DNA of 64,000 nt, taken from sequence record NC_005083.2; one strand, written 5' to 3'. The position numbers were made by a program, and so were the translations under genes. Positions 1-64,000 of this stretch are shown here, piece after piece. Positions within the stretch are counted from its first letter, which is position 1; every line of letters starts with the position of its first letter. Below the pieces are notes generated by a model. The model was not told the DNA's origin and searched no databases. It saw only the letters and a list, made by a program, of their open reading frames with translations.

Positions 1-52
1 TTCGTTTTGCACCTTCGACTCAAAACAGCGCGATTACATTCGGTGAGTAAAA

Positions 53-685
53 ATGAAGATCAATAAATTTCAAGTAGACGGCAAGCCATTCTTGATGATT
101 GATGACTTTCTACCTAGTGAAGTTGTTGATGAAATCGAGGACACGTTAAAATCAATCAACGATTGGGATCACGCCGACAACATCTTTGACTTCAATACGA
201 TTGTCAAAGACAAAACCGCGATACTGCAAGGTGACCAATATCGCTTGCGAACTGGTGTGTTAGCTGAACTTGCCGAATCGACGCTCGACCGAATTCTTGA
301 AATACTCGAAACTGAATTCGGATGCAAGTACGATAAAGACGTTCTTCGTAAAATCAACGAATGGGAATATGCGTTTCGTTTCAATACATCGTATTATGAA
401 AAAGTAAACGATGAAATGCTGTTTCATTATGACAGCAAAGGCGTAACATTCATGTATATGCCATGCGACCAGCATGACGACGGTACGTATTTCTTCGCTG
501 ACGGTGATCGTGACAAGCACGTATACACTCTGAAGCATAAGCGCGGGTCAGTTGCGATATTCAATGCAAGTGATATTATGCATTGCAGCGCGAAGCCGTC
601 ACCGCTTGATGACTACCGATACACTATGGTATGGCAGTTTGTATTCCCGTCTCATCTTAAACCAATTAGAGAAGTAATCGCATGA
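53..685 (+). CDS. 2OG-Fe(II) oxygenase superfamily protein
   Basis: HxD (FHYDS), distal His (IMHCS) and R-x-T (YRYT) motifs. Confidence 0.75.
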   Translation: MKINKFQVDGKPFLMIDDFLPSEVVDEIEDTLKSINDWDHADNIFDFNTIVKDKTAILQGDQYRLRTGVLAELAESTLDRILEILETEFGCKYDKDVLRKINEWEYAFRFNTSYYEKVNDEMLFHYDSKGVTFMYMPCDQHDDGTYFFADGDRDKHVYTLKHKRGSVAIFNASDIMHCSAKPSPLDDYRYTMVWQFVFPSHLKPIREVIA

Positions 686-1296
686 AATACGAAAAACTTC
701 AAATCGACGGGTGCGCGTTTGTATTGATTGAAGATCTATTGCCAGAAGATTTGGTTGAAAAACTTGATAAAGCAATGAAGAAAGAACTTGCATGGCAACA
801 CGACGACAACATTTTTAAGTTTTGCCATTACGTTAAAGATCGTTCAGCAACTCTTCAAGGTGATATGTTTGAACTTGCCGATGATCCAGAGTTGACTGAA
901 CTTTCAGAACAGCTACTACAACACGTTTTGGATTTCATCAAAGCTGAGTTCAATCACGAGTTCACGATTGAAGAACTAAAGCCGATATTTTCTCGCGAAC
1001 GAATTCACCGATACAAACCGCATTACTACGACAATGCAAAAGGTAACTTGCTGTATCATAAAGATGCGTGGATGACTATTTTCTACATGCCAGATGCGTA
1101 TGCAGATGAAGGCACTCATTTTTATGCAAATGAAGACCCAGAACAGCTTGTTTACACGCTGAAGCACAAACGTGGTATGATTGCGTTATTCAACGGTGAC
1201 ATTCTACACGCACCAGCTAAGATGTCAGAAACAGACACAAATAGAATTGTGTTGACTATGCAATATCATACTCATATTCAAGACATAATCTCATAG
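682..1296 (+). CDS. 2OG-Fe(II) oxygenase, paralog of 53..685
   Basis: YHKD, ILHAP and NRIVLT motifs; shares TLKHKRG and LQGD with upstream ORF. Confidence 0.75.
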   Translation: MKYEKLQIDGCAFVLIEDLLPEDLVEKLDKAMKKELAWQHDDNIFKFCHYVKDRSATLQGDMFELADDPELTELSEQLLQHVLDFIKAEFNHEFTIEELKPIFSRERIHRYKPHYYDNAKGNLLYHKDAWMTIFYMPDAYADEGTHFYANEDPEQLVYTLKHKRGMIALFNGDILHAPAKMSETDTNRIVLTMQYHTHIQDIIS

Positions 1297-1303
1297 GTGA
1301 AAC

Positions 1304-1831
1304 ATGGACAGTCACAGAGCAGAAATCATCCGTTTGAAACGACGTGTGTCTAAGCTAGAAGAATTGGTGAAAACTCTCATGAATCGTGACGTTACACCCC
1401 GTAACGTTTTCGATGAAGAAGACGAGCACATTTCATTACATCCCGTTGATGACACATTCGATATGTTTCGAATCAAGCGTGAGCTATTGCAAGCAATGTC
1501 TCAACAATCTGTGCGTTATCTCGACATTACGTTCGAGAATTATCCTGACGTAGCACGACACAAAGTGTATCAGAATCATCTAATGCAAGATGTCGGTATG
1601 TCAGATGCCGACCGCAAGAAACTTGCAAAGACTCGTTACATGATTGCCGATGAAATGTCAGTGGGTGATGAGTTCGAATGTCCTGGATGTGGTGAGAAAG
1701 TCATTAAGAAATCTTACCAGCATCGTTTCTGTGGTGTGAAGAAACAAGGTCAGAGCAATTGCAAAGATTTTATAAACAATTGGTTTAACCCAAAGCGTTT
1801 AGAACGCACACTTGAATGGCTTGAAAAATGA
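1304..1831 (+). CDS. hypothetical protein with C-terminal Zn-binding motif
   Basis: CPGC...HRFC...C. Confidence 0.55.
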   Translation: MDSHRAEIIRLKRRVSKLEELVKTLMNRDVTPRNVFDEEDEHISLHPVDDTFDMFRIKRELLQAMSQQSVRYLDITFENYPDVARHKVYQNHLMQDVGMSDADRKKLAKTRYMIADEMSVGDEFECPGCGEKVIKKSYQHRFCGVKKQGQSNCKDFINNWFNPKRLERTLEWLEK

Positions 1832-2076
1832 AGACAAGAATAGTAAGATTCGAAGACGGTACGGGAAAATCACTGTATCGCATACAGTTCAAGAATTGGT
1901 ATTGGCCATTCTGGACATTTTACAAACGAATGAATGATGCAGGAAGTGAAGGCATTGTTGAGTGCGAGACTATTGAAGATGCAATTAAATGTCTTCAATG
2001 CGACGCTCAACGAGAACTTCACCGTCATCGTGAGTTCAAAGAAGTTGTGGGAAGTTATGATGATCAAATCTGTTAA
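1828..2076 (+). CDS. hypothetical protein
   Basis: ATGA overlap with upstream ORF. Confidence 0.6.
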   Translation: MKTRIVRFEDGTGKSLYRIQFKNWYWPFWTFYKRMNDAGSEGIVECETIEDAIKCLQCDAQRELHRHREFKEVVGSYDDQIC

Positions 2077-2410
2077 AGCTTTATTCAGCAAACGCAAATG
2101 GAATGTTGTAGGTCGTTCTGAAAATCTCGATTTATGGACAGTGACTACTCGCAGACCACAAGTGAAATGTCGATTACTATTGAAAGAAGATCAGCACGGG
2201 AATCGTGATTATGAACTTGACATGCTCGACGACTCTCCTGTTAATTACAATAGTTCAATTCGCTATTGCATGATTGACCAAATCATCCCGCGTGAATACA
2301 TTCACAAGTTCTTGAAAGGTTGGTCAGTAGACAAAATCAACCGCATTTACGGGAAGACTGTCTTTACCATTGAGAAAACGCCATACGAGTCTTTCAAAGA
2401 CTGGCGTTAA
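2057..2410 (+). CDS. hypothetical protein
   Basis: start moved to in-frame ATG 2057; ends at terminator. Confidence 0.55.
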   Translation: MMIKSVKALFSKRKWNVVGRSENLDLWTVTTRRPQVKCRLLLKEDQHGNRDYELDMLDDSPVNYNSSIRYCMIDQIIPREYIHKFLKGWSVDKINRIYGKTVFTIEKTPYESFKDWR

Positions 2411-2411
2411 T

Positions 2412-2438
2412 AAAAGCCCCTTAATTGGGGCTTTTTTA
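2412..2438 (+). terminator. intrinsic terminator
   Basis: aagcccc-ttaatt-ggggctt followed by T run. Confidence 0.85.
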
Positions 2439-2466
2439 GGTTTGATGAAAATAATTGAAAAAGTTA

Positions 2467-2495
2467 TTGACGAGTGTTTAGAATTTGCCTAATAT
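2467..2495 (+). promoter_or_regulatory. sigma70-type early promoter
   Basis: TTGACG-17-TAATAT with A-rich upstream element. Confidence 0.75.
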
Positions 2496-2530
2496 GTGTC
2501 TATCGAAACGAAACAACGAAAGAGAAAATT

Positions 2531-2860
2531 ATGACTACAATCACATTTACGAGCGACACTCACTTCGGTCACGCTTCTGTATCATCAAATGATTTAGTGA
2601 CTAAGCTGTTCAAAGAGATTCTTCGCAAGAACAACATTAGTTATCGCAAATTGTACCGCGAGAAACGCACGTCAGCGCATCGTAGCAACATTGACGGTAA
2701 GAGCGTACGATTCGTCGGAGTTCGTCATACAATCGCTGAGAAGACGATAGAGAAGGTTCTACGCGAGTTTAACGCTATCATGCCAGATACTTACGTGGCT
2801 GAGTACAACAAGCCATGGTCTCGTTATGCATGTGCATCATTTCAAATTTTTAAGAAGTAG
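2531..2860 (+). CDS. hypothetical protein with metallophosphoesterase-like N-terminal motif
   Basis: RBS agaga before ATG 2531; FTSDTHFGH only. Confidence 0.55.
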   Translation: MTTITFTSDTHFGHASVSSNDLVTKLFKEILRKNNISYRKLYREKRTSAHRSNIDGKSVRFVGVRHTIAEKTIEKVLREFNAIMPDTYVAEYNKPWSRYACASFQIFKK

Positions 2861-2863
2861 ATT

Positions 2864-3211
2864 ATGATTAAAAAAGACGTTAGTCGCCTCACGGTAGGCG
2901 ACATCAATTACGACACCGATTGGACGAGTACTATCATCTTAGATGAAGGCGTCTACAAACTTTCAGGTGTTCAAAAAGACGGTGAGAAACTGCCTGACTT
3001 TGAGCACGAAGAACTTGAGCACGTGATCGCGGTTGTTAATCAATCAATCGCTGATAGAACAAGCGGATCATTCATGCGACAGTTCAATCGCCACATTGTC
3101 ATTGAATCGACAAACAGCTTGCTGCATGTTCGCTTAGGTTACGGTTCGTATGATAGTAAATCACCAATGCATTACTTGCACGAGATTAAAATCGAGGTTA
3201 AAAATGACTAA
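2864..3211 (+). CDS. hypothetical protein
   Basis: ORF in tightly packed run. Confidence 0.6.
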   Translation: MIKKDVSRLTVGDINYDTDWTSTIILDEGVYKLSGVQKDGEKLPDFEHEELEHVIAVVNQSIADRTSGSFMRQFNRHIVIESTNSLLHVRLGYGSYDSKSPMHYLHEIKIEVKND

Positions 3212-3638
3212 AGGTTGGTCAGATTACGAGCTTGAAGGTCGCTCAAAACAAGAACCTGTTCGACACAAGATGCAAGATTCAGTCGATGAAATGTGTCGTA
3301 TTATGCGAGACGAGCATGATCGTTTCAGCGTCTCAACTCACACGGTTGATTTCGACAATGGGATTGAGTTATGGCGCACCGATATGACTTGCATTTGGAC
3401 TGGTAGAACTACTCAAAAGGTATTCACATGGGAACAAGCAAAACAGCTACGTGATGCATATGACGACGGTATGCAGACTAAGAAGACTAAAGCACAAGAA
3501 GAAATCGAACGCAAATTCTTGCGCAAAAAACAACGTCCTCAAGAGCCAGTAGCTGAGAAAAACAGTGATCGTGGCATTGGCGTTGAAATGGTTGGTATTA
3601 AGAAGTCAGATAAACGCTGGTGGGAGTTTTGGAAATGA
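3204..3638 (+). CDS. hypothetical protein
   Basis: in-frame ATG 3204 with gagg RBS. Confidence 0.6.
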   Translation: MTKGWSDYELEGRSKQEPVRHKMQDSVDEMCRIMRDEHDRFSVSTHTVDFDNGIELWRTDMTCIWTGRTTQKVFTWEQAKQLRDAYDDGMQTKKTKAQEEIERKFLRKKQRPQEPVAEKNSDRGIGVEMVGIKKSDKRWWEFWK

Positions 3639-4099
3639 AATCACAAGAAGAATTTGCACGTCATGCAATGCGCGTAAGAGCAGCAGTTGGCTTGTTTGAT
3701 ACAGACATTAGCTTCCAAGAAGCATTAAACGATGATTTGTCTCATCGTGGTCAGCGTGTCATGTCAGCGTTACCAGACAACATTCAGTTCATGTGGCAGA
3801 AACGCGACGAAATGAACGAAAAGATTTTAGCTGAAATCAGTTGCATCGAAAAGCGCATTGACAAAACGCTATGCGAAATCAACGATCCGTTACATGCAAT
3901 CGGAAAATACGTAGCGAAGAAATCAGGCAAGCCTTTTAAAGGCGGCGAAGATATTGTCAAAGTAACGGGTATTACAAGACACCCTCACGTCGATGGGTAT
4001 GCGTTTACTTACAACTACTCAGAAGAAGACGGTAAATTGGCACAATCATACATTCACACGGCTATGGTAATTATCAACTATTCTAGTTTGAAATTATGA
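3635..4099 (+). CDS. hypothetical protein
   Basis: ATGA overlap, ggag RBS. Confidence 0.6.
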   Translation: MKSQEEFARHAMRVRAAVGLFDTDISFQEALNDDLSHRGQRVMSALPDNIQFMWQKRDEMNEKILAEISCIEKRIDKTLCEINDPLHAIGKYVAKKSGKPFKGGEDIVKVTGITRHPHVDGYAFTYNYSEEDGKLAQSYIHTAMVIINYSSLKL

Positions 4100-4566
4100 T
4101 CATTTATGAAAACGGGATCCCCGTCAAGACTCACGAACATCAACCAGAGAGTAAAACAATGTTAGAAAAAGTAAACGAATTTGTAAAAGCAAAGCCACTT
4201 GTATCACTTGCACTTGCCGTTGCAATCGGTGTAATTGGTACTAAAGTGATTCAATCTGACCCACTTGCTGAAAAACCGCTATTGAAATACCGTGTCGTGT
4301 ACGAATACAACAAAGATTACGGTCGTGATTGTGGTGATTTAGGCGACGGTTACTACTGGTACACGCAAGAACTCAACGAAGGCATCATCTTCGATAACTG
4401 GAAGCCAAGTGGTTGGTGTGCAGAAACTGAATCGGGTGCGCGTGAGTTGGCAGAAAGCGCGATTAAAAAGCGCATCGAGACTGAAAACTCGAAAGCGCGT
4501 GTATATCAAGCATGGGCAACTAAGGAAGACTCGGTACGTTTCGAGCCTCTAAAGGTGACTGAATGA
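4096..4566 (+). CDS. hypothetical membrane-anchored protein
   Basis: hydrophobic stretch LVSLALAVAIGVIG. Confidence 0.6.
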   Translation: MIIYENGIPVKTHEHQPESKTMLEKVNEFVKAKPLVSLALAVAIGVIGTKVIQSDPLAEKPLLKYRVVYEYNKDYGRDCGDLGDGYYWYTQELNEGIIFDNWKPSGWCAETESGARELAESAIKKRIETENSKARVYQAWATKEDSVRFEPLKVTE

Positions 4567-4892
4567 TCTCACTAGGTACATTGATTGCACTGTTCGCAGT
4601 GCATTTCATTGCAGATTTCTTCGTACAAACTGAACATCAAGCAATGAACAAGAGCAAAGACATCTGGCCATTAGCTAGACACTGCCTAACATACGCACTG
4701 TGCTTCTTGCCATTTGGTATCCTGTTCGCAATCGTAACTGGTATACTGCACATGGTTGTCGATTACATGACTTCAAGGATGACAAGCTCACTTTGGGCGA
4801 AAGGTGAAACTCGTAAGTTCTTCCAAGTCATCGGGTTCGATCAGTTCTTACATGCAGTTAGTTTAGTAACGATGTACGTAATTTTGAATTAA
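4563..4892 (+). CDS. DUF3307-family membrane protein
   Basis: HFIADFFVQ, RHC..Y, LHMVVD, GFDQFLH motifs. Confidence 0.8.
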   Translation: MISLGTLIALFAVHFIADFFVQTEHQAMNKSKDIWPLARHCLTYALCFLPFGILFAIVTGILHMVVDYMTSRMTSSLWAKGETRKFFQVIGFDQFLHAVSLVTMYVILN

Positions 4893-4906
4893 TTAAAGAA
4901 AAGTGG

Positions 4907-4935
4907 TTGCTCTATGCAGCCACTTTCTGTATTAT
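4907..4935 (+). promoter_or_regulatory. early promoter with -35 inside a hairpin
   Basis: TTGCTC-17-TATTAT then AGCTACATC; hairpin aaagtggttgc/gcagccacttt. Confidence 0.7.
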
Positions 4936-4974
4936 AGCTACATCAAGTGACGAGTTAAACAAAAAGAGAACATT

Positions 4975-5223
4975 ATGAAAATCAATCTTCGCAAACTTCT
5001 AATGTGGTGGGACGAAAACGAACAAGTTGCTGGCGAGTTCACGAACTTCGTGCTTGAGTATGCAATGAAAGCTGGTAGTGACAACTTCATTTCAGATTAT
5101 GCAACTTATCTTCGTGATTCTGGCAAGTACACTGTGCCAAATCTAGCTGACTTAGAATCTCTTCTTCGTCATGCGGGATTGAAATCCGAGTTTGATGGCC
5201 GCCACACTCGAATCGTTCTATAA
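4975..5223 (+). CDS. hypothetical early protein
   Basis: agagaacattATG leader. Confidence 0.65.
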   Translation: MKINLRKLLMWWDENEQVAGEFTNFVLEYAMKAGSDNFISDYATYLRDSGKYTVPNLADLESLLRHAGLKSEFDGRHTRIVL

Positions 5224-5232
5224 GAGGTCAAT

Positions 5233-5652
5233 ATGTTAAAGAAAATATGGCGAGCATTATTTCCAGACCCTGAATGGAAAGTAGCCGCATACACAGCTCA
5301 GAAGTCGTTCGATGTATCTAGCTCTTGGTGTAATAAAGGGGTTATTAAGTGTCGTGCAGTTATTCTAGTAGACAAGCATGACCGCCGACAAGTTAGAGTA
5401 GTATTCGATGAGTACGATTATGGTCGAGAAATATCAGCGTACAATGAGAACTTAATTCGAAAAATCTTATCGAGTAATAGTCTGGCATTGATTCGAGGCT
5501 CGATGAGTACTAGAAAGTTGAATAGCTATGATGGATTTGATCTGTGCGAACACCACGAAGCATTCTACGATTGGGAAACATTCAAGAATAACTTCATTTA
5601 TGGTGAAGTTGATTTATGCGGGAACTTAATTGAGAAAAGCGAAGCGGAATAG
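5233..5652 (+). CDS. hypothetical protein
   Basis: gagg RBS. Confidence 0.6.
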   Translation: MLKKIWRALFPDPEWKVAAYTAQKSFDVSSSWCNKGVIKCRAVILVDKHDRRQVRVVFDEYDYGREISAYNENLIRKILSSNSLALIRGSMSTRKLNSYDGFDLCEHHEAFYDWETFKNNFIYGEVDLCGNLIEKSEAE

Positions 5653-5732
5653 CCAACTGAGGCGGAAAAATTCCGCATCATCTTAGTAGAATTAGTAGTT
5701 TTAGTGAAGTTAGTAATATTAGGAGTATTAGA
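5638..5732 (+). repeat. hairpin plus TAG-iteron element, copy 1
   Basis: near-identical reverse complement at 59964..60060. Confidence 0.9.
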
Positions 5733-6428
5733 ATGAAAAAGCTCGTACTTGTAGCTGCCGCTGCTGTAGCTCTTGTTGGATGTGGTGATTTGCCACGCCT
5801 GGAAACTAAGACAGACAAGAAATTCACCACGGTTAATGCAGTTGTGAACAAAAAAGAGCGTGAAATGATTAACTACTGGATGGCAGATGCTGACGGTAGT
5901 AACTATCTTTACAACAAGCTTTGGACTGCTCTTGCTACTCGTAACAAATACGGTTCTAATGCTGTGCGTCGTTCAGATGATGAAGTTCCGTTCTGTGATG
6001 TCATTGTAGCTCTTGCTAAATCTGAAGAAGATATTCGAAGCACGTACGAGCGTACATTTAATAATCAGTGGCGAACTCAATACGGCATTAGTCTTAATCA
6101 GCAATGTGGCTATACTCCACCAGAAACACTCGAAGAGCAAGCAGAGCGCGTTGAGAAACTTGAAATGCAAGCTGATTTGAAAAAGCGTGAGCAACAAGCA
6201 CAGAGTATTGAAACGCTTGATGACGTTGCCGACGCGACGACTGAGCTACTTGATCCGCATGAGTACGACTATCTGATCGAATCGGCACGCGAGTGTAATC
6301 GAGCCAAAACCAAATTGCTTGAACTAACGCAAGCAGGCAAACCTTTGACACAAGCTGACGGCTCAGATGCACGTAAGCTAATTATCGAATGCAAAATGCA
6401 TAAACTTGAAGTTGAATTGAATAAGTGA
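5733..6428 (+). CDS. lipoprotein, paralog of 18272..18991
   Basis: lipobox LVGC; EVPFCDVI, CNRAK, KLEVELNK shared with paralog. Confidence 0.75.
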   Translation: MKKLVLVAAAAVALVGCGDLPRLETKTDKKFTTVNAVVNKKEREMINYWMADADGSNYLYNKLWTALATRNKYGSNAVRRSDDEVPFCDVIVALAKSEEDIRSTYERTFNNQWRTQYGISLNQQCGYTPPETLEEQAERVEKLEMQADLKKREQQAQSIETLDDVADATTELLDPHEYDYLIESARECNRAKTKLLELTQAGKPLTQADGSDARKLIIECKMHKLEVELNK

Positions 6429-6434
6429 GAAAAC

Positions 6435-7217
6435 ATGTTGAGAACAAATATTGCGATTGAAGAACTGAAAATCCGAATGCATCCGTTCGATCAAGTTGCG
6501 AACGCAAACAACGACGATAGCTCAGTTCGCGACTGGCGCCAAATCCCTGACGTTGCTAATGACAATATCTTGAAGAACTCGGTTCTACCGTCGTGGGTAA
6601 TTCGAGAGTTTCACTGGCGTGATATTTCATTCAATCAACCATCAATGGGTGATCTGCCCGTTGAGTACAAAACAGAAGCAGGTGAAATCGGTAAATGTCA
6701 ATCGCATTATCTCGGTGAACTTGATGATTGCAAGTTCTGGCGCCCTGATATTGTATCTTTGAATGCTCAATTCATTGATTCAAAAGACGTTGATAAAGCA
6801 CTTGCAGAATTGCAAGCCGTTGATGTGTTTGACGCTTCACAAGGATTCGCTGACGGTCGACCTGACCCGGTTAGTCACAATGAACACGGTATAACCGATG
6901 ATGAGCTTGAAGCTGCAATCGTCGAAGCTGAAATGGCAGCGGCTGTGGATGCTTTAAAAGTTGAGTCGCAATCGTTGTTCGATCCAGATCATGTTTATTA
7001 CATGAATGAAAAGTATTATATTATCGGTGACGATCCGTTTGACGAAAATTACTGCTATGCGTTGAATGCTGCAAAATACCCACAGCGTATTGCAAAATCC
7101 CAACTCGTAACCGATGAGCAATACAAAGAAGCTGAAGTTTTGAAGAATCAGTTCCCGCAGATGTGGACTGCTCAAGATTACGCAAAGCTTGCTAAGTTCA
7201 TTCGCAGCAAAAAGTAG
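6435..7217 (+). CDS. hypothetical protein
   Basis: 260-aa ORF with RBS. Confidence 0.65.
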   Translation: MLRTNIAIEELKIRMHPFDQVANANNDDSSVRDWRQIPDVANDNILKNSVLPSWVIREFHWRDISFNQPSMGDLPVEYKTEAGEIGKCQSHYLGELDDCKFWRPDIVSLNAQFIDSKDVDKALAELQAVDVFDASQGFADGRPDPVSHNEHGITDDELEAAIVEAEMAAAVDALKVESQSLFDPDHVYYMNEKYYIIGDDPFDENYCYALNAAKYPQRIAKSQLVTDEQYKEAEVLKNQFPQMWTAQDYAKLAKFIRSKK

Positions 7218-7246
7218 TTTCCGATGCGGGTTGTTACGACATCCCG

Positions 7247-7254
7247 CATAAATA
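7247..7254 (+). promoter_or_regulatory. T4-type late promoter variant
   Basis: CATAAATA overlapping a hairpin with TACG loop (7224..7249). Confidence 0.65.
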
Positions 7255-7286
7255 GTTCTATATGGACTAACAAGGAAATTACGACA

Positions 7287-7817
7287 ATGCCAACTCCTAC
7301 AACAGGTGCGATTTCAATCGGTACCGTTCGTGATTATTTCAGTAGAACCGGCGCTGCTTCATTGTCTCAGTACTACAGAGGCGGCGGTATTGTTCCTGAT
7401 ATTACTGAAAATGCTCACGTACCAACTTCAGGCGCGATTAGCTTGAATGACTTGCGCGGTGTATATCGCTTGTCAACGTATACGACATCATTTACGACAA
7501 CATACAACACCACTGTATCAACATCGAATACGACTTCGCGTAGTACATCAAGAAGTACAACTAGAAGTACTGCATACAGTACAACTCGCTCGACTGCGTA
7601 TACTACTAGTTGGACAACTAGCCGAACTACGTCGGTGACTAAAGGTTCGTATTCGACATCATACACGACTTCTCGTGCTACATCACGTTCAACATCATAT
7701 AGCACGACACGTTCAACAGCTTATACGTCTACGTGGACAACATCATGGACAACCACGTACAACACAACAGTATCAACATCAAACACAACTTCGCGAAGCA
7801 CGCAAGTTGCAGTTTAA
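7287..7817 (+). CDS. Ser/Thr-rich repeat protein, probable virion surface protein
   Basis: aagga RBS; N-terminal PTTGAIS..SLSQYYRGG..PTSGAISLNDLRG module; about two-thirds S/T in last ~114 aa. Confidence 0.75.
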   Translation: MPTPTTGAISIGTVRDYFSRTGAASLSQYYRGGGIVPDITENAHVPTSGAISLNDLRGVYRLSTYTTSFTTTYNTTVSTSNTTSRSTSRSTTRSTAYSTTRSTAYTTSWTTSRTTSVTKGSYSTSYTTSRATSRSTSYSTTRSTAYTSTWTTSWTTTYNTTVSTSNTTSRSTQVAV

Positions 7818-7829
7818 CAGGGTTAAATT

Positions 7830-8048
7830 ATGAGCTACAATGAAGAACACGAGAACCGAATCAACGAGCTTGAGAACAAGGTTTCAAAGCTTGAGTCGAT
7901 AATTGAAAATCTGGTCGAGTCAATGACTTCGAACAGCGAAGCTATTATCGAACATATTGCATCACTTGAGACCGAGAGGGATTCGATTCTTGCATCATAT
8001 GATGACAAACTTAATGAGATCGTGACCAAATATGAACCCAAGCAATAG
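7830..8048 (+). CDS. small acidic coiled-coil protein
   Basis: heptad-like INELENKVSKLESII. Confidence 0.6.
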   Translation: MSYNEEHENRINELENKVSKLESIIENLVESMTSNSEAIIEHIASLETERDSILASYDDKLNEIVTKYEPKQ

Positions 8049-8886
8049 AGAAATGACTGGGTTCAATAACATTTCTCGCACCGGTAAGTTGAAATTACAA
8101 TCCGATGCAGACAACGTCCGTGCCATGTGTATGGACGTTGTTCGTTTATTGAACTCTAAAAATATACCATCTAACTTCGACATCAATCACAATGACGGTG
8201 GTAACATCGGCGTGCATGAATGGGTGTCACAAATCCGCTTCATTCACTTGAAATACATGAACGTTAATTTCCAAACGAAGATTTTCAAGCATGCCTATCA
8301 TAACACTGAAAACGTCGTTGACTATTTTGACACGTTCAAACATTCTGACAAATATCATCTATCAGCGAAGCCTAGATTTTTAGAATATGAAAACGTCGTA
8401 TTTCTATGTGGATCGAATGTACTTGAATTGGCAATTGACTTTGACAAGATTGATACGCTGGTCGAACATTATCCCGATTTAGTGATCAAACCACACCCGA
8501 TTACGACGCTGTATTACATCAATATGCTTAAAACTCGATATGGATCGAAGCGCGTGCTTTCTCAGAAGATCAGCGGTGTTGATGTTCTTAAATCTGCTAA
8601 ACGTGTTTGGCTACCTTCAACGTCTGAGTTCTGGTTTAGTGCCTTGAACTACGACAAAGAAATCGGGTTTATCTCTAAAGATGGTTTCTGTGGAACGTAC
8701 ACGTCAATCATCAACGCAGTATGGGAATTGCATGAAGAAACCGGTGATCCATTGAAAGATATTGTGAATAAAATTATCTCGTCACCTTACTCAGGTCTGT
8801 ATGGTAGTATGGCAGACTTTGAAGAGCATCACGAGAAATACTGTAATGTGATTCTAGAACTAGGGGGTAATTTCGATAATGTATGA
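8032..8886 (+). CDS. capsule-biosynthesis-like (KpsS/GT-B type) glycosyltransferase candidate
   Basis: LVIKPHP motif followed by SGVDVL..AKRV...STSE pattern. Confidence 0.45.
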   Translation: MNPSNREMTGFNNISRTGKLKLQSDADNVRAMCMDVVRLLNSKNIPSNFDINHNDGGNIGVHEWVSQIRFIHLKYMNVNFQTKIFKHAYHNTENVVDYFDTFKHSDKYHLSAKPRFLEYENVVFLCGSNVLELAIDFDKIDTLVEHYPDLVIKPHPITTLYYINMLKTRYGSKRVLSQKISGVDVLKSAKRVWLPSTSEFWFSALNYDKEIGFISKDGFCGTYTSIINAVWELHEETGDPLKDIVNKIISSPYSGLYGSMADFEEHHEKYCNVILELGGNFDNV

Positions 8887-9511
8887 TTATGTAATTCACA
8901 CTTCGATTAGTGACAAAAGTCAGCTAAACCAACTAGTGATGTTTGTCGGGTCTTTCATCGAGACGCACAAAAAAGGTCGCGTGGTCTGCGTGACTGATCT
9001 TGAACTTGATTTCACGATGCCTCGACTGTCATTTGAGAAAAAACTACCCGAAGAGTACGTTTTCATTTCAGTTGACAATCTATTTTTACAAAAAACATAC
9101 GGCGTTGTTAGCTACATTGACAGTGGTACTTGGCGATGTACTTGGCAAAAGAATGATCATGATGATTTCGTCATTAAAAAGCATGGCGAAAGAAGCGGGT
9201 TGATTCACCCTGATATTGCAATTGCAAATTACAATGTTTCGAGACATGGCGATCTCGACATGTATTACAACGCGCTTCGTTACATTGAGAGCGCAATCAC
9301 GATCAACTGCAAAGACTTTGCCCCTGCTGCTGAGAATAAAATCAACAGCTTTTACACGCTTGTATTTCCATGGGAGATTTATTTTCACGTTATGATCACT
9401 TACCAAGAGTATATTGATTCTGAATACGTTGAGCGAGTTCGCGCTAACTGTCATAAGTTCGCACACTCGGTTTATTACAGAAAATCAGGGTTGTTACGTG
9501 ATGGGTTATGA
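8879..9511 (+). CDS. hypothetical protein, possible GT-A glycosyltransferase
   Basis: N-terminal beta-alpha-beta ending VVCVTD; SYIDS resembles DxD region; weak. Confidence 0.35.
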   Translation: MYDYVIHTSISDKSQLNQLVMFVGSFIETHKKGRVVCVTDLELDFTMPRLSFEKKLPEEYVFISVDNLFLQKTYGVVSYIDSGTWRCTWQKNDHDDFVIKKHGERSGLIHPDIAIANYNVSRHGDLDMYYNALRYIESAITINCKDFAPAAENKINSFYTLVFPWEIYFHVMITYQEYIDSEYVERVRANCHKFAHSVYYRKSGLLRDGL

Positions 9512-10184
9512 TGAGATAATTTTAGTATCTGGTCTTGATAGTTTAGTTCTATATGAATTTCTTGAACGAAAGCCACACCCTGTTTACTTTAAATGGGGTT
9601 TTGCTATCGACGACATTGAAATGGCTGCTTTGCCTGAAGAAACAACTATCATAGAAATGCCAGAGATTTTGCATTTGAAACATGATCCGTATGAGTTCAA
9701 GACACCAAGAAATCCCGATTTAATTGGTCGGAATACGTTGATGTTTAACTCAGTTTTCCATGCATTCAGACCAAACGTAATTTATCGCGGGATGTTGAAA
9801 GGTGATGATTTCTATTACGACGCATCGCCTACGCATTCAGATGAAATCGCAGCTATGTGGTCGAAAATGCTGAATAAAGAGTGTCGAATTGAACAACCGT
9901 TCAAAGACAAAACGAAACGTGACATAATGCAAATGGCGGTCGAATACGGTATTGATGCGAATTCATTACAGCATTGTTACAATCGAGAACACAACTGCGG
10001 TCGATGTAGCAAGTGTGTGGATGCACATGTTAATTCTATGTACACCGACAACCCAGACATCATGTGGCTGAAACGAATAGTTAATGACTCGGGTATGGCA
10101 TCATTGGCTAATCACATGTTTGGTGTTGATACAGTTGACAGAATAAAGGAATTTCTAGATGAATTTGATCGAACAGACTGCTGA
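9501..10184 (+). CDS. QueC-like PP-loop ATPase
   Basis: SGLDS, GRN, TKRDI, CY..CGRCSKC. Confidence 0.8.
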   Translation: MGYDEIILVSGLDSLVLYEFLERKPHPVYFKWGFAIDDIEMAALPEETTIIEMPEILHLKHDPYEFKTPRNPDLIGRNTLMFNSVFHAFRPNVIYRGMLKGDDFYYDASPTHSDEIAAMWSKMLNKECRIEQPFKDKTKRDIMQMAVEYGIDANSLQHCYNREHNCGRCSKCVDAHVNSMYTDNPDIMWLKRIVNDSGMASLANHMFGVDTVDRIKEFLDEFDRTDC

Positions 10185-11052
10185 TAAATTCGAGCATAGT
10201 TACCGAGAAGACGTTCAAGGCGTACAGTGGTATTTCGGTAGTCGAACGCATGATTTTTATCTGTATGGAATAGACTCTCTTATTGATAAAGTCAAAGACT
10301 GTGATTTTATTGAAATCAAGCATGTTCAAGAGGGTACGCTGGTTAAACGAGGCGAAGCTGCGGTCACGGTTACGATTACAGATCATAGTCGTATCGCATA
10401 TGGGAACATGATTGAAACATTGTTGTACAATGAGTTGTGGTATTCGAGCACGGTCGGTACGATTTTACACCGTTGTCTTGATGTGTTGCATGAAAACGGC
10501 TATGACGCTCGTTCAGCATACCCTCAAATCGGACGGGCGAGTTCAACGCCAGAACAGTCAGCTAAAGCAAGGGATGTGTTCGCACGTATATTTTATCAAT
10601 CGTCGAATGAGAAAATACCCGTTGCGATGCACAGTGATATTTTAATCAACGGTGAGGAATATTGCATGGAACATTATAACGGCATCATGATTGATACTTT
10701 CGATAAGCAAGCTTGCATTGACTTGATCAACAAGAAAGACTTTCGAGGGACTGTGATGGTTGACTCTCAGCCAATAATTGAAACAATTGAGAGAGTTCTA
10801 GCTGAAACAAAATGCTTTGTTGCACAAGCTGAAAGTGTTACACTCGATGAGTGGATAGAGATAGTGCGACATTTTAAAGGCAATAAGCGAATTTTCTACG
10901 GGATTGGTAGCTTTGCATTTAGCAATATATCACGAGACACATTTGGTTTGATTTACAAAGTGTGTGCAGTTAAGAAAAACGACAACTGGATCGGAGTTTC
11001 AAAGATGACGACAGGTAAACAAACATCGGCTGGTTATAAGGTTATAGGTTAG
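10159..11052 (+). CDS. divergent, shortened NAMPT/NAPRT-like phosphoribosyltransferase
   Basis: EGTLV, ETLL..LWYSSTV.T, GRASS.E, IDTFD, RDTFG..YK motifs align with 14214..15707. Confidence 0.7.
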   Translation: MNLIEQTADKFEHSYREDVQGVQWYFGSRTHDFYLYGIDSLIDKVKDCDFIEIKHVQEGTLVKRGEAAVTVTITDHSRIAYGNMIETLLYNELWYSSTVGTILHRCLDVLHENGYDARSAYPQIGRASSTPEQSAKARDVFARIFYQSSNEKIPVAMHSDILINGEEYCMEHYNGIMIDTFDKQACIDLINKKDFRGTVMVDSQPIIETIERVLAETKCFVAQAESVTLDEWIEIVRHFKGNKRIFYGIGSFAFSNISRDTFGLIYKVCAVKKNDNWIGVSKMTTGKQTSAGYKVIG

Positions 11053-11054
11053 TT

Positions 11055-12044
11055 ATGAATTATTGTATAGCGCCGTTTACATCGCCGTCTATTACACCAG
11101 ACGGTTTTAAAATTTGCAGCATGCCAGGTCAGAAAGTATACCCTGATATTTCATTCTGGAATAGTGATGAAGTGATCAAGATTCGCGAACAGATTATCGC
11201 TGGTGAAATTCCTGAATCGTGCAAGGCATGTCGTAGTATGCGTGACGGGTTGATTGTGTCAAAAGAAAAACCAACTGATACTCATGTTGACTTGAATTTC
11301 AAAGCTCTTTACATTGCGCGGTCGAACAAGTGTGAATATGCTTGTGAAATGTGCAGTTCATCAATCTCACATAGCTATGACAAGAAATACAATGACGGTA
11401 AGTTGGGGATTATTGAGAATGACTTTGATGTTATTCCGTATCTGCACGAAACACAAGCCGTTGCTATTTCGGGCGGGAACCCTGTCATTGACAAAAAGGT
11501 TGCAGAGATTCTTGAGAATCTAGACCCTGACGTGGTAGAACGTTTCATTATTACTTCAAATGGGACAGTCTTTCCAGACAGATTCTTGAATGCAATTAAG
11601 AGATTGAAATGTGACGCGACTTTGATATTCTCTATGGACGGACCGAAAGAGTTTAATGAAGTGGTTCGATCTGGTGCGAAGCAAGAGAGAATCTATCGCA
11701 CCATTAATCGAGTTCTTGACGAGATTGAAGATTACCCAAACTTGCATGTGGCAATTGAGTATACTTTCACGAATAAGTCAATTCATCACTACGTTGATTT
11801 GTATGATGAAATGCTCTTCGAGATCAACCCGAAGCATTTGAAAAACAACTCAGTTAAAGTGATTGCGAATATGTGTACATACCCGCATCACCTTAGCGTT
11901 ACAACTGTTCCCAAAACCGTCATTGATGACATATTGTTCAATCAGTTGCCGTATTTGAGACAGCAACCCAGCCCATTGTCAAATCAATTCAAACTTGGCT
12001 ATGATAAGTTTTTGACTCAGTATCACAACAGCGTGATTATGTGA
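11055..12044 (+). CDS. radical SAM protein with N-terminal Cys (SPASM/twitch-like) segment
   Basis: CEYACEMC, SGGNP, TSNGT, SMDG. Confidence 0.85.
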   Translation: MNYCIAPFTSPSITPDGFKICSMPGQKVYPDISFWNSDEVIKIREQIIAGEIPESCKACRSMRDGLIVSKEKPTDTHVDLNFKALYIARSNKCEYACEMCSSSISHSYDKKYNDGKLGIIENDFDVIPYLHETQAVAISGGNPVIDKKVAEILENLDPDVVERFIITSNGTVFPDRFLNAIKRLKCDATLIFSMDGPKEFNEVVRSGAKQERIYRTINRVLDEIEDYPNLHVAIEYTFTNKSIHHYVDLYDEMLFEINPKHLKNNSVKVIANMCTYPHHLSVTTVPKTVIDDILFNQLPYLRQQPSPLSNQFKLGYDKFLTQYHNSVIM

Positions 12045-13161
12045 TCAGATCATACGCTTTGATATGTGAGTAAAACTCTGGACACGCAGACGATAAATTA
12101 GTTTTCGTCTTCGTGTCTATTCTTTTGTTAAGAACAAAGAATTCAGGGTTGAATTTACAAACACTGTGTTCCAGAGTAAGACATTCAGCAACGTGCTTAA
12201 ATGGTCTAGCCAAATCCTCACGCCCATCTTTTAAATACGCTTCTTCTTTCACTTTGAATCTTGATAATAGCTGGTCTCGAAATGCAACTGGAATGTTGTA
12301 AATTGAGTATGGATTATCAGGCTCACCGACGACATGCACAGACAAACGTACACGTTTACCATCATAAAGCGAATCAAAATCTGAAACCAATGTTTCAAGA
12401 TGTTCAAGAGTCACGTTTGACACGGTCGCAGTGATAACTACATCAAAGTGTTGCTTGATGACTTCAATGTTTGATTTGACTTTTTTGATGTCTGCAAACA
12501 ATCGAATATAATCTTGGTATTCTCGTAGACCGTCGATTGATACGAACACCGTTGATGCATTAGCTTCTTTAAGCGATTTGATGAGATCTGAGCCATCGGC
12601 TAACACTAGTGATGAGCCATTCGTGAAAATATTCACTGCGGCTTTAATGTCGCCTACGTTGCGAAGAACTTCAGGAGCATTTGACGAGCGGGTAATTTCA
12701 CCGCCTAGAATTGTCAATGACGAAAGTCCTTTGCTGATTGTGTTGATTGTCGTACTCAAATCATTGAATCGAGTACTTGAATCTTCTTCATTGAACAATC
12801 TAGCCTTCAAGTCTGATAATTTGCTGTAGCAGTAACGACAAGCTTGATTACATTCATTACTAGGGAATACTTGTAGCCAGCGAACTGAATCAGCGGGCAT
12901 AATAGGTGAAACTTCAGAATCGTGTTCTGTTAGACGCTGTGGGTCATTATCAGTAATGCACATTTGACATGCCTTTGACAGCTTGCTCATGTCGTGGTTT
13001 AGCATTGCTTCACGATAAGCGACAAGCTTTTCATCATTCCAAGCGTCTGCTAGTGTTTTTTCATCAGTAAACCATTCATAATCAGCCGAACAGCAAAACG
13101 TAATTTGATTGTTTGCTCGTGTGATGAACTGCTTGAACGGCATATAACATAGTGGTTTCAT
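12037..13161 (-). CDS. radical SAM protein
   Basis: CNQACRYC, LGGE, FTNGS, SIDG; N-terminal C..CC..C..C. Confidence 0.85.
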   Translation of the reverse strand: MKPLCYMPFKQFITRANNQITFCCSADYEWFTDEKTLADAWNDEKLVAYREAMLNHDMSKLSKACQMCITDNDPQRLTEHDSEVSPIMPADSVRWLQVFPSNECNQACRYCYSKLSDLKARLFNEEDSSTRFNDLSTTINTISKGLSSLTILGGEITRSSNAPEVLRNVGDIKAAVNIFTNGSSLVLADGSDLIKSLKEANASTVFVSIDGLREYQDYIRLFADIKKVKSNIEVIKQHFDVVITATVSNVTLEHLETLVSDFDSLYDGKRVRLSVHVVGEPDNPYSIYNIPVAFRDQLLSRFKVKEEAYLKDGREDLARPFKHVAECLTLEHSVCKFNPEFFVLNKRIDTKTKTNLSSACPEFYSHIKAYDLIT

Positions 13162-13171
13162 GTTTCTGTCC

Positions 13172-13744
13172 TTAGTTAAAAATGCTACTTGTATATATAG
13201 CAGTCTTCAGGGCATTGAAATGATCGTCAACTCTATTCACGTGTATGCATTCAATGTCAAATCTTTCTTGGATTTCTCGGATGTTGTCTAGCGAGTCGTC
13301 GATGAAGTATTTCACCTCATGCAGTTCACACAGCTTCTCGACATACTTTGCCTTCGAGTCGAAGTACTCAATCGAAATCACCTCACTTATCATCCCTGGG
13401 AATAACGCATTTAGATTATACACGCGATTTGACCATGAAGTTCTACTCATGCTGAACTTGGTTAGTGCAATGATGTTATATCGGTCTGAGAGTTCGCGTA
13501 ACGCATCGTAAGCGTCTTCATATGCGGGTATGTACTTTGCACACTCATGTTCATTGTATGCGCCTATAAGCTTTCCTAGTTGCATGTCACTCACGTTAAT
13601 AAATAAAGAGCGTGCATCGGTATCAGTATTTGAACCGTTGATATTCAAATTATCAAGCATGCCTAATTGCATCATGAAGAATGGCAAGTTGGCTTTCCAG
13701 TTAAGCAAAACCCCGTCTACATCTATGATGATCGTCTTTTTCAT
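13172..13744 (-). CDS. HAD-superfamily phosphatase (T4 gp30.2-like)
   Basis: DVDGVL and FIDD motifs. Confidence 0.75.
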   Translation of the reverse strand: MKKTIIIDVDGVLLNWKANLPFFMMQLGMLDNLNINGSNTDTDARSLFINVSDMQLGKLIGAYNEHECAKYIPAYEDAYDALRELSDRYNIIALTKFSMSRTSWSNRVYNLNALFPGMISEVISIEYFDSKAKYVEKLCELHEVKYFIDDSLDNIREIQERFDIECIHVNRVDDHFNALKTAIYTSSIFN

Positions 13745-13877
13745 TACTACCTCGAAAAAAATTAAAATTTTTCGAAAAAAAGTATTGACACTTAGTTTCG
13801 TTCATGTAATACTTATCTCAACTTAACGAAACAAGTTAAACAAACAAGACAACATTTAATCAAAAAAGGAAATACAC

Positions 13878-14114
13878 ATGAAAAACTTCAAATCAATCGC
13901 AACTGCACTTCTTCTAACTATGACTTTCTCTGCTGGTGCTTTCGCACACGGCTCAGGCGGTACGCTAGGTGGTAACCTTGGCATCGAAATGTGCAAAATC
14001 GGAGCAATCAACTGCGGCTTCCCTAAACAAGAAGTTAAAGTTGAAAAAGAAGCACCAAAAGCTGAAAAGGCTGAGGTGAAAGAAGTTAAGCTGGCAACTG
14101 ATCTGACAGCTTAA
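13878..14114 (+). CDS. small exported protein
   Basis: signal peptide ending AFA; aagga RBS; own promoter at ~13785. Confidence 0.65.
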   Translation: MKNFKSIATALLLTMTFSAGAFAHGSGGTLGGNLGIEMCKIGAINCGFPKQEVKVEKEAPKAEKAEVKEVKLATDLTA

Positions 14115-14117
14115 TTG

Positions 14118-14146
14118 AAATGTGCAGATTCGTCTGCACATTTTGT
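14118..14146 (+). terminator. intrinsic terminator
   Basis: aaatgtgcaga-ttcg-tctgcacatttt. Confidence 0.8.
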
Positions 14147-14213
14147 TTAATAACGACTCATCGAGACATATACTAAAGTCTCACACAATCAAGCATAAAA
14201 TGGGAGCCATACA

Positions 14214-15707
14214 ATGCTAAATCTTAATCAAAATATCGCAATCGCAACTGACAGCTACAAAGTTTCACACTGGTCTCAATTCCCTCGTGGTCTAGAGTAC
14301 AGCCAATATTACGTCGAAAGCCGGGGTGGTAAGTTCGACAAAATTATGGTCGATGGTATGGCATACATGTGTCGTATTCTCGAAAAAGGTGTTTCGATGA
14401 ACGATGTCAAGCGTGCGAAACGTCTGTTCAAAAAGCACTTCGGTTCTGAAGTCTTCAATGACAAGGGTTGGGACATCATCGTTAACGAACTGAAAGGCAA
14501 ACTGCCTATTAAGATTCGTGCGGTCAAAGAAGGTACTGTAGTACCAGTTAAACACCCTATCTTGACGATTGAGAACACAGATCCGCGTTTTGGTTGGCTG
14601 CCTGGCTATCTTGAAACGTTCATCTTGCGTGCTCTTTGGTACCCGACAACTGTAGCAACGATCTCGTTCGAAGTGAAGAAAATCATTCGCCAATTCATGA
14701 AGAAGACGGTTGATGATGAACGCATTGCAGAACAAGAGCCGTTCAAACTTCACGACTTTGGTTCTCGTGGTGTATCAAGTGGCGAATCTGCGGCTATCGG
14801 CGGCTCTGCTCACTTGAAAAACTTCTTGGGTACTGACACTGTAGAAGCACTTGTTGCAGTTGAAGAACTTTACGCTGAAGATGTTGAAGACTTCATTGCA
14901 GGATTCTCAATCCCTGCACGTGAACACTCAACAACTACAATCTACAAAGAAGCTGGTGAAGACCAAGCATTCTTGAACTCTATTGAGCAATGGGGTGCTG
15001 CATTATACGCTTGTGTAATGGACAGCTACGACTACGAAGCAGCAATGAATCGTGTCTCGACTGGTCGCTTCAAAGAGCTAATCATCAGCAAAGGCGGTAC
15101 GTTTGTTGCTCGTCCTGACTCTGGTGTGCCTGTAGATGTAGTAATGAAAGGTCTTGAGATTCTTGGTAAAAACGTTGGTTATACAATCAACAGCAAGGGT
15201 TACAAAGTATTGCACCCTAGCTACCGTATCATTCAAGGTGACGGCGTGAACATCGAAGAAATTCGTCGAATCTTGTCTTACATGGAAAGTAAAGGCTGGT
15301 CGGCAGAAAATATTGCATTCGGTATGGGTGGCGGGTTGCTTCAACAACTTGACCGTGATACTCAACGCTTTGCAATGAAAATGTCAGCGGCAATCATCAA
15401 CGGCGAATACGTTAGCGTGTTCAAAATGCCGAAGACTGATCCGACAAAAGCATCAAAAGCAGGTTTCTTGGATTTGATTGCAGTTGATGCAGACAATCCG
15501 AACCCAGCGGCTCGTGGTTACGTGACGTTCTCTTCTGAAGATTACGACAATCGCGTACACCCGAAAAGCGTGATGCAGACAATCTTCGAAGACGGTGTAA
15601 CAGTTGCCGACTTCTCACTAGAAGAAGCGCGTAAACTGTCTGACGTACAAGCTGATTTCCTGAACGAAGGTGAATGGAAAATCGCGAAAAAGATTCAAAC
15701 TGCGTAA
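14214..15707 (+). CDS. nadV: nicotinamide phosphoribosyltransferase
   Basis: TDSYKVSH, LHDFGSRG, AREHS, RPDSG, IQGDG, FGMGGGLLQ..RDT. Confidence 0.95.
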   Translation: MLNLNQNIAIATDSYKVSHWSQFPRGLEYSQYYVESRGGKFDKIMVDGMAYMCRILEKGVSMNDVKRAKRLFKKHFGSEVFNDKGWDIIVNELKGKLPIKIRAVKEGTVVPVKHPILTIENTDPRFGWLPGYLETFILRALWYPTTVATISFEVKKIIRQFMKKTVDDERIAEQEPFKLHDFGSRGVSSGESAAIGGSAHLKNFLGTDTVEALVAVEELYAEDVEDFIAGFSIPAREHSTTTIYKEAGEDQAFLNSIEQWGAALYACVMDSYDYEAAMNRVSTGRFKELIISKGGTFVARPDSGVPVDVVMKGLEILGKNVGYTINSKGYKVLHPSYRIIQGDGVNIEEIRRILSYMESKGWSAENIAFGMGGGLLQQLDRDTQRFAMKMSAAIINGEYVSVFKMPKTDPTKASKAGFLDLIAVDADNPNPAARGYVTFSSEDYDNRVHPKSVMQTIFEDGVTVADFSLEEARKLSDVQADFLNEGEWKIAKKIQTA

Positions 15708-15739
15708 AATGTGACATTGATCACTAAAAATCGTAAATT

Positions 15740-15774
15740 TAGGGTTGCTTCGGCAGCCCTTTTTTCGTATTATA
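15740..15774 (+). promoter_or_regulatory. terminator hairpin overlapping early promoter
   Basis: agggttgc-ttcg-gcagccct-T run; TTGCTT-17-TATTAT then AGCTACATC. Confidence 0.75.
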
Positions 15775-15814
15775 GCTACATCGAAACGAGATACGAAAAC
15801 AAAGAGAGAACATT

Positions 15815-16141
15815 ATGCAACTAACTACTAACATGACTAAAGCGCAAAAAACTAAAGTTGTTGAAGGTTTCAACTTCGAGCGTGAAACAGGTCAAGGTCA
15901 ATATAAGTTCCGTAACGGTTCTTATGCTATGGAAGGATCAGATGTTGCACGTCGATTCAATCTAATCTCTACTATCGTGACTGGTAAGCCAGCGATTATT
16001 CCTGAAGCGACAGTTGCTGATTTTGACCGCATTGTTCTTATGCAAGCAATGACTGATCAGTTCTTAACAATGAGTTCTGGTAAAGCTTCTCTTGAAGAAT
16101 CTAACGAATTTGGTAAAAAAGTGCTTGCACACTTCGCTTAA
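15815..16141 (+). CDS. hypothetical early protein
   Basis: gagagaacattATG leader. Confidence 0.7.
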   Translation: MQLTTNMTKAQKTKVVEGFNFERETGQGQYKFRNGSYAMEGSDVARRFNLISTIVTGKPAIIPEATVADFDRIVLMQAMTDQFLTMSSGKASLEESNEFGKKVLAHFA

Positions 16142-16182
16142 TTCAATTAGAATACTTACATCAACTGAGAAGAGAGAACATT

Positions 16183-16425
16183 ATGAAAGCAACTATCCCA
16201 CAACTTAAAAAGAAAATCAATTCACTTGCTGACAAATACGGTTACGCTTTTGACAAAAACGCACCGTACTACGTAAATGACGGTCGCATCAAAGCAATCG
16301 AAGCTGCAATCATTACTGTCAAAGAAGACGGTGAAGCGAATCCTACTCGTCGTTATGAGATCAGCGAAAAGCAGCTTGTGTCACTGAACAACTGGGTTCG
16401 TGATTTGAAACACAAATATCTGTGA
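16183..16425 (+). CDS. hypothetical early protein
   Basis: gagagaacattATG leader. Confidence 0.7.
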   Translation: MKATIPQLKKKINSLADKYGYAFDKNAPYYVNDGRIKAIEAAIITVKEDGEANPTRRYEISEKQLVSLNNWVRDLKHKYL

Positions 16426-16431
16426 GGTAGT

Positions 16432-16671
16432 ATGTACGCAATACAAGCAACTAGTCATTTCGTTCAATTCGTTCTAAAGAGCGTGAGCGTAAATGGCTTC
16501 CCGAAATACGTGCCAATGTATACGTTTAATTTGGGAATCATAACAACATTCGCAACTCTTGAAGAATGTCAAAAGTTCATCGACGAGTACGATCCCAACC
16601 CCGACGCATGTCTGCCATGGCGTGCATATAAACTACACGATCTTGAAATCGCTCAACTGGAGACAAAATAA
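16432..16671 (+). CDS. hypothetical protein
   Basis: gagg RBS. Confidence 0.6.
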   Translation: MYAIQATSHFVQFVLKSVSVNGFPKYVPMYTFNLGIITTFATLEECQKFIDEYDPNPDACLPWRAYKLHDLEIAQLETK

Positions 16672-17939
16672 TGGGTTCATTTAACACTACTTGCGCAATC
16701 ACTCGTACACCAATTCAAGAAGGCGGTCTTGCGCGTGTCTTTTTCTTAGAAATGGACGCATTTGCAACAAACTATTACGGTCGTCAAGGTCTGTTTAAGA
16801 ACATCATGATGGGATGTGGTTGCTACCCATGGGATAATTTCAAGATCATCGGTTACCCGCTGCTCGGCAAATATGCAGATTACAACAATTACGAGTTTGA
16901 AGATGCAGATATGGCTAATATGACGCTGGCTGCAATCAACAAACGATACGTACCAAATCGAGTAGCTGAAGGTAAGACGCTTGAAGATTACAATGAATAT
17001 CATGATTACATGGAAATCGACGAGATTTCAGACATGAGTCAGCTTCAAGATATGGAACACAGTGGTTCGCTTCGAGTTAAAGGTGCGCATGGTAATGTAA
17101 CTGCGGTTGTTAAAATGGCAATGCATGAAGAAGTGTACCAAATGATGCTTGAAGGTAACGTGACTGAGGGTTGGGGTGATGATGCGAAGACATATTCATT
17201 TGCCGACGACTTGAAACGTCTCACAGATAAGTATAGTGGTTCAGTATCAGGTTTTGATGCATTAACCGAGCAACAACAGAAGCGAATGAATGACATGCGT
17301 GATGAGCTTTACGCTAAGGCTGACGCGGGCGAAATCAATGAACGCACTGGCGAACCATATACTCGTGAACATGCTGACAAGAGCTTCGAACAAATGGTTG
17401 AATGGCTTGCTGAAGACCGTATTGAGCTTGGCGGCGAACGCGCTGAATGGTTTGCACATCAATCTCATAGCCGAGATATGGCAAATCTTAAAGACAATCA
17501 AGAACTACTTCACAAACTAGCTGAAGCAGTCGTAGGTGCAAAATGGTGTGCTCGATGGATGATGTGTAACAACTACGAATTTGCACCTGTGATGACATGC
17601 GGTCAAGATTACGATACTGCTTCTCATGCGTCGCGTCTTCGTAAGCTTGCTGACATCATCGAATCGAAGAAAAACAAATATCACTACGAAGAGCACGTTG
17701 AACTTGATGTAGTTCGTTCTGAGCGCGTTGAACTGTCTCTAAGTAATCTGAAAGAGCGTTTTGCTGATTGGTACGATGAAGATGAACAAGAATATCAAGA
17801 TCTACTGTCAGCGATTGAAAGTGTAAAAGAACAATCAAGCTTTGTTTACGGTGATGGTTCTATTTTCGATAAATTCATTGAAGAATACGACGTTCTACGT
17901 GATGTTGAAGAAAATACACAAATTCATTTCAAAAAGTAG
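16671..17939 (+). CDS. hypothetical protein (acidic, 422 aa)
   Basis: long ORF starting MGSFNTTCAIT, ggag RBS. Confidence 0.7.
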   Translation: MGSFNTTCAITRTPIQEGGLARVFFLEMDAFATNYYGRQGLFKNIMMGCGCYPWDNFKIIGYPLLGKYADYNNYEFEDADMANMTLAAINKRYVPNRVAEGKTLEDYNEYHDYMEIDEISDMSQLQDMEHSGSLRVKGAHGNVTAVVKMAMHEEVYQMMLEGNVTEGWGDDAKTYSFADDLKRLTDKYSGSVSGFDALTEQQQKRMNDMRDELYAKADAGEINERTGEPYTREHADKSFEQMVEWLAEDRIELGGERAEWFAHQSHSRDMANLKDNQELLHKLAEAVVGAKWCARWMMCNNYEFAPVMTCGQDYDTASHASRLRKLADIIESKKNKYHYEEHVELDVVRSERVELSLSNLKERFADWYDEDEQEYQDLLSAIESVKEQSSFVYGDGSIFDKFIEEYDVLRDVEENTQIHFKK

Positions 17940-17999
17940 TTGACAAGGTGCGTGAGTGGCTGTAATATGTCACTCAACGCCTAACGAGAGAACAATATT

Positions 18000-18260
18000 A
18001 TGAAAGATGAAATTACGCTGCACATTAAGAATCATTGGTTGCACCGTCGCGCATATTTCGTACTTTACAATAAACCGATGAAATTCAGAAAGAAAGCATT
18101 GGCTGAGTGGGAAGAAAAACGCAGTGAATTTTGGTACGTAGTTCAACGACTTAATCCTGAGTTTTTCGCGCAGTGTCCTGAAGGTATGCAACCGTATTTG
18201 TCTTGCGTACCAACCCCGCGCAATGGCGCACAATACTTCTACATCAAATTTGACAAATAA
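18000..18260 (+). CDS. hypothetical early protein
   Basis: TTGACA-17-TAATAT promoter at ~17940. Confidence 0.65.
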   Translation: MKDEITLHIKNHWLHRRAYFVLYNKPMKFRKKALAEWEEKRSEFWYVVQRLNPEFFAQCPEGMQPYLSCVPTPRNGAQYFYIKFDK

Positions 18261-18271
18261 GAGAGAACATC

Positions 18272-18991
18272 ATGAAAAAATTAATCGCAATCGTAGCACT
18301 AGCAGCATCAGTAGCAATGACTGGTTGTACTGACACCATCGACAATTCAGCAACTGATCAGCTAAAAGCAGCCATGCCAGTTCTTTCTCAAACTGAAAAA
18401 GATATGCTGAATGTATTCGCTGCTCCGAACTTCTTGAGCCGTTACGACAACATGTATGCAGAAGTGGTCAAAAATCGCGTACACTTCGGTCAGAAGCCGA
18501 TTCCACGAGCAGATACAGAAGTGCCGTTCTGTGATGTAATCGACGCTGTAATCGCAGCAGAGCGCGAAAACAATCTAACAGAACGTGATTACTCACTGAG
18601 CAATCAATGGAAGATGAAATACGGCATCACACTTCTTGAGCAATGTAATCAATCAGACCGTGCTCGTATTGAAATGCAGATCGCTAAAGCAAAAGCCGAT
18701 GCTGAAGCAGCTAAAGATCGAGTAATCATCGAAGAACAAGAATTCAGCAAGAAAGAAATCAAAGCTGAGAAAATCATCGAAGACACCGTTGTAATCAAAG
18801 ATGATGTGCTACTATCACCTGAACTTGTTCGTGAACTACGTGGCTCAGTTAAAGACTGTAATCGCGCTAAAGTCAAGCTAATGAGTGTAGTTGATGCCGG
18901 TGAGCAGCTAACTACAAAGCACTACGACGAAGTTAAAGGTCTAGTTCTACAGTGTGAAATGTTGAAACTAGAAGTCGAACTCAACAAATAA
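18272..18991 (+). CDS. lipoprotein, paralog of 5733..6428
   Basis: lipobox MTGC; shared EVPFCDVI and KLEVELNK. Confidence 0.75.
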   Translation: MKKLIAIVALAASVAMTGCTDTIDNSATDQLKAAMPVLSQTEKDMLNVFAAPNFLSRYDNMYAEVVKNRVHFGQKPIPRADTEVPFCDVIDAVIAAERENNLTERDYSLSNQWKMKYGITLLEQCNQSDRARIEMQIAKAKADAEAAKDRVIIEEQEFSKKEIKAEKIIEDTVVIKDDVLLSPELVRELRGSVKDCNRAKVKLMSVVDAGEQLTTKHYDEVKGLVLQCEMLKLEVELNK

Positions 18992-19007
18992 CATGACTTG
19001 AATCACA

Positions 19008-19035
19008 TAAAAGCCCCTTAATTGGGGCTTTTTTC
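19008..19035 (+). terminator. intrinsic terminator
   Basis: aagcccc-ttaatt-ggggctt-T run, same core as 2412. Confidence 0.85.
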
Positions 19036-19109
19036 GTTTTAGCGGTTGTATGATGAATGGCAATTGCCTAATATAGCTACATCGAAACGACGAACACAAA
19101 GAGAACATT

Positions 19110-19418
19110 ATGATTATCACAGACTTCCACGCATTTGCACGCAGCGACATCGACTATAACGATAACGAGTACTTTTACATCGTAGCTGAACTACCATGCG
19201 GTTTTCGATTCGCACTTCAGGGAACTAATTTCGGTGATGATGGTGACCGAGCAGAACGTTTCGCAGATAAGATTAATAAAGCGGGGCGTATTGACACAAA
19301 TAATTGGTCAGAGATTGACCCTTGCTATGGGTCTGAAGCTCATCAACGAATCGGTGATTTTCATCTAATGAGCGAAGATGAACTCGAACACGGTAGAAAA
19401 ATGGGTTATTGGTTATAA
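19110..19418 (+). CDS. hypothetical early protein
   Basis: promoter TTGTAT-17-TAATAT-AGCTACATC upstream. Confidence 0.65.
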   Translation: MIITDFHAFARSDIDYNDNEYFYIVAELPCGFRFALQGTNFGDDGDRAERFADKINKAGRIDTNNWSEIDPCYGSEAHQRIGDFHLMSEDELEHGRKMGYWL

Positions 19419-19444
19419 AAAAGGGAGCACTAAGCTCCCTTTCT
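19418..19444. terminator. bidirectional terminator
   Basis: A run-gggagc-acta-agctccc-T run between convergent genes. Confidence 0.75.
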
Positions 19445-20496
19445 CATTTCACCATTTTGATTTGAATCTGATTGTCCATGTAAGCCATTTTCTTTTCAAA
19501 TTCAACATCATATTCTGGTCGATGTTCGTATTCGACTGAAAGCATTTGCTTCAGACAACGGTACAATTCCGACTTGTAATACCCTTCTTTCATTCCCTTC
19601 ATCTGTTCATATTGCTTTTTCATAGCAGCTTTGATTATCTTCGGGTCCATGAATTTGATTGACATTTCTCGCGGTGCTTTTACTGTGCCAAAGTCAACAA
19701 ACACCTGAGCCTTTTCAGCTACTTGAATGAAGTCATAAATCGTGTCATAACTCATTCGACTTAGCGTGTGGTGCATACAAACATGTTTGCTATGTTCTTT
19801 TAGCAACGGTACATTTGCAAGCATCAAGTCGTGGTCGATGTTCTGACGAATGTATTCGTTGCGCTCTTTTCCGCCGTCACATGAAATTGTAAACACTAGA
19901 CGATGTTTGTACTTTTTACATATGGCTAGAATCTTCTTCGCAAGTGGCGTATGCAACACAGTACCATTTGTCAGAATGTAAACTTCCGCATTTGTTTCTT
20001 CCATGACTTCAGTCAGAACTTCGACTGTTCTCTTGTCCATGAACGGTTCGCCGCCGTATAGCACAACAGTTTCAACACCCTTCGGGATACTGAAATCGAG
20101 TTGTGTGTAATCGTAATGGTCGTCAATGTCATACAAGTCCATGTATGTTTTGCTATTCTTGCCATAGCACATTCGACACGCTAGGTTACATTTGTTTGAC
20201 ATCAATATTTGAATTGTTCTAGGATGCTCTTCGAGTGCTTCATATTCGAAGTACTTCTGATCAGACAATTCGCCATAACTCATACATTCTTTGCAGTATT
20301 CTGGTAAAGTGTCATACTCAAACATTTTGGCACGATGTTCATTGATGATGTCACTGTGCCACCAGTCTTCAACGTTCGGGAATGGTTCACTTAGCTGAGA
20401 ACAGCAAATGTGATACCCATCAGGTTTTGCGTCACGTGTATTAAAGGGAGAGCCACAAAGTGGTCTCTTCCCGTCTTTAAATCCGAATTTATCCAT
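19444..20496 (-). CDS. radical SAM protein with N-terminal Cys segment
   Basis: CNLACRMC, YGGEPF, LTNGT, SCDG. Confidence 0.85.
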   Translation of the reverse strand: MDKFGFKDGKRPLCGSPFNTRDAKPDGYHICCSQLSEPFPNVEDWWHSDIINEHRAKMFEYDTLPEYCKECMSYGELSDQKYFEYEALEEHPRTIQILMSNKCNLACRMCYGKNSKTYMDLYDIDDHYDYTQLDFSIPKGVETVVLYGGEPFMDKRTVEVLTEVMEETNAEVYILTNGTVLHTPLAKKILAICKKYKHRLVFTISCDGGKERNEYIRQNIDHDLMLANVPLLKEHSKHVCMHHTLSRMSYDTIYDFIQVAEKAQVFVDFGTVKAPREMSIKFMDPKIIKAAMKKQYEQMKGMKEGYYKSELYRCLKQMLSVEYEHRPEYDVEFEKKMAYMDNQIQIKMVK

Positions 20497-20789
20497 TAAT
20501 CTAGCTCATCAAGAAGTGATTGAAATTCCTCGTCGCGTTCAGCGTCGATTGTACCAGTCATCAACTCTGTTAGAGTCTTCAACGACTTGATCTCTGGTGG
20601 TTGAGGGCGTAGATCTTCGAGAATGTGAATGATTGACTCGGCTGGGAGATCGTGATTTACGATCTCATCTGGCAGGTGGTGTTTGTAAACGCAGTCGTCG
20701 CCCCAATCAATAACTACTGCATGTTCCCATTTGTCGATTTCTAGTATTTTAAAATTTGGTTTCATCATAAGCCCCAGAGTTCTTTCCAA
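20496..20789 (-). CDS. hypothetical protein
   Basis: coupled between glycosyltransferase and radical SAM genes. Confidence 0.55.
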   Translation of the reverse strand: MERTLGLMMKPNFKILEIDKWEHAVVIDWGDDCVYKHHLPDEIVNHDLPAESIIHILEDLRPQPPEIKSLKTLTELMTGTIDAERDEEFQSLLDELD

Positions 20790-21766
20790 TGTGTTTTAGC
20801 ATCTTGTCGATACTTCTCAATGTCAAATTTTTGATATTTCTGTTCGATTGCATCATCAATGACGCGAATCAACGTATCATTGTTTATATCAGCACGAATC
20901 ACTGGGAAAATAAAATCCCTTGTGTAAGGTGCGTCATGCTGAACAATACAAGGTATGTACTGACATGCTTCTAATAACGCATATGGCATAATCTCGATTC
21001 TAGACATATGAAGCAAAACTTTACTTTTCATCATATGTGCCATGACTCGCTCACGCCGCTGACAAGTTTCGACTATACAATCAACACCATTCGGGATTCT
21101 TATTGATTCGGTTGTGAATAGACGAATTTTAAGACCGCTGTATGCAAGCGCGTTTAGCATTTCGGGTATCTGCTTACGTTTGTATGCACCTGACACGATA
21201 ATCACGTCAGACTCTTCAGCAGCGTCAATATCAGCTTGTGATATGGACGGAAGCTCAAAAGGTTCAAATGCAGTCACATGTTTGCCACCGATTACTTCTC
21301 GACCCCATTGTGCAATCCCGTTCGATTGAGCAATGTTAGTGACTAATGACGTTGACATCATGTGTCGCCATTGAGGTAAGTTGTAAATTTGATGAATGTC
21401 CATGTATTCGCGATATGAATCTGGTACTATCAAGTCACCGAAATGATGTTGGTTGTAACAACGGCGCTTCGCTTCGATACATGCGCGGAGTGCTTCATAT
21501 GAATGCGTATAGATAATCGCTTCGCTATCAATCGCGTTGATAACCATTGCGTTTGCCTTGTAGTCTTTATAAGACCGTTTCGTTAAAATGAAGTCACACC
21601 CGAAATCCCATTTACTCACGTGCGGACACGATTCGTCTCCGAGTACAATAACTTTGACATCACAGTTTAGTGATTGCATTAAACGAACGTGATCTTGAAT
21701 GAATGTGTAAATACCGCCGCCAATTCCCAACATAAAGTCAGTTACTACGTAGCGAACTTTTTTCAT
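20765..21766 (-). CDS. GT-B glycosyltransferase (GT4-like)
   Basis: GIGGG near N-terminus; SRIE..P...LEA nucleotide-sugar motif. Confidence 0.75.
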   Translation of the reverse strand: MKKVRYVVTDFMLGIGGGIYTFIQDHVRLMQSLNCDVKVIVLGDESCPHVSKWDFGCDFILTKRSYKDYKANAMVINAIDSEAIIYTHSYEALRACIEAKRRCYNQHHFGDLIVPDSYREYMDIHQIYNLPQWRHMMSTSLVTNIAQSNGIAQWGREVIGGKHVTAFEPFELPSISQADIDAAEESDVIIVSGAYKRKQIPEMLNALAYSGLKIRLFTTESIRIPNGVDCIVETCQRRERVMAHMMKSKVLLHMSRIEIMPYALLEACQYIPCIVQHDAPYTRDFIFPVIRADINNDTLIRVIDDAIEQKYQKFDIEKYRQDAKTHWKELWGL

Positions 21767-21835
21767 AAAAAGTGTTGACTCCTACTGTGTTTGTCTGTAG
21801 ACTAATTGTATCTCAAGCAGAATGGGAATTAAACA

Positions 21836-22042
21836 ATGCGACTATTATCTCAAGACTTAGTTCGCTTGCGTGTAGAAGAGCTACCGTTCGTGAATTTAAG
21901 TGTTGAAACGCAGATCAAAATATGCGATTATCTCAACACTCTAGATGATGAGACTATTTACTCGCTTGAGAAGCATACTGAGACACCGCAAGGTGCAAGA
22001 AAACTATTAAACTTTCTATTAAAGAAGATTGGAGACACATAA
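21836..22042 (+). CDS. hypothetical protein
   Basis: short ORF with RBS. Confidence 0.5.
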   Translation: MRLLSQDLVRLRVEELPFVNLSVETQIKICDYLNTLDDETIYSLEKHTETPQGARKLLNFLLKKIGDT

Positions 22043-22043
22043 T

Positions 22044-22520
22044 ATGGCATATGAATCAGTTTTTAACGGTACAAACCGTTACAAAGTTCTACGTGAAGGT
22101 CGTGAATACATCAACAAAGTTGCACATCGTCATGGCGCAGTTGACAAAGGTATTTACGTCACTATGGACTATCACGTGATTGTTCGCATCATGGATCATT
22201 CGTTCCCTGCACGTGTATTTGAAATCATCGTTGGTCGATTGATCAAAAATCACCAAGACGAGATTTTGAAAATCGCGAATATGCCAGCAGAAGAACGACC
22301 GAAGCACATCAATGTGTACGGCAACAAGCCAGATTCACCGTACATGGTTGGCATTACAATCAACAAAGCGCAAACAGGTAAAGTTTATGTGAACTTGAGA
22401 ACGTGCTATAAAGAACGCAACAGCAAATACCGTCAACGCATCATCGAAGCATACAAGATTCGTGTAAAATCTTCTTCAGAACTTGAAGGCGCAGAAAGTG
22501 AGGTTGATTCAGATCAATAA
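22044..22520 (+). CDS. hypothetical protein
   Basis: ggag RBS before ATG 22044. Confidence 0.6.
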   Translation: MAYESVFNGTNRYKVLREGREYINKVAHRHGAVDKGIYVTMDYHVIVRIMDHSFPARVFEIIVGRLIKNHQDEILKIANMPAEERPKHINVYGNKPDSPYMVGITINKAQTGKVYVNLRTCYKERNSKYRQRIIEAYKIRVKSSSELEGAESEVDSDQ

Positions 22521-22552
22521 ATAGAAAACAATTAACAAACGAGGGAATTTTG

Positions 22553-24778
22553 ATGCTTGTAGTGAAGTCTTCTGGCATTACAGAAGAATTTGAAGAAAGT
22601 AAATTGATGCGCGTACTTAGTGACGCATGTAAGAATACGACAATTGATCCACATCAATTACTTGCCCGCGTGAAAGCTCAACTTAGCGACGGGATGACGA
22701 GCAAAGACATTCAAAAGGCAGCGATCAAAATCGCTGCCGATAGCATTTCAGTAGAAGAGCCAGATTATCAATACGTCGCGGCTCGACTGGCTATGTATGG
22801 TCTTCGCAAAGATGTATATGGTCAATTCGACCCTATTCCATTCAAACAACTCATTGAAAGAAACACTGCAATCGAAGTTTACGATTCCGAGATTCTTGAA
22901 AAATGGTCAGACTCAGAACTAGAATACCTGGAATCTCAAGTCAAGCATGAGCGCGACTTTGATTTTGCGTATGCAGGTGTAATGCAATTCAAAGAAAAAT
23001 ACTTGTGCAAAAACCGTGGTACTGGTGCGATTTACGAAACACCGCAATATGCTTACATGCTCATTGCTATGTGTTTGCACCAAGAAGAGAAATACGACCG
23101 ATTAAAGCACGTTATTGACTTTTATAACGCTGTTTCAACTCAAAAACTTTCGCTACCTACACCGATTATGGCAGGCGTTCGTACCCCGACACGTCAATTT
23201 AGCTCGTGTGTGAAAATCGAATCTGGCGACTCGCTGCGTTCGATCAACAAGGTATCTGAAGCTATCGTTGATTACATTAGTAAACGTGCGGGTATTGGCG
23301 TAAACGGTGGTGCAATTCGAGCAGAGGGTTCGGTTGTACGTGCGGGTGAAATTCGTCACACTGGCGTAATTCCTTTCTGGAAACACTTTCAGACTGCGGT
23401 TAAATCGTGTTCTCAAGGTGGTGTACGTGGCGGTGCTGCGACTCTGACTTACCCGATCTGGCACTTAGAAGTAGAAAAGCTTCTTGTTCTGAAGAACAAC
23501 AAAGGTGTTGAAGAGAACCGTATTCGTCATCTTGACTACAGCGTATCAATTAACCGATTGATGATGCAACGCCTGGTTAATAACGAGTACATCACGCTAT
23601 TCAGCCCCGATGAGCGTCACGGTGCGCTTTACGGTGAGTATCACACAAACCCAGAAGAGTTTGAGCGTCTTTACCTAGAGCTTGAAGCTGATCCGAAAGT
23701 GCGCAAGAAACGCATCAAGGCAACTGAACTATTCAGTATCTTTGGTCAAGAGCGTTCAAGTACGGGTCGTATCTACCCGATCTTCGTAGATAACTTGAAT
23801 GCACAGTCACCGTACATCGAAGCAATCAAGCAATCTAACTTGTGTATGGAAATCGCGCTACCGACGTACCCGCTTGGTACTTCATATGAAGAAATCGCAC
23901 TTTGTACGCTTGCTGCTTACAACTTAGGTGCAATCGAATCGCCGAGTGAATTTGCTCGACTGGCGCCAATCGTTATTCGTGCGCTTGATAATCTACTAGA
24001 TTACCAAGATTATCCAGTAGAAGCCGCTGAAAAAGCAAAATATCGTCGCGCATTGGGTATCGGTATCACTAACTTTGCATATTTCTTGGCAAAGAACTTC
24101 GTTGGATACGACTCATCAGCTAAGTATCTCGTGCATGAATGGATGGAAGCAATGTCTTACTACAACATTCAAGCATCAATGATGTTAGCAAAAGAGCGTG
24201 GCGCGAACAAATGGCATCGTAAGACGCGCTGGGCTAAAGGTCAGTTGCCAATTGACTGGTACAATAAAAATGTTGATAAGCTTGTCAAGCCGAATTATAA
24301 TCTAGACTGGGAAGCACTTCGCGCTGACGTAATTCGTTACGGTATGCGAAATGACACCACTTCAGCTTTCATGCCATGTGAAAGTAGTTCTCAGATTAGC
24401 AACAGCACGAACGGTATTGAGCCACCACGTGGTCTAGTATCGACTAAGCAATCAAAAGATGGCGTTTTCAACCAAGTTGTGCCTGAAGTTGACTTGCTGA
24501 AAGATGAATACGGACTTGCGTGGAAAGTTTGCGAAAAAGATAACTTTGGTTATCTGACGCTAGTTGCAATCATGCAGAAGTTTGTTGATCAAAGCATTTC
24601 AGCGAACCAATATTACGATCCTTCTAAATTCCCAAATGGGAAGATTCCGATGGAACGTATTTTTGAAGAACTAGCGTTCTGTAGCCATTACGGTATCAAG
24701 ACTCTTTATTATTCTAACACTCGTGACGGTGCTGACGGCACTGAAGACGGGGAAGACTGTGACGGTTGCAAAGTTTAA
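22553..24778 (+). CDS. nrdA: class Ia ribonucleotide reductase alpha subunit
   Basis: ATP cone, TPTRQFSSC, SQGGVRGG, QSNLCMEI, C-terminal CDGC. Confidence 0.98.
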   Translation: MLVVKSSGITEEFEESKLMRVLSDACKNTTIDPHQLLARVKAQLSDGMTSKDIQKAAIKIAADSISVEEPDYQYVAARLAMYGLRKDVYGQFDPIPFKQLIERNTAIEVYDSEILEKWSDSELEYLESQVKHERDFDFAYAGVMQFKEKYLCKNRGTGAIYETPQYAYMLIAMCLHQEEKYDRLKHVIDFYNAVSTQKLSLPTPIMAGVRTPTRQFSSCVKIESGDSLRSINKVSEAIVDYISKRAGIGVNGGAIRAEGSVVRAGEIRHTGVIPFWKHFQTAVKSCSQGGVRGGAATLTYPIWHLEVEKLLVLKNNKGVEENRIRHLDYSVSINRLMMQRLVNNEYITLFSPDERHGALYGEYHTNPEEFERLYLELEADPKVRKKRIKATELFSIFGQERSSTGRIYPIFVDNLNAQSPYIEAIKQSNLCMEIALPTYPLGTSYEEIALCTLAAYNLGAIESPSEFARLAPIVIRALDNLLDYQDYPVEAAEKAKYRRALGIGITNFAYFLAKNFVGYDSSAKYLVHEWMEAMSYYNIQASMMLAKERGANKWHRKTRWAKGQLPIDWYNKNVDKLVKPNYNLDWEALRADVIRYGMRNDTTSAFMPCESSSQISNSTNGIEPPRGLVSTKQSKDGVFNQVVPEVDLLKDEYGLAWKVCEKDNFGYLTLVAIMQKFVDQSISANQYYDPSKFPNGKIPMERIFEELAFCSHYGIKTLYYSNTRDGADGTEDGEDCDGCKV

Positions 24779-24787
24779 GGTAGATAC

Positions 24788-25912
24788 ATGTCTAAGACGA
24801 TTTTCAATAAAAATAAGGTTGACCATCTTGGTCAACCTCTTTTCTTGGGCGAAGACCCAAACATTTCACGATTCGAAACGGTGAAACACGGCGTATTCGA
24901 ACAGCTTACTGAAAAACAACTTTCATTCTTCTGGCGACCAGAAGAAGTCGATTTGACTCTTGACTCTCAAGAATTTGATCGAATGCCCGAACACTGGAAA
25001 CACGTGTTCACGCAAAATCTGAAGTATCAATCACTGCTAGACTCAGTGCAGGGTCGTGCGCCTAATATCGCGTTCTTGCCTATCTGTAGTGACAACTCGC
25101 TTGAAAACTGGATCACTACGTGGGACTTCAGTGAAACTATTCACAGTCGCTCTTACACGCACATCATGCGCAACTTGTATTCAAACCCGAGTGCGGTGTT
25201 TGACGAAATTGTTCTTGACAAGTCAATCATGGCACGTGCTGAAGCAGTTACCGAGCATTATGACAAGCTAATTGCCGAAACGCAAAAGCTAAATCAGCTC
25301 AAAACTATGAATCTAGATGAAGCTCACATTCTTATGCAAGAGAGTGCAGTGAAAGAAGCTCTTTATCTGTGTATGCACGCAGTAAATGCTCTTGAAGCTA
25401 TTCGATTCTACGTTTCATTCGCGTGTACGTTCAACTTTGCCGAGCAAGGCATTATGGAAGGTAACGCTAAAGTAATGAAGCTGATTGCTCGTGATGAACA
25501 GCTTCACTTGAAAGGTACACAAGCGTTAATCAGCATCTGGCAGAACTACAAAGACGACCCAGAAATGGCAGAAATTTCGCTTCGCCTTCAACCAGAAGCC
25601 GAAAAGATTTTCATGCAAGTCGTTGATCAAGAGAAAGAATGGGCACATTCTCTGTTCTCACAAGGTACAGTTCCAGGTCTAAACGCTCAAATTCTTTGTG
25701 AATATGTTGAATATCTTGCAGATAGTCGTATGCGTTCAGTTGGTTTGAATAGTCCGTACCCTCGACGTAAACACCCACTTCCATGGATTCGTAAGTGGCT
25801 AAATAGTGATTCAGTACAAGTAGCAGCGCAAGAAGCTGAACTTAGTTCGTACCTTGTTGGTCAGATTGACTCGACAGTACGCCCTGAATTCCTAAAAACG
25901 TTAGAGGTGTAA
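24788..25912 (+). CDS. nrdB: ribonucleotide reductase beta subunit
   Basis: FFWRPEEV, ETIHSRSY, EAIRFYVSF, RDEQLH. Confidence 0.98.
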   Translation: MSKTIFNKNKVDHLGQPLFLGEDPNISRFETVKHGVFEQLTEKQLSFFWRPEEVDLTLDSQEFDRMPEHWKHVFTQNLKYQSLLDSVQGRAPNIAFLPICSDNSLENWITTWDFSETIHSRSYTHIMRNLYSNPSAVFDEIVLDKSIMARAEAVTEHYDKLIAETQKLNQLKTMNLDEAHILMQESAVKEALYLCMHAVNALEAIRFYVSFACTFNFAEQGIMEGNAKVMKLIARDEQLHLKGTQALISIWQNYKDDPEMAEISLRLQPEAEKIFMQVVDQEKEWAHSLFSQGTVPGLNAQILCEYVEYLADSRMRSVGLNSPYPRRKHPLPWIRKWLNSDSVQVAAQEAELSSYLVGQIDSTVRPEFLKTLEV

Positions 25913-25913
25913 T

Positions 25914-26213
25914 TTGGTAGAAATATTTGGTTGGGACGAAAGCGATTTTCGCTGCGTTCCTTGCTTGAAAGCAAAACGACTAGCTGAAACACGCGGCATG
26001 ATCTTTGACTTCATCCCGCTTGCAAAAGAAAAGGTAACAGACGCACACAAACACAATCGCGAAGAACTAGAAAGGCGAATGCATGAAATGGGTAAAGAGC
26101 TAAAGACTCTCCCACAAGTGTTCTTCGACGGTGTTCATGTGGGTGGTTTTGACGACTTCAAGGCTAAGATACATTCCATTGAAGAAGCTCGTTGGGATGC
26201 ACGCATCAAATAA
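25914..26213 (+). CDS. nrdC: glutaredoxin (T4 NrdC-like)
   Basis: FGWD...CVPC, TLPQVF..G..VGGFD; TTG start. Confidence 0.9.
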   Translation: MVEIFGWDESDFRCVPCLKAKRLAETRGMIFDFIPLAKEKVTDAHKHNREELERRMHEMGKELKTLPQVFFDGVHVGGFDDFKAKIHSIEEARWDARIK

Positions 26214-26287
26214 TTAAAGAAAAGGGTTGACAGATGTCAGCCCTTTTTTGTATGCTTCGTTTGCTAAATCGACAAAGAGTGAGAAAT

Positions 26288-26860
26288 ATGAAAAAGCTAA
26301 TGACACTGCTTCTAGCAGTTTGCGCGTTCAATGCATCTGCAAGCAATGTATGTCACGTCAAGTTCAACGGTCAAGAACTATCCGAGAAGCAATGGCACAA
26401 TGTTCGTGCTGTGTTCATCAACGGTTGGTACAATGACTTGAGTTGGTCACTTGCTGCTATCGCTATTGTCGAATCTAGTGCTGGTGAGCAAATGATTAAC
26501 AATCGAACGAAAGATTATGGTTTGATGCAAAACAACATCAAAACTGCGACTGCTCGATTGAAACGTTGGGAGAAAGCAGGTCGAGACTTCGGTCCCTATG
26601 ATCTCAACAATCCAGAAGATGTAAAAACAATATTGCTTACTGACCGTACGGTTTCCGTTCAGCTTGCCATTGAAGAGCTTGAATACTGGAAGAAGATACG
26701 CGGTAAAAACAACTGGCGTGAAATCTATGCGAGTTACAATGGGGGTTTTTACAAAGATAAAACATGGGAAGCGCGTGCTGAAAAGTACTCTGAAAAAATC
26801 GTAATGACTATGCGCAAACTAAAACCTTGCAAAGAGCAACTATTGAGAGGGTTATACTAA
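26288..26860 (+). CDS. SLT-family lytic transglycosylase with signal peptide
   Basis: AIAIVESS, YGLMQ, ASYNGG. Confidence 0.85.
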   Translation: MKKLMTLLLAVCAFNASASNVCHVKFNGQELSEKQWHNVRAVFINGWYNDLSWSLAAIAIVESSAGEQMINNRTKDYGLMQNNIKTATARLKRWEKAGRDFGPYDLNNPEDVKTILLTDRTVSVQLAIEELEYWKKIRGKNNWREIYASYNGGFYKDKTWEARAEKYSEKIVMTMRKLKPCKEQLLRGLY

Positions 26861-27045
26861 TGGGACAGATATTAATTTGGGCAACTGCGTGGGCGATTGT
26901 GATGAACAATCAGTGGATGTTGAAAATCTTTTGTGCGTTTGGTTGGCACACGTGGGAATATACGAAAGGCAGTAAGCGCGTATGTAAGCATTGCCAGAAG
27001 CGTCAAAGCCTAATTCGTGTCGGTAATGACACTGAATGGAAATAA
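26860..27045 (+). CDS. small Cys/His protein (DUF1660-like)
   Basis: CAFGWHTW...CKHC. Confidence 0.55.
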   Translation: MGQILIWATAWAIVMNNQWMLKIFCAFGWHTWEYTKGSKRVCKHCQKRQSLIRVGNDTEWK

Positions 27046-27144
27046 ATTAAAAAAAATGAAAAAAGTGGTTGCGTTGGTCTCAAAAATCATTAATATAGAC
27101 GGTGTTGAAGAGAACAACGCAACTAACTAAAGAGAGAACATTAT

Positions 27145-28149
27145 ATGCAAGCTATCATCACTAACGCACTTTACCGCAACACTGAAATCAACGGCACTTA
27201 CACTCTAATCGAGAAAGTTTGGAATAGCTCAGACGCAGCACCAAAAAATGGTCGTATGAAAATCATGCTTGACGGTGCAGTACGTACTATTCGCGTTAAC
27301 AAAGAAGACGTGCAATACGTTGATGAAGCTGACGCATCACAAACAGCAATCCCTGCACTTGCACCAGTGATTGAAGCTGAAACTGAAGAGCAAATCGCAC
27401 AACGCATCACTGAAGCGTTTGAAGCAATGGACATTTTCACAGTAGGTGCTATCGCTGGTCACGTTAAATCGCTGATTATCTCTGGTGCAGCAGGTGTTGG
27501 TAAGACGTTCACACTTGAGCGCGAACTAAACAAAGCTCAAGATCGCGGTGACATCAACTTCAAGAAAGTTGCTGGTACATGTTCTGGTATCGGTCTGTTC
27601 ACTAAGCTTTGGGAATGTCGCAACCCAGGTGATGTTCTTCTTCTAGATGACGTAGACGTTTTCAAAGACGAAGATCAGCTAAACCTTCTTAAAGCAGCAC
27701 TAGACACTGGTGAAGAGCGTTGGGTTTCTTGGATGAAAGCAAGTTCTTACCTAGAAGAGCAAGGTATCGAACAAGAATTCTTGTTTGAAGGTACAGTAAT
27801 CTTTATCTCAAACAAAGACTTCGACCGCGAACTTGATGCAAACACAAAGTTATCACCGCACTTCAGCGCACTGATTTCACGTAGCATCTACCTTGATCTT
27901 GGTGTTCACACTAAAGAAGAAATCATGGTTCGCATCAAGCAAGTTGTTACAGCAACTACAATGCTCGAAGATCTTGGTCTAAACGGCGAGCAGATTGCTG
28001 AAATGCTAGTGTGGATTGAAAAGCACATGCTTGAACTGCGTACACTATCACTACGCACATGTTTACACATTGCAGACATGATGCTAACATCGCCTACTAA
28101 ATGGGAAATGCTTGCGAAGATGACTATGCTATCTAAGAAGCGTAAATAA
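27145..28149 (+). CDS. AAA+ ATPase
   Basis: GAAGVGKT, LLLDDVD, FISN, ALISR; early leader. Confidence 0.85.
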   Translation: MQAIITNALYRNTEINGTYTLIEKVWNSSDAAPKNGRMKIMLDGAVRTIRVNKEDVQYVDEADASQTAIPALAPVIEAETEEQIAQRITEAFEAMDIFTVGAIAGHVKSLIISGAAGVGKTFTLERELNKAQDRGDINFKKVAGTCSGIGLFTKLWECRNPGDVLLLDDVDVFKDEDQLNLLKAALDTGEERWVSWMKASSYLEEQGIEQEFLFEGTVIFISNKDFDRELDANTKLSPHFSALISRSIYLDLGVHTKEEIMVRIKQVVTATTMLEDLGLNGEQIAEMLVWIEKHMLELRTLSLRTCLHIADMMLTSPTKWEMLAKMTMLSKKRK

Positions 28150-28194
28150 ACTCTTTGAGGGGCTGAAAAGCCCCGTTTTTCATATGAGGGATAT

Positions 28195-29481
28195 ATGCAA
28201 CGTACACTATCAAGTATCGTTAATGACGAAGCGTTAGAATACGCTATGTATACCATCGAGAACCGCGCACTGGCAAACGGGATTGATGGACTTAAACCTG
28301 TTCAGCGATTTGTTCTGTACAACGTGATTAAAGACGCTAGTACATCGTTTGACAAGGTCGCAGCGTTAGGTAGCTCAGTGTCAAAGATTGGTTACAATCA
28401 CGGTGAGACTTCGGCACAAGACGCTCTAGCACTAATGGCAGCAGAATGGCAGAACAATGTCCCGATTGTACAAGGTCGCGGCAACTTCGGTTCTCGAATG
28501 GTTAAAGAGTCGGCTTCTGCTCGTTACGTTTATGCAAAACTGCATGACAATTTTGATCTGTACTTCAAAGACATTCACTTGTCGCCTGAACATAAAGATC
28601 TCGAACACGTACCGCCACAGTTTTATGTGCCTGTACTTCCGATGATTCTCATGAACGGTGTTCAAGGGATTGCGACGGGTTTCGCGTGTAACATTCTACC
28701 CCATGACCCTGAGTGGGTTAAGAAAGCTGTTCTTGAATATCTAGCGGGTAAAGAAATCAGTGAACCAGTTGTTAAGTTCCCTGAGTTTTACGGCAAGATT
28801 GAAAAGCTCGAACATAACAAATATGCTCAGATTGGTACAGTTGAAATTAGCGGTCTGACTGCGGTTGTTACTGAAATCCCGACAGGGTTCGATCACGCGA
28901 AATACATCATTGAACTTGACAAACTCGTTGAGAAAGGTAAAATCAGTAGCTACGTAGACGAGACTAGCGAAACGTTTCAGTTTCGTGTGCGATTCAAACG
29001 TGGCGCGAAGATGACTGAAGAATCTGTAATCAAGACTCTGAAGTTGCAAAGCACATTCACGCAGAACATCAACGTCATCGACGAGAACTATCAAATTCGT
29101 CATTTTGACGACGTGAGAGAACTTGTGAAGTGGTTTGTTGATTTTCGCATGTCGTTCTTACCTAAACGCATTCAAGACTCGACAGAGCGCACAGAGAAGC
29201 GTGCTTCTCTAGCAATTGCAAAAGTTGAGTTTATCAAACGTGTTGTTTCGGGTACAATTATATTATTCGGTAAGAAGCGTGCTGAAGTAGCAGCAGAACT
29301 TAAAGCCGATGAAGCATTTTCTGAGCATGTTACAGAGCTTCTAAATATGTCGGTCGACAAAATGACTGACGATGAGATTGCTCGGCTTGAGAAAGATGCC
29401 ACAGTGGCTCAGAAAGAACTTTCTTACTGGCAGAAAACAACTGCTCAGAAAGAGTTTATCAAAGACATCAAGGCAATATAA
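28195..29481 (+). CDS. 52: DNA topoisomerase II medium subunit gp52
   Basis: DGLKPVQR, YNHGE, GNFGSR, SARYVY. Confidence 0.95.
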   Translation: MQRTLSSIVNDEALEYAMYTIENRALANGIDGLKPVQRFVLYNVIKDASTSFDKVAALGSSVSKIGYNHGETSAQDALALMAAEWQNNVPIVQGRGNFGSRMVKESASARYVYAKLHDNFDLYFKDIHLSPEHKDLEHVPPQFYVPVLPMILMNGVQGIATGFACNILPHDPEWVKKAVLEYLAGKEISEPVVKFPEFYGKIEKLEHNKYAQIGTVEISGLTAVVTEIPTGFDHAKYIIELDKLVEKGKISSYVDETSETFQFRVRFKRGAKMTEESVIKTLKLQSTFTQNINVIDENYQIRHFDDVRELVKWFVDFRMSFLPKRIQDSTERTEKRASLAIAKVEFIKRVVSGTIILFGKKRAEVAAELKADEAFSEHVTELLNMSVDKMTDDEIARLEKDATVAQKELSYWQKTTAQKEFIKDIKAI

Positions 29482-29723
29482 TGAATATTATCGTCGAAAA
29501 CGGCAACATTTTGCCGACTGATCAAGCGACGTTATTTGCTGACGAAGAAGTATTGAGAGTGCCTGGCACTTTCAATCTTACTGACTTGGTTTGTCATCTT
29601 GGTCTTTACAAATCAAAATCACAAGCCAGACAAGCGAATCGTGTCGGTGAAATTCCGACTGGTTACACTGAATTTAAAGGCAATAAGAAAACGCCTTTGT
29701 ACGTCTGGAATCCAACAGAGTAA
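29481..29723 (+). CDS. S4-like RNA-binding domain protein
   Basis: L..LGLYKSKSQARQ resembles TyrRS C-terminal S4 motif. Confidence 0.5.
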   Translation: MNIIVENGNILPTDQATLFADEEVLRVPGTFNLTDLVCHLGLYKSKSQARQANRVGEIPTGYTEFKGNKKTPLYVWNPTE

Positions 29724-29731
29724 GGTAAATT

Positions 29732-30613
29732 ATGCAGGTAAGATGGACAGAAATGTTTTACAGCATTCAAGGCGAAGGGAAATACACTGGTCAAGCTAGT
29801 TTGTTCTTTCGCTTCTGGGGTTGTAACTTAGAATGTCACGGCTTCGGGCAAGAAGATCCGACGAATAAAGATACATGGGTATTAGACTTCAAAGACTACG
29901 ACCCGAAAGCGAACAACGTGACTTCAGTCGAAGATCTGCCTGTATGGACTCGTGGATGTGACTCTTCTTACACGTGGGCTAAAAAGTATGCTCATCTTGC
30001 TTCAAAGTCTGAAGTCGCAGATGTATGCGAAGCAATGCTTGAGAAACTGCCTAATCGAGTTTGGGGAGATATTCATTGGGTAATTACAGGTGGTGAGCCG
30101 ATGATGAATCAAGCTCAAATCATCGAAATGATGAATTACTTCATCAAAATTGACAATTATCCAAAACATGTCACGATTGAAACTAATGGTACGCGAGAAC
30201 TCAAGCCAGAATTTGCAGAGCGTTGGGCGCTAATTCAGTGGAATACGCATCGTAATGTTCACTTGAGTTTCAGCGTGTCGGCTAAGTTGTACAACGTAAC
30301 TGGCGAAGTGCATGAAAAAGCAATCAAGCCAAAAGTTGTCAACCAGTATGCACGCATCGGAGAAGTCTGGCTAAAGCCAGTCGTCGTAGACAAGGAAGCG
30401 TGTTGGGACGAGCTTGATATTGTGATCGCACAGTTCAAAGCAGAACGCAACTTACACAACGTTCCGGTGTATATCATGCCATGTGGCGCTACTCAAGAAG
30501 AGCAAGAGCAAGATGGTTATATGGCGTCAATCGCAGGGAAAGCATTGGCGCGTGGTTACAACGTTTCTGTACGAACTCACGTATGGATTTGGGGTAACGC
30601 GGTGGGCACGTAA
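29732..30613 (+). CDS. queE: 7-carboxy-7-deazaguanine synthase (radical SAM)
   Basis: EMFYSIQGEG, RFWGCNLEC..CDS, TGGEP, IETNGT. Confidence 0.88.
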   Translation: MQVRWTEMFYSIQGEGKYTGQASLFFRFWGCNLECHGFGQEDPTNKDTWVLDFKDYDPKANNVTSVEDLPVWTRGCDSSYTWAKKYAHLASKSEVADVCEAMLEKLPNRVWGDIHWVITGGEPMMNQAQIIEMMNYFIKIDNYPKHVTIETNGTRELKPEFAERWALIQWNTHRNVHLSFSVSAKLYNVTGEVHEKAIKPKVVNQYARIGEVWLKPVVVDKEACWDELDIVIAQFKAERNLHNVPVYIMPCGATQEEQEQDGYMASIAGKALARGYNVSVRTHVWIWGNAVGT

Positions 30614-30648
30614 GTGCCCTTTTATTCCCTTTGAAGTGAGAAATTATT

Positions 30649-30903
30649 ATGATTCTATTTGGTCACGTGGTTGGTACAATCGGTATGATTCTAATCTGTC
30701 TAGCATTCTGGATGGTGACGAGTGAAAAATATAAGCCTACCGATGATAAGTACTTGTGGACTAATATGTCAGGTGCTATACTGCTTACGATTAGCTTGCT
30801 AATCAACTTCAATCTTGGTAGCTTCATGATTGAGCTATTCTGGATTTACATTAGCGGCACCGCGCTATACAAGAACTACAAATTGCGAAAAAACGCTAAA
30901 TAG
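30649..30903 (+). CDS. small multi-TM membrane protein (CBU_0592-like)
   Basis: GTIG, YLWTNMSGAILL, IELFW pattern. Confidence 0.65.
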   Translation: MILFGHVVGTIGMILICLAFWMVTSEKYKPTDDKYLWTNMSGAILLTISLLINFNLGSFMIELFWIYISGTALYKNYKLRKNAK

Positions 30904-30968
30904 TAGTTGATAAGCTTGTCGATTCGTGTATAATCAACTGCGAATCGACAAACAAACTGGAGAATCTA

Positions 30969-31127
30969 ATGTCTAAAAATAAAAAGCCAAGCAATAAGCC
31001 ACAAAACTTCGTTGCAAAGCACATGAATACTTTCAATCATGCTTCAGTTGAAGAAGATAGAAAGAAGAAATCAAAGCGTTTAACTAAGCGCAAAATGAAA
31101 CACAAAGGGAAAGCCTATGATGAATGA
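30969..31127 (+). CDS. small basic phage protein (not in ORF track)
   Basis: MSKNKK..NFVAKHMNTFN..DRKKK..KHK, ggag RBS. Confidence 0.7.
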   Translation: MSKNKKPSNKPQNFVAKHMNTFNHASVEEDRKKKSKRLTKRKMKHKGKAYDE

Positions 31128-31416
31128 TGTTTTAGCTGGTATACCCATGCCGCCTCAGAAACCCAAGTTCATCCCAGAATCTGACGACCATCAATTCTTT
31201 CACGATTGTGCTGGGTTTGATTGGTTCTATCAATTCAGTGATGATCACAGCGTATATCTTCGCGGTGAACGTGAATTGTCTAAGCTAAAGTCGCGAATGA
31301 CAAACGAACGCAGAAATAAAATCTATGAAGCGTGGTGTCAGTATATGTTCAGCGGTCCCAATTTCGGGCTAGAGCAACACCCTGAACCAAAGTGGGAAGA
31401 TTTTAAAGATGCATAA
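31117..31416 (+). CDS. hypothetical protein
   Basis: coupled ORF. Confidence 0.6.
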   Translation: MMNDVLAGIPMPPQKPKFIPESDDHQFFHDCAGFDWFYQFSDDHSVYLRGERELSKLKSRMTNERRNKIYEAWCQYMFSGPNFGLEQHPEPKWEDFKDA

Positions 31417-31678
31417 AGATGTACTCGGCAATGTAATCGAAATGAAAGATATTGTGTTTCGTCTTTCGAAAGAGAGATTATGCGTCGAACCGTGCATCGT
31501 AACCGGGTTTACACAGTACAAAGTGCTGTTAAATGATGGTCTTCAATGCGACCCAAATCGTGTCGTAGTTGTGACCGAACAAATTCAAAATAACGGTATC
31601 GACTTGTGGTCAAACACACTCGAATTCAAATATCGTGAGTATATCATCAAAGGCTATAAACGCCTGCAAAATAAGTGA
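31409..31678 (+). CDS. hypothetical protein
   Basis: coupled ORF. Confidence 0.6.
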   Translation: MHKDVLGNVIEMKDIVFRLSKERLCVEPCIVTGFTQYKVLLNDGLQCDPNRVVVVTEQIQNNGIDLWSNTLEFKYREYIIKGYKRLQNK

Positions 31679-31685
31679 GAAAAAC

Positions 31686-31958
31686 ATGACATTCTTTCAA
31701 AAACTAGTAGCAATCTTCACCAACACTCCTCGTCCAACAGAAGACATTCTGGAAGACATGAATCAGAAAGCGAACGAACTTCGCGCACGTGCTCAATTTG
31801 ACCAAGAACAAATTGAAGCAAACGAAGCTGAAGAGCGTCGCGCACGTGAAGAAGTAGAGCGTCGTGCGCAAGAACTAGCAGCGCGAAATGCCGTTCATGC
31901 GCAGTCTAAAGAGCGTGCAGAACGTGTTGCGAAGCGAGTTGAAGAATTCACTGCGTAA
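31686..31958 (+). CDS. coiled-coil hypothetical protein
   Basis: in-frame ATG 31686 with RBS. Confidence 0.6.
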   Translation: MTFFQKLVAIFTNTPRPTEDILEDMNQKANELRARAQFDQEQIEANEAEERRAREEVERRAQELAARNAVHAQSKERAERVAKRVEEFTA

Positions 31959-32072
31959 TGTTCTAGAAACGTAACATAATCCCTAAAAAGCCCCGTTAAT
32001 GTGCTAATTCAGTAACATTATCACGGGGCTTTTTTGTGTCTGTCATAAATACAAATAAAATGTGAGGATGCA

Positions 32073-33191
32073 ATGAAAAATCTAAAATCTTTTATGGAAG
32101 AACTTCAATCATTGAACGAAGTCTTCATTCGTGGCGGTCGACCACGAAACGGGTCTAAGGTTCTTGCGAACGGCAAGAATATTTGGGTGTGGAATAGCGA
32201 TAGAGAGTTCGAACGTCTAGCGCCATTTATCAATCGTGAACTCGGAACCGACTTTGAAGAAGAGTACGATCTAGACTCTTGGTACGAAGAGGGCGCACAA
32301 GCGGTATACGCGACGATTGAAAACGGCAAGCTAGATATGCAAGGGCAATCATCTTATCGCCCGTCTGTAGCGTCTGACACGCTTCGCAAGACTATTAAAG
32401 CCCTTAACCTGAACGGCGTGACTCGTCGAACGCAATCATTTAACCCTGATTACGATGAAGTTGAGCACGATTTCGAGACCGACCGTCGAGAATTCAACAA
32501 GAAACTGTCTCAGAAGACGTTCTATCACGGTACATCGACTACGTTCATCGAATCAATGTTGAAATTTGGTCTGAAACCGAATCCGAATGAAACGCAATTC
32601 GATAATATTGAACATGCTGATAAAGTCTTTATTACAACAGAACTTGACAAAGCAATGTTCCACGCGACACACTCAGCGAACCGAAACAACTCGTTCCCTG
32701 TGATTATCGAGCTACGTATTCCAGACGAAAGCAAGCTTGTATCTGATTATGACGTTGTAATTGATGTTCTAGGCGCTAATTCAGAAGAAGCATCCGAGCT
32801 TGGGTATGCTGACATCTTCTATCAAATGCCACATTCGCGTGGTGACGGTACGAAGTATCACAGAGACGACATCGAAAGTCGATTTGGTAAACGTCTAGGG
32901 GGATTGAGTACTCGCATCGGTATCTTCGGGTACAAAGGTCGAATCCCTGCAAGTCATTTCAATTTCATCTACGCTGACGGTGACGTGATCGAAGAGTCAA
33001 TGCCAGAAATGTATTGGGAAATGGACGGCGAATTCGACATGGCAGAAATGCGTACTGAATCAGTCAATCACCGTTCGTTCGACTACTGGGATCAATTCAA
33101 ACCCACTAAATTCATTGCTCACTTCGAAGAACTTTGGGATGATCTCAAAGATGAATACGAAGACGAGGAAGAAGACGAAGATTGGGACTAA
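32073..33191 (+). CDS. putative head-packaged protein with ADP-ribosyltransferase-like domain
   Basis: late promoter CATAAATA ~32044; MKNLKSFMEE leader; FYHGT..GLKP..VFIT..PVIIEL. Confidence 0.65.
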   Translation: MKNLKSFMEELQSLNEVFIRGGRPRNGSKVLANGKNIWVWNSDREFERLAPFINRELGTDFEEEYDLDSWYEEGAQAVYATIENGKLDMQGQSSYRPSVASDTLRKTIKALNLNGVTRRTQSFNPDYDEVEHDFETDRREFNKKLSQKTFYHGTSTTFIESMLKFGLKPNPNETQFDNIEHADKVFITTELDKAMFHATHSANRNNSFPVIIELRIPDESKLVSDYDVVIDVLGANSEEASELGYADIFYQMPHSRGDGTKYHRDDIESRFGKRLGGLSTRIGIFGYKGRIPASHFNFIYADGDVIEESMPEMYWEMDGEFDMAEMRTESVNHRSFDYWDQFKPTKFIAHFEELWDDLKDEYEDEEEDEDWD

Positions 33192-33232
33192 ATACTAGGG
33201 AGCAATAACGCTCCCTTTTTTAGGACTGAATC

Positions 33233-33718
33233 ATGTATAAATGTAAACATTTCAAAATCCAAGAGCTTGTAACTCCACAAATGCACGCTGCATGGGGTGA
33301 AAGATGTTGGTCACTTTTCGACGACCGTCTATTACGCACGCTAGACGCGCTCAGAGAACGTTTCGGTCCCTGCACCATAAACGATTGGAGTTGGGGCGGA
33401 TCGTTCAAATACAGCGGTTTCAGAGACGAAAACTTCTACGGATCGACACAAAAGTACCTTGATAGCCGTTCTCAGCACAAATACGGTCGTGCAGCCGACT
33501 GCAAATTCAGAAATCACACCGCAGATCAAGTGCGTAAATACATCTTAGAGAACCCAGAAGAATTCCCTTATGTGAAATTCATTGAATGTAGCCCGCTTGC
33601 AAACGGAACATCTATGTCATGGGTTCACATCGACGTACGTAACAGCGAAGATGTTCAATGTTGGTCTCCAAAAGAAGGCTTTATTGATGCTGACGAAGTA
33701 ATCCGCAGAAAACTTTAG
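33233..33718 (+). CDS. peptidase M15 family, probable endolysin
   Basis: SGFR, SQHKYGRAAD, WVHID. Confidence 0.85.
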   Translation: MYKCKHFKIQELVTPQMHAAWGERCWSLFDDRLLRTLDALRERFGPCTINDWSWGGSFKYSGFRDENFYGSTQKYLDSRSQHKYGRAADCKFRNHTADQVRKYILENPEEFPYVKFIECSPLANGTSMSWVHIDVRNSEDVQCWSPKEGFIDADEVIRRKL

Positions 33719-33782
33719 TTTATCTGCCGATACATTGCCGTTACTATAAATCTGTCAAACAACACAACAAAAGGTCTACTAC

Positions 33783-34490
33783 ATGGGCAAAAAGAAGAAC
33801 TCTGAAGAACGCACACTACAACGCATTGAGTTACTGACCTTCAACCAAGAGCAATACGCGGCTGCATTGCAGGAAGAAGTCGGTGAAGACGGCTCAGGTG
33901 CATTTGTATTTGCGATTGGTTCTGCGGGTACAGGTAAGACATGGCTTGCAACGACTCTAGGTGCAGACATGTACTCAGCTTTTGACTACACCGAATTCAT
34001 CATCTTGAAGCCGACGCTTTCATGCGGTGAAGAACTCGGTTACTTACCCGGTACTCTTGAAGAAAAGATGGAACCTTGGATTCAAACAGTAACGCAGCCA
34101 TTGAAAGACCGACTAGGCGCAGATAAATTCAAATGCGACTGGAACAAACGCATTCACGCTGAACCTATTCAATTCGTTCGAGGCAAGACATTCGACAACT
34201 GTTTCATCGTCGTCGATGAAGCTCAGAACTTAACTAAAACTGAAATTCAGACCATCATGACTCGTATCGGCGAGAATACGAAAATGGTTTTCTGCGGCGA
34301 CTTGAAACAAGACGACCATAAGATGATCTATCGTACTGGTCAGAAAGAAATCAGTGGTCTAGCGTGGATGGTAAATGAAATTCGTAATCAGCAACGCTCA
34401 GGCATCGAGATTATTGAGTTCACAAACAAGGACGTAGTTCGTTCTGGTGCTTGTAAGCTTGCTCTTGACATCATCGACAAGGCTCAATAA
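33783..34490 (+). CDS. phoH: PhoH-family ATPase
   Basis: GSAGTGKT, LGYLPG, RGKTFD, DEAQNL, GDLKQ. Confidence 0.93.
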   Translation: MGKKKNSEERTLQRIELLTFNQEQYAAALQEEVGEDGSGAFVFAIGSAGTGKTWLATTLGADMYSAFDYTEFIILKPTLSCGEELGYLPGTLEEKMEPWIQTVTQPLKDRLGADKFKCDWNKRIHAEPIQFVRGKTFDNCFIVVDEAQNLTKTEIQTIMTRIGENTKMVFCGDLKQDDHKMIYRTGQKEISGLAWMVNEIRNQQRSGIEIIEFTNKDVVRSGACKLALDIIDKAQ

Positions 34491-34798
34491 TGGGAAAAAT
34501 GATTGTAAATCAGACTGTGAAAATCACTGATACAGGCAATTTCAATACACTAGTCAAGCACTGGTATTCAGTCGGCGGAACTAACGATTCGGTTGAGCTT
34601 CAATTAGAAGTCGGCGAAATCGTTAACATCAAGTCGTTCCAAGACCCAACAGTTCCTGGTGGCGTGTATTCTCACATCACAAAAACTTCGAAACATTACA
34701 CGAACGTGCTAGGCGTTTTAATTCAAGACCGTAATTCACCGGATTACGACATGAAGAAAGACCGACATAGAATTCAGGTAACTTCGAAACTCAATTAA
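34490..34798 (+). CDS. hypothetical protein
   Basis: coupled to phoH; terminator follows at ~34802. Confidence 0.6.
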   Translation: MGKMIVNQTVKITDTGNFNTLVKHWYSVGGTNDSVELQLEVGEIVNIKSFQDPTVPGGVYSHITKTSKHYTNVLGVLIQDRNSPDYDMKKDRHRIQVTSKLN

Positions 34799-34866
34799 CA
34801 AAGCGCCTCCGGGCGCTTTTTTTGTTTAGAACTCCCTAAACTTACATTAAAATATCTAGACGGGAG

Positions 34867-35088
34867 GTGTCGATGAAAGACAAGCAACAATTGAAAGTTC
34901 GATGTTCTATTCATATCGCAGAACAACTAATGCAGTTACCCGAATTTCGTGACATGTCGGTTACGAAAATCTTCCAAACACTATCTACAGATTATCTCAA
35001 CAAGAGTGCGTTTCAGCACGTCGGGGCGATTAATGGAAAGAGCAGAAATCATCATTCCTACGAAAAGTGTAAGGAATGCGGGGTATGA
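34867..35088 (+). CDS. hypothetical protein, possible small DNA-binding
   Basis: ggagg RBS. Confidence 0.45.
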   Translation: MSMKDKQQLKVRCSIHIAEQLMQLPEFRDMSVTKIFQTLSTDYLNKSAFQHVGAINGKSRNHHSYEKCKECGV

Positions 35089-35764
35089 GTTCGAAGTGAT
35101 CGATACTAGCAAACTCGATCACTATCACGTGCGCTGTGTTACAAACACACTGTACGATAATAGAATCAAAGGGTCAAAACTAGATGGGTTCAGAGCAGAA
35201 ATTACGCTAATGGACGCGGAATCACTAGTTTTTTTAAACTCGATGAATCTATATGCTAACTTCACTGAATCTAACAGAGCAAACAACGGCATGAAGCGTA
35301 TCAAATCGGCAAGATACGACTATCATCATTATTATCAGCAACAAGAAGATTGGTTCAAATCAATATTACGTCAACACAAAATCAAAGTGAAATATCCAAA
35401 CGGAGAGACTCGCGAGAAATTACCGATGTTCTACACGTGCGGATTGCGACTTTCGAACGTTCGACGTTCAGCGGATAAAGCATGTGCAATGCTCGTTCTA
35501 GATGAGAATCAAAAGCCGAAGCTGTATGCATTTGCAATAGGTAAACTTAGGTATGTTGTAGACGCTTATGACAAGACCGCTAACCTAAACTGTCCAGCGC
35601 AGATCGGGAAGAAGACGGTTGACGTTATTGAGTGTTTAGACTATAATGATGAAGACGATTGGAATGATGAAAATGAACTCGAAGAAGTTCACAAAAAGAT
35701 TGTTATTCCAGATGTATCCGATTTAGATAAAGTATTAATGTCGTTAGACGAAGAAGAGTTTTAA
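35033..35764 (+). CDS. hypothetical protein
   Basis: long ORF with acidic tail; start uncertain. Confidence 0.6.
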   Translation: MERAEIIIPTKSVRNAGYEFEVIDTSKLDHYHVRCVTNTLYDNRIKGSKLDGFRAEITLMDAESLVFLNSMNLYANFTESNRANNGMKRIKSARYDYHHYYQQQEDWFKSILRQHKIKVKYPNGETREKLPMFYTCGLRLSNVRRSADKACAMLVLDENQKPKLYAFAIGKLRYVVDAYDKTANLNCPAQIGKKTVDVIECLDYNDEDDWNDENELEEVHKKIVIPDVSDLDKVLMSLDEEEF

Positions 35765-35767
35765 TTT

Positions 35768-36067
35768 ATGAAAGAAGTATCAACAACAACTTACAAAAGC
35801 ACTCCAGAACTGGCTCTTGATATTGCAGCATATGCATCACTGTTAGTCAAGATGGGATATGATGAGTGTGTCACAAATCAGAAACTCTTTGTTGAAATGT
35901 GCAATGAAGCAGGATTTAGAACCACAACGGGCAAAGAATTCACGCAGATGTCTTTTCGACAAATGTTTGCTCGTCTTCCGCAAGGGACTAAGCGCGAAGT
36001 TCGTGAATCGTTCTCGTGGGGTAATGTCCCGCAAGGTGAATCAATTTTAGAAAGCATTTATGTTTAA
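35768..36067 (+). CDS. hypothetical protein
   Basis: coupled ORF. Confidence 0.55.
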   Translation: MKEVSTTTYKSTPELALDIAAYASLLVKMGYDECVTNQKLFVEMCNEAGFRTTTGKEFTQMSFRQMFARLPQGTKREVRESFSWGNVPQGESILESIYV

Positions 36068-36075
36068 GGTAAATT

Positions 36076-36372
36076 ATGAATTTTGGAAATGCACTTGAAT
36101 CTTTAAAAGCCGGTCGAAAAATATCACGCGAAGGTTGGAATGGTAAGGGTATGTTTATCGTTCTTATGCCAGCACTTTACTTGCCGCCTTTTAGCACGCA
36201 AGACACAATGCGAAAAGTCAATGATCGAACTGCAAAACACATCGGCGAAGATACGCCATTAGACAGTCAACCGTATATTGCAATGTTCACGGCTGAACAG
36301 AAATGGCAACCTGGGTGGGTAGCGTCTCAAGCTGATATTTTAGCTGAAGATTGGGTCGTTCACGACGAATAA
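36076..36372 (+). CDS. DUF2829 / Tad2-like anti-defence sponge protein
   Basis: MNFG.AL..LK.G..I.R.GWNGKG...GW.ASQ.DILAEDW. Confidence 0.85.
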   Translation: MNFGNALESLKAGRKISREGWNGKGMFIVLMPALYLPPFSTQDTMRKVNDRTAKHIGEDTPLDSQPYIAMFTAEQKWQPGWVASQADILAEDWVVHDE

Positions 36373-36375
36373 AGA

Positions 36376-36410
36376 AAAGGGAGAGTACAACTGTTACTCT
36401 CCCTTTTTTT
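36376..36410. terminator. bidirectional terminator
   Basis: aaaagggagagta/tactctccctttt. Confidence 0.85.
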
Positions 36411-36412
36411 GG

Positions 36413-36988
36413 TCACTGTACTTTCTTAGTTCGCTTGTCAATCTCTTGAACTTTACTTTCAAGATTGTCAATACGAGTATTAAGCATTTCTCCATCTTTC
36501 CCCGTAAAGCGGTCAGTTGAATCAATGTTAATCAATGTCTCGACTCTGGCTAAATCAGTCTCAATCTTAGAGTAACGTGAATGGGTACCGTCTATCTTAG
36601 TAATAATGGCGTTCTGAGTGTTTTTAATACTCTCCACTGAGTTTACTAGATTTTTGTCGCCCAACTCTGACGCACTCCTCAATGCTCTTACTTCGCTCTC
36701 AAGACTACCATAGTTTACAAGCACTTGATCTTGCTTTTTAACGATAAGAGCTTGCGCTCCTTCTAAGCCAATCAGTTGTTGTGCCTGCGTTGCGTTTGTT
36801 AGTTTGATGTCAGTTATTTCTTGCATGATTTTAGCGTTTTGAGCAACTGCGGTTTTACCTTGTTCTTGGACAACTTGTAATGCTTCTTGCATACTACCGT
36901 AGTTTGTCGCAACGCTCATTGAGGTGATAGCCAGAGGGATAAGAATAGTACCTATAACAGCTAACAAAAATTGCGCCATTTTACTCAT
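36413..36988 (-). CDS. late membrane-anchored coiled-coil protein
   Basis: single N-terminal TM; TATAAATA upstream at ~37036. Confidence 0.6.
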   Translation of the reverse strand: MSKMAQFLLAVIGTILIPLAITSMSVATNYGSMQEALQVVQEQGKTAVAQNAKIMQEITDIKLTNATQAQQLIGLEGAQALIVKKQDQVLVNYGSLESEVRALRSASELGDKNLVNSVESIKNTQNAIITKIDGTHSRYSKIETDLARVETLINIDSTDRFTGKDGEMLNTRIDNLESKVQEIDKRTKKVQ

Positions 36989-37038
36989 AGTATTGGTTCC
37001 TATGTTGGTTTATCTTATTCTCTGACTGTCAGGTGTAT

Positions 37039-40000
37039 TTATAAACGAAGCAACTTCTTCCACCATGGGCGTTTAAGCTCTTGTACTTCGTTCTGAAGCG
37101 TGTCTACTTTTTCATTAAGCTCTTTAATAGCTTCAATCAAAAGACCGTTCATATTGCCGTACGCGACTGATAGAATACGATCTTCGTCGTCACTTTCCAT
37201 CACTGCTTCTGGCAGTACTTTTTCCACTTCTTGCGCAATCACACCCGTTTCACGAATATATTCGTCGGAATCGAATGAACTACGCTTGTCATATGTATAC
37301 CCGTTTAATTCACCTACTTTATTGAGTGCATTGTCAATAAGCTTGATGTTTTTCTTCAAACGTCGGTCCGAGTACGCTGTCACGTTACCCGGCGCAGTGA
37401 AGTTACCAGTTGAATACTGGAATGACCATTGCTTAGTCGTTGAGCTATTCAGCGACGAAACGATCTGAGCCGTATGCGCTCCTGAAGAACTCAAAATTGC
37501 ACCGAATGAGTGCTGATAACGACCACCCGAGTGGTTAATATCACCTTTCATAAAAGCATGATATTCACTAGTACCCGAACTTGATTTGTAGTGATAAAAT
37601 GGGGCTTGTGACGTGTAATGCGAAGCATACGAATAAGATGCCGCAGATCCGTAAGCCGTCATCCTACCCGTAGACAACAATGCACTTTGAACTGTTACAT
37701 CAGTAAAGTCATTCCCATAGTTGACAATCAAGTTTGACGTTGTACCTACTAATGCTCGCTTATCACGAATCTTGAAATCTTGACCGCCATTTGAGCTAAT
37801 CAAAGAAGACCCGAGATAGGTTGCTGTGGTAGCAGTCGTAGCCGATGTCGCCGTCGTAGCGTTGCCACTCAGAGAACCCACGAATGTCGGCGCTGTTACA
37901 CTATGCGCAAACACCGCAGTTCCGTTTTCGTTCAATCTGAAATCATCAGATGCACTACCGTTGTATCTAAACGCCATGACACCGTTTTGATGGTCAAGCT
38001 GCCAGTAGTTATCGCTGTACGTACTGTCCATCAAGTTCAACTGAACGTTTGTGTGTCGAATCGTCAACTGTCCATTGATCGTATCCCCTGCTTTGCTAAC
38101 CGCACCAATTTCAGCCAATGACCATGCAACGTTAGCAGATCCGTTTACTGATTTGCCAGTATTACCGATTGTCAATGTACGAGCATTAGCCCATGTCGTT
38201 GCTGTACTTGCATTCCCACTCAGTGGGCCTACAAAGCTACCACTCATAGTCCCACCGATAACTGATATATTACCAGACGAATTGCAGTCTAGGCGAATGT
38301 CATAATCAGCCGTGCTATTAGTCGTGTGGAAATCAATATATCTCGCAACTTCAAGCACACCAGCAGATGTAACTTTTGCTAGGTATTTGTTAACAATCCC
38401 TGCGAATGTTTGAGTTGTCGAGAACTCGGAATTTTGTGCAAATCGAGCATCGGATTCAGATTCAGTGTAGTACCGACCATCGTGAGTATGAGAGTCATTT
38501 GCCACAGTAACTGTCATTGTCGCATTTGAGCTACCGTCAAACGAAACTGCGCCACTTACATCGCCGTTTAGCGTCAGCGTACGAGCAGTAGTCCATTTGT
38601 CAGCATTTGGATGATAACCGTCATGAAACACATTGTTGCTTCCGTATTTCAAAACCCCATCAACTGAAGACAATACCCCGTCAATACCCCAGAAATTTGA
38701 GTGATAGTTGCCGCCCGTATTGACAAACTCATGGTAAACTTCAACAGTATAGTTCGATGTGTGCCATGTCGAAACAGCAGGATCGCCATCTACATCAATG
38801 AAGAAATTGATTCTATTACTACTTGCCGCAGATTGAGTAGTATTAACAACCGTCCATGCACCGTTGATATTAGTGAATGTCGCGCTAGATGCCGAGTCAG
38901 TAGTTCCAGTGCCCGTAATTACAGCTCGTACACGGATAGAACCTTGCGTAATCGCAGCCCCATTTTGGTCTAACAACTTAGCAGGAGCATTGATGTTTAC
39001 TGCATAGTCTCGGCGATACTTGTACATCCCTCCGTAGAAATCACCCGTGATCTCTTTAGCTGTCCATGTTACATTACTCGTACCATCTACTGACTTACCA
39101 GTGTTACCGATTGTCAACGTCCTTGCAGTTGTCCATTTATCAGCATTCGGGTGATAAGCATCGTGAAACACACGTTGGTTTACTTTCGCGAAAATCTCAC
39201 CTTCAACTTCAAGACCAGCAGGTGATGCAATTGAGCCATTATCACGAATGATCAATGCTTGACCGTTGCCACCAGCCGTGTTAATATCACCGTCAGTGAT
39301 CTCGTGAATCAACTCAAGGTTTTGACCAGCACTTGTAATCCAGTTGATGCCTGAATTGTTGTTTGCGTAATCAGTTTCATTGAAACTCAAACGCCCGCCA
39401 GCTTTGCTAATTGCAACGTTACCAGTGAACGTATCGCCAGCCACGTTAGCAAAACGAGCATCAGATTCTGTTTCAGTGTAGTAACGACCATCATGCGTGT
39501 GTGAATCGTTCGCTACAGTCGCTGTAACGGTCACAGTTGCGTTAGCCGACCCATCAATCGTCATAGACGCAGAACCGCTTACATCGCCCGTTAGAGTCGT
39601 TGTGAGCGTGCGTGCAGTTGTCCACTTATCAGCATTTGGATGATAACCGTCGTGAAACACATTGTTATCTTTGTACTTGATCGCAGTTGTATTAACAACA
39701 AACCCACTTGCAGTCGCTGAACCGACTTGCAACGTACCATCAGTACGAACTAGAGACGAGCCGAAGTATACCCCAGTTGTAAATGCGGCTTGGTCATTGA
39801 TTCTCAACCATGAATCAAATCCGCGAAATGCAGTTTTCGCGTTGATGTCAATGTTCTCAATGCCGAAGTTTGCTGCCGTTGCATCAATACGAAATCGAGT
39901 TGTCGCTGTATCATTTTCACGTAAACTAAAATTACCACCATCGTTGATCAGATACCAACGCTTTGTACCGTCATTATCTTGAAGCAACAGACGCGGAGAA

Positions 40001-40296
40001 CCACCTCGAATCTCAATTTCATTCGCCGTATTTGTCAGTTTACCCGTCATCGTATCGCCGATCTTTTGAACGTAGCCACCGCCCGCAATCGGGGCAAATC
40101 GAGCATCAGATTCAGCTTTTGTAAATGCAGAAGTCGTCCCACCGTTACCTAGTTCGCCTGGCAGTGGTGTGTCGTGTTCTGTGTAAATTTTGTAGCCTTG
40201 GTAGCGGATAGTCTCGCCTTGCGGGTCAAAGCGAAGATTTCCTCCGTGCCAGACTATATTACCACCAATTGCGGTAGTTGATCTTAGTTCTGCCAT
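37039..40296 (-). CDS. long tail fibre distal subunit with peptidase S74 chaperone
   Basis: ADKWTTARTL repeats; SDRRLK..GVIAQEV..YGNM; late promoter CATAAATA ~40326. Confidence 0.88.
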   Translation of the reverse strand: MAELRSTTAIGGNIVWHGGNLRFDPQGETIRYQGYKIYTEHDTPLPGELGNGGTTSAFTKAESDARFAPIAGGGYVQKIGDTMTGKLTNTANEIEIRGGSPRLLLQDNDGTKRWYLINDGGNFSLRENDTATTRFRIDATAANFGIENIDINAKTAFRGFDSWLRINDQAAFTTGVYFGSSLVRTDGTLQVGSATASGFVVNTTAIKYKDNNVFHDGYHPNADKWTTARTLTTTLTGDVSGSASMTIDGSANATVTVTATVANDSHTHDGRYYTETESDARFANVAGDTFTGNVAISKAGGRLSFNETDYANNNSGINWITSAGQNLELIHEITDGDINTAGGNGQALIIRDNGSIASPAGLEVEGEIFAKVNQRVFHDAYHPNADKWTTARTLTIGNTGKSVDGTSNVTWTAKEITGDFYGGMYKYRRDYAVNINAPAKLLDQNGAAITQGSIRVRAVITGTGTTDSASSATFTNINGAWTVVNTTQSAASSNRINFFIDVDGDPAVSTWHTSNYTVEVYHEFVNTGGNYHSNFWGIDGVLSSVDGVLKYGSNNVFHDGYHPNADKWTTARTLTLNGDVSGAVSFDGSSNATMTVTVANDSHTHDGRYYTESESDARFAQNSEFSTTQTFAGIVNKYLAKVTSAGVLEVARYIDFHTTNSTADYDIRLDCNSSGNISVIGGTMSGSFVGPLSGNASTATTWANARTLTIGNTGKSVNGSANVAWSLAEIGAVSKAGDTINGQLTIRHTNVQLNLMDSTYSDNYWQLDHQNGVMAFRYNGSASDDFRLNENGTAVFAHSVTAPTFVGSLSGNATTATSATTATTATYLGSSLISSNGGQDFKIRDKRALVGTTSNLIVNYGNDFTDVTVQSALLSTGRMTAYGSAASYSYASHYTSQAPFYHYKSSSGTSEYHAFMKGDINHSGGRYQHSFGAILSSSGAHTAQIVSSLNSSTTKQWSFQYSTGNFTAPGNVTAYSDRRLKKNIKLIDNALNKVGELNGYTYDKRSSFDSDEYIRETGVIAQEVEKVLPEAVMESDDEDRILSVAYGNMNGLLIEAIKELNEKVDTLQNEVQELKRPWWKKLLRL

Positions 40297-40367
40297 GTTA
40301 TTCTCTCATTGAGTACGTTTATCATGTATTTATGAAGATACAAAAAAAGCTCCCGAAGGAGCTTTTA

Positions 40368-43300
40368 TTAACTTAGTAGTGCTTCTAGTCTAGCGATTCG
40401 TTCTTCAAGAGCTTCGCGTTTGCGCTTCTCTTCTTTGATACCCTCGATCAATAGACCAACCATATTTCCGTATGCAACTGCATAGTGACCATCAGCATCG
40501 CCACCGGATTCAACAACAGCTTCTGGTAGAACTTCAAGAACTTCTTGAGCAATTACACCAGTTTGTCGCGGACATTCAACGTCTGTACGATCATATGTGT
40601 AACCATTCAGACGGTCAATCTTCTCAAGCGGATTTGTGATTCGCTCAACGTTAGTCTTGACTCGCGCATCCGAGTATGCTGTAATATTACCAGCAGATTG
40701 AATGCTTTGATAGTAGTAGAAACCACTTGTCGCATCAGTTGAGTTATGAATCCATGATGTATTACGAGCTCCGAAATGCCATGTCTTACCGTTATCAGAA
40801 CGGAAAAGCCAGCTACCTTCGTTCGATGAGTTCTGCATGTATCGTGTAGTATCGCCACCCAATGCAATGACGTTCTTAACCATCAGGTTACCGCCAGTCG
40901 TCAAAGACATTGCCCCATCAGTCGCTGCGTCACCCTCATCACGCCACAAGAATCCACGATCCGTATCGTTGTTCATTGTGAACGTCATTGCGTAGTCATT
41001 CAACCAACCAAAGGATTGTCCGCTTGCCATGCCGATTGTATATGAACCACTAGACCACACTCGAATCTTATCATAAGAAGAAACACCAGTTGAGATCAAT
41101 GTCCCATTGACTGTGAAGCTTCCATCAGAATGAGTATGATTGTGTGAATCATTCGCAACCGCAACAGATAATGTAACGTTTGCGCTACCGTCGATTGAAG
41201 CAGAACCACTTACATCGCCGTTCAGAGTCAGAGTACGAGCCGTAGTCCACTTATCTGCCAACGGGTGATAAGATGAGTTGTAGTTCGCACGCCATCCCGG
41301 TGAATAGCTAGACCCATTATCAATGTAGATGAATTCTTGTCTAGTTGTCGCACCAGAAGCAGTTGTCGGTGTAATAACTTTGATTGTGCAGTTTGTAGTT
41401 GAAGTACCATGAACTTCAATCACAGAACCCGCAGTCCCAAACACACCAAAACCAGTGTCTACCGTCACCTGAGCAGCATATGACCAACTACCACGACATG
41501 TCCAATACCAAGTTGAGAACGCGCCTTGTGCAGACAGCAATGAAATAAATTCAGCAGTCGTTACTCGATTATTTGTCCCAAATGAAATTTGACCTGCACC
41601 GTTAGTGCCTGTAACCTCTTGAGGAGACCATGATACGTTAGCTGTACCGTTTACAGACTTGCCAGTTTTCCCGATTGTCAACGTACGAGCAGTTGTCCAC
41701 TTCGTCGCTTGTGTAGCTGAAGTCGCAGATGTTGCAGTCGTAGCGTTACCACTCAATGCCCCGATGAATGTCGGTGCTGTGATATTCACAGTCGATGTAA
41801 TTGAAGTACTCTTAACTGAAAATTGTTTATTGTCAGCTAGTATACCACCGACGCCAAGAACAACCTCGCCTGCCGTGTTTGAGTTGTGCAAATACACCGC
41901 AGTGCGGTTACCAATCAATCCAAATTTATCAACTTTAACCGTTTCAGATGCAGGAGCCGTATTGCCAGCAGAGTCAGTGATGATCAATGATGAACTCATC
42001 GTATCACCAGTTTTCTGTACGTAGCCGCCGCCCGCAATAGGTGCGAATCTCGCGTCTGCTTCAGTCTCGGTGTAGTATCGACCATCGTGCGTATGTGAGT
42101 CATTAGCAACCACAACAGACAAGGTAACGTTTGAGCTACCGTCGATTGAAGCAGAACCACTTACATCGCCGTTCAGAGTCAATGTTCTTGCAGTTGTCCA
42201 CTTATCAGCCAATGGGTGATATTCATCATCGAAGATCTTCATCCACGCTGAACTAACACCAGACTCTCGACGCTTCCACCATAGGCGATTACTATTCTGA
42301 CCCATAGCAAGAGTCATTGCATAACCGTTACCGTTGTTGTGCTCAGTATGAACACCCCACATCCAACCAGTTTCTTCAGCAGGCTTACCCGTGATTGAGC
42401 TATTTACATCAATGAAACCGCTTCGTTGGTAATCATCAATGTCACCGGAAGATAGCTGCATCGAGCCGATTTTGCCGCCAGATGTTCCACCAAAACCGTA
42501 AACCACGTTACTTGACTGAGCTTGTGTAGTAGGTACATTCAAGTAACCAGTCATCGTATCGCCAGTCGCGTTTACGAAACGAGCATCAGATTCTGCTTCG
42601 GTGTAGTAACGACCATCGTGAGTATGAGAGTCGTCAGCAACTGTAACTGCGAGTGAAATATTCGAGCTACCATCAAACGAAACTGATCCACTAACATCAC
42701 CAGATAACGTCAACGTTCTTGCAGTTGTCCACTTATCAGCTTCTGGGTGGTAGTCGGTGTGGTACATATAAACCCAGTCTTCCCACACGTCTGCGTATCT
42801 CGTACGAAGTGCAATTGTACCTGAGTTGCCGCTTATACCATATGGGTAAGCAACTTGAGTCGCGTTAGTAGTCGAACCATATGTCATTGTCTGAGCATAC
42901 CAGTAACCAGTAAACCCAGAAGGTCGATTTAAACCTTGTGATAACTTGTTGTAAAAGCCACCTCGATAAAGAGTATCCCAGTCAACTGTGGTATCAACAC
43001 CCGATAGAGTACGCCCCGTCGCGATATATTCAGGGTTACTTGCGCTCAGACCAACTTCAGCGTATGTTGTATGATTTGGAACAACTGTATTGATAGTGAC
43101 GTTTGAACTACCGTCAATTGAAACTGAACCAGTTACTTCGCCTGATAGAGTAAGCGTTCTTGCAGTCGTCCATTTATCGGCATTTGGGTGATAGTTGTCT
43201 GCAAAAATTCGCTGCGTTGTGTTTAGATAACCAATACCGTTGATAACAACGTTGTTGTTTGATCTAGAACCGTACATGACAACCGATTCAGAATTCGATT

Positions 43301-43643
43301 CACGTCTGATAATCTGCCATTGATTGACATCGCCATCATAGTGATAACGAACCCCGTGATTTCCGTTGTCCTCAGTCAAGTATAGACTTGCATCGGTGTT
43401 TGCAGTACTGCTCAAGTGCAATTGCGCAGTCGATTTGGCGATTTGCAAATCGCCACTCATGACATCACCAGCACGTTTAACAACAGACTCGGTTAAATCT
43501 GTATGAGGGTCTGGCTTGTCATTTTCTGTATAAAGTTTGTAGCCATTGTAAAGTACTGTTTCTCCTTGCGGATCGAAACGCAAATTACCGCCATGCCAAA
43601 CTATGTTACCGCCAATCGCGGTTGTTGAACGTAATTCTGCCAT
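40368..43643 (-). CDS. second long tail fibre subunit with peptidase S74 chaperone
   Basis: same N-terminus MAELRSTTAIGGNIVWHGGNLRFDPQGET; SDARVK..GVIAQEV. Confidence 0.88.
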   Translation of the reverse strand: MAELRSTTAIGGNIVWHGGNLRFDPQGETVLYNGYKLYTENDKPDPHTDLTESVVKRAGDVMSGDLQIAKSTAQLHLSSTANTDASLYLTEDNGNHGVRYHYDGDVNQWQIIRRESNSESVVMYGSRSNNNVVINGIGYLNTTQRIFADNYHPNADKWTTARTLTLSGEVTGSVSIDGSSNVTINTVVPNHTTYAEVGLSASNPEYIATGRTLSGVDTTVDWDTLYRGGFYNKLSQGLNRPSGFTGYWYAQTMTYGSTTNATQVAYPYGISGNSGTIALRTRYADVWEDWVYMYHTDYHPEADKWTTARTLTLSGDVSGSVSFDGSSNISLAVTVADDSHTHDGRYYTEAESDARFVNATGDTMTGYLNVPTTQAQSSNVVYGFGGTSGGKIGSMQLSSGDIDDYQRSGFIDVNSSITGKPAEETGWMWGVHTEHNNGNGYAMTLAMGQNSNRLWWKRRESGVSSAWMKIFDDEYHPLADKWTTARTLTLNGDVSGSASIDGSSNVTLSVVVANDSHTHDGRYYTETEADARFAPIAGGGYVQKTGDTMSSSLIITDSAGNTAPASETVKVDKFGLIGNRTAVYLHNSNTAGEVVLGVGGILADNKQFSVKSTSITSTVNITAPTFIGALSGNATTATSATSATQATKWTTARTLTIGKTGKSVNGTANVSWSPQEVTGTNGAGQISFGTNNRVTTAEFISLLSAQGAFSTWYWTCRGSWSYAAQVTVDTGFGVFGTAGSVIEVHGTSTTNCTIKVITPTTASGATTRQEFIYIDNGSSYSPGWRANYNSSYHPLADKWTTARTLTLNGDVSGSASIDGSANVTLSVAVANDSHNHTHSDGSFTVNGTLISTGVSSYDKIRVWSSGSYTIGMASGQSFGWLNDYAMTFTMNNDTDRGFLWRDEGDAATDGAMSLTTGGNLMVKNVIALGGDTTRYMQNSSNEGSWLFRSDNGKTWHFGARNTSWIHNSTDATSGFYYYQSIQSAGNITAYSDARVKTNVERITNPLEKIDRLNGYTYDRTDVECPRQTGVIAQEVLEVLPEAVVESGGDADGHYAVAYGNMVGLLIEGIKEEKRKREALEERIARLEALLS

Positions 43644-43707
43644 TAGTTTCATTCCATTTATTGAAATTTTTCATATGACAGTATTTATTATGCCGTAAAA
43701 AAGGGCG

Positions 43708-44232
43708 CTATTTGCGCCCTTTACGATTTGCCTTATTTGCTTTTCTTTTTGCTCTACGCAACTCTTTGCGTTTTGCGATTTTGTCTGCACGTCTAACTGC
43801 ATCATAATCCGCAGCACACGACGCAGCAAACGCATCAGGCTTGAAAACGGGTTCTTGGCCCACGTATCCCAAGATAGTGCCCTTAGCTTCGTTATACGCA
43901 ACGTGTGAACGATGGGATGGGTCTGGGTTGATGTCAACGTGAACTTCAAACCCACGAGTACCACACATTGGCTTAACACGCAGAGCAGTTTCACCTGCTT
44001 TATAGACTTCATTCATCAAACGACTACGAATACCATCTTTACACGACATGTACGCTGGTTCAGTTTCGATAGATTTGAATACTTGAGCGCCTTTGCTACC
44101 CTCAAGGTGAATGATGATTACAGTAGCGTAACTAATCATATCACTCTTACGCTTGCTATCACACCCAACATAAATCGTACTGTTCGGATGACTGTTATTG
44201 ATAGCTGTTTCAATTGCTTCCCAATCGAACAT
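43708..44232 (-). CDS. RNase H-like protein (DUF458/YkuK family)
   Basis: IYVGCDS, RLMNEV, EVHVDIN, KPDAFAASCAAD. Confidence 0.8.
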   Translation of the reverse strand: MFDWEAIETAINNSHPNSTIYVGCDSKRKSDMISYATVIIIHLEGSKGAQVFKSIETEPAYMSCKDGIRSRLMNEVYKAGETALRVKPMCGTRGFEVHVDINPDPSHRSHVAYNEAKGTILGYVGQEPVFKPDAFAASCAADYDAVRRADKIAKRKELRRAKRKANKANRKGRK

Positions 44233-44282
44233 TTTCACCTCTGTACAAAAAAGGGCAGCACAATGCCGCCCTTATCACTTAT

Positions 44283-45719
44283 TTAAAAGCTGTAGCGTTC
44301 AACGCCTACAGTTTTCAGCATGATCTTGACTGGCTCAAGCTCACCACCCAACAGTGAAGTCAGGATAGATGGGCTACAACCCGATACCAGTGCAGTACCC
44401 GCTTCGCCAGCTTTAACCGGAACGTTGCCAAGACGACCACGAATGTTCCAGAAGACTAGTTGTGGCATTTCATAGCCAGCACGTGCGTACATAGCTTTGA
44501 TTGCGTCGAAGTTTGCACGTTCGCCACGACCGTACCAGCCACCACCAGTATTTGCTTGGTCGAATTCCATGTCGCTCATGATAAGCAACTTAGTCGGCAT
44601 TTCTTCTTGTGAAAGATTTGCACGTTTCGCACGTTCTAACAGAACGTTGAAGCACTTACCGATGTTTGTGCTCATGTCTTCGCCTGATCGATTCATGTTG
44701 TCAAGACGCTCTTTTAGTGAGCTACCGCGTAACTGGTGGAAGTGCGGATCGCTTGAGAACGAAATGAACTGATCTTTGAAGATGCCTTCATTGCGTTCAG
44801 CAACATAGATGCCAAGAGACATTGCAACTTGCTTACAAGTCACACCTGAACGATCTGCACCTGCGTTGATTGGCGTGCTCATAGAGCCAGACACGTCAAC
44901 AACTGGGATGATGCGCTCATCAGAGCCTTCCATGTAGTTCGGCAGGGCTTTCCATTGCTCGTTCGCTACAGACGCATTACCATGACTAACGCTCTTAACG
45001 ACATCATATGGGAACAAGGCACCAGCGTTGATCTTCGCTTCACCTTTTTGAAGCGACTCGATGTAGCTTGTGTAACGAACAGAAGCGTTACGACCGAATG
45101 CTTTTTGATAACGAGCAGACGCTACAGATGGCAACTTACCGAAGTCGATTGCATCCCATTCTTGCGCACACATCTTCTGTTCAACAGTGTCAGACAAAAG
45201 TGCTAGAATCTTACGCCACTGCTTCGCAGTTACACCAAGAGACTTGATTGTGCGCTTGAACACATGACCGTTTTTGCTGTTCTCGCGTGGGAACCACTTC
45301 GCAGCGAGACCGTTCTTGTCGTTTACAATCGCATTTGACCACAGTGTGATCGCGTCTTTTTCAAGTCTTGTGCCGAAAGCAGAAATCAAGTCGTCGAAGC
45401 GACCTAGTTCTGGAATTTTCGACATTACAGCACGAGCTACGTCAGGCTGCTCATTACAAAGCTTAGTGAATAGAGTACGGAAAGTACCACGTTCACCCGC
45501 ACCACCGCGAACATCACGAGACCACAAAAGAATGCGTGTCGCTAGTTCTGGGTTTTCTGCAAACGCACGACCGAACAGTGTTTTAGACTGATCGTTACCA
45601 CGCATAGCAGCAATACCGAAGAACAAGTTTAGACACTCGTTACCTGAAGTGCTGTGAGTAACTGCACCGTTTGCTGTACGTGAATCGTTTGATTGCATAG
45701 CGTTCATAAATGCTGACAT
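44283..45719 (-). CDS. DUF2828-family TROVE-like plus vWA protein (Ro60-like)
   Basis: RDVRGGAGER, GRFDDL, AAKWFPRE, VDVSGSM, SDMEFD, LVFWN. Confidence 0.85.
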   Translation of the reverse strand: MSAFMNAMQSNDSRTANGAVTHSTSGNECLNLFFGIAAMRGNDQSKTLFGRAFAENPELATRILLWSRDVRGGAGERGTFRTLFTKLCNEQPDVARAVMSKIPELGRFDDLISAFGTRLEKDAITLWSNAIVNDKNGLAAKWFPRENSKNGHVFKRTIKSLGVTAKQWRKILALLSDTVEQKMCAQEWDAIDFGKLPSVASARYQKAFGRNASVRYTSYIESLQKGEAKINAGALFPYDVVKSVSHGNASVANEQWKALPNYMEGSDERIIPVVDVSGSMSTPINAGADRSGVTCKQVAMSLGIYVAERNEGIFKDQFISFSSDPHFHQLRGSSLKERLDNMNRSGEDMSTNIGKCFNVLLERAKRANLSQEEMPTKLLIMSDMEFDQANTGGGWYGRGERANFDAIKAMYARAGYEMPQLVFWNIRGRLGNVPVKAGEAGTALVSGCSPSILTSLLGGELEPVKIMLKTVGVERYSF

Positions 45720-45754
45720 TGTTTATTCCTCATATTAAATTGCTGTAAAATGTC
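45715..45754 (-). promoter_or_regulatory. CAGCAA-motif hairpin sequestering RBS and start codon
   Basis: gacatt-tta-cagcaa...gagga...aATGtc on minus strand. Confidence 0.7.
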
Positions 45755-45810
45755 GTTTTGATGTGATGATTATACACGGATTTGAACCCGTGTAAACACT
45801 TTTTTCAATT

Positions 45811-46125
45811 TTATCGAAAATTCATTCGAGTTAGATTCGTACCGTTTTCGTGAATCTCAACTAGCACGCGACCGCCCGTTTCATAAGACGTTCGGATAGA
45901 ACGATAACCATGCTCTTCGAAGAATGTACGAATAATAGTCGCACCACGCTTGTCTTTATCAGCAGCGTGAATGGGCACTTTTACGATGATAGGGAAACTA
46001 GACCCCGACTCAACTGCGTGCATGAATTCTTTCTCACATTCGCTCGTGTAATGCTCGGTAAGAATTCGTTTTTCTTCTGCTTCACGAGCGTGAATTTGTT
46101 GTTTGAGATCATTATGATTAATCAT
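45811..46125 (-). CDS. hypothetical protein
   Basis: coupled ORF. Confidence 0.55.
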   Translation of the reverse strand: MINHNDLKQQIHAREAEEKRILTEHYTSECEKEFMHAVESGSSFPIIVKVPIHAADKDKRGATIIRTFFEEHGYRSIRTSYETGGRVLVEIHENGTNLTRMNFR

Positions 46126-46457
46126 TGAAACCCCGCTTGTTTGTTTTCTCGAATTGTCAATTTGACAAAAGAATATGAGTAATCTCTCATATCACGCGGA
46201 TCTCCAGAGTAATGTCCGAACTGTGCATCGAAGTTATGAAAACCCTCGCGTCGCATGACGCCTTTGATGAGAGACATCATTTCATCACAACATTCATTGC
46301 GGTCAACATTCACCTGAATCGTGATTGGAAACTGAAACCCAGCAACGCCCCCGATTTTACGTTCGATTGCTTTGCGCATTTCAACTACGAAGAGTTCTTC
46401 ACGAGTTGAGCGATTCTGTTTGACTTTTTGAATTAATGTATCGTATAAATTACCCAT
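46122..46457 (-). CDS. hypothetical protein
   Basis: start moved to ATG 46457 (agga RBS). Confidence 0.55.
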   Translation of the reverse strand: MGNLYDTLIQKVKQNRSTREELFVVEMRKAIERKIGGVAGFQFPITIQVNVDRNECCDEMMSLIKGVMRREGFHNFDAQFGHYSGDPRDMRDYSYSFVKLTIRENKQAGFQ

Positions 46458-46824
46458 CAATATATTCCTTAATCGGCTTAGAAAAGTGACGAATACAAGA
46501 ACTGTCAAGTCGTTTACGACCATCACCATCTATATCAGGTAGTGTGTATTCGTCATTAAACGGCTGACCGCTTTCTTTCGCAATCTCATAGGCATCGGCT
46601 CGATTGAAGTATTCACCACAATAGTTGATAAACCCCTGACCGCGATCCCCGAGTTCGTTTCGATGTTCATATGTACAACCTAGTTCTTTCAATAACTTAA
46701 AGACTGATTGCATGTTTCGACCGAAATGGCAGCTATCAGCAACAACAATGTCGCGCACTTCACCGTTCGGTAGTGTCACTCGAATTGCATTAGCAGCAGA
46801 CGATATTACATTGACGTGCGACAT
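46450..46824 (-). CDS. conserved phage hypothetical protein
   Basis: QGFIN..GEYFNR..A..IAKESGQ motif. Confidence 0.65.
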   Translation of the reverse strand: MSHVNVISSAANAIRVTLPNGEVRDIVVADSCHFGRNMQSVFKLLKELGCTYEHRNELGDRGQGFINYCGEYFNRADAYEIAKESGQPFNDEYTLPDIDGDGRKRLDSSCIRHFSKPIKEYIDG

Positions 46825-47162
46825 GTATCGTACCTCATAAAAATTGAACCAACGCGCTTATACTGACCAGAGTGAGAAAGCAACAGAGCCATTTTACTAT
46901 GACCAACGGGATTGCTTGTCACTAGAACAACAGTGCGCGGAAAATTACGATGATCAATCGCATGAGAGAGAATATCATACCCCTCTCTACCAACATCATC
47001 ACCTAGGTCATTGTCCATGAATAGAGTGATGTCAGTTAGATTTGTGTGCTTGACGAAATTCATACCGTCTTCGAATGTACGAAGAACTAGCTTTTCATCG
47101 TCGCGTACGTAATCTGACGTGAACTTATTAATGTCACGCAGATCATCAATCATAACGTACAT
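46806..47162 (-). CDS. cyclic-phosphate-processing receiver (cREC)-like domain
   Basis: IDDLR..RTFED..MDNDLG..GYDIL. Confidence 0.7.
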   Translation of the reverse strand: MYVMIDDLRDINKFTSDYVRDDEKLVLRTFEDGMNFVKHTNLTDITLFMDNDLGDDVGREGYDILSHAIDHRNFPRTVVLVTSNPVGHSKMALLLSHSGQYKRVGSIFMRYDTCRTSM

Positions 47163-47224
47163 AATATTTCTCTTTCGTTAGTGTTGATAAATACATCATA
47201 CAGGTTCAACAAACGGAAGTCAAC

Positions 47225-47596
47225 ATGAACGACGAAAAAATTATTTCTTTTGATGAATATCTAAATGAAGGGTGGTTTGAAAGGCAATGGGCTAGATATA
47301 AGGCAGGTGAAGATGCACGCAGCATAAAGAAACTAGCTAAGATGCATACCAAGATTCTGCACATCGAACAGAAAGCAAAGCAAAACAAATACCGATACGA
47401 AGCCGTACGGTTCAACTACGAACACATCAAAATGAATGTGCTCGATGCCAAGAAGCTAATTAACAAGCTGCGATACAAAAAAGGGATTAGTCAAGAGCTA
47501 GTTCAGGCAATGGATAAACTAGACATTGAACTTGATAGACTCAACGACTTTGCCGTTGAGGGATTGCATGAGCTAATGATTCAACATAAGCTATAA
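47225..47596 (+). CDS. putative internal head protein
   Basis: GATAAATA upstream; leader SFDEYLNE. Confidence 0.55.
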   Translation: MNDEKIISFDEYLNEGWFERQWARYKAGEDARSIKKLAKMHTKILHIEQKAKQNKYRYEAVRFNYEHIKMNVLDAKKLINKLRYKKGISQELVQAMDKLDIELDRLNDFAVEGLHELMIQHKL

Positions 47597-47627
47597 AAGA
47601 AAAGCCCCGTTTTTGGGGCTTTTTTGT

Positions 47628-47840
47628 TTAATGTGAGTGGCGTAACTTCTTTTCGATCATTCGATCTACAATCGTGGAGTACATAAGATGCTCTTTGTAG
47701 TATTTCTCATCAACTCGGTTGCACTGGAATTGTCGAAAATCTTTGCGTAAGCGGGCAATGAATTTATTAAGTGCTTTGCGCACTTTGCAAACTTCAGACA
47801 GTTCCATGCTTTTTAGTGTATCTTCAGAAAGTATTTCCAT
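47628..47840 (-). CDS. hypothetical protein
   Basis: gagg RBS. Confidence 0.55.
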   Translation of the reverse strand: MEILSEDTLKSMELSEVCKVRKALNKFIARLRKDFRQFQCNRVDEKYYKEHLMYSTIVDRMIEKKLRHSH

Positions 47841-47869
47841 GATTGTTCACCTCTTAGTTAATAGAATAC

Positions 47870-47914
47870 GGGAGACACGGGAATCGAACCCATTGCCTTG
47901 ACCACATATCTCCC
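47870..47914 (-). ncRNA. minimal tRNA-like remnant (acceptor plus T arm, no anticodon arm)
   Basis: gggagat/gtctccc stem; gggTTCGAttccc. Confidence 0.5.
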
Positions 47915-47938
47915 ACTGAGAGTTACGCCAATCTGAGG

Positions 47939-48169
47939 TTAGTGTGCTAGACGCATCAAACGGCGCATACGTTCGCGTTCAGATAAATCTTCCAAATTTT
48001 CTTGTTTCACCTCTTTGATTTCTTCTTCGGGTTCTTCAGCTTCCTTTTTGATTTTTTCAGCATCGGGACCGATGTTTTTCCAAAGCGAAGCATTTCGCCA
48101 GTTATCGTTAAAACCATTACCTAAACCGCGCCCTTCACGCGCATGAGATTTTTGATGAATGTTTTTCAT
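47939..48169 (-). CDS. hypothetical charged protein
   Basis: coupled ORF. Confidence 0.55.
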   Translation of the reverse strand: MKNIHQKSHAREGRGLGNGFNDNWRNASLWKNIGPDAEKIKKEAEEPEEEIKEVKQENLEDLSERERMRRLMRLAH

Positions 48170-48375
48170 TATTCGTTAGATTTCTTTGTTACTTGTCTTG
48201 CTACGCCAACAGCAGCAGCACCAGCAGCTACTTTAGCACCTGTTTTTGCCGCCTTACCGGCTTTTTTAGCGCCCGACTTGATACGATCTTTTACAGAACG
48301 TTTCTTTTTCTTTTTGTCTTCTGGGCGCGACTCTTCGATTTCTGACATGAATTTGTCAAAGGTTTTCTCACTCAT
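48169..48375 (-). CDS. small basic putative internal head protein
   Basis: CTAAATA upstream; TFDKFMSE leader; Lys/Ala-rich. Confidence 0.55.
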   Translation of the reverse strand: MSEKTFDKFMSEIEESRPEDKKKKKRSVKDRIKSGAKKAGKAAKTGAKVAAGAAAVGVARQVTKKSNE

Positions 48376-48412
48376 GACCTATCTCCAGTTAATTGAGTTC
48401 ATTTGTATTTAG

Positions 48413-48817
48413 TCATGAGAAAATGTGTTTTCGGCTCAACTGCACATCAAATTCATTTTCGAAGCGACAGCGTTCAGTCCCGTAAAGTACATCATCAAGC
48501 GTGAATCGTTTTCGCTTTCGTGTGTGAAGGTTCATATAACGCTCTAGAGCAGTGTCTGAGTCGAATTCAATACGTTCACAACGTCTTTGTTCGGATGTCT
48601 GTGAATAATCGCTTACAGTGCGATACAGAAACAATCCGCGTACCACTACTGCGTTAAGTGTATTTGAACTTTTGATTGTCACGCCGTCAATATTTTCATA
48701 ACGACTCAAGGTAAAGATTATCTCTGAGTCTGGCATTTCAGCGACGCGCTTCATTTTGGATATTGATGTTCGTTTGTTTGATTTGTACATAGTTATCACC
48801 TCATAATGACTGTACAT
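48413..48817 (-). CDS. hypothetical protein
   Basis: ORF; start uncertain (gagg RBS before a later ATG). Confidence 0.55.
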   Translation of the reverse strand: MYSHYEVITMYKSNKRTSISKMKRVAEMPDSEIIFTLSRYENIDGVTIKSSNTLNAVVVRGLFLYRTVSDYSQTSEQRRCERIEFDSDTALERYMNLHTRKRKRFTLDDVLYGTERCRFENEFDVQLSRKHIFS

Positions 48818-48878
48818 GATTTATCATGCGCTATAAACAAAAAAACCTGCTCAAGGCAGGTTCTAATGTGCAATACAC

Positions 48879-49125
48879 AGACATTCGAGAATTGTTTTAT
48901 CGTCTTTCCTTAAATCTCAATTGACTATCTCGATGTTTCTCATCAAGAGAATACCCATGATTCGGCATGAGACCTATTTCGTTTAACAGTACGAACACCG
49001 TCTTAATGGTCATTTCCTACCACGAGAATGCGACAGGCTCACGTCATCACTGAGAAAGCAGCTAGTGCGCCTCATTACTATTAAAGTTTGCTTCTTTGAT
49101 TAGTAATAGTTGCTGTACAATGTCT
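48879..49125 (-). ncRNA. CAGCAA-motif structured RNA (~250 nt)
   Basis: agacatt/aatgtct closing stem; gta-cagcaa; attacta/tagtaat. Confidence 0.6.
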
Positions 49126-49136
49126 TATTGCGAATT

Positions 49137-49225
49137 TGGCGGAGATACTGGGAATCGAACCCAGAGAACGCTATTAACGTCCGACACCTTAGCAGGGTGC
49201 TGTCATACCTTTAGACCATATCTCC
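49137..49225 (-). tRNA. tRNA-Ser(GCT)
   Basis: cloverleaf, long variable arm, CCA. Confidence 0.92.
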
Positions 49226-49230
49226 GTAGA

Positions 49231-49410
49231 TCATTTCTTACCACGCTCTGCTTTGCTAATCTCGACAGCAGCGATTTGCGCGTTGGCTTCTTTCTCAGTG
49301 TCATGAGTACCAAGTACTCGACCTTTAGATGAAAGAGCAACCCATTTGTCGCCACGCTTCTCGACTTTCTCAACAAGCTTGTGATATTCATCAAATGTTT
49401 TAAGTTTCAT
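49231..49410 (-). CDS. 59-aa putative internal head protein (not in ORF track)
   Basis: TATAAATA ~49436; gaggg RBS; MKLKTFDEYHKLVE..GDKW..LGTHDTEKEANAQIAAVEISK. Confidence 0.75.
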   Translation of the reverse strand: MKLKTFDEYHKLVEKVEKRGDKWVALSSKGRVLGTHDTEKEANAQIAAVEISKAERGKK

Positions 49411-49665
49411 GTGTCATCCCTCAGTTAGTTTATTGTATTTATAACTGAACGACTTTTAAACAGTGGCATGCTGCTCCCATGCTCAGACACATATTTGCTC
49501 TTAATGCAGGCGTGTGCCACGCGCAGCGCAGATCCCATTCGATAATTTAATGACCAGCGGGACTCTTAGCAGGTCTACACATAGCCTTTCAGCTATATCT
49601 TCTTTTAAGACCATAGTGTCGTACGGTCTAATCACTCTCTTTCGATTCGCGTTGCTAAGTGAATT

Positions 49666-49742
49666 TGGTGCCCAACCCGAGATTCGAACTCGGATCATCT
49701 AGTGTTTGAAACTAGCGCCTCTGCCAATTGGACTAGTTGGGC
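49666..49742 (-). tRNA. tRNA-Leu(CAA), short variable loop
   Basis: ctagt-ttCAAac-actag, ACCA. Confidence 0.9.
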
Positions 49743-49858
49743 TTGAATAAGCTGCCGCAACTCTTTAATCCCTAACGCCTGTCAGCTTTCGCTCGGCTGA
49801 GACCGTTTTTCAACGGCGGTAGTCTAGCTTCGTGTAGAACGCGGCTTATGCTAGAGTT

Positions 49859-49935
49859 TGGTACGCACGGGCGGATTCGAACCGCCATCCCTGAGATTTT
49901 AAGCCTCATGCCTCTGCCAATTGGACCACGTGCGC
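49859..49935 (-). tRNA. tRNA-Leu(TAA), short variable loop
   Basis: tgagg-ctTAAaa-tctca. Confidence 0.9.
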
Positions 49936-49937
49936 AG

Positions 49938-50011
49938 TGGAGCCCGAACAGAGAATCGAACTCTGACCGCGGGATTTGCAATCCCTCATACTTCCATTAT
50001 ACGATTCGGGC
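49938..50011 (-). tRNA. tRNA-Cys(GCA)
   Basis: ttGCAaa loop, TCCA. Confidence 0.9.
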
Positions 50012-50114
50012 AATTTGTTAGTGCATTGCATGGACTACTGGCGATCTTAATGGGTATCTCAAGCATTCAGAATTCCCATGCGCTACTACAATGCTTTTTT
50101 CGCTAAATGCACTT

Positions 50115-50192
50115 TGGGGTGACAGACGGGGATCGAACCCGCATCTTCCGGAATCACAACCCGGGGGTATTTCCACTTCACCCACTGCCACA
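50115..50192 (-). tRNA. tRNA-His(GTG)
   Basis: ccggg-ttGTGat-tccgg, CCCA. Confidence 0.88.
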
Positions 50193-50245
50193 CCAAAGTA
50201 CACTTTGGGATGTTTACGACATCAAACGAATGCGCTCCCTGTGCA

Positions 50246-50485
50246 TTAATCAGTTTTCTTTAAGTAGATACTATCAGGCGATAGCTCTCTCGTAAACATA
50301 TTTTTGAAATAAATTTCGATGTCATCAGAAGTTGTTGAAGACTCAATTTCAAGAGCACGTTCTAAAATCTTACCGCGTTTATAACCAGCGCGCCAACAGT
50401 CAAACATAAGTCTGTCCATGCGTTTCAGTTTTTCAATTTGGTTTTGATTTACGTATTCGTGAGTTTCAAGTAATACAGGCGTCAT
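50246..50485 (-). CDS. hypothetical protein
   Basis: gaga RBS, between tRNAs. Confidence 0.5.
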   Translation of the reverse strand: MTPVLLETHEYVNQNQIEKLKRMDRLMFDCWRAGYKRGKILERALEIESSTTSDDIEIYFKNMFTRELSPDSIYLKKTD

Positions 50486-50508
50486 AATTTATTTCTCATC
50501 ATAAAGAA

Positions 50509-50582
50509 TGGTAGTCCCTAGTGGAATCGAGCCACTTCTTTCTCTGTGTAAAAGAGACGTACTGCCATTATACTAAGGGACC
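50509..50582 (-). tRNA. tRNA-Val(TAC)
   Basis: tctct-ttTACac-agaga. Confidence 0.9.
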
Positions 50583-50587
50583 AAAAT

Positions 50588-50661
50588 TGGAGCGGGTACA
50601 CGGACTCGAACCGAGACGAACGACTTGGAAGGACGTCATGCTACCATTACATCATACCCGC
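50588..50661 (-). tRNA. tRNA-Gly(TCC)
   Basis: ctTCCaa loop. Confidence 0.9.
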
Positions 50662-50848
50662 ATTGTTAATCTGAAGCGTCGAACAAATCACGTATTGCAC
50701 GCAGATTCGTAAGCTCTACAGTAAGTGTTCTTATAAAGAACGGGTTGGTCTCTTTCGCGAGACGATTTTCAACACAGCGAATCTTATCGCGTATGTTGCC
50801 CTTGCTTAGTGTAAAGTAGTCATGCTTCTTATCCTCTTTGCTTGAATT

Positions 50849-50924
50849 TGGTGGAGACACCGATACTCGAAATCGGATCTAATGGCTTATGAGACCATTG
50901 CTCTACCACTTGAGCTACATCTCC
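50849..50924 (-). tRNA. tRNA-Met/Ile2(CAT)
   Basis: atggt-ctCATaa-gccat. Confidence 0.88.
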
Positions 50925-51154
50925 AAAATCAGTAATTAACTCATTTAATCGCACACGGGCTGACACCATATATTCATGGTCTGAGCGAGGAACCACATAG
51001 TGGGTACTATTACCTCATCTTAGTTTTGATTGTTTTACATGACGATAACTAGAAACGTTCATAATAATGCCACGCGATACTTCCTGTATCACGGCTAACT
51101 GAGTTAGCATATCGTGCCTTGCGGCTGTAGTGTCGTTTCCGACGAATTAAGTAC

Positions 51155-51367
51155 AGACAATACCGAAGTGTTTTTTCGTCTTTGACATGAATCGGAGTTG
51201 ACTATCTTGTTATTCACAACAAGCAAATATCGTCTGTTTCAGCGACGCGCCTATCTGACTATTTCTAGACAGAGAGAATCTTTCCTTTCAAGCTGCACCG
51301 AAGCACCGCCCAGGTTAAGATCATTACCATTTTAAGTAAGATTTTAATTTGTTGCTGTATATTGTCT
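51155..51367 (-). ncRNA. CAGCAA-motif structured RNA (~210 nt)
   Basis: agacaat/attgtct closing stem; ata-cagcaa. Confidence 0.6.
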
Positions 51368-51428
51368 CTCAAACCATGCTCGTGATATGCCGAAGCAAGT
51401 ATCATTCGGCGCATGATAGAGCTTAATT

Positions 51429-51504
51429 TGGCATCCCCAGAGGGATTCGAACCCACAACCCACGACTTAGAAGGTCGTTGCTCTTCCAATTGAGCTATGA
51501 GGAC
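51429..51504 (-). tRNA. tRNA-Arg(TCT)
   Basis: acgac-ctTCTaa-gtcgt. Confidence 0.92.
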
Positions 51505-51580
51505 GTTGAAAGTATTCGATCCATGAGCTATTGCGCAGACGATGGTAGTAAAGAGACTCTGCACTCATGTGATCGAAATT

Positions 51581-51655
51581 TGGTGGACACGCAGGGAGTC
51601 GAACCCTATCTTCCTCATTGCAAGTGAGGCGCTTTCCCAATTAAGCTAACGGCCC
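51581..51655 (-). tRNA. tRNA-Ala(TGC)
   Basis: cctca-ctTGCaa-tgagg. Confidence 0.9.
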
Positions 51656-51666
51656 AATGTTCGTTT

Positions 51667-51876
51667 TTACAACTGTGTGATTGAGATATGATCCCAGCCG
51701 TATAAACCTTCAAGTTCTTCAATAGGCTCACAAACAATGTCAGAAATATATTCAGCAACTTTTGCTTCAATTTCTTCATCAGATAGCTTTTCATCAATTG
51801 CAAAAGCATCTTCATTATTGTTGCCACCGAAATAGCCACCAATGTCATATTCACACCATACTGAAATATAGTTCAT
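51667..51876 (-). CDS. acidic hypothetical protein
   Basis: gaga RBS before ATG 51876. Confidence 0.55.
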   Translation of the reverse strand: MNYISVWCEYDIGGYFGGNNNEDAFAIDEKLSDEEIEAKVAEYISDIVCEPIEELEGLYGWDHISITQL

Positions 51877-51900
51877 GTTATTCTCACAGTTGTTTGAAAA

Positions 51901-51976
51901 TGGTGCCCTGACACGGATTTGAACCGCGAACCTGCTCATTACAAGTGAGCTGCACTGCCAATTGTGCTATCAGGGC
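51901..51976 (-). tRNA. tRNA-Thr(TGT)
   Basis: gctca-ctTGTaa-tgagc. Confidence 0.92.
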
Positions 51977-51982
51977 GTTACT

Positions 51983-52095
51983 GAGTGTTATTACTTGCGT
52001 CGTCCAGACCAGAGATACCAACTCTGAAAGGGAATCGAACCCCAAACATTTCTTTTCGTAAGAAGAATATTAGTAATTGTTTGCTGAAAACACTC
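51983..52095 (-). ncRNA. CAGCAA-motif RNA enclosing a T-arm
   Basis: gagtgtt/aacactc; tt-cagcaa; attact/agtaat; gggTTCGAttccc. Confidence 0.65.
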
Positions 52096-52104
52096 TTCGG
52101 TATT

Positions 52105-52178
52105 TGGCAGGGGATAACGGATTCGAACCGGTACTGCGTGAGTCAAAGTCACGTATGCTGCCTTTACATCAATCCCCT
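52105..52178 (-). tRNA. tRNA-Gln(TTG)
   Basis: cgtga-ctTTGac-tcacg. Confidence 0.92.
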
Positions 52179-52197
52179 ATTATTCTTAAATTATCTT

Positions 52198-52273
52198 TGG
52201 CGGAACCGACGGGTTTCGAACCCGCTACCTTCTCCGTGACAGGGAGACATGCAACCACTTACACCTCGGCTCC
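52198..52273 (-). tRNA. tRNA-Asp(GTC)
   Basis: tctcc-ctGTCac-ggaga. Confidence 0.92.
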
Positions 52274-52495
52274 CCAAAGACAACTTAACGTTGCTTTGTG
52301 CTCGTGCAAACCAAACACTAGCTGAACGACTTCTTGATTTCTTAGTTGTACTACACATTCCCTCGCTAAAGGGCGTCATCGTTCTTGTTTTTAACAAATG
52401 CTATGAAAGTGAGATCTTGCTATGCAGGAGGTTTCAAATCTCTGCACACAAGCAGACATCGCAACCAACGCTCTCAAACATTGTCATGGTCAAAC

Positions 52496-52571
52496 TGGCG
52501 CCTTATGTTGGACTCGAACCAACGACTCTCTGGTTAACAGCCAGACACTCTACCGACTGAGTTAATAAGGC
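52496..52571 (-). tRNA. tRNA-Asn(GTT)
   Basis: tctgg-ctGTTaa-ccaga. Confidence 0.92.
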
Positions 52572-52577
52572 AAAATA

Positions 52578-52652
52578 TGGCGGGCGTGGAGAATTTCGAA
52601 ATCTCGACCTGACGGTTAACAGCCGTCTGCTCTGCCTCTGAGCTACACACCC
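52578..52652 (-). tRNA. tRNA-Asn(GTT), second copy
   Basis: gacgg-ctGTTaa-ccgtc. Confidence 0.92.
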
Positions 52653-52664
52653 TTTAAATTAAAC

Positions 52665-52722
52665 AGCAATCCTTTTCTCTTTTTCCAAATAAAAGTTTTG
52701 TATTGTTTGCTGAAAGATTGCT
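52665..52722 (-). ncRNA. short CAGCAA-motif RNA
   Basis: agcaatc/gattgct; ttt-cagcaa. Confidence 0.6.
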
Positions 52723-52730
52723 TAATTCTG

Positions 52731-52925
52731 TTACGACGTAAACTGCTCGACTTTACAAGAGTCAACATCGTCAAACTTTTCGATTCGTTTAGCTAACATT
52801 TTAGCCTTTCGCTCAATCGAGCGATCTTCGTAACCGAATTCAGATTTGTTATTGTCACAAGCTAATGCGCTCGACTTGACAACAGTCGAATCATTCATTA
52901 CCATCACTAGTCTGTACATAAACAC
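52731..52925 (-). CDS. hypothetical protein
   Basis: gagg RBS. Confidence 0.5.
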   Translation of the reverse strand: MFMYRLVMVMNDSTVVKSSALACDNNKSEFGYEDRSIERKAKMLAKRIEKFDDVDSCKVEQFTS

Positions 52926-52935
52926 CTCTGATAAT

Positions 52936-53009
52936 TGGCAGGGACATAGAGATTCGAACTCTAACGAACGGGTTTGGAATCCGTCATGCTGCCGTTACAT
53001 CATGTCCCT
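52936..53009 (-). tRNA. tRNA-Trp(CCA)
   Basis: ttCCAaa loop. Confidence 0.88.
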
Positions 53010-53015
53010 AAAATT

Positions 53016-53089
53016 TGGTAGCCCCAGACAGACTCGAACTGTCAACGTGCGATTATCGGTCGCGTGTTTTACCGTTAAACTATGGAGCT
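53016..53089 (-). tRNA. tRNA-Ile(GAT)
   Basis: gcga-ccGATaa-tcgc. Confidence 0.88.
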
Positions 53090-53153
53090 AAAGTGAGCAC
53101 ATTTCAGTGCTCGTGTTAATCGGTTAAGTGACTAAACTTCCCGGTTAACTAAT

Positions 53154-53252
53154 TGGCGGAAGACTAGGGATTCGAACCCTAACATCACCTCCCGGTGACC
53201 GACGGTTTTCAAGACCGTTGCCGCTACCCAGAATCTTTCGGCTAAGCCTTCC
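53154..53252 (-). tRNA. tRNA-Ser(TGA)
   Basis: acggt-ctTGAaa-accgt, long variable arm. Confidence 0.88.
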
Positions 53253-53259
53253 ATTAATT

Positions 53260-53334
53260 TGGTAGCGAGTGCCAGAATCGAACTGACCTAAACTAGCTTA
53301 TGAGACTAGTGAGTTCACCAGAACTCTAACTCGC
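53260..53334 (-). tRNA. tRNA-Met(CAT)
   Basis: ctagt-ctCATaa-gctag. Confidence 0.85.
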
Positions 53335-53437
53335 AATTATTCAACAGCTTGCGTTCTTTGGTCTGTTTATCGCTGTCTGAACTGAGTTCGCCGAGCGATC
53401 AATAGATTAAGTTGAATTGCAGTATGCAAGCTAAATT

Positions 53438-53523
53438 TGGTGGAGCGTAGAGGAATCGAACCTCTCTTCCCATTACGGGACACGGATTTACAGTCCGCTG
53501 CCGCACCTTGCGGCTTACGCTCC
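53438..53523 (-). tRNA. tRNA-Tyr(GTA)
   Basis: gcgga-ctGTAaa-tccgt, long variable arm. Confidence 0.92.
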
Positions 53524-53529
53524 AGAATT

Positions 53530-53603
53530 TGGTACTCGATACGGGAGTCGAACCCGTCCTACTTCCTTGAAAGGGAAGTGACCTACCGATAGTCGAATCG
53601 AGC
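53530..53603 (-). tRNA. tRNA-Glu(TTC)
   Basis: cttcc-ctTTCaa-ggaag. Confidence 0.92.
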
Positions 53604-53666
53604 ATTAAATTGTATATTGATTTGCAAGCTAATCAACTCGCAAAGCGATACACAATGTATCTAATT

Positions 53667-53743
53667 TGGTACGCCGCCCTGGACTCGAACCAGACACCTG
53701 AGAGTTAAAAGCTCCCTGCTCTTCCATGATGAGCTACCGACGC
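53667..53743 (-). tRNA. tRNA-Lys(TTT)
   Basis: gggag-ctTTTaa-ctctc. Confidence 0.92.
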
Positions 53744-53754
53744 ATTATAAAATC

Positions 53755-53829
53755 TGGTGGGTCGCAAGAGATTCGAACTCTCACCGTTCTGGTTAAAAGC
53801 CAGATGTACTACCGTTATACGAACGACCC
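53755..53829 (-). tRNA. tRNA-Lys(TTT), second copy
   Basis: tctgg-ctTTTaa-ccaga. Confidence 0.92.
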
Positions 53830-53835
53830 AGAATG

Positions 53836-53910
53836 TGGTGCACCCCCTCGGAATCGAACCGAGCACTGCGGGACTTCAATCCGCCGCTTTTCCTGATAAG
53901 CTAAGGGTGC
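53836..53910 (-). tRNA. tRNA-Phe(GAA)
   Basis: ttGAA loop; imperfect top pair of anticodon stem. Confidence 0.85.
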
Positions 53911-53911
53911 A

Positions 53912-53989
53912 TGGTACGCAAGAAGAGATTCGAACTCTTAACTTCTGGTTTCTAAGACCAGTGCCTCTGCCAGATTGGGCTACTTGCGC
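53912..53989 (-). tRNA. tRNA-Leu(TAG), short variable loop
   Basis: ctggt-ctTAGaa-accag. Confidence 0.9.
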
Positions 53990-54024
53990 ATTGTTTGTTT
54001 TTGAACGTTACTTCGTTCTTCTTC

Positions 54025-54146
54025 ATTGTACATGATGTTTATATCGTTGTAAACATCTTTTTTGAAAAACTTTTCATTAACTTTTGAATGATATTTCGCT
54101 TTTCTCTATTGTACATGATGTTTATATCGTTGTAAACATCTTTTTA
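54025..54146 (-). promoter_or_regulatory. duplicated 39-bp early-type promoter
   Basis: identical repeats 54025..54063 and 54108..54146; GTTTAC(A)..TACAAT on minus strand. Confidence 0.8.
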
Positions 54147-54300
54147 AATTTATTTTGAAGAACTTAACGTTTTCATTTTTCTATGTGTTAATCTTAACAC
54201 TCGCTCAAGACATCTTAAACACTAATTTGTGAAAAAGTTCGTTAAATTCTATCATCACGACAGTACTTAACGAGATACGGTCCTAAGCGTATCAAATTAA

Positions 54301-54428
54301 TTCAGAATGGTGAGACTTGAACTCACTTCGAGTAATAGCGTAAACTAACAGTTGTTGCCAGAGGCTATCAATTATTCTCTACCGAGTATGTTGCAACTCT
54401 GCATTTCCCCATTTCTAGGCATTCTGAA
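54301..54428 (-). ncRNA. tRNA-like RNA with large anticodon-position insert
   Basis: cagaatg/cattctg acceptor; gtgagTTCAAgtctcac T arm; no 7-nt anticodon loop. Confidence 0.6.
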
Positions 54429-54431
54429 ATA

Positions 54432-54507
54432 TGGCACCCCACAGAAGATTCGAACTTCTAACCTGCGCCTTCGTAGGACGCTGCTCTTCCAATTGAGCTA
54501 GTAGGGC
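54432..54507 (-). tRNA. tRNA-Arg(ACG)
   Basis: ctACGaa loop. Confidence 0.92.
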
Positions 54508-54514
54508 ATTAAAC

Positions 54515-54591
54515 TGGTCCGTGACAAGCGATTCGAACGCTTAACTTCTCCGCCCCAAACGGAGTACTCTACCAGATTGAGCTAGTCACGG
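54515..54591 (-). tRNA. tRNA-Pro(TGG)
   Basis: ctccg-ttTGGgg-cggag. Confidence 0.92.
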
Positions 54592-54600
54592 ATTTTAAAT

Positions 54601-54674
54601 TGGTCGGGACGAAGAGACTCGAACTCTTACCACATGCTCCCAAAGCATGAACGCTACCTTTACGCCACGTCCCG
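54601..54674 (-). tRNA. tRNA-Pro(TGG), second copy
   Basis: catgc-ttTGGga-gcatg. Confidence 0.92.
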
Positions 54675-55042
54675 TTTGTTCTTTAACTTTGTTTATCATA
54701 CTCTGCTTTCAAAGTACCTTAAACAAAATTTTTGATTTTCTTTCGCCCATAAAAAAGGACGCTACGTGCGTCCTCAAGTATACTTCTATGTTATACTATT
54801 GGACTACGTTTGTGGAGACCACTCTTGTTTCGCACACGGATTCGCTAGATACACGAATTCTGAGCGCAGAAAATCGCTGCGTAAAATCATATCAGAATGT
54901 GTATTCGAATGTGTCATGGAAACTCTCTAAACGTTAAAATAAAAATGTTTTTGTTTGTATAATAGTACTTATAACACCAAATTTGACGATTTGCGGTATT
55001 TTCGCAGAAAATTGAAAAAAACTTCAACTTTCTGCGATTTTC

Positions 55043-55288
55043 TTATCGACCTAGGTGTTTTCGCTTGTTCATTTCAACGAGGATTTCATCGTTGTAATGA
55101 CGGTTCAGTTCAACATACTTCTTGTGCTGATCTGAAGTCAACTCGTTGGTGTCATTCAGATGTTTCAAGAATCCAAGAGGTTTGCGAAACGACTTGCGAT
55201 ACTCGTTCAGACGCTCGTCAGTTAGATTATGCAGTTGTTTCGGAGTCAGTAACGTTTTATTGATGTCAAAACTCATGTTGTACCTCAC
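55043..55288 (-). CDS. hypothetical protein
   Basis: gagg RBS; start uncertain. Confidence 0.5.
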   Translation of the reverse strand: MRYNMSFDINKTLLTPKQLHNLTDERLNEYRKSFRKPLGFLKHLNDTNELTSDQHKKYVELNRHYNDEILVEMNKRKHLGR

Positions 55289-55300
55289 TTATTATAAAAT

Positions 55301-55416
55301 TGGTAGTCGGGGCTGGATTCGAACCAGCGACCACGTGCTTAACAGGCAATTGAAGGAGTGCTGGAGCGATACTTGTCAGTATCATTCTTCGTGCTCTACC
55401 ACTGAGCTACCCGACT
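55301..55416 (-). ncRNA. tRNA-mimic RNA (GACA hairpin, CAGCAC)
   Basis: acceptor, D arm, T arm, ACCA; gatact-GACA-agtatc-gctc-CAGCAC. Confidence 0.8.
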
Positions 55417-55421
55417 ATGAA

Positions 55422-55943
55422 TTATTTAACTTTGAACTTCAAATTACGCCAGTCAAAGTTTCGTTTGTTCTTTGTGTTGTAGAACGTGCCCCAATCAATA
55501 GCAATCGGACAGTTCTTACTACCTACACGAGCGATAAAGACATCGTGAGTCTCGCTGTAACGCTCTCTAAGCTCTTTTAAACGCTTATCGTAGTTAGCGA
55601 TATACTCTGCACACGCTTTGTTGTAAGCTGCTTTAGAGAAGCGTTCGTCACTCGAAAATACATTACCCAGATAAGGTCGAATAACACGAACTCGTTCTTT
55701 AGACCAACCCATACTAAAGCTGTTTTCAATCTCACCTGAGATTTCACCAGTCTTCTTACATCTAGCAAGAATGACCCAGCAACGTTCACGCCGAAAATCT
55801 TTTCGTACGTACACGTTAACGTGCTTGTCAATGTACTCTTGATAACGAGCGTTATACTCAGCACGCAGTTTATTGCGCACTTCAGGCGACATTGCAGCCC
55901 GTTCTTCTTTCGAAAACGCTTGTGCGAATTTCAATGGTTTCAT
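55422..55943 (-). CDS. hypothetical basic protein
   Basis: gagga RBS before ATG 55943. Confidence 0.6.
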   Translation of the reverse strand: MKPLKFAQAFSKEERAAMSPEVRNKLRAEYNARYQEYIDKHVNVYVRKDFRRERCWVILARCKKTGEISGEIENSFSMGWSKERVRVIRPYLGNVFSSDERFSKAAYNKACAEYIANYDKRLKELRERYSETHDVFIARVGSKNCPIAIDWGTFYNTKNKRNFDWRNLKFKVK

Positions 55944-55956
55944 TATAATTTCCTCT

Positions 55957-56196
55957 TGGCGCCGCTCGTGTGAATCGAACACACGTCAAACACAACACCT
56001 CGTCCACCCAATTAGAGTTTCGAAGTAAGAGCTAATCAGCATTTCGGAGCAGTCGAGCGTTATTTCTACGAGTGAGCTTTCGACAACTCACACGCACTTT
56101 CTACCCGGTCCCAGTGATTCGGTACCAACGCAGGTTGCGAACCTACGTCTGCACTAATGCTGGGAAAACACTGCGTATTGTACACCAGTTAGCGGC
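55957..56196 (-). ncRNA. 240-nt RNA with tRNA-like termini
   Basis: gccgct/agcggc-GCCA; gtgtgTTCGAttcacac; several internal hairpins. Confidence 0.7.
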
Positions 56197-56198
56197 AT

Positions 56199-56429
56199 TT
56201 AAAGATAGCTATCAAAGACAGCATCATCAACTTCTTCAATATTGATGTCAGCGTAACACTCATTCGCAATTGCTTGAATTTCATCTATTGAAACTGTACC
56301 TGCGTACAATACAACAGCGTCGTTCGGAATCACGACATCACACATGTATTTGTTAAACATTGCAGTTCTGAAATCAGAATCAACAGAGTAACCGTGCATT
56401 GATGTGATAACTAGCAATTTATGTGACAT
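56199..56429 (-). CDS. hypothetical protein
   Basis: gagga RBS; own promoter upstream. Confidence 0.6.
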   Translation of the reverse strand: MSHKLLVITSMHGYSVDSDFRTAMFNKYMCDVVIPNDAVVLYAGTVSIDEIQAIANECYADINIEEVDDAVFDSYL

Positions 56430-56508
56430 AATGTTTTCCTCGTGTAGTTGATAATGTGTATACTACACGTTGATGAAACGCCTGTCAACAACTTTTTCAA
56501 ATTATTTT

Positions 56509-56585
56509 TGGTAGCCCCTCTCGGATTCGAACCGAGAACCTGACGATTATGAGTCGTCTGCTACTACCGTTACAGCTAAGGGGCT
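56509..56585 (-). tRNA. tRNA-Met/Ile2(CAT)
   Basis: gacga-ctCATaa-tcgtc. Confidence 0.9.
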
Positions 56586-56952
56586 ATCGTTCTAGAAATC
56601 TACCGACTTTAGCAGCGAAGATGTTTGCTTCTTCTGCAATCAAAGCAGTTGATTTCATTTGATGAAAAGCGTCTTGTTGATGCAGAACATCTAGTTTACC
56701 AGCGCATTTCATCAGTTCTTTTACTGATTGCATAATCTCAATGTTATCAAGCTGACTAGTATCAGGGTGATGATTTAGATTATCTAAGATAGGGAGTACT
56801 TGTTGATAGCAACCCATACCGATGAAGTTTATCATAAGTCTGTACTGCATTTCAACAGCAAATGTACAATATTTTCGAAGATTGCGTTTTACAATCTCAC
56901 AGCGATGCAAGATACAATCAAGTTCGTCATTTATGTCATCAAACTTATTCAT
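56584..56952 (-). CDS. hypothetical protein
   Basis: gagg RBS before ATG 56952. Confidence 0.6.
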   Translation of the reverse strand: MNKFDDINDELDCILHRCEIVKRNLRKYCTFAVEMQYRLMINFIGMGCYQQVLPILDNLNHHPDTSQLDNIEIMQSVKELMKCAGKLDVLHQQDAFHQMKSTALIAEEANIFAAKVGRFLER

Positions 56953-56966
56953 AAAACCTCGAAAAT

Positions 56967-57090
56967 TGGTGGAGAGTGATGGATTTGAACCACCGACCAA
57001 AAGATTTACCTAGTTATTAAGGTTTGCAGCATGAATGCTTGTCAGTATTCTTTAACATTCTTTTGCTCTACCAGACTGAGCTAACTCTCC
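56967..57090 (-). ncRNA. tRNA-mimic RNA (GACA hairpin, CTGCAA)
   Basis: ggagagt/actctcc-ACCA; gaatact-GACA-agcattc-atg-CTGCAA. Confidence 0.8.
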
Positions 57091-57096
57091 ATAATT

Positions 57097-57214
57097 TGAG
57101 GGTGAAGTACAGGACTCGAACCTGCGACCTCCGGCGTGCATGTAAATGCAGAATGAAATCTTATCAGACTTCGTTTTTTGAGCCGGCATTCTAACCAACT
57201 GAACTAACTTCACC
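57097..57214 (-). ncRNA. tRNA-mimic RNA on an Asp-like shell (GATA hairpin, CTGCAT)
   Basis: ggtgaag/cttcacc; ccggc/gccgg; gaagtct-GATA-agatttc-att-CTGCAT. Confidence 0.8.
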
Positions 57215-57326
57215 ATAGTGATCAACAGCCCTCAGAATACCCGCAGTCTACACCCTATAATAAGGGACTATACTGAGTCGTTTAATGAGTCGGATAACTC
57301 AACTGTTAATCAAATTGTTAAAAACA

Positions 57327-57460
57327 TATAGTTGCGGGTGCAGGATTCGAACCTACATCACGATCTTATGAATGATATGCGAAATTGATTGCCGTACAGA
57401 TTCTTATCAGAATCAGTTTTGTGCTACGTGTGCTACCACTTACACCAACCCGCAACTATA
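57327..57460 (-). ncRNA. tRNA-mimic RNA (GATA hairpin, CGGCAA), extended acceptor
   Basis: 13-15 bp terminal stem; gattct-GATA-agaatc-tgta-CGGCAA; aggTTCGAatcct. Confidence 0.8.
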
Positions 57461-57529
57461 TGCTTTCGGGATGCTTACGCAGGTTCTTCTCTACGTAAGC
57501 ACAGATCCTCAATGTATATTTTGCCTTAG

Positions 57530-57718
57530 CTAATCACAACACAACCCAATATCGTGCGCTTTAATTACGGGATTGATGACCCGTTCGCATGTGATTAGCG
57601 TAAAAGTATGATTACGCACCTTTTCTTCTTCAATGTCCAAGGCAAAGAGGACTATGAATACCAGTGCGAGAAGATATACAATCAAATTGCTCACCTCGCT
57701 TAATAAGTGAGAGTACAT
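57530..57718 (-). CDS. small membrane protein
   Basis: hydrophobic LIVYLLALVFIVLFAL. Confidence 0.45.
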   Translation of the reverse strand: MYSHLLSEVSNLIVYLLALVFIVLFALDIEEEKVRNHTFTLITCERVINPVIKAHDIGLCCD

Positions 57719-57845
57719 TGGTCGAGTGTAACGGAATCGAACCGTTCCCACGATCTCCCTATGATATGCGTAAATTGGTTGCTGAATATAATCATGTCTG
57801 ATTACAGTATGCTACGTGTGCTGCCACTACACCAACACTCGACCA
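57719..57845 (-). ncRNA. tRNA-mimic RNA (GACA hairpin, CAGCAA), paralog of 57327
   Basis: taatca-GACA-tgatta-tatt-CAGCAA; aacggTTCGAttccgtt. Confidence 0.8.
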
Positions 57846-57857
57846 ATATACTCTCGA

Positions 57858-58007
57858 TATTTTAAATGTGCGCTACTTGCACGCCGACTGAGCGAATTTT
57901 AACTCAGCTAGTTTTTGTTTGAGACATCGTCCGCTAAGACTATTCTCTGCATGCCAGAACTTATACTGGCTCTATGTATTCATTTCGGCTAACGCACATT
58001 TAAAATA
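57858..58007. ncRNA. structured element closed by a 16-bp perfect stem
   Basis: atattttaaatgtgcg/cgcacatttaaaatat. Confidence 0.5.
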
Positions 58008-58010
58008 TTA

Positions 58011-58114
58011 CTCATCTTCAGAGAAGAGACAGAAACGATGAGTCTAGTCTGTTTAATCAATGTTGTTCATCTTCAAGAAGAGGCGAGAACGATGAACTTA
58101 GCTCGCTTAATCAA
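58011..58114. repeat. two ~50-nt tandem units with crossed covarying stems
   Basis: ctcatc/gatgag plus acaga/tctgt; ttcatc/gatgaa plus gcgag/ctcgc. Confidence 0.75.
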
Positions 58115-58258
58115 CTGTGTTAATCTTATCAGCTTCTCAGCGAAAGTCAACATCTTTTTCAAATATTTCATCGAGTTGAAAGTTTGTTTTCTGTCTCTCG
58201 ACTCGATGAAATACATTCTACATCCTTTTCAGATGAAGTCAACAACTATTTTAACTTT

Positions 58259-58513
58259 TTAAACGGAAATGATAATGCCGCTTTCAGTCTCACCTCGTTC
58301 AAGCGCAGCGTGCTTGATCTGAAGTTGTGATACTGCTTGCTGAAGTTCAATAATAGCTTTGTCATAAAGCTTGTTGTTCTCTTTAAGCAAAGCAATCTGA
58401 TCGGTCTGCATACCAATGATGTACGTTAGTAGAACAACGTTCTCATCAGTCGTCAGCGTTTCAGGCGCTTCATTGTACTTCTTCAGCACCGCTTCGGTAG
58501 ATAGATCAGTCAT
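58259..58513 (-). CDS. coiled-coil hypothetical protein
   Basis: coupled to gp57B. Confidence 0.6.
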   Translation of the reverse strand: MTDLSTEAVLKKYNEAPETLTTDENVVLLTYIIGMQTDQIALLKENNKLYDKAIIELQQAVSQLQIKHAALERGETESGIIISV

Positions 58514-58961
58514 TATTAGCAACCCATTCTAGATCTAATGGTTCGATATATTCATCGACAAGGCGAACCTCTGTATTGATGAACATAGGGGTAATTACGT
58601 CGTCATAAGACAATGTGACGTGCGGAGTATAGTCAGGGTAATCGTGAGTACCACCGATAGAGATAAGGTCTTCGTGACGTTCTACAAGAGCAGGACATGA
58701 CATCTTAGCAACGACCGCGTGTTTACCGTCTTGCGTTTTCCAACAGTCAACTTGTTCAACAGTGGCAACGAAAGTGGTATCTACAACGGGCACATCAATT
58801 TGCTTACGACTATAAAGCACAGTCACGTGGAATTTATCGGGATCTAACGGATTTTTTAGACGAAGCGTTTTTTGCAAGCGAACTAGTTCTTGCTTACTTG
58901 CTTCGTCTAATTTGATACCAACGTAAGTTCCCTGACTCTCAAGGAACTTAGATAGTTTCAT
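58506..58961 (-). CDS. 57B: gp57B, 2H phosphoesterase / RNA-ligase-like
   Basis: HVTVLYS and PHVTLSY 2H motifs; synteny. Confidence 0.88.
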   Translation of the reverse strand: MKLSKFLESQGTYVGIKLDEASKQELVRLQKTLRLKNPLDPDKFHVTVLYSRKQIDVPVVDTTFVATVEQVDCWKTQDGKHAVVAKMSCPALVERHEDLISIGGTHDYPDYTPHVTLSYDDVITPMFINTEVRLVDEYIEPLDLEWVANND

Positions 58962-59227
58962 TATTCAGCTTCTTTCTCTTTTTCGCCGTCGCCTTCTACA
59001 GGGCGTTCAGCTTTACCGGTTAGATAAGCGACTTCATCAACATAGTTCTGTAGAGAACTTGCTTTTTCTTGATCGAAGTCTAGCAGTTGAGCTAGTACAC
59101 CAACGAATTGACCAAATGAATTGCGTTCAGCTTGAAGTGCTTCTTGCAAGTCAAATGTACGAACTTTCAGATCTTTGATTTGCGCGTCTTTCTGTTCGAT
59201 TACTTGTTCTGGAGTTTGTTGTGACAT
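58961..59227 (-). CDS. 57A: gp57A tail fibre chaperone
   Basis: IKDLKVRTFDLQE resembles T4 gp57A; synteny. Confidence 0.75.
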   Translation of the reverse strand: MSQQTPEQVIEQKDAQIKDLKVRTFDLQEALQAERNSFGQFVGVLAQLLDFDQEKASSLQNYVDEVAYLTGKAERPVEGDGEKEKEAE

Positions 59228-59236
59228 TTCTTCACC

Positions 59237-59875
59237 TTAAAATAATTTGTTGATTTGTTCATGTAGTTCTTCAAGAGAACCATTATTGTCTATTTGAATT
59301 GCATCTTTGATAAAACCCAATTCAGTATCGCTAACGTGATTAGATGCAAGCGAACCTTCTCGGTTAACTTGAAGCATCGTGCCACCAAGCTCTTGTACCA
59401 ATTCTAATTCGTTTTGAAAACGAACATCAGTGATTATAAACACCAAATCCGGGTTTTTAAACACTAGCTCATTGTATTTATTACGTGCGTAATTGATCCA
59501 ATGTTGATCATCAAGCGAACGTGCAACGTCAGTGCCAGTCATTTGCAGTAAATCACGAATGCTGAACAGTTTCGTGTGAGGGAGCAACGTGTAGTAGACA
59601 TAATCATAATCAGCGTCTACATTCGCGTACTCACAACAAGTCAAAACAAGTTCAATTGCTTCGTCGAGGGTAAATGTCGGGACTTCTCTATCAAAATTGT
59701 TTTGCCCGTCGATGTCTGCATACTCATAGCCATATTCTTTCAATCCAATGTACAAACCCTCTTTAATCGGGTCTGCAAACTTGTAAATGTAAGCATTATC
59801 ACTATGAATATCTTGAATGGCTTGAGCTACAGTATCTTTGCCTGAGCGTTTTTGTCCATTTATTCCTATTATCAT
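59237..59875 (-). CDS. 1: dNMP kinase gp1
   Basis: GQKRSGKDT, FADPIK, RDLLQ..GTD, DVRFQNE. Confidence 0.92.
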   Translation of the reverse strand: MIIGINGQKRSGKDTVAQAIQDIHSDNAYIYKFADPIKEGLYIGLKEYGYEYADIDGQNNFDREVPTFTLDEAIELVLTCCEYANVDADYDYVYYTLLPHTKLFSIRDLLQMTGTDVARSLDDQHWINYARNKYNELVFKNPDLVFIITDVRFQNELELVQELGGTMLQVNREGSLASNHVSDTELGFIKDAIQIDNNGSLEELHEQINKLF

Positions 59876-59963
59876 AATGAGTTACCAGTCAATAGTGTGT
59901 TTCGTCTCTTGATTATACGACGAAAGTGCTATCTTCTAAACATGCACCAGCCATACTAGTTTC

Positions 59964-60060
59964 TCTAATATTTCTAATATCCCTAACTTCACTAAAACTA
60001 CTAATACTACTAAGATGATGCCCAATTTTTGGGCCTCAAATCCAAACCTGCCGCTTCGCT
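59964..60060 (-). repeat. hairpin plus TAG-iteron element, copy 2
   Basis: reverse complement of 5638..5732 with compensatory stem changes. Confidence 0.9.
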
Positions 60061-60074
60061 CTAGATTCAGATAC

Positions 60075-60100
60075 AAAAAAAGCCCCGATAGGGGCTTATT
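60075..60100 (-). terminator. terminator after gp3
   Basis: aagcccc-tatc-ggggctt-T run on minus strand. Confidence 0.8.
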
Positions 60101-60108
60101 GCTTGTGT

Positions 60109-60642
60109 CTAACCCATATAGGGTGTGATGACTTCTTCTTTGCCATCGACTTTATGGATCATTTCAAAGTATGAGTATTCAAACTCAACATCACACGTTA
60201 CAGTTTCAACATCACCTGCTTCAGTGTAGTTCCATTCAATAGCACTTAGAGACTTTGGAAACGCATTGACAAAGCGATACGTTGCAACAATCTTGTCTTT
60301 GTTATTGTCTAAAACATGAAGCAACATAGTAACTGGAACAATCCCGTCACTTGTACTAGCACCAGTTGGGTTATTCATAGTGATTAACCACTTGTATAAC
60401 TCAGCATAAGTACGCATTTCTTCATCGACCAGAAACTGAATCGACAGGTCATCGTAAGATGTACCAGAACCTGCTACATGGTTGTTAGCTAGTTTGGCAT
60501 ATTTGGGACCTCGTGTAATACTTGCAATTTCCATATTAACACCCGGGATAGTGGCAGTTTGAATCTGCCACTGAAACGTTTGTGTTGCGTTGTTATCTGG
60601 GATGTCGATTCGGAAATTATTCTTCATCGTCAAGTTTTTCAT
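60109..60642 (-). CDS. 3: tail tube terminator gp3
   Basis: IPG, YDDLSIQFLVDEEM..Y.ELYKW, F.NAFP..LS. Confidence 0.85.
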   Translation of the reverse strand: MKNLTMKNNFRIDIPDNNATQTFQWQIQTATIPGVNMEIASITRGPKYAKLANNHVAGSGTSYDDLSIQFLVDEEMRTYAELYKWLITMNNPTGASTSDGIVPVTMLLHVLDNNKDKIVATYRFVNAFPKSLSAIEWNYTEAGDVETVTCDVEFEYSYFEMIHKVDGKEEVITPYMG

Positions 60643-62612
60643 TAGTTCACGTTACCTCTTGTAGACGGAATCTTAGCTTCACCGCTTGTAGTCAATGGAC
60701 GAGTGAAGTTGGTTGTATTTTGCACTGAGCTTACAGCGTTGTTGACGAAGTTCGTCCCAACTTCTTTTGTTTGCTGTGCTGCTCTGTATGCTGCTTCACG
60801 CGCTGCTACAGCTTCTAAGATTACTGAACGCTTAATCTCTTGGAATGGCTTAATCAACCCTTCTTCAATCATACGTTGTCTCTCAGCAGCAACGATAGCG
60901 TCTTCTTGCATTTGCTTCTTCTCAACTTCAGCCGCTAGGAACTTGTCTAGGGATTCAGTTGAACTTGCTAATGACTCGACAGGTCGTTTGATTGCATCGG
61001 CAGCGTTCTTAGCACCGTCTATAACCGCTTGTGCTGTATTCTTAGCACCGTCTACGATCATATCCCCTGCTTTCCCTAGATAGTCAGTTTGATAGCGTGC
61101 ATTGAGTCTGTCCTTGACTTCAGCCTTGCTTGCGTCAATACGCGCTCGGTTGCCTTCGATGTCTGCGCCAGCAATGAACTTCTCCATGCCTTCTGACTTC
61201 AGAAAATCAGGTAGTGCATTTAATGCATTCACGACGAACTCTTTAACGTTTAACATTAGGTCATCTATTGCTAACATAAGAAGTCTGAATGAGTCAGGAA
61301 TTGATAGCCAACTTGCAATGATCTTATTAACCGCATTGACATACATTTGAAACGCACTTCTAACGAAAGAAGTTACTTTCTCGAAGCCAGATACGATTCC
61401 CTCAACTGCGCCTTCTGGTACAGCGTCTTTGATGTTTTCACCAACGATTCCAAACCATTCACCAATCCCTCGAACCATATCCGTGAACCAGTTCGAGATT
61501 ATACTGAATAGCATTGCTCGTTTTTCGGGGTCGCTAAAAATGTTCTTCAGTGCGGCGAAGATTCTGTCTAGCTCTTCTTCGAAGATTTTGTAAATACCAT
61601 AACCTGCAACCATTGCAACTAGAGCCGCTGGGTTTAGCATTATCGCAACCATTCTACCTAGACCTAAGAATAATTGACGAACAACAGTCCACATCCACCC
61701 TTTTATAGTGCCGCTCATATCAGTAGCAAGAGCTTGAACTATATTACCTGTTCCTTTACTAAACTTACCGAACCCTAGAAGAATGTTAGATGCGATTTTA
61801 CCGAGCGTTCCGAATTTCGTTGCAGTCGAAGCAGCCATTGCCATTGATGTACTGAATGTTACCAATTGACCGCCTAACATTACTAACCCAACACCGACAA
61901 GTCTGAATAATTTAGCAATCCAGCCTAGTTTTTCACCAGCAAGGTGATTCGCGATACGTCGCAGATCACTAGCTTGATTGCGCTGAACTTTCATATTCTC
62001 TTTGTAGCGTAGTTGTTCAGTCTTACGATTGCGAGTTTCGGTAACGACTTGATACGCGAAAATTTTCTTGTACAATGCGCTTATAAAGCCCACAGTCAAC
62101 GGAGCGTTGTTACCCGCACCGTTCTGTAGAAAACTGTTTAAATCGTCGGCAGCCGTCTTCTGAAGCCCTATAACGCGCTTCATGTCGTTGACTCTAAAGA
62201 TCAGACGTTCAAACCAACGATTAAAGCCCTCCTGCATACGTGCGAACTGCATTTTTGCAGTTAAGCGCATTTCTTGAATGCCACGATCAATACGAGACAA
62301 ATGTCCTTTAAAGTCAAGAGTAGTCTTGATAATATCCGTTAGTGATATAATCGAAGCACGAACTTTATTGGAAGTTTGCTCAAAGTTTTCGATAACGCGC
62401 TGAAACAGATTCTTTTGCTGCGCCACCGCCTTTTCGTTTGTTTTAAACACCGACTGCATAGTTTCGAGCATAGACGTGGTCGTAATATCAATGTTGTTGA
62501 TATGACGAGCGACACGCTGCATCGTATAAACTTCAGGTCGGTCTTCTTGTTGGAGAATGATATGATCTAATCTTCCGATTATCTCATTCATTTTCTTGTC
62601 GTCAGCCGCCAT
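60642..62612 (-). CDS. baseplate hub / tape-measure protein (gp29-like)
   Basis: 656-aa helical protein with hydrophobic centre, inside baseplate operon. Confidence 0.6.
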   Translation of the reverse strand: MAADDKKMNEIIGRLDHIILQQEDRPEVYTMQRVARHINNIDITTTSMLETMQSVFKTNEKAVAQQKNLFQRVIENFEQTSNKVRASIISLTDIIKTTLDFKGHLSRIDRGIQEMRLTAKMQFARMQEGFNRWFERLIFRVNDMKRVIGLQKTAADDLNSFLQNGAGNNAPLTVGFISALYKKIFAYQVVTETRNRKTEQLRYKENMKVQRNQASDLRRIANHLAGEKLGWIAKLFRLVGVGLVMLGGQLVTFSTSMAMAASTATKFGTLGKIASNILLGFGKFSKGTGNIVQALATDMSGTIKGWMWTVVRQLFLGLGRMVAIMLNPAALVAMVAGYGIYKIFEEELDRIFAALKNIFSDPEKRAMLFSIISNWFTDMVRGIGEWFGIVGENIKDAVPEGAVEGIVSGFEKVTSFVRSAFQMYVNAVNKIIASWLSIPDSFRLLMLAIDDLMLNVKEFVVNALNALPDFLKSEGMEKFIAGADIEGNRARIDASKAEVKDRLNARYQTDYLGKAGDMIVDGAKNTAQAVIDGAKNAADAIKRPVESLASSTESLDKFLAAEVEKKQMQEDAIVAAERQRMIEEGLIKPFQEIKRSVILEAVAAREAAYRAAQQTKEVGTNFVNNAVSSVQNTTNFTRPLTTSGEAKIPSTRGNVN

Positions 62613-62779
62613 TATTGTTGTTCCTTATTCTTTTCTTGAATGTAATGTATAAGCTGTGCGGCATAGATTTCACGCTCGAATAGAACCATCGTTTCTAAGT
62701 CGTGAAGAGAAAAATTGCCATGAGTGATCATGGCAAAGTTTTCCTTGTAATACTCTTCAAGTGAGTATCTACCGAGCAT
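62612..62779 (-). CDS. 51: baseplate hub assembly protein gp51-like (55 aa, not in ORF track)
   Basis: SLEEYYKENFAM..SLHDLE.M..FEREIY; follows gp26. Confidence 0.8.
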   Translation of the reverse strand: MLGRYSLEEYYKENFAMITHGNFSLHDLETMVLFEREIYAAQLIHYIQEKNKEQQ

Positions 62780-63627
62780 TATACGAAAAAATCTTCGATG
62801 CCTCTTAGCGTAACTTTCTCGTGATTACCACACTTAGGACATTTCACGTCAACGTATGTCGTGATGCGTGGAACTGAATCGACGAATGTCTGAACTTTTT
62901 TGAATGCTGCCGTATCAAGTTCGCCCATGATGTTCACAAGCTGCCCTTGCTCTTCAAGTTCTTCTTTGGTGTAAACAGTATCACCAACATGAACTTCTTT
63001 AATTGATTCAACCGCAATATTGAACAGACCTTGTGGTGTATTCGGGTCGTTGTTCTCATACACTCGAATTGTCGGGTGTTGGAGTTTGATAACAACTTTT
63101 GGGTTGACTCGAACTGTATCTTCACCTGTAAATTCAGGCACGAAAGCAGCTTTCAAGTCGATGTTGGTTCTGATACGCTCACCGCATAAGTGCTTCTCAG
63201 GTGCAAACACTGCTTCAATCGCTTCTTCGTTTGATTGATTCATAATCTCGGCAAAAATATCATCAGCAGATTTAGCCAGTTCAGCCTCTTCTTCTTCAGA
63301 AAGCTTTTGAAGTTCTTCTTCGGACTTCGGAGCACAGCAGTTGTATTCTGCTTGAATGTTAGTCACACCGTTACTGTTCATATACATATGCAGAAACAGA
63401 TACTCAGAGTCACCAACCGTCAGGTCATCCATTTTGATGTCAGATACAATGCAGTTTTCAAGACACTGTTCGATTGCGTCAATCTTCTCATCAGATTCAT
63501 TTGCGATAAGCAATGCTTTATGCTCTTTTGCAAGCATTGCACGCAGTTTAATTTCTTCACCAGTTGATGGTAGTTTTACAGTATATTGTGGCGCAGCAAG
63601 TACGCTAATATCAAATGCTTTAGTCAT
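62779..63627 (-). CDS. 26: baseplate hub subunit gp26
   Basis: P.Y.VKLPSTG..IK.RAML.KEHK.L; CPKCG..LRGIEDFF. Confidence 0.88.
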   Translation of the reverse strand: MTKAFDISVLAAPQYTVKLPSTGEEIKLRAMLAKEHKALLIANESDEKIDAIEQCLENCIVSDIKMDDLTVGDSEYLFLHMYMNSNGVTNIQAEYNCCAPKSEEELQKLSEEEEAELAKSADDIFAEIMNQSNEEAIEAVFAPEKHLCGERIRTNIDLKAAFVPEFTGEDTVRVNPKVVIKLQHPTIRVYENNDPNTPQGLFNIAVESIKEVHVGDTVYTKEELEEQGQLVNIMGELDTAAFKKVQTFVDSVPRITTYVDVKCPKCGNHEKVTLRGIEDFFV

Positions 63628-63638
63628 GATGTTTTACC

Positions 63639-64000
63639 TTAGAATAGACCTGAAATGGCTTCAGCGCCTGTATTGAAAAAGCTGTTATATGTTTTCTCGA
63701 AGTTTTGAGTAATACCCAGTTTATCCGAGATTGTGCTTGATAGATCTTCAGTCATGTATGTTGCGCTTTCGTAAACAAACTCGACTTCGAATTCAGCCAC
63801 TGCGTTGTTATTCTCGTATCCTAACTGAACCCCACCTACTCGAATTGGATACGCATTCTTCAAGCTAGTCATCGTAACCATTTCTGCGTTACGATTGTAT
63901 GTGTAAATCTCAATTGTTCGAGCATAGTTCGAGAAGAAACCGACTTGAGCAGAATCATTCGAATAAATCTGCTTAAACCAACCAAGTAACATTTTACGTT
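63639..64000 (-). CDS. tail-tube-fold baseplate protein (gp54/gp48-like), 5' end outside window
   Basis: NAYPI.VG.VQLGYE..EFEVEFVY. Confidence 0.7.
   Translation of the reverse strand, partial: RKMLLGWFKQIYSNDSAQVGFFSNYARTIEIYTYNRNAEMVTMTSLKNAYPIRVGGVQLGYENNNAVAEFEVEFVYESATYMTEDLSSTISDKLGITQNFEKTYNSFFNTGAEAISGLF

Follow-up and report, generated by a model that had tools for sequence, protein, structure and literature searches.

The closest described relatives of the locus considered here belong to bacterial anti-phage immunity. In type IV CBASS, the QueC-family ligase Cap9 (with Cap10) conjugates 7-carboxy-7-deazaguanine to the N-terminus of the CD-NTase. Cap9 and QatC alike attach 7-carboxy-7-deazaguanine to the N-termini of proteins, with N9 of the base left free for ribosylation. 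The deazaguanine is contacted in Cap9 by L83, R86, Y115, and D117, and the S18A/S23A double mutant of this enzyme is inactive (10.1101/2025.04.06.647259). Conjugation of nucleobases to proteins by the QueC family was shown only in 2025-2026, in bacterial anti-phage systems. Vibrio phage KVP40 encodes a QueC-like protein as well, and its gene is followed by one for a compact phosphoribosyltransferase (PRTase) that resembles nicotinamide phosphoribosyltransferase (NAMPT). Literature searches on the pair, on the PRTase-like protein KVP40.0259, and on adhesin modification returned no description of this pair.

The window, which is the whole 64,000-nucleotide stretch of DNA that was analysed, corresponds to positions 124001-188000 of the KVP40 genome (NC_005083.2; 100% identity). 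The two genes of the pair are as follows:

KVP40.0258, 9498..10184, plus strand: QueC-family, Cap9-like PP-loop protein; the loop is a variant (V-S-G-L-D-S), a Cys4 motif for zinc is present, and helices extend the C-terminus.
KVP40.0259, 10159..11052, plus strand: type II phosphoribosyltransferase with a NAMPT fold, compact at 297 aa.

The RefSeq start of KVP40.0258 is a GTG at 9498, while the ORF list begins the same frame at 9501. The 3' end of KVP40.0258 and the 5' end of KVP40.0259 share 26 nt (ORFs 9501-10184 and 10159-11052), and a start/stop overlap of 1-35 nt is found wherever the QueC-like and PRTase-like genes adjoin. The same 35 Vibrio phage records hold both genes. Furthermore, the pairwise identities of the QueC-like proteins and those of the PRTase-like proteins are correlated across 10 genomes (r = 0.92), indicating that the two have diverged together. 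The pair is best read as a two-enzyme module that is co-inherited and translationally coupled. The initial annotation of this DNA had likewise described the two enzymes as coupled, and their conservation and co-divergence in distant phages bear this out.

The KVP40 genome also encodes a conventional version of each protein. A canonical full-length QueC (KVP40.0124; 183 bits), which the initial annotation had missed, lies at genome positions 73681-74397 in a folE/queF-like/queC cluster. An intact NadV of 497 aa (NAMPT_N and NAPRTase domains) is encoded at 14214-15707, 3.2 kb downstream of the pair, matching the intact NAMPT that had been noted about 3 kb away. Since a canonical QueC and NadV are found elsewhere in the genome, both genes of the pair are divergent second copies. 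The QueC-like gene had also been described as lying 20 kb from queE. A QueE-like gene is indeed present about 19.5 kb from the pair (29732-30613; weak, sub-threshold QueE matches and a QueE-like annotation in RefSeq), but the distance carries no weight.

The family of KVP40.0258 was probed with sequence profiles and a predicted structure. The Pfam QueC match passes its threshold (37 bits) but is limited to residues 76-173, and the score against the QueC equivalog model TIGR00364 is 28.7 bits, short of the cut-off of 150.3. The 190-position QueC model of PADLOC matches near the full length of the protein (48.7 bits). Among PDB sequences the best match to the single protein is Cap9 (9nto_B; E 1e-5), and a profile of the KVP40.0258 family aligns almost without gaps to the same chain at 51.7 bits (E 8.5e-13), with QueC behind at 40.6 and 35.7 bits. 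QatC was matched neither by the family profile among PDB sequences nor by the PADLOC QatC model. The model of KVP40.0258 has a QueC/Cap9 fold (pLDDT 86.6), and in Foldseek searches with this model Cap9 is one of the two best fold matches and has the lowest rmsd (3.7; TMt 0.69), while QatC ranks 32nd. The protein is 227 aa long, with about 50 extra helical residues at the C-terminus relative to Cap9. Results from PADLOC, the PDB match, and the fold thus place KVP40.0258 in the QueC/Cap9 family, consistent with the earlier suggestion that the PRTase is partnered with an amide-forming enzyme.

The zinc site (C159, C166, C169, and C172) is invariant in the KVP40.0258 family, as are G11, D13, S14, P133, and K139. 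L74, R77, Y105, and D107 align with the four deazaguanine contacts of Cap9 in the order given above, and these positions are occupied across the family by L, R, Y/F, and D/E. The canonical QueC motifs YxQxHxxE, VPxRN, and YPDC survive as W-G-F-x5-E, G-R-N/D/S, and Y/F-x-D/E, respectively. The PP-loop, in contrast to the canonical SGGxDS, reads [V/I/M]-[S/G]-G-x-D-S; the first serine is lost family-wide, and the position equivalent to Cap9 S18 is V, I, or M. Given this replacement and the inactivity of the Cap9 double mutant, the use of ATP may be altered or lost. The annotation shows neither queD nor queE as a neighbour of KVP40.0258, and no CD-NTase, Cap10, or Cap11 was found nearby in the annotation or in PADLOC scans of the neighbours. 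By sequence and fold, KVP40.0258 is closer to Cap9 than to QueC.

KVP40.0259 passes the Pfam threshold for NAPRTase (28.5 bits) and matches PHROG 448, a nicotinamide PRTase group, with an E-value of 4e-37. The AF2 model (pLDDT 96.8, pTM 0.92) is a compact NAMPT fold in which the type II PRTase architecture, an N-terminal sandwich followed by an alpha/beta barrel, is predicted to be present. Foldseek returns human and murine NAMPT as the best folds, and the top matches are all NAMPT (E about 1e-17, TMq 0.77-0.84). The Pfam scan gave no match to the NAMPT_N domain (PF18127), and the score against NF006629, 63.5 bits against a cut-off of 405, does not reach that of the curated NAMPT family. KVP40.0259 is about 200 aa shorter than NadV: it lacks the greater part of the N-terminal helical region, several loops of the barrel, and the last 75 residues at the C-terminus. 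It shares 24-33% identity with KVP40's own NadV. In the alignment of the two, LHDFGSRG of NadV faces AYPQIGRA and RPDSG faces MVDSQ, essentially as the initial annotation had claimed for a shortened NAMPT relative with changes in HDFGSRG and RPDSG.

A comparison of 57 sequences, drawn from the short family and from ordinary NAMPTs, reveals that H158, D179, D202, R259, K267, and K282 are invariant and that R29, R126, and K287 are nearly so. In alignments with human NAMPT these residues fall on its active-site positions, and the equivalents of H247, R40, R196, D313, R392, K400, K415, and K423 are kept in KVP40.0259; we take the first of these to be the autophosphorylated His and the others to be ligands of PRPP and the 5'-phosphate. 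The nicotinamide contacts F193, D219, and R311 are replaced in all members of the short family, the first by Q, K, C, or H, the second by variable residues, and the third by M, I, or L, and the equivalents of D354 and of the GGG-loop are not conserved.

In a quick IQ-TREE search, rooted at the midpoint only, 11 QueC-linked PRTases form one clade (SH-aLRT 99), and the NadV of KVP40 falls among 47 ordinary NAMPTs on the other side of that branch. The clade of KVP40.0259 is old and separate from ordinary NAMPT/NadV. Members of the short family keep a constant length of 294-303 aa at 35-51% identity in other phages, and a dN/dS of about 0.07 against phage QD01 indicates purifying selection. In the record of phage phi-pp2, a 1-nt insertion truncates the copy of KVP40.0259. 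When IMG/VR, GTDB genomes, and JGI metagenomes were scanned for patterns from the PRTase family alignment, only ordinary NadV/NAMPT genes were returned. The fourth-best hit of an exhaustive search (P0010) was rejected as a translated tandem DNA repeat on a contig read with TGA=W, its score being an artefact of repeat summing. Phylogeny and active-site models had been proposed as checks on the idea of a neofunctionalised PRTase. The short PRTases do branch apart from ordinary NAMPTs, a confident NAMPT-type fold was obtained for KVP40.0259 and a QueC/Cap9 fold for KVP40.0258, and the PRPP and phospho-His machinery is retained while the nicotinamide contacts are lost. KVP40.0259 is a well-folded PRTase of its own clade and neither a pseudogene nor an ordinary NAPRT or NAMPT. 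For a deazapurine as the base, which the initial annotation had offered as an example, support is indirect only and comes from the Cap9-type deazaguanine contacts kept in the QueC-like protein.

In KVP40 the pair is part of a larger cassette, and the other genes of the locus are as follows:

KVP40.0254, 7287..7817, plus strand: adhesin-like protein; Ser/Thr/Arg-rich repeats follow an N-terminal module that is also present in adhesin-like proteins from other phages.
KVP40.0255, 7830..8048, plus strand: 72 aa, coiled-coil-looking, conserved in the D484 group.
KVP40.0256, 8032..8886, plus strand: glycosyltransferase-like; Pfam GT52 at 19.5 bits, below cut-off.
KVP40.0257, 8879..9511, plus strand: 210 aa, possibly a GT-A/GT8-like fold (weak lead).
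KVP40.0260, 11055..12044, plus strand: radical SAM protein directly 3' of the PRTase-like gene; Pfam Radical_SAM at 37.8 bits.
KVP40.0261, 12037..13161, minus strand: second twitch-type radical SAM protein, convergent with KVP40.0260.
KVP40.0262, 13172..13744, minus strand: HAD-like (T4 30.2-like) putative phosphatase; weak Pfam Hydrolase match, PHROG 420.

KVP40.0254 is annotated from 7224; its likely start is Met22 at 7287, and the QD01 homologue is annotated from MPTPTTG. KVP40.0255 is 44% identical to the C-terminus of a 127-aa ORF of D484. KVP40.0256 has an Atlas structure similar to the KpsS/LipB family (TM 0.57) and shares 36% identity with its D484 homologue. KVP40.0257 gave no Pfam or NCBIfam match, and its low-confidence Atlas model has a TM of 0.45-0.5 to GT8/nucleotide-diphospho-sugar transferases. 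Both of these genes are confined to the Vibrio-phage version of the cassette. The radical SAM protein KVP40.0260, for which the closest model is that of the N-terminal twitch-domain radical SAM proteins (NF033640; 118.6 bits, below cut-off), is kept in D484, F86, and QD01. In D479 a HAD gene lies directly 3' of the PRTase-like gene. The cassette is surrounded by metabolic genes of early/middle type (nadV, nrdAB) and lies outside the structural module. No T4-type late promoter motif (TATAAATA) was found near the cassette, and sigma-70 promoter and terminator scans around it gave results at chance level. Among public RNA runs, none was found that covers the region. The VH7D-type relatives are without the whole 6.5-kb cassette, of which KVP40.0262 forms the end, and carry the N-terminal adhesin module on a different C-terminal domain. 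In this comparison of KVP40 with VH7D, the pair travels with the type of adhesin C-terminal domain.

The recurrent siting of the pair beside tail-fibre adhesin genes, which the initial annotation did not mention, is the strongest clue to its function. The pair is also present in the metagenomic phage contigs L010, L012-14, L016, L017, and L019, down to 22-27% BLAST identity and at GC contents from 42 to 59%. The six other phage contexts include T4-like, GpJ-encoding, and SU10-adaptor-encoding phages. The pair is among or beside tail-fibre genes in all six (Peptidase_S74, GpJ, Collar, and tail-fibre PHROG matches), and in five it lies directly 3' of an adhesin-like gene, the products of which have one N-terminal module in common. 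This module (..TGAIS..; ..SGAISLNDLRG..) is encoded 5' of the pair in L010, L019, L012, and L017, and the N-terminal module of KVP40.0254 is also found in D484, F86, and D479. In L010 and L019 the pair sits between two fibre genes. The fetched flanks of the other phage contigs contain fibre genes and no NAD genes. The glycosyltransferase-like and HAD genes are missing from the five non-Vibrio contexts, in which the pair is found alone or together with a small radical SAM gene. The pair is repeatedly joined by redox enzymes (radical SAM, 2OG-oxygenase-like).

Recurrence of the pair next to adhesin genes in very different phages suggests that phages use undescribed chemistry of these two enzymes on or for their receptor-binding fibres. 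KVP40.0254 is a candidate target or beneficiary of the cassette. A search of the adhesin-like proteins for a conserved N- or C-terminal acceptor residue or an obvious acceptor site found none. A 'gp38-like' label for the adhesins was set aside as weak: PF05268 appears in a precomputed table only and was not reproduced in a fresh Pfam scan, and the match of the adhesin to S16 gp38 in a PDB sequence search was not significant. An orphan member of the PRTase family (P0009) is found on a contig of bacterial appearance, where the nearest 8 kb hold no QueC-like gene.

The reading we favour, to which we give slightly less than an even chance, is that the pair constitutes an active ligase and phosphoribosyltransferase module that assembles a conjugate of a base and (phospho)ribose, on the adhesin or for it; we infer the catalysis, the base, the order of the steps, and the target. 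The module would act as an accessory of tail-fibre adhesin loci. The QueC-like protein, as a putative Cap9-type ATP-dependent carboxylate-amine ligase, would activate a heteroaromatic carboxylic acid by adenylation and couple it to an amine. For this acid the best candidate is 7-carboxy-7-deazaguanine, a product of KVP40's own deazaguanine pathway as well as of the host. The compact NAMPT-like protein would serve as an active PRPP-dependent N-phosphoribosyltransferase, the base pocket of which appears to be rebuilt for a nucleophile other than nicotinamide. The joint product would be a base-carboxamide (phospho)riboside, either attached to the adhesin-like protein of the gene immediately upstream (KVP40.0254 in KVP40) or used for it. 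In KVP40, further elaboration of this product would fall to the cassette's glycosyltransferase-like, radical SAM, and HAD genes.

It is possible, if doubtful, that the adhesins themselves are decorated with a nucleobase or nucleotide, with the Cap9-like ligase attaching a 7-deazaguanine-carboxyl group or related base that the NAMPT-fold PRTase then phosphoribosylates. If true, phages would apply the chemistry of type IV CBASS and Qat immunity to their own virions as well, as a new protein modification. The pair would be the first phage-side relative, with a PRPP transferase in place of the TGT-like partner. It is also tied to the genes on which host recognition depends. The pair defines a minimal NAMPT fold, about 300 aa in length, in which the phosphoribosyl machinery is kept and the base pocket is rebuilt; this is of interest for PRTase enzymology and engineering.

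Other explanations were weighed against this adhesin-linked ligase and transferase module. One is a sugar-type modification of the fibre or of a glycan in which no nucleobase takes part: the PRTase-like protein would move 5-phosphoribose to an adhesin or glycan hydroxyl or amine, a phosphatase would trim it to ribofuranose, and the QueC-like protein would amidate a sugar or protein carboxylate, similar to sugar amidotransferases of the WbpG/PseA type. PRPP-dependent ribofuranosylation followed by a phosphatase is known in capsule and O-antigen synthesis, the superfamily PF06508 includes N-sugar amidotransferases, and the cassette of the KVP40 type includes two glycosyltransferase-like genes and one for a HAD-like putative phosphatase, which in D479 is next to the PRTase gene. 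However, these added genes are missing from the five non-Vibrio contexts, KVP40.0258 resembles Cap9/QueC with its base-stacking and acid residues kept and lacks a WbpG-type motif order, and we know of no ribofuranosyltransferase with a NAMPT fold. We regard this explanation as unlikely.

Also rather improbable is a small-molecule or counter-defence role, wherein the pair converts or drains a soluble metabolite such as 7-carboxy-7-deazaguanine, or makes a nucleotide analogue, and its siting near fibre genes reflects a hotspot for accessory genes. Immunity by Cap9 and QatC needs 7-carboxy-7-deazaguanine, NAD and deazaguanine metabolism are already served by genes in KVP40, and both the metabolic surroundings of the KVP40 cassette, with no late promoter motif nearby, and the one orphan homologue outside any phage context are consistent with such a role. 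The association with tail-fibre genes in every other phage context and the way in which the pair follows the type of adhesin C-terminal domain (KVP40 versus VH7D) argue against it.

A third explanation, that two former enzymes serve as non-catalytic scaffolds or chaperones for adhesin folding or attachment, draws on the position of the pair, which is where fibre helper genes sit (the gp38/gp57-type helpers of T-even phages), and on the loss of the first PP-loop serine and of several NAMPT substrate contacts. This is quite improbable, as residues needed for chemistry only are invariant at 22-30% identity in the PRTase (the phospho-His, five or six phosphate-binding Arg/Lys, and D313) and invariant also in the QueC-like protein (the loop D-S, R77, K139, and the zinc cysteines), and redox enzymes repeatedly accompany the pair.

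Less still can be said for a miniature Preiss-Handler route to NAD, in which nicotinate mononucleotide formed by the short PRTase is amidated to NMN by the PP-loop enzyme, complementing NadV and NatV. The PRTase has its closest relatives in NAMPT/NadV, the nadV gene is 3 kb from the pair, and PP-loop enzymes such as NadE amidate pyridine carboxylates. This route is nonetheless very improbable: F193, D219, and R311, which provide pyridine stacking and the amide/carboxylate contacts, are replaced, the clade stands apart from NAMPT, the partner is QueC/Cap9-like and not NadE-like, and the flanks on other phage contigs hold fibre genes and no NAD genes. Finally, there is next to no chance that KVP40.0259 is a decaying nadV duplicate, a pseudogene or non-functional remnant as the initial annotation had considered, since the reduced length, the missing canonical motifs, and the truncated phi-pp2 copy are set against a compact, confidently predicted fold, purifying selection, steady length, an old and separate clade, and low identity to KVP40's own NadV.

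The favoured module can be compared with known systems on both sides of the pair. With Cap9, KVP40.0258 shares a minimal QueC core that is not interrupted by a long insert, the Cys4 site for zinc, and the base-contact residues (R86, Y115, and D117 in Cap9), and as in the case of Cap9 and the TGT-like Cap10, the ligase is partnered with a family that makes N-glycosidic bonds to a base. In contrast to the Cap9 system, the KVP40 pair is phage-encoded rather than part of a defence operon, without the CD-NTase, Cap10, and Cap11 genes, and the partner is a NAMPT-fold PRTase. Moreover, both serines are present in the Cap9 loop, LxSGGxDS, whereas the KVP40.0258 family is without the first and carries the additional helical tail of about 50 aa. 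QatC of the QatABCD defence system is also a QueC-superfamily protein repurposed for protein modification and paired with a partner protein, QatB. However, QatC, encoded beside qatA/B/D, is a protein of about 400 aa with N- and C-terminal extensions and motifs of its own in which the canonical QueC substrate motifs are lost, in comparison to 227 aa for KVP40.0258, and it has no sequence link to the phage protein (PADLOC, PDB) and a distant fold rank. Canonical QueC has the same fold and zinc motif, and the Arg of VPxRN and the Tyr and Asp of YPDC are kept in modified form; the variant PP-loop, the sub-cut-off TIGR00364 score, and the missing queD and queE neighbours set KVP40.0258 apart.

KVP40.0259 resembles NAMPT/NadV in its predicted type II PRTase fold and in the conserved phospho-His and PRPP/5'-phosphate ligands, and differs in its shorter chain, its replaced nicotinamide contacts, and its separate clade. 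Unlike NadV of the NARP2 NAD-salvage pathway, it is paired with a QueC-like gene and not with an NMN adenylyltransferase. The biosynthesis of tubercidin and toyocamycin involves PRPP-dependent formation of a deazapurine nucleotide by TubE/ToyH, together with the QueC-type enzyme ToyM and a HAD phosphatase. The PRTases of these pathways are type I (APRT-like) and not NAMPT-fold enzymes, and their genes are found in antibiotic clusters of actinomycetes, unconnected with phage fibres. The set of activities, in which a QueC-type enzyme and a phosphatase accompany a PRTase that acts on a 7-deazaguanine, is nevertheless the same in its logic as that proposed for KVP40.

The two ORFs recognized in the initial annotation, a QueC-like gene and a 297-aa NAMPT-like (PRTase-like) gene, lie in an 8-kb stretch that matches Vibrio phage KVP40 (NC_005083.2) at 100% identity, where window base 1 is genome base 124001. 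The observation, including the presence of an intact NadV, the ordinary NAMPT of KVP40, was confirmed:

9498 (RefSeq GTG) or 9501 (ATG of the initial annotation, same frame) to 10184: KVP40.0258, annotated "QueC-like"
10159-11052: KVP40.0259, 297 aa, annotated hypothetical protein with a PF04095 match
14214-15707: intact NadV, 497 aa, NAMPT_N and NAPRTase domains
29732-30613: QueE-like gene

KVP40.0258 and KVP40.0259 overlap by 26 nt. In Pfam, the former matches QueC (37 bits, confined to residues 76-173) and the latter NAPRTase (28.5 bits), while PHROGs assigns them to phrog_1550 (QueC-like) and phrog_448 (nicotinamide PRTase), respectively. A canonical full-length QueC (183 bits) is also encoded at genome positions 73681-74397, inside a folE/queF-like/queC cluster invisible to the initial annotation; a core FolE/QueD/QueE/QueC/DpdA set has been reported for Schizotequatroviruses (PMC12028318). 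Because KVP40 possesses this canonical QueC in addition to the intact NadV, KVP40.0258 and KVP40.0259 are divergent second copies.

The main new result is that the pairing of these genes is conserved. A tblastn search of 50,697 phage records placed the two genes in one and the same set of 35 Vibrio phage records, where identity drops to 49-51% in the PRTase-like protein and to 39-44% in its QueC-like partner. The pair members are separated by one extra gene in the group of phages D484 and F86, and overlap in phage D479. The intervening gene weakly matches a PHROG (E 6.7e-5) whose members are probably 2OG-oxygenase-like. The surroundings of distant relatives recovered by the profile search show the pair again, in unrelated metagenomic phage contigs with a GC content of 42 to 59%, which were read within 8 kb of the pair genes.

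Gene order at the pair in metagenomic phage contigs
L010: two giant fibre proteins (Peptidase_S74), 291-aa Gly-rich protein, QueC-like (225 aa), PRTase-like (296 aa), Collar-domain protein
L019: 1341-aa fibre protein, 83-aa ORF, 310-aa Gly-rich protein (PF05268 GP38 in a precomputed table), QueC-like (235 aa), PRTase-like (298 aa), S74 protein
L012: 1211-aa S74 fibre protein, 166-aa protein, then the module QueC-like, small radical SAM, PRTase-like (386 aa), second QueC-like (same module in L013 and L014)
L016: 675-aa tail fibre protein, QueC-like (237 aa), PRTase-like (397 aa), internal virion protein, tail tip protein
L017: GpJ, two S74 fibre proteins, 319-aa Gly-rich protein, QueC-like, small radical SAM, PRTase-like (404 aa), endolysin

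In these contigs the QueC-like proteins are homologous to KVP40.0258, at 27-37% BLAST identity, and carry its variant loop; adjacent pair genes share a stop/start overlap of 1-35 nt. Across 10 genomes, the pairwise identities of the two proteins correlate with r = 0.92; these pairs are not independent, and the value shows co-inheritance and nothing beyond it. The small radical SAM proteins within the modules at L012:6525-9874 (also in L013 and L014) and L017:6591-9215 have 251-288 aa and a CxxxCxxC motif, and weakly match the cluster region of the RlmN/Cfr adenine C-methylating enzymes. The second QueC-like paralogue of L012 is 51% identical to the first.

The status of KVP40.0259 was probed by structure prediction, substitution rates and phylogeny. 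The protein is 24-33% identical to KVP40's own NadV, and the motif replacements reported in the initial annotation are present in the alignment of the two. It is approximately 200 aa shorter than NAMPT/NadV, with the N-terminal helices, barrel loops and C-terminal 75 residues trimmed. Its AlphaFold2 model (57-sequence alignment) has a pLDDT of 96.8 and a pTM of 0.92, and the top Foldseek matches are all NAMPT structures (E about 1e-17, TMq 0.77-0.84). Relative to the homologue in phage QD01 (76% amino-acid identity), dN/dS is about 0.07, a rough value as dS is saturated, although far below 1; for the adjoining genes of the cassette the values are 0.05-0.15. When 1.84 billion representatives were searched exhaustively with a profile, only 181 matches reached E <= 1e-3. 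The close ones comprised two further short proteins, of 296 and 303 aa, together with three proteins of 386-404 aa, and ordinary NAMPTs (~465 aa) came next in rank at 66 bits or less. In the IQ-TREE phylogeny, a quick search with midpoint root that shows separation and not evolutionary direction, a branch with SH-aLRT 99 sets the 11 PRTase-like family members apart, the short forms group within them as a sub-clade (SH-aLRT also 99), and KVP40 NadV falls among the 47 ordinary NAMPTs. The initial annotation had allowed that the ORF might be a decaying pseudogene or cluster with ordinary enzymes; the confident fold, the low dN/dS and the separate clade contradict gene decay, and the family stands apart from ordinary NAMPTs.

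Several individual sequences merit separate mention. In Vibrio phage phi-pp2 (JN849462.1), one extra A at about nt 622 of the homologue of 10159-11052 puts the PRTase-like gene out of frame, and its annotated product has 210 aa; the isolate has either truly lost the gene or been mis-sequenced at this base. A 303-aa member of the short PRTase family (L011:8001-8912), located beside a transposase and a group II intron reverse transcriptase on a 196-kb, 60%-GC, bacterial-looking contig, has no QueC-like gene within 8 kb and is the sole exception to the pairing. A called 1877-aa "protein" (L018:6001-11634), readable only with TGA=W, is a translated tandem DNA repeat that reached 180 bits in the profile search by summing 34 repeat matches, and was rejected as a false positive.

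The residues of KVP40.0259 divide into two sets. H158, D179, D202, R259, K267 and K282 are invariant across 57 sequences, and R29, R126 and K287 are nearly so. In HMMER alignments to human NAMPT the conserved set falls on H247, D313, R392, K400, K415, R196 and K423, while R29 corresponds to R40 as read from the FGSR/FECR alignment. In NAMPT these positions comprise the histidine that is autophosphorylated and the residues that bind the pyrophosphate and 5'-phosphate of PRPP. All family members have other residues at the nicotinamide contacts (F193 by Q/K/C/H, D219 variably, R311 by M/I/L), and the equivalents of D354 and the GGG loop are likewise unconserved. This pattern is that expected of an enzyme that would still use PRPP with another nucleophile, its catalytic activity being putative.

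The closest relative of KVP40.0258 in the PDB is Cap9, the QueC-family ligase of type IV CBASS, which was its only sequence match (9nto_B, E 1e-5). The family profile gave 51.7 bits with Cap9, almost gapless, 40.6 and 35.7 bits with two QueC structures, and no match in the PDB to QatC of the Qat defence system. The PADLOC 190-position "QueC" model matches KVP40.0258 nearly end to end (48.7 bits). The AF2 model (pLDDT 86.6) has an additional C-terminal helical tail; its best fold matches are QueC and Cap9, with the lowest rmsd to Cap9 (3.7 A). In Cap9, the conjugated deazaguanine is contacted by L83, R86, Y115 and D117, and S18, D22 and S23 form the PPi loop (10.1101/2025.04.06.647259). The base contacts align with L74, R77, Y105 and D107 of KVP40.0258, all kept (L, R, Y/F and D/E across the family), and the zinc Cys4 site is retained with them. 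The loop residues align with V9, D13 and S14. Since the first serine is V, I or M in every family member, its loss is a family trait and not decay.

The pair sits among tail-fibre genes, usually right after an adhesin-like gene. An N-terminal module (..G.IS[LM]....LRG..) is common to the proteins encoded immediately upstream of the pair, to the Ser/Thr/Arg-repeat protein KVP40.0254, which heads the KVP40 cassette, and to ORFs left unannotated in the corresponding position of D484, F86 and D479. Radical SAM or oxygenase-like companions recur with the pair. The KVP40 cassette itself is not part of the block of structural genes, and its surroundings contain no late-promoter motif. The "gp38" label is weak, as the PF05268 match was not reproduced in our own Pfam scan and the match to S16 gp38 was not significant. 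Features of this neighbourhood include:

7224-7817 (window): KVP40.0254; annotated start probably 21 codons early, as the QD01 homologue begins MPTPTTG (window 7287)
L002:3409-3942 (D484), L003:3347-3841 (F86), L004:4110-4622 (D479): intact adhesin-like Ser/Thr/Arg-repeat ORFs upstream of the enzyme cassette, 170-177 aa in D484 and D479; unannotated in public records or replaced there by tiny annotated fragments
L019:6827-7078 (83 aa), L017:5325-5585 (86 aa): signal-peptide proteins adjoining adhesin-like genes, possibly lipoproteins, in the place of the receptor-blocking lipoproteins of some phages
L024:12974-14075 (phage VH7D): 177-aa N-module protein, then a 167-aa signal-peptide protein annotated PagP-like
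19444-21766 (window, minus strand): KVP40.0272, the third radical SAM gene of the twitch type, accompanied by a small ORF and a gene annotated with PF00534 (Glycos_transf_1); possibly another modification cassette, 6 kb past nadV

In VH7D-type relatives of KVP40, the complete 6.5 kb spanning the GT-like to the HAD gene is missing, and the N-module is carried on the 177-aa protein with another C-terminal domain. The arrangement in VH7D resembles an alternative adhesin module occupying this locus. When KVP40 is compared with QD01, the cassette proteins (7224-13744) are 69-86% identical with saturated dS, whereas the flanking NadV is 96% identical with a dS of 0.39. This contrast marks an abrupt transition from a fast-diverging module to the core genome, and it is the way a host-range module behaves.

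The analysis establishes two proteins, one of the Cap9/QueC family and one of the NAMPT family, that are folded, selected, inherited together and encoded in synteny with adhesin loci, and it is highly probable that they constitute a functional module linked to those loci. It is proposed that KVP40.0258 would adenylate a heteroaromatic acid and join it to an amine, that KVP40.0259 would place 5-phosphoribose on a ring nitrogen, and that the product would end on the adhesin or serve it. The ATP-loop and zinc residues of the ligase are largely intact, as are the PRPP and phospho-His residues of its partner, and the case that both enzymes are active with ATP and PRPP is slightly better than even. 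The mechanism as a whole is more tentative, falling a little short of an even chance. The best single candidate for the acid is 7-carboxy-7-deazaguanine, because the ligase retains the Cap9 base contacts, the compound is made by both KVP40 and its hosts, and its N9 is free for ribosylation, as the Cap9 authors noted for the conjugated base (10.1101/2025.04.06.647259); deazaguanine as the actual base is nonetheless rather unlikely. Two rivals carry equal, low weight. In one, the fibre or its glycan would be ribosylated and amidated with no nucleobase involved, against which the kept base contacts stand. The other, a soluble-metabolite or counter-defence role, may be weighed between the position of the KVP40 cassette outside the structural block and the recurrent fibre synteny. 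Non-catalytic assembly factors, less probable, lie between the altered loop serine and the otherwise retained ligand residues. A nicotinate route to NMN would draw on the NAMPT fold, set against the replaced nicotinamide pocket. Gene decay of KVP40.0259 is the weakest rival, opposed by dN/dS, pLDDT and the separate clade.

Compared with known systems, the pair's proteins fall outside canonical QueC, QatC and NAMPT/NadV in architecture, curated scores, base contacts and clade, and KVP40.0258 differs from Cap9 in the strict sense by its altered loop and by lacking a neighbouring CD-NTase or Cap10. The PF06508 clusters set out in a 2026 survey are those of QueC, QatC, Cap9, LarE, sugar amidotransferases and GMP synthase, none of them phage, fibre-linked or PRTase-linked, and the literature searched yielded no account of the pair or of enzymes associated with adhesin genes in such a manner. 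The pair is related to known QueC-family conjugation systems, and plausibly works like Cap9 and like a PRTase through putative activities; it would be categorically new if nucleotide-type modification of a phage adhesin were demonstrated.

What the first reader, a model, noticed from the sequence alone, without database searches (positions are those of the whole stretch)
43708..47162. RNA repair / quality-control neighbourhood beside the tRNA array
Seen: an RNase H-like DUF458 gene, the TROVE/vWA gene and a cREC-like receiver domain lie co-oriented downstream of the tRNA/ncRNA array, and the 2H phosphoesterase gp57B lies upstream. Known: Ro60, cREC and 2H domains are linked to handling 2',3'-cyclic-phosphate RNA ends. 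No RtcB or Rnl ligase is visible in this window. Inference: a module countering host tRNA-cleaving defences.
Basis: inference. Interest (0 to 1): 0.65.

Follow-up and report, generated by a model that had tools for sequence, protein, structure and literature searches.

The report
Phage Ro60-like, nuclease and cREC genes
Just after its tRNA genes, Vibrio phage KVP40 carries intact genes for a Ro60-shaped RNA-binding ring, an RNase H-type nuclease and a cREC esterase, but only the ring (with its own small partner RNAs) and the nuclease (with tRNA genes) recur across phages, so this is a lineage-specific gathering of RNA-handling genes and not a fixed repair module.

Summary
The window is Vibrio phage KVP40 (genome 124001-188000). 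Pfam confirms DUF458/YkuK (43708-44238), DUF2828+DUF7788 (44283-45719) and cREC (46806-47162), all on the minus strand downstream of 28 tRNA genes.

- The DUF2828 protein misses the Pfam TROVE model, but its predicted fold matches Ro60 over its whole length.
- The three genes lie together only in KVP40-like phages. Among 80 environmental loci of the Ro60-like gene, DUF458 is present in 2 and cREC in 1.
- The constant companion of the Ro60-like gene is a small RNA module, a roughly 7-bp helix followed by 2-3 nt and CAGCAA. In KVP40 the module sits on five tRNA-shaped RNAs and on the gene's own mRNA leader.
- DUF458 is tied to tRNA genes: 77 of 80 loci carry tRNAs, 49 of them within 100 nt.
- cREC is linked to neither gene.
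- gp57B is Acb1, the anti-CBASS nuclease, not an RNA-end healer.
- Rnl1, PseT and Rnl2 exist elsewhere in the genome, at least 90 kb away. There is no RtcB.

Most likely this is a phage Ro60/Y-RNA-type particle plus a tRNA-array nuclease. Repair of cleaved tRNA is plausible but not shown. Earlier notes of this scan reached similar readings on KVP40 and related phage DNA.

The parts
43708..44232 (-). KVP40.0299, a DUF458/YkuK RNase H-like nuclease (annotated start GTG 44238; the likely start is ATG 44232), with a Lys/Arg-rich C-terminal tail
   Evidence: PF04308 E 5.9e-17. D27, E77, D102 and D144 are invariant in 14 homologues. The AF2 model has pLDDT 84, with weak Foldseek hits to EndoV, NurA, RNase HI and PIWI. 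An intrinsic terminator overlaps the stop codon.
44251..44273 (-). Terminator-like hairpin (10 bp, 6 G-C, followed by a T run) between the Ro60-like gene and DUF458
44283..45719 (-). KVP40.0300, a Ro60-like ring protein: alpha-solenoid plus vWA domain with a complete MIDAS site (DUF2828 + DUF7788)
   Evidence: Pfam. The AF2 model has pLDDT 77.7. The 12 Foldseek matches to the PDB at E below 0.001 are all Ro60 entries, E 5e-8 to 2e-5, TM 0.48-0.59 over about 520 columns. D275, S277, S279, T351 and D383 are invariant.
45715..45754 (-). Copy of the RNA module in the mRNA leader of KVP40.0300: a 6-bp helix (GACAUU/AAUGUC), then UUA and CAGCAA, enclosing the Shine-Dalgarno sequence and the AUG
   Evidence: Sequence and script. 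Equivalent leader modules abut the SD in IMG/VR loci L130, L139, L153 and L154.
45769..45796 (-). Sigma-70-like promoter (TTTACA, 16 nt, TATAAT; 11 of 12 matches) for the Ro60-like gene
45811..46125 (-). KVP40.0301, a small protein of unknown function (phrog_15675)
   Evidence: no family with a known function
46122..46460 (-). KVP40.0302, a small protein of unknown function (phrog_15681)
46450..46824 (-). KVP40.0303, a T4 Y16D/Arn.3-like protein of unknown function
   Evidence: phrog_839; Atlas look-alikes carry PF26092 T4_Y16D
46806..47162 (-). KVP40.0304, a stand-alone cREC (cyclic-phosphate-processing receiver-like) domain; first gene of a 4-gene unit with overlapping stops and starts
   Evidence: PF20274 E 3.8e-15. 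D6, D7, R9 and D50 are invariant across six phage cREC proteins. A promoter-like site lies at 47195-47223.
49137..56585 (-). Array of 28 tRNA genes upstream of the three genes on the same strand
55304..55416 (-). tRNA-shaped RNA (annotated tRNA-Pseudo-3). The anticodon loop is replaced by a hairpin with a UGAYAA loop, then 3 nt and CNGCA.
   Evidence: Rfam tRNA 49.8 bits with a 54-nt insertion; module found; alignment A1
56970..57090 (-). tRNA-shaped RNA (tRNA-Pseudo-4) with the same module in its anticodon arm
57101..57213 (-). tRNA-shaped RNA (tRNA-Pseudo-5) with the same module
57331..57453 (-). Fourth tRNA-shaped RNA with the module. Acceptor, D and T arms were read by eye; Rfam does not call it.
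   Evidence: module at 57390-57414; sequence
57722..57843 (-). Fifth tRNA-shaped RNA with the module (8-bp hairpin, then UU and CAGCAA)

Best explanation
The stretch brings together three separately transcribed RNA-handling units at the end of KVP40's tRNA/ncRNA array. They are not one co-evolving module.

(1) KVP40.0300 is a Ro60-shaped ring protein of the DUF2828 family.
- Its cognate ligand is most likely a small RNA module: a 6-8 bp helix whose strand runs on into 2-3 nt plus CAGCAA or CNGCA.
- KVP40 carries this module on five tRNA-shaped RNAs in the array and on the protein's own mRNA leader, where it encloses the ribosome-binding site and the start codon.
- I infer that the protein forms Ro60/Y-RNA-like particles with these RNAs and represses its own translation.

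(2) KVP40.0299 is a metal-dependent RNase H1-type nuclease. In phages its family is encoded inside or beside tRNA arrays and tRNA-repair genes. I infer that it cuts or trims phage tRNA precursors or damaged tRNAs and leaves 5'-P/3'-OH ends.

(3) The cREC gene heads its own four-gene unit. By published prediction only, it is a phosphoesterase for cyclic phosphates. Its link to the other two is confined to the KVP40 lineage.

Shown here: the domains, the fold, the conserved residues, the gene order, the promoters and terminators, and the co-occurrence statistics. Inferred: RNA binding, autoregulation, the nuclease substrate, and any role in repairing host-inflicted tRNA damage.
For: Domains.

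The Ro60-like protein:
- Whole-length Ro60 fold, best hit phage phiLo Ro60 (9l5y).
- Complete MIDAS site.

The RNA module lies beside the Ro60-like gene in unrelated phages:
- Campylobacter PC14, 2 copies
- Listeria LP-125, 3 copies
- Bacillus Tsamsa, 3 copies
- Mycobacterium phage GuuelaD, 3 copies, one with a permuted tRNA-like core
- Staphylococcus S-CoN_Ph11, 3 copies
- Felixounavirus UAB_Phi87, 4 copies

In 80 IMG/VR loci I counted 82 strict modules on the gene's strand, 21 on the opposite strand and 15.4 in shuffles; 53 of 80 loci carry one. Leader copies abut the SD in KVP40 and in four IMG/VR loci. The tRNA-shaped carriers are conserved, with covarying hairpins, in KVP40, Cronobacter phage S13 and Aeromonas phage Aeh1.

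DUF458:
- The DEDD tetrad is invariant.
- 77 of 80 IMG/VR loci hold tRNAs, 49 within 100 nt, and 780 of 783 tRNAs are co-oriented with the gene.
- It lies beside a CCA-adding enzyme in S13.
- It lies inside the tRNA array next to Pth in RcXuper.
- It lies in a run DUF458, CCA-adding enzyme, Thg1, RnlA, PNK in Rhizobium phage RHph_I1_18.
- Ro60-like and DUF458 genes are adjacent in the same order in Vibrio phage EniLVp02, which has no cREC.

Precedent: phage phiLo Ro60 binds two phage-encoded Y-like RNAs and host PNPase (PMC12135203).
Against: - No experiment or RNA-seq data were available for KVP40, so expression, binding and cleavage are untested.
- The protein does not match Pfam TROVE, and no PDB Ro60 sequence reaches significance. 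The Ro60 relation rests on a predicted fold of moderate confidence.
- The module is short and my scanner has background: 21 hits on the opposite strand against 15 in shuffles.
- Only 24 of 80 Ro60-like loci have tRNAs within 6 kb, and only 3 of 80 DUF458 loci have the Ro60-like gene. The pairing of these two genes is therefore a minority arrangement.
- The 80 DUF458 loci fall into only 6 clusters at 70% identity, so the independent lineages are few.
- The complex prediction could not be run.
Confidence: 0.55

Rival explanations
1. DUF458, the Ro60-like protein, cREC and gp57B work together as one module. It heals 2',3'-cyclic-phosphate ends of tRNAs cut by host anticodon nucleases (PrrC or PARIS type) and hands them to ligases encoded elsewhere.
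For: - All three domains are intact.
- cREC is predicted in the literature to open cyclic phosphates and is linked to RNA ligases in other phages (PMC7824862, PMC9503650).
- The Ro60-like gene lies beside an Rnl2-type ligase in GAP32 and within 1.3-5.6 kb of RtcB, an RNA ligase and a HAD protein in Listeria LP-125.
- An Rnl1-type ligase lies within about 2 kb in 5 of 80 IMG/VR loci.
- KVP40 encodes Rnl1, PseT, Rnl2 and a CCA-adding-like enzyme.
Against: - The trio co-occurs only in KVP40-like phages.
- There are three separate transcription units, with a terminator between the Ro60-like gene and DUF458.
- gp57B is Acb1, an anti-CBASS enzyme (PMC9117128).
- The RNase H-type chemistry of DUF458 neither makes nor needs cyclic phosphates.
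- The KVP40 ligases are at least 90 kb away.
- PseT already provides the cyclic phosphodiesterase and phosphatase of the classical T4 pathway.
Confidence: 0.15
2. Host-exonuclease capture, as shown for Thermus phage phiLo. The Ro60-like ring and its tRNA-shaped RNAs tether and damp host PNPase or another 3'-5' exonuclease. This protects phage transcripts or blunts host defences that need that nuclease. DUF458 and cREC would be unrelated neighbours.
For: - The best structural match is phiLo Ro60.
- That protein, with Yrl1 and Yrl2, forms RYPER-like complexes with host PNPase and attenuates it (PMC12135203).
- Bacterial Y RNAs with tRNA-like domains tether Rsr to PNPase (PMC4201824).
Against: - The sequence family and the RNA motif differ: CAGCAA here, a CGAA bulge in phiLo.
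- No PNPase-binding element has been identified.
- This reading does not explain why DUF458 and the Ro60-like gene stay adjacent in EniLVp02 and KVP40-like phages.
Confidence: 0.15
3. Decoy reading. The tRNA-shaped RNAs lack an anticodon loop. They soak up host tRNA-targeting nucleases or tRNA-sensing defence proteins, and the Ro60-like ring only stabilises them.
For: - Five tRNA-shaped RNAs have intact acceptor, D and T arms but no anticodon loop.
- They are conserved in three Straboviridae genera.
Against: - In most phages the module RNAs beside the Ro60-like gene are short hairpins with no tRNA body, so the tRNA shape is not needed for the protein-RNA pairing.
- No defence target is known.
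Confidence: 0.1
4. Pure juxtaposition. The three genes are functionally unrelated cargo in a plastic early region, next to each other only by descent within one phage lineage.
For: - cREC is absent beside the other two genes everywhere outside KVP40-like phages.
- The units are transcribed separately.
- Three small genes of unknown function lie between cREC and the Ro60-like gene.
Against: - Ro60-like and DUF458 genes lie within 0.4-5 kb in four Straboviridae genera with 44-53% DUF458 identity.
- Each is independently tied to tRNA arrays.
Confidence: 0.2

Closest known systems
Ro60/Rsr with Y RNAs (YrlA), including Thermus phage phiLo Ro60 with Yrl1/Yrl2 (PMC12135203, PMC4201824)
   Same: - Whole-length fold: an alpha-solenoid ring plus a vWA domain with a MIDAS site.
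- Small structured RNAs are encoded next to the gene, some with tRNA-like domains.
- In mycobacteriophage GuuelaD, one neighbouring RNA has a permuted T-arm/acceptor/D-arm core closed by a terminal helix, as in YrlA.
   Different: - No match to Pfam TROVE or to Ro60 sequences.
- The RNA motif is a helix plus NUN-CAGCAA, not the Ro-binding bulged helix or the CGAA bulge.
- Rfam YrlA scores only 21.6-29.8 bits against a threshold of 69.
- In KVP40 the tRNA body is not permuted: the module replaces the anticodon loop.
- A copy sits on the protein's own mRNA leader.
ROT/TROVE, cREC and RNA-repair themes of jumbo phages (Iyer et al. 2021, PMC7824862; PMC9503650)
   Same: [quoted passage not shown] They also define cREC as a predicted cyclic-phosphate esterase of phages.
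   Different: - In the text I could read, they do not describe DUF458 as a tRNA-array gene, the CAGCAA module, or a DUF458/TROVE/cREC neighbourhood.
- The cREC contexts they report (RNA ligases, Nudix, sirtuin, 2H) are absent around the KVP40 cREC.
B. subtilis YkuK/DUF458, RNase H-like superfamily clade E (PMC3985635)
   Same: Pfam family membership. An RNase H1-type active site, including the extra Glu in helix alpha-1.
   Different: The phage members are stand-alone genes embedded in tRNA arrays, and KVP40-like ones add a Lys/Arg-rich tail. No member has a known substrate.
T4 tRNA repair pathway (Rnl1 + PseT) against PrrC
   Same: KVP40 encodes both enzymes, plus Rnl2.
   Different: They lie 112-115 kb from this stretch and are not linked to it. 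Nothing here replaces the ligase.
Dictyostelium Class I RNAs (PMC7919456)
   Same: Same architecture: RNAs of 42-65 nt with a short stem joining the ends and a conserved single-stranded motif directly 3' of the 5' stem strand.
   Different: The held text does not spell out the motif, so I could not verify the sequence match claimed in earlier scan notes. The known protein partner, Rnp1A/CIBP, is an RRM protein.

Membership tests
Ro60 / TROVE | Match to the Pfam TROVE model (PF05731) or to Ro60 sequences | tested here: not met
   No hit at E 0.1 in the whole genome. It is not among the Pfam hits. PDB Ro60 chains score E 1.7 even with a profile.
Ro60 / TROVE | Ring of HEAT-like repeats followed by a vWA domain | tested here: met
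   Foldseek on the AF2 model (pLDDT 77.7): the 12 matches at E below 0.001 are all Ro60 entries, TM 0.48-0.59 over about 510-560 columns.
Ro60 / TROVE | MIDAS motif DxSxS plus T plus D in the vWA domain | tested here: met
   D275, S277, S279, T351 and D383 are invariant in 34 sequences.
Ro60 / TROVE | Cognate small RNA encoded next to the gene | tested here: inconclusive
   A conserved helix+CAGCAA module lies beside the gene in at least 7 phage lineages and is enriched with a strand bias in 80 loci. It is not a YrlA or Y RNA by Rfam, and binding is untested.
DUF2828 / DUF7788 | Pfam matches above the gathering score | tested here: met
   100.9 bits against a cut-off of 29, and 155.9 bits against 27.1.
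DUF458 / YkuK RNase H-like | Pfam match and a D-E-D-D catalytic tetrad | tested here: met
   62.4 bits against a cut-off of 25. D27, E77, D102 and D144 are invariant.
DUF458 / YkuK RNase H-like | RNase H-like fold | tested here: inconclusive
   Only weak Foldseek hits (E 1.5e-3 to 1e-2) to Ppx/GppA, EndoV, NurA, RNase HI/HII and PIWI. These are consistent with the fold, but none is significant.
DUF458 / YkuK RNase H-like | Nuclease activity and substrate | not testable with these tools
   No member has been characterised (PMC3985635).
cREC | Pfam match and the conserved aspartates of the receiver-like site | tested here: met
   56.8 bits against a cut-off of 27. D6, D7, R9 and D50 are invariant in six phage sequences.
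cREC | Genomic association with RNA ligases or NAD/ADP-ribose-processing genes, the context that defined the family | tested here: not met
   The KVP40 neighbours are a Y16D-like protein and two unknown small proteins. The ligases are at least 90 kb away.
Conserved three-gene RNA-repair module (DUF458 + Ro60-like + cREC) | Co-occurrence of the three genes across unrelated phages | tested here: not met
   - DUF458 in 0 of 8 and cREC in 1 of 8 (distant) Ro60-like phages.
- cREC in 0 of 5 DUF458 phages that carry the Ro60-like gene.
- DUF458 in 2 and cREC in 1 of 80 Ro60-like loci.
- The Ro60-like gene in 3 of 80 DUF458 loci.
RtcB-based repair | RtcB ligase present | tested here: not met
   No PF01139 match in the genome; the controls were positive.
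Acb1 (for gp57B) | Pfam Acb1 match above the cut-off | tested here: met
   157.9 bits against a cut-off of 27. T4 gene 57B is Acb1 (PMC9117128).

The most novel reading that the evidence does not exclude
DUF2828 proteins are the protein half of a widespread, undescribed Ro60-type ribonucleoprotein. Its RNA half is any transcript that carries the helix+NUN-CAGCAA module: free hairpins, tRNA-shaped carriers, permuted tRNA-like RNAs, and the protein's own mRNA leader. In T4-like phages this particle works with the tRNA-array nuclease DUF458 to survey or repair phage tRNAs. The same protein family in eukaryotes might then be the missing partner of orphan RNAs with the same architecture, such as the Dictyostelium Class I RNAs.
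Probability: 0.3. Interest if true: 0.8.

Novelty: new variant of a known kind. Interest (0 to 1): 0.55.

Why it matters
Ro60/Y-RNA particles are a classical RNA quality-control system, and their roles in bacteria and phages are only now being worked out. A second, sequence-unrelated branch appears here. It occurs in more than 700 sequenced phages, has its own RNA recognition module, and shows signs of autoregulation. If confirmed, it would widen that system considerably and give it a tractable phage model.

The tight embedding of the uncharacterised DUF458 nuclease in phage tRNA arrays gives a first concrete, testable lead to its substrate.

For annotation, the result also warns against reading the KVP40 neighbourhood as a ready-made anti-anticodon-nuclease module, and against counting gp57B (Acb1) as an RNA-repair enzyme.

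Tried and rejected
No verdict.
- Rfam YrlA: 29.8 bits across the junction of two adjacent tRNA-shaped genes, and 21.6 bits in GuuelaD, against a threshold of 69. I rejected membership.
- Sequence searches of the PDB with both proteins and both profiles gave nothing meaningful.
- NCBIfam gave no family for any of the seven proteins.
- Proteins 0301 and 0302 have no informative family. Protein 0303 resembles only T4 Y16D, of unknown function.
- The strict pattern CTGAYAAG...CNGCA also hits three copies of a coding repeat (ADKWTTA) in the tail-fibre genes at 39613, 42189 and 42720. These are false positives.
- The GAYA-loop form of the module was found only in Straboviridae. The general form had to be searched for separately.
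- Burroughs and Aravind 2016 (NAR) and the supplements of PMC7824862 and PMC4201824 are not held. I therefore could not check whether they list KVP40 or the mycobacteriophage RNAs.
- The text of the Class I RNA paper does not spell out its motif.

Full report
**Identity and observation.** The window is Vibrio phage KVP40 (Schizotequatrovirus, 244,834 bp), genome positions 124001-188000, at 100% identity. The minus strand carries, in order of transcription:
- an array of 28 tRNA genes at 49137-56585;
- several small ORFs;
- KVP40.0304 (46806-47162), .0303, .0302 and .0301;
- KVP40.0300 (44283-45719);
- KVP40.0299 (43708-44238);
- the distal tail-fibre gene.

KVP40.0299 matches PF04308 RNaseH_like/DUF458 (E 5.9e-17). 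KVP40.0300 matches PF11443 DUF2828 (E 9e-29) and PF25043 DUF7788 (E 1e-45). KVP40.0304 matches PF20274 cREC_REC (E 3.8e-15). PHROGs places each in a phage family, and 0300 falls in phrog_850, 'RNA-binding protein'.

**The Ro60-like protein.**
- KVP40.0300 does not match the Pfam TROVE model.
- No Ro60 chain of the PDB is found by sequence, and a 34-sequence profile reaches only E 1.7 at the MIDAS region.
- An AlphaFold2 model (pLDDT 77.7, pTM 0.75) matches Ro60 over its whole length. The 12 Foldseek matches at E below 0.001 are all Ro60 entries. They include Thermus phage phiLo Ro60 (9l5y, 9kop), Xenopus Ro60 with RNA (2i91, 1yvr, 1yvp), Deinococcus Rsr (2nvo) and human Ro60. E-values run from 5e-8 to 2e-5 and TM from 0.48 to 0.59 over about 520 columns.
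- The vWA MIDAS residues D275, S277, S279, T351 and D383 are invariant.

It therefore works like a Ro60 ring, but it belongs to a separate sequence family. That family is large: more than 7,800 relatives in the word search and 711 phage records. The records include Felixounavirus, Herelleviridae of Listeria, Enterococcus and Staphylococcus, Campylobacter Fletchervirus, cluster-L mycobacteriophages (there annotated 'Ro-like RNA binding protein'), Bacillus Tsamsa, Aeh1 and GAP32.

**What travels with the Ro60-like gene.** In named phages the gene lies directly beside tRNA arrays in Aeh1, UAB_Phi87, PC14, LP-125 and Tsamsa. It lies beside an Rnl2-type ligase in GAP32. It lies 1.3-5.6 kb from RtcB, an RNA ligase and a HAD protein in LP-125.

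I had already seen that three KVP40 'pseudo-tRNAs' are perfect tRNA bodies in which a 45-54 nt insert replaces the anticodon loop. The insert holds a covarying hairpin with a UGAYAA loop followed by 3 nt and CNGCA. It is shared with Cronobacter phage S13 and Aeromonas phage Aeh1. Two more such RNAs lie at 57331-57453 and 57722-57843.

Earlier notes of this scan then gave me the more general wording of the module: a helix of about 7 bp, then NUN, then CAGCAA. I tested that with my own scripts.
- Copies lie on the gene's strand, within a few hundred bases of it, in PC14 (2), LP-125 (3), Tsamsa (3), mycobacteriophage GuuelaD (3), Staphylococcus phage S-CoN_Ph11 (3) and UAB_Phi87 (4).
- One GuuelaD copy closes a permuted T-arm/acceptor/D-arm core, the YrlA architecture. 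Rfam YrlA scores it at only 21.6 bits against a threshold of 69.
- In 80 IMG/VR loci of the gene, a strict definition (helix of at least 7 bp, at most one G-U pair, 2-3 nt spacer, CAGCAA, span of at most 140 nt) gives 82 hits on the gene's strand, 21 on the other strand and 15.4 in shuffles. 53 of the 80 loci carry at least one.
- In KVP40 one copy lies in the 0300 leader (45715-45754). Its helix GACAUU/AAUGUC encloses the Shine-Dalgarno sequence and contains the AUG. Leader copies abutting the SD recur in IMG/VR loci L130, L139, L153 and L154.

The most constant companion of this protein is thus an RNA module, not another protein. A copy on the protein's own leader is the classical signature of autogenous translational control.

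**The nuclease.** DUF458/YkuK is placed in the RNase H1 clade of the RNase H-like superfamily (PMC3985635).
- D27, E77, D102 and D144 are invariant in phage homologues. This is an RNase H1-type tetrad, which in this family goes with metal-dependent cleavage giving 5'-P/3'-OH ends.
- The AF2 model (pLDDT 84) gives only weak hits to EndoV, NurA, RNase HI/HII and PIWI.
- Its genomic context is informative. Of 80 IMG/VR loci, 77 contain tRNA genes. The median distance to the nearest tRNA is 54 nt, 49 loci have one within 100 nt, and 780 of 783 tRNAs are co-oriented with the gene. These loci collapse to only 6 clusters at 70% identity.
- Named phages add independent cases. In S13 it lies beside tk and a CCA-adding enzyme, near two tRNA-shaped module RNAs. 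In RcXuper it lies inside the array, next to peptidyl-tRNA hydrolase. In Rhizobium phage RHph_I1_18 it heads a run DUF458, CCA-adding enzyme, Thg1, RnlA, PNK. In Milchi it lies among tRNAs, 5 kb from the Ro60-like gene.
- I found no paper describing this association.

**Is the trio a module?** No.
- DUF458 is absent from all 8 diverse phages that carry the Ro60-like gene. cREC is present in 1 of the 8 (GAP32), at least 40 kb from the Ro60-like gene.
- Among 7 DUF458 phages outside the KVP40 group, the Ro60-like gene is clearly present in 4 and weakly in a fifth. It is adjacent in EniLVp02, 4.4 kb away in S13, 5 kb in Milchi and distant in RHph_I1_18. cREC is present in one (BUDD), 40 kb away.
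- In IMG/VR, DUF458 occurs in 2 and cREC in 1 of 80 Ro60-like loci. The Ro60-like gene occurs in 3 of 80 DUF458 loci.
- cREC's main home is the T5-like phages, which have neither partner.
- Within the KVP40 lineage the order DUF458, Ro60-like, then cREC is kept, with cREC down to 71% and the Ro60-like protein down to 77% identity.
- The three genes are separate transcription units. A promoter-like site at 47223-47195 precedes the overlapping genes cREC, 0303, 0302 and 0301. A near-consensus promoter at 45796-45769 precedes 0300. A strong terminator at 44273-44251 follows 0300. DUF458 has its own terminator.

**The rest of the claimed toolkit.** gp57B (58506-58961) is a 2H-fold protein, but it is Acb1 (PF23474, E 1.7e-46). 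T4 gene 57B was shown to degrade CBASS signals such as 3'3'-cGAMP (PMC9117128). It should not be counted as an RNA-end enzyme. KVP40 does encode the classical T4 repair pair, Rnl1 (52418-53563) and PseT (55200-56117), as well as Rnl2 (about 77.5 kb) and a CCA-adding-like enzyme (226.8 kb). It has no RtcB and no KptA. None of these is near the stretch.

**Mechanism, with the status of each step.**
- Shown: the intact domains, the Ro60 fold, the MIDAS and DEDD residues and the cREC aspartates, the transcription signals, and the co-occurrence patterns.
- Inferred, most likely: the ring binds the helix+CAGCAA module. It thereby forms particles with the five tRNA-shaped RNAs and other module RNAs of the array, and it represses its own mRNA.
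- Inferred, likely: DUF458 acts on transcripts of the tRNA array, in maturation or in removal or trimming of damaged tRNAs.
- Inferred from the literature only: cREC opens cyclic phosphates (PMC7824862, PMC9503650).

Whether the particle repairs host-cleaved tRNAs, captures a host exonuclease as phiLo Ro60 does (PMC12135203), or serves as a decoy cannot be decided from sequence.

**Comparison and novelty.** The general ideas are published: ROT/TROVE proteins in some jumbo phages, cREC, and phage Ro60 with Y-like RNAs (PMC7824862, PMC4201824, PMC12135203). What I did not find described:
- the DUF2828 branch paired with a CAGCAA module, which is absent from Rfam;
- its tRNA-embedded and leader-embedded forms;
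- the embedding of DUF458 in tRNA arrays.

Earlier notes of this scan reached similar readings on other windows of KVP40 and on related phage DNA. My tests agree with them. They also agree with the note that cREC is only loosely linked.

The architecture of the free module RNAs matches that of the Dictyostelium Class I RNAs (PMC7919456). I could not verify the motif sequence from the held text.

**Limits.** No RNA-seq run was available and no complex prediction could be run. The Ro60 model is of moderate confidence. The RNA module is short. The IMG/VR samples are phylogenetically clumped.

Noticed in passing
window 58506-58961 (-): gp57B is an Acb1 anti-CBASS nuclease (PF23474, E 1.7e-46). RefSeq labels it 'RNA ligase', which looks like a misannotation.
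   Followed up: partly
L023 (Rhizobium phage RHph_I1_18) 97-4900: A run of DUF458, a small ORF, a CCA-adding enzyme, DUF1127, Thg1-like tRNA-His guanylyltransferase, RnlA and polynucleotide kinase. This is the clearest tRNA-repair context for DUF458.
   Followed up: partly
L013 (Mycobacterium phage GuuelaD) 7472-7736: Three helix+CAGCAA RNAs lie directly downstream of the 'Ro-like' DUF2828 gene. The middle one (7533-7663) encloses a permuted tRNA-like core (T arm, acceptor, D arm) that matches only the core of Rfam YrlA (21.6 bits).
   Followed up: partly
L008 (Aeromonas phage Aeh1) 11193-11314; L016 (Cronobacter phage S13) 1146-1266 and 1276-1388: Genes annotated as a 122-nt tRNA-Val, a 121-nt tRNA-Ser and a 113-nt tRNA-OTHER are tRNA-shaped carriers of the same hairpin+CNGCA module as the KVP40 pseudo-tRNAs.
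   Followed up: partly
window 39613-39632, 42189-42208, 42720-42739 (-): The two large tail-fibre genes (37039-40296 and 40368-43652) share a repeated coding motif (ADKWTTARTLTL...). By chance it matches the RNA-module pattern.
   Followed up: no
window 44232-44238 (-): The annotated GTG start of KVP40.0299 is probably wrong. The ATG two codons downstream has a GAGGTG Shine-Dalgarno sequence and matches the N-termini of the homologues.
   Followed up: yes
window 51584-51655 (-): Rfam calls an extra tRNA here (44.9 bits) that ARAGORN misses; it is annotated tRNA-Pseudo-1. The window also has free-standing helix+CAGCAA candidates at 51983-52095 and 52665-52722 (-).
   Followed up: no
L019 (Salmonella phage Spc35, T5-like) 4992-5309: In T5-like phages, cREC lies next to the endolysin and about 0.7 kb from a YqeY-like 'tRNA amidotransferase' and a tRNA-Arg. 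The genome has neither DUF458 nor the Ro60-like gene.
   Followed up: partly

What the first reader, a model, noticed from the sequence alone, without database searches (positions are those of the whole stretch)
44283..45754. Ro60-like (DUF2828) gene whose start codon is locked in a CAGCAA-motif hairpin
Seen: the leader reads gacatt-tta-CAGCAA-tttaatat-GAGGA-ataaac-aATGtc, so the 6-nt strand before the motif pairs with the start codon and the RBS lies in the loop. This is the same helix + 3 nt + CAGCAA geometry as the ncRNAs in the tRNA cluster. The promoter spacer just upstream also contains a T-arm-like hairpin (acacgg-gttcaaat-ccgtgt). Known: TROVE + vWA is the Ro60/Rsr architecture, and RNA-binding proteins often repress their own mRNA through a ligand mimic. 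Inference: translational autoregulation, which would identify this protein as the ligand of the motif RNAs.
Basis: partly seen in the sequence, partly recalled or inferred. Interest (0 to 1): 0.88.

Follow-up and report, generated by a model that had tools for sequence, protein, structure and literature searches.

The report
Ro60-like phage gene with RNA-mimic leader
A gene of Vibrio phage KVP40 for a Ro60-like RNA-binding protein carries, over its own ribosome-binding site and start codon, a small copy of a previously undescribed hairpin-plus-UACAGCAA RNA that sits beside this gene family in hundreds of phages, which suggests that the protein binds these RNAs and throttles its own translation.

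Summary
The window is Vibrio phage KVP40; the gene is KVP40.0300 (DUF2828 + DUF7788). The 6-bp helix is weak (-3.5 kcal/mol, no better than shuffles), so "locked" overstates it.

An AlphaFold model matches Ro60/Rsr structures over its full length. No sequence search detects TROVE.

The "helix + 2-3 nt + CAGCAA" RNAs are a real family. A covariance model built only from distant phages recovers the four tRNA-cluster RNAs and this leader as the five best hits in the window. It also gives 71/71 and 60/60 same-strand hits next to DUF2828 genes in viral contigs and in bacterial genome/MAG contigs. Cultured Listeria, Staphylococcus, Campylobacter, E. coli and mycobacterial phages carry the RNAs too.

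The leader element is a conserved island in 13 KVP40-like leaders. Its helix shows compensatory variants, and the 3' arm always lies on the start codon or beside the Shine-Dalgarno.

The protein-RNA partnership is well supported. Autorepression is plausible but untested. The "T-arm" in the promoter spacer is not supported.

Short forms resemble Dictyostelium Class I RNAs, and some long forms resemble YrlA. I judge this a new variant of the Ro60-Y RNA kind.

The parts
44283..45719 (-). KVP40.0300 coding sequence (478 aa): a Ro60-like HEAT-repeat ring plus a vWA domain with a MIDAS motif
   Evidence: ORF. Pfam DUF2828 (9e-29) and DUF7788 (1e-45); PHROG 850 'RNA-binding protein'. AlphaFold model pLDDT 85, pTM 0.86. 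Foldseek PDB top 12 hits are all Ro60/Rsr/TROVE, E 1e-8 to 1e-5, TM 0.5-0.64. D275, S277, S279, T351 and D383 are invariant in 33 homologues.
45749..45754 (-). 5' arm of the leader helix (GACATT)
   Evidence: G, A, A and T at arm positions 1, 2, 4 and 5 are invariant in all 13 clade leaders; the arm reads GACATT in nine, GAAATT in three and GACATA in one, each with a matching change in the 3' arm.
45740..45748 (-). Spacer tta plus CAGCAA (UUACAGCAA), the family's single-stranded signature
   Evidence: It aligns to UUACAGCAA of model R1. Relatives have CAGCAA, CAGCAT or CAGCAC.
45727..45731 (-). Shine-Dalgarno GAGGA inside the loop
45715..45720 (-). 3' arm of the leader helix (AATGTC), covering position -1 and the ATG (45719-45717) plus TC
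   Evidence: Mean base-pair probability of the helix is 0.91 in local context, but the MFE is only -3.5 kcal/mol. Locus L094 has GACATA/TATGTC, a compensatory change at the only non-coding position of this arm.
45769..45796 (-). Sigma-70-type promoter TTTACA-16-TATAAT, with a 7-bp dyad TACACGG/CCGTGTA in and around the spacer
   Evidence: The dyad is kept with different sequences in relatives, but the T-loop-like sequence is not.
44251..44273 (-). Intrinsic terminator directly after the stop codon, making the gene a monocistronic unit
   Evidence: 10-bp stem with 6 GC pairs, followed by a T run.
52662..52724 (-). Motif RNA D (about 58 nt): AGCAATCT-tt-CAGCAA...GGATTGCT-GU
   Evidence: R1 41.3 bits, E = 7e-8. 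Fold -10.7 kcal/mol, z = -2.0. Stem covaries in VH7D (AGTAATCT/GGATTACT) and 1.081.O (AGAATGT/GCATTCT). RF01414 gives a full-length match of 27.4 bits.
51983..52095 (-). Motif RNA C (113 nt): GAGTGTT-tt-CAGCAA...AACACTC-AGU, with an internal ggggttcgattccc hairpin
   Evidence: R1 matches the 5' part at 21.4 bits, E = 0.006. No Rfam tRNA or YrlA match.
51155..51367 (-). Motif RNA B (213 nt): AGACAATA-ta-CAGCAA...TATTGTCT-GU
   Evidence: R1 14.1 bits.
48879..49125 (-). Motif RNA A (247 nt): AGACATT-gta-CAGCAA...AATGTCT-GU. Its stem has the same sequence as the leader helix.
   Evidence: R1 13.3 bits. A terminator-like hairpin follows at about 48850.

Best explanation
KVP40.0300 encodes a divergent Ro60-type protein: a HEAT-repeat ring plus a vWA/MIDAS domain. 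Its RNA partners are a family of phage-encoded Y-RNA-like molecules. Each has a terminal helix joining its 5' and 3' ends, followed on the 5' side by 2-3 nt and the single-stranded signature (U)UACAGCAA.

KVP40 makes four such RNAs (A-D) from its tRNA cluster. The gene's own 5' UTR carries a 40-nt miniature of the same module. Its 3' helix strand is position -1 to +5 of the start codon, and its loop holds the Shine-Dalgarno.

On its own the helix is too weak to block ribosomes. When free protein exceeds the free A-D RNAs, it would bind the leader copy, clamp the helix and occlude the initiation region. Protein synthesis would then be set by the amount of unbound RNA partner, which is autogenous translational repression by ligand mimicry.

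Shown here: the fold, the RNA family, the gene-RNA linkage, and the conservation and compensatory variation of the leader helix. Inferred: that this protein is the binder, and that binding represses translation.
For: Fold: the top 12 Foldseek PDB hits are all Ro60/Rsr/TROVE over the full length, on a confident model. The MIDAS residues are invariant.

RNA family and linkage:
- A descriptor search gave 28 sense and 0 antisense hits in 1.29 Mb of distant DUF2828 loci, against a mean of 1.4 for permuted hexamers.
- With a looser descriptor, 49 non-redundant hits lie within 1 kb of the gene, against 4.8 for decoys and 5 antisense.
- Model R1, trained on 23 RNAs from distant phages only, gave 71/71 same-strand hits in viral loci and 60/60 in an independent set of GTDB genome/MAG loci. 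Nearly all of the latter lie within a few hundred nt of the gene.
- In seven cultured phages R1 gave 18 hits at E <= 1, 17 of them same-strand. Five of the seven (Listeria LMTA-94, Staphylococcus 6ec, Campylobacter CP81, E. coli phage Andreotti, mycobacteriophage Nicholas) have hits at E < 0.01.
- In the training alignment the closing helix is 97.9% paired and 6 of 7 pairs show compensatory changes.

Leader as mimic:
- R1 ranks the leader third in the whole window, behind RNAs D and C (18.3 bits, E about 0.04). It also hits the leaders of L090 (30.5 bits) and VH7D (25.9 bits).
- The block from -9 to +5 around the motif averages 89% conserved against 55-57% in the flanks, in 13 leaders spanning 58-100% protein identity.
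- Helix variants are GACATT/AATGTC, GACATA/TATGTC, GAAATT/AATTTC and AGAAAT/ATTTCT. The 3' arm always lies on the start codon or directly after the Shine-Dalgarno.
- The leader arm has the same sequence as the stem of a free RNA in the same phage: AGACATT in KVP40 and AGAAATT in L092.
- Other lineages place a motif RNA 2-15 nt before the Shine-Dalgarno.
- The gene has its own promoter and terminator.
Against: - No binding or expression data exist.
- The leader helix is weak and no better than shuffles. In 4 of 13 leaders, other folds compete with it.
- The 3' arm is largely fixed by the Met-Ser codons, so most of its conservation is uninformative.
- The compensatory evidence rests on a few lineages, and D479 and L092 may represent one evolutionary event.
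- L089 (60% identity), L098 (56%) and most homologues at 55% or less have no motif overlapping the initiation region. In many lineages the RNAs lie downstream of the gene, so autoregulation is not a general property of the family.
- D484 lost the leader to a homing-endonuclease insertion and the gene is apparently still intact.
- R1 E-values are rough, and its training set was chosen with a descriptor that required a stem.
Confidence: 0.55

Rival explanations
1. The leader element is simply one more motif RNA placed upstream of the gene, as in many other lineages, and compacted against the coding sequence. Its role would be RNP assembly in cis or RNA processing, not translational repression. 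Excising the element would cut off the Shine-Dalgarno and start codon, so any control would act through mRNA cleavage or stability rather than by blocking ribosomes. Protein binding might even stabilise the message.
For: Motif RNAs commonly lie directly 5' of the gene on the same strand (L054, L069, L077, L078, L132, L135, L138, L153) or directly 3' of it (L004-L027, L043, L047 and others). This suggests co-transcription as the primary reason for adjacency. L153 has a 40-nt hairpin of the same size that does not overlap the Shine-Dalgarno.
Against: In the KVP40 clade the free RNAs are 3-7 kb away in the tRNA cluster, yet the leader copy is kept. When the helix sequence changes, the 3' arm moves but stays on the initiation region. 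An operator model predicts this; a mere neighbour does not. A 19-nt loop carrying the Shine-Dalgarno is shorter than in any free family member.
Confidence: 0.25
2. The UACAGCAA hairpins, including the leader, are recognised by a different factor, such as another phage or host RNA-binding protein or a ribonuclease. The DUF2828 protein would only be co-regulated with them or act on them indirectly.
For: In Dictyostelium, the only protein shown to bind a Class I RNA directly is an RRM protein (CIBP/Rnp1A). That RNA has the same helix-plus-CUUACAGCAA design (PMC7919456; preprint 10.1101/2020.04.05.026054). Nothing here shows a physical contact.
Against: The linkage is to the DUF2828 gene specifically, across phages of Proteobacteria, Firmicutes, Actinobacteria and Campylobacter whose other neighbouring genes differ. 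The one neighbour tested, the PF04308 gene, is confined to the KVP40 clade. The protein has the fold of a known Y-RNA binder.
Confidence: 0.12
3. The leader resemblance is a coincidence, or a DNA-level feature such as promoter-proximal sequence or an operator for a DNA-binding protein, and has no RNA function.
For: The hexamer is common, short complements are frequent, the hairpin is not thermodynamically exceptional, and the 3' arm is coding.
Against: The element is the third-best hit in 128 kb to a model trained elsewhere. It forms a conserved island amid variable flanks. It shows compensatory variants and recurs in the leaders of L090 and VH7D as significant model hits.
Confidence: 0.05

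Closest known systems
Ro60 (Rsr) with Y RNAs / YrlA in bacteria and phages (Chen et al. 2014, PMC4201824; Thermus phage phiLo Ro60 with Yrl1/Yrl2, PMC12135203)
   Same: The protein is a ring of helical repeats plus a vWA/MIDAS domain. The partner RNAs are encoded within a few hundred nt to a few kb on the same strand, often among tRNAs. Each RNA has a helix joining its 5' and 3' ends with a conserved motif next to it. Some long forms carry a tRNA-like module and match the YrlA model over its full length (E 4e-5 to 7e-5).
   Different: There is no detectable TROVE sequence signature. The RNA signature is (U)UACAGCAA immediately 3' of the 5' helix strand, not GNCGAAN0-1G or GGUCCGA. Many RNAs are minimal forms of 50-65 nt with no tRNA-like part. 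YrlA scores stay below Rfam's threshold (39 against 69 bits). I found no report of a Ro60 mRNA leader that mimics a Y RNA.
Dictyostelium Class I RNAs (Rfam RF01414; Kjellin et al. 2021, PMC7919456)
   Same: Both begin with a 5' G that opens a 6-7-bp terminal helix, followed directly by CUUACAGCAA(U), then an A/U-rich variable loop, the 3' helix strand and CUG(U), for a total of about 55-60 nt. Compare the RF01414 consensus printed with the R1 consensus. RF01414 gives full-length matches exactly on the phage RNAs in five places (22.3-28.2 bits).
   Different: All scores are below the Rfam threshold of 41.5 bits. Class I RNAs are eukaryotic, are transcribed from a DUSE promoter, and are reported as unique to dictyostelids. 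Their proven binder is an RRM protein. Whether Dictyostelium has a DUF2828 protein, or whether the pull-down protein DDB_G0281243 is one, could not be checked here.
Autogenous translational operators that mimic the protein's main RNA ligand (established knowledge: E. coli thrS, ribosomal-protein operons, T4 gp32, gp43 and RegA)
   Same: An RNA-binding protein's own initiation region carries a small copy of its normal ligand, so surplus protein would shut off its own synthesis.
   Different: Here the ligand would be a Y-like noncoding RNA and the protein a Ro60-type ring. Repression has not been measured.

Membership tests
Ro60 / Rsr (TROVE + vWA) | Ring of HEAT-like repeats followed by a vWA domain (three-dimensional architecture) | tested here: met
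   AlphaFold model with pLDDT 85 and pTM 0.86. The top 12 Foldseek PDB hits are Ro60/Rsr/TROVE (1yvr, 2i91, 1yvp, 9nen, 2nvo, 9l5y, 9kop), aligned over 511-574 columns, TM 0.5-0.64.
Ro60 / Rsr (TROVE + vWA) | Sequence match to the TROVE domain | tested here: not met
   Pfam reports DUF2828 + DUF7788 and no TROVE at E <= 0.1. A 33-sequence profile reaches PDB TROVE chains only at E = 0.28, over 40 residues at the start of the vWA domain.
Ro60 / Rsr (TROVE + vWA) | MIDAS motif (DxSxS...T...D) in the vWA domain | tested here: met
   D275, S277, S279, T351 and D383 are invariant in alignment A1.
Ro60 / Rsr (TROVE + vWA) | Partner noncoding RNA encoded nearby on the same strand | tested here: met
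   71/71, 60/60 and 17/18 model hits lie on the gene's strand, mostly within 1 kb of the gene (distances).
Ro60 / Rsr (TROVE + vWA) | Protein binds the RNA helix and motif | not testable with these tools
   Needs EMSA, RIP or CLIP, or a structure of the complex.
YrlA / Y RNA (RF02553) | Score at or above Rfam's gathering threshold (69 bits) | tested here: not met
   Best scores are 39.1 and 38.2 bits, full length, on L067 and L054. In the window, one sub-threshold partial match (29.8 bits, model positions 27-81, 57065-57129) lies on the long tRNA-like genes, not on a motif RNA. RNA C has no match.
YrlA / Y RNA (RF02553) | Conserved GNCGAAN0-1G motif | not tested
   No search for GNCGAA was run. 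The conserved signature seen in alignment A2 and in the R1 consensus is UUACAGCAA instead.
YrlA / Y RNA (RF02553) | tRNA-like module (T arm, D arm, acceptor-like stem) inside the RNA | tested here: inconclusive
   Present in some 115-130-nt forms (L067:9307-9407 and L054:9815-9925). Absent from the 50-65-nt forms. KVP40 RNA C has only a T-arm-like hairpin.
Dictyostelium Class I RNA (RF01414) | 5' G, short terminal helix, adjacent 11-nt motif (T, C, C, A, A fixed at positions 3, 6, 9, 10, 11), length 42-65 nt, 3' CUGU | tested here: met
   The R1 consensus is AGGuUcC-UUACAGCAA...GgAaCCU-G, and the short forms are 49-68 nt. KVP40 RNAs A, B and D end with C + UGU. Motif description from PMC7919456.
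Dictyostelium Class I RNA (RF01414) | Score at or above Rfam's gathering threshold (41.5 bits) | tested here: not met
   Scores are 27.4, 22.3, 28.2, 26.3 and 24.9 bits, all full-length and all exactly on the predicted RNAs.
Dictyostelium Class I RNA (RF01414) | DUSE promoter about 60 nt upstream; dictyostelid host | tested here: not met
   These are phage genes embedded in tRNA clusters or in DUF2828 transcription units.
Autogenous translational operator by ligand mimicry | Operator overlaps the Shine-Dalgarno or start codon of the regulator's own mRNA | tested here: met
   The 3' arm spans -1 to +5 and the Shine-Dalgarno lies in the loop. In the variants the arm abuts the Shine-Dalgarno.
Autogenous translational operator by ligand mimicry | Operator resembles the protein's main RNA ligand | tested here: met
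   The leader is the third-best R1 hit in the window. Its helix has the same sequence as the stem of RNA A. This is conditional on the RNAs being the protein's ligand.
Autogenous translational operator by ligand mimicry | Protein-dependent repression of translation | not testable with these tools
   Needs reporter fusions and toeprinting.

The most novel reading that the evidence does not exclude
The DUF2828 protein and the helix-UACAGCAA RNAs form a second, ancient Ro/Y-type ribonucleoprotein, found in a very large number of phages. The Dictyostelium Class I RNAs, thought to be unique to social amoebae and lacking a known mechanism, would be the eukaryotic members of the same RNA family. Eukaryotic DUF2828 proteins would be their conserved partner, possibly including the uncharacterised pull-down protein DDB_G0281243. 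The KVP40 leader would then be the first example of a Ro-type protein that titrates its own synthesis against its Y-like RNAs.
Probability: 0.3. Interest if true: 0.92.

Novelty: new variant of a known kind. Interest (0 to 1): 0.8.

Why it matters
DUF2828/DUF7788 is a large family with no assigned function. It has 6177 clusters at 50% identity and is present in 710 of 50,697 deposited phage genomes. These include Felix-O1-like coliphages, Listeria P100-like phages, staphylococcal phages, Campylobacter phages and mycobacteriophages.

This work gives the family three things:
- A fold: Ro60.
- A candidate ligand: an RNA family absent from Rfam and, as far as the searched literature shows, undescribed.
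- A testable regulatory circuit.

It widens the Ro60-Y RNA paradigm to a second protein lineage with a different RNA signature. It supplies tractable laboratory systems, namely E. coli K-12 with a Felixounavirus and Vibrio natriegens with phage nt-1.

It also raises a concrete hypothesis for the long-unexplained Class I RNAs of Dictyostelium. On the practical side, several small "hypothetical protein" ORFs annotated over these RNAs are probably not genes.

Tried and rejected
- **Rfam at gathering thresholds** found only tRNAs in the window.
- **Counting CAGCAA or looking for any 6-bp partner** is uninformative. The hexamer is common, and about 40% of its sites find a partner by chance.
- **Thermodynamics of the leader hairpin alone** does not distinguish it from shuffles.
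- **The "T-arm" reading of the promoter-spacer hairpin** was rejected. Relatives keep a dyad (acggg/cccgt, cgctt/aagcg, acac/gtgt) but not GGTTCAAATCC. Only three promoters in the window matched my strict pattern, so I could not say whether such dyads are general.
- **RNA C as a YrlA or tRNA-like RNA** has no Rfam support.
- **A sequence profile against the PDB** gave only repeat artefacts and E = 0.28 to TROVE chains; the fold search was needed.
- **The downstream PF04308 RNase-H-like gene as a general partner** was rejected, because it is confined to the KVP40-like clade.
- **The Dictyostelium pull-down protein DDB_G0281243.** I could not find out what it is. The 2011 paper is not held, and the supplements of the 2021 paper do not mention it.
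- **An alternative 3' partner for the leader arm** inside the coding sequence (AGTGTC at 45637-45632) is conserved, but most likely because of coding constraint.
Full report
**Identity of the locus.** The window is Vibrio phage KVP40 (NC_005083.2), bases 124001-188000; window position 44000 corresponds to record position 168000 at 100% identity. The gene is KVP40.0300, 44283-45719 on the minus strand, 478 aa. GenBank annotates it as a hypothetical protein and RefSeq as "RNA-binding protein". Pfam finds DUF2828 (9e-29) and DUF7788 (1e-45), and PHROGs places it in family 850, "RNA-binding protein". The gene has its own strong sigma-70-type promoter, TTTACA-16-TATAAT at 45796-45769. An intrinsic terminator at 44273-44251 follows the stop codon directly.

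**The observation.** GACATT (45754-45749) is followed by tta, CAGCAA (45745-45740), tttaatat, GAGGA (45731-45727), ataaac and AATGTC (45720-45715). The ATG is at 45719-45717. The two 6-mers are perfect complements, so the start codon sits in the 3' strand and the Shine-Dalgarno in the loop.

Taken alone this is weak evidence:
- CAGCAA occurs 65 times in the window, against about 46 expected.
- About 40% of those sites find some 6-bp complement within 320 nt.
- The hairpin's free energy is -3.5 kcal/mol, no better than 42 of 200 shuffles.

"Locked" is therefore too strong. The helix would need a bound factor to compete with a ribosome.

**The protein.** An AlphaFold model built on 33 homologues is confident (pLDDT 85, pTM 0.86). 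In a Foldseek search of the PDB, the first 12 hits are all Ro60-type proteins: Xenopus and human Ro60, Deinococcus Rsr, Thermus phage phiLo Ro60 and another TROVE crystal structure. They align over 511-574 columns with E values of 1e-8 to 1e-5 and TM scores of 0.5-0.64. Isolated vWA domains follow lower in the list. The MIDAS residues (DxSxS...T...D) are invariant. By sequence, the link to TROVE is invisible. The protein is thus Ro60-like in architecture, but a separate sequence family.

The family is very large. It has 6177 clusters at 50% identity at E <= 1e-3. Homologues occur in 710 deposited phage genomes of many hosts, and mycobacteriophage annotators already call them "Ro-like RNA binding protein".

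**The motif RNAs are real.** On the transcribed strand of the KVP40 tRNA cluster, four intergenic sequences share one design. Each starts with a G-initiated 5' strand, then 2-3 nt, then CAGCAA and a variable body. Each ends with the complementary 3' strand finishing in C, followed by UGU or AGU:
- RNA A, 49125-48879
- RNA B, 51367-51155
- RNA C, 52095-51983
- RNA D, 52722-52665

All four are kept in relatives, and the stem of RNA D covaries: AGCAATCT/GGATTGCT in KVP40, AGTAATCT/GGATTACT in VH7D and AGAATGT/GCATTCT in 1.081.O.

I then scanned 78 IMG/VR contigs encoding DUF2828 homologues of 41-55% identity with a strict descriptor. It gave 28 hits on the gene's strand and none on the other strand. 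Permuted hexamers gave 1.4 on average; only the frame-shifted ACAGCA scored high. With a looser descriptor, 49 non-redundant hits lie within 1 kb of the gene, against 4.8 for decoys and 5 on the antisense strand. In all, 49 of the 78 loci have at least one hit that close.

**A model trained elsewhere finds the KVP40 leader.** I built covariance model R1 from 23 short RNAs (52-68 nt), all taken from those distant contigs and none from KVP40-like phages. In that alignment the closing helix is 97.9% paired, and 6 of its 7 pairs show changes on both sides. Sliding the partner columns drops pairing to 27-54%. One caveat applies: the sequences were picked with a descriptor that required a stem.

Searched against the whole window with filters off, R1's five best hits are:
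- RNA D: 41.3 bits, E = 7e-8
- RNA C: 21.4 bits
- the DUF2828 leader, 45757-45711: 18.3 bits, E about 0.04
- RNA B: 14.1 bits
- RNA A: 13.3 bits

This is. Across other data sets the pattern holds:
- In 71 viral loci (1.2 Mb), all 71 hits at E <= 0.1 are on the gene's strand. They include the leaders of L090 (30.5 bits) and VH7D (25.9 bits).
- In an independent set of 80 loci from GTDB genomes and MAGs (31-49% identity), all 60 hits are on the gene's strand. Almost all lie within a few hundred nt upstream or downstream of the gene.
- In seven cultured phages, 17 of 18 hits at E <= 1 are on the gene's strand. Listeria phage LMTA-94 has two RNAs directly upstream of the gene. Staphylococcus phage 6ec has three directly downstream. 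Campylobacter phage CP81 has two directly upstream. E. coli phage Andreotti has three or four among the tRNAs just downstream. Mycobacteriophage Nicholas has one downstream.

This pattern of gene-RNA adjacency on one strand is the same argument that paired Ro60 with YrlA (PMC4201824).

**The leader in relatives.** Among 16 phages and contigs whose protein is 56-100% identical to KVP40's, 13 carry the element. The block from -9 to +5 relative to the motif averages 89% conserved, against 55-57% on either side. The sequence between the -10 box and the helix, and the loop, both vary freely.

Most of these leaders have GACATT/AATGTC. The 3' arm is largely dictated by the Met-Ser codons, so this conservation says little by itself. 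The informative cases are the exceptions:
- L094 has GACATA/TATGTC, a compensatory change at position -1, the only non-coding base of the 3' arm.
- L096 has GAAATT/AATTTC, L092 has GAAAT/ATTTC and D479 has AGAAAT/ATTTCT. In these the 5' arm has changed, and its partner is a new 3' arm directly after the Shine-Dalgarno.

In every variant the helix still covers part of the ribosome-binding region. In 9 of 13 leaders it is the dominant predicted local structure, with base-pair probabilities of 0.56-0.95, although the free energy is only about -3 to -5 kcal/mol.

The leader arm also has the same sequence as the stem of a free RNA in the same genome. In KVP40, the leader's GACATT matches the AGACATT stem of RNA A. 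In L092, the leader's GAAATT matches the AGAAATTG stem of a 240-nt RNA.

Against a general role, several facts stand out:
- L089 and L098, and most homologues at 55% identity or less, have no motif in the last 110 nt before the start.
- D484 lost its leader to a homing-endonuclease insertion.
- In many lineages the RNAs lie downstream of the gene.

On the other hand, several unrelated lineages place a motif RNA 2-15 nt before the Shine-Dalgarno: L054, L078, L132, L135, L138, L170, and L153, which has a 40-nt hairpin.

**Most likely mechanism.** The protein is a Ro60-type ring whose ligands are these Y-like RNAs. The leader is a minimal copy of the ligand laid over the initiation region. Surplus protein would bind it, stabilise an otherwise weak helix and block initiation. 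The A-D RNAs would compete for the protein and relieve the block.

The fold, the RNA family, the linkage and the comparative behaviour of the leader are shown here. Binding and repression are inferred. I put about 0.8 on the protein-RNA partnership and about 0.5-0.55 on the full autoregulatory model.

There are three rivals:
- The leader is just a neighbouring motif RNA compacted against the gene, acting through processing or cis-assembly.
- A different factor reads the motif.
- The resemblance is coincidental or a DNA-level feature.

**Comparison with known systems.** The closest system is Ro60 with Y RNAs or YrlA. The protein architecture, the same-strand adjacency, the terminal helix with an adjacent conserved motif, and the association with tRNA genes all match. 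Two 115-130-nt family members match the YrlA model over its full length at E of 4e-5 to 7e-5. They contain a T arm, an acceptor-like hairpin and a D arm between the two helix strands.

The differences are:
- The protein family has no TROVE sequence signature.
- The RNA signature is UACAGCAA, not GNCGAAN0-1G or the CGAA bulge.
- Minimal forms of 50-65 nt are abundant.
- Rfam thresholds are not reached.

Unexpectedly, the short forms have the design of Dictyostelium Class I RNAs. The Rfam consensus GaUcuC-CUUACAGCAAU...GagAuC-UG and the phage consensus AGGuUcC-UUACAGCAA...GgAaCCU-G share several features. These are the 5' G, the helix length, the nine-base motif at the same position, the A/U-rich loop, the overall length and the 3' UG.

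RF01414 produced full-length matches exactly on the predicted phage RNAs in five places, scoring 22-28 bits. Four of these came from searches made after the idea was formed. All are below the 41.5-bit threshold, so I do not file the phage RNAs as members of that family.

Class I RNAs are reported as confined to dictyostelids. Pull-downs with one of them recovered an RRM protein, two nucleotide-metabolism enzymes and an uncharacterised protein, DDB_G0281243. I could not determine whether that protein, or any Dictyostelium protein, belongs to DUF2828. The few papers that mention DUF2828 mostly concern plant genes.

**The promoter hairpin.** The dyad TACACGG/CCGTGTA spans the promoter spacer. Relatives keep a dyad at this place but with different sequences, and the T-loop-like GGTTCAAATCC is specific to KVP40. 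It is not a T arm. What it does is unexplained.

**Verdict.** The KVP40 clade has additionally recruited a miniature of that RNA as a probable translational operator.

Noticed in passing
window 55304-55416, 56970-57090, 57101-57213 (-); also about 57720-57845 and about 57330-57455 (-): Five unusually long (about 113-126 nt) tRNA-like genes. Three match the Rfam tRNA model end to end, with a large insert in the anticodon region; the record annotates them as tRNA pseudogenes. Two more, which I read by eye, were not called by ARAGORN or Rfam. Their inserts contain CAGCAA (57784-57779) or CGGCAA followed by a shared ...CGCATATCAT...AGATCGTG... block. R1 gives only weak hits there (9.5-9.6 bits).
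   Followed up: partly
window 45773-45794: A 7-bp dyad (TACACGG/CCGTGTA) spans the promoter spacer of the DUF2828 gene. Relatives keep a dyad at this position but with different sequences. On the + strand it is followed by a T run and scores as terminator-like. Its function is unknown; it might be an operator, or a hairpin in read-through transcripts.
   Followed up: partly
window 43708-44238 (-): The gene immediately downstream (KVP40.0299, PF04308 RNase-H-like / DUF458) is kept next to the DUF2828 gene throughout the KVP40-like clade (15 loci). It is absent from the more distant loci fetched up to that point.
   Followed up: yes
L086 (Vibrio phage D484) 11250-11900: A homing-endonuclease gene is inserted on the opposite strand directly upstream of the DUF2828 gene and has replaced the usual leader. 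The new leader reads ...ggagcttaCAGCAatg, so a CAGCA still abuts the start codon, which may be coincidence.
   Followed up: no
L187 (Campylobacter phage CP81) 2361-2498; also several 30-40-codon 'hypothetical protein' CDS in the tRNA clusters of L082 and L085-L088: Small annotated ORFs overlap the predicted motif RNAs. For example, CP81 ORF140 lies under R1 hits at 2321-2389 and 2393-2476. These ORFs are probably not protein-coding.
   Followed up: no
window 54136 and 54053 (-): Two identical promoter-like copies, TTTACAacgatataaacatcatgTACAAT, lie 83 nt apart inside a 442-nt gap of the tRNA cluster. Each sits within a longer repeated block (aaaaagatgtttacaacgatataaacatcatgtacaat).
   Followed up: no
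window 45632-45637 (-), inside the coding sequence: A second possible partner for the leader's 5' arm (AGTGTC, with one G-U pair) lies about 127 nt downstream and is conserved in VH7D, K566, D525 and F86. It falls in conserved codons (E-C-L), so coding constraint probably explains it. It would, however, give an RNA of about the size of RNA C.
   Followed up: no
L184 (Listeria phage LMTA-94) 5349-6503: A tRNA-splicing ligase (RtcB-type) gene lies about 1.3 kb downstream of the DUF2828 gene. This recalls the rsr-yrlBA-rtcBA arrangement of Salmonella, which I cite from memory and did not check in a paper here.
   Followed up: no
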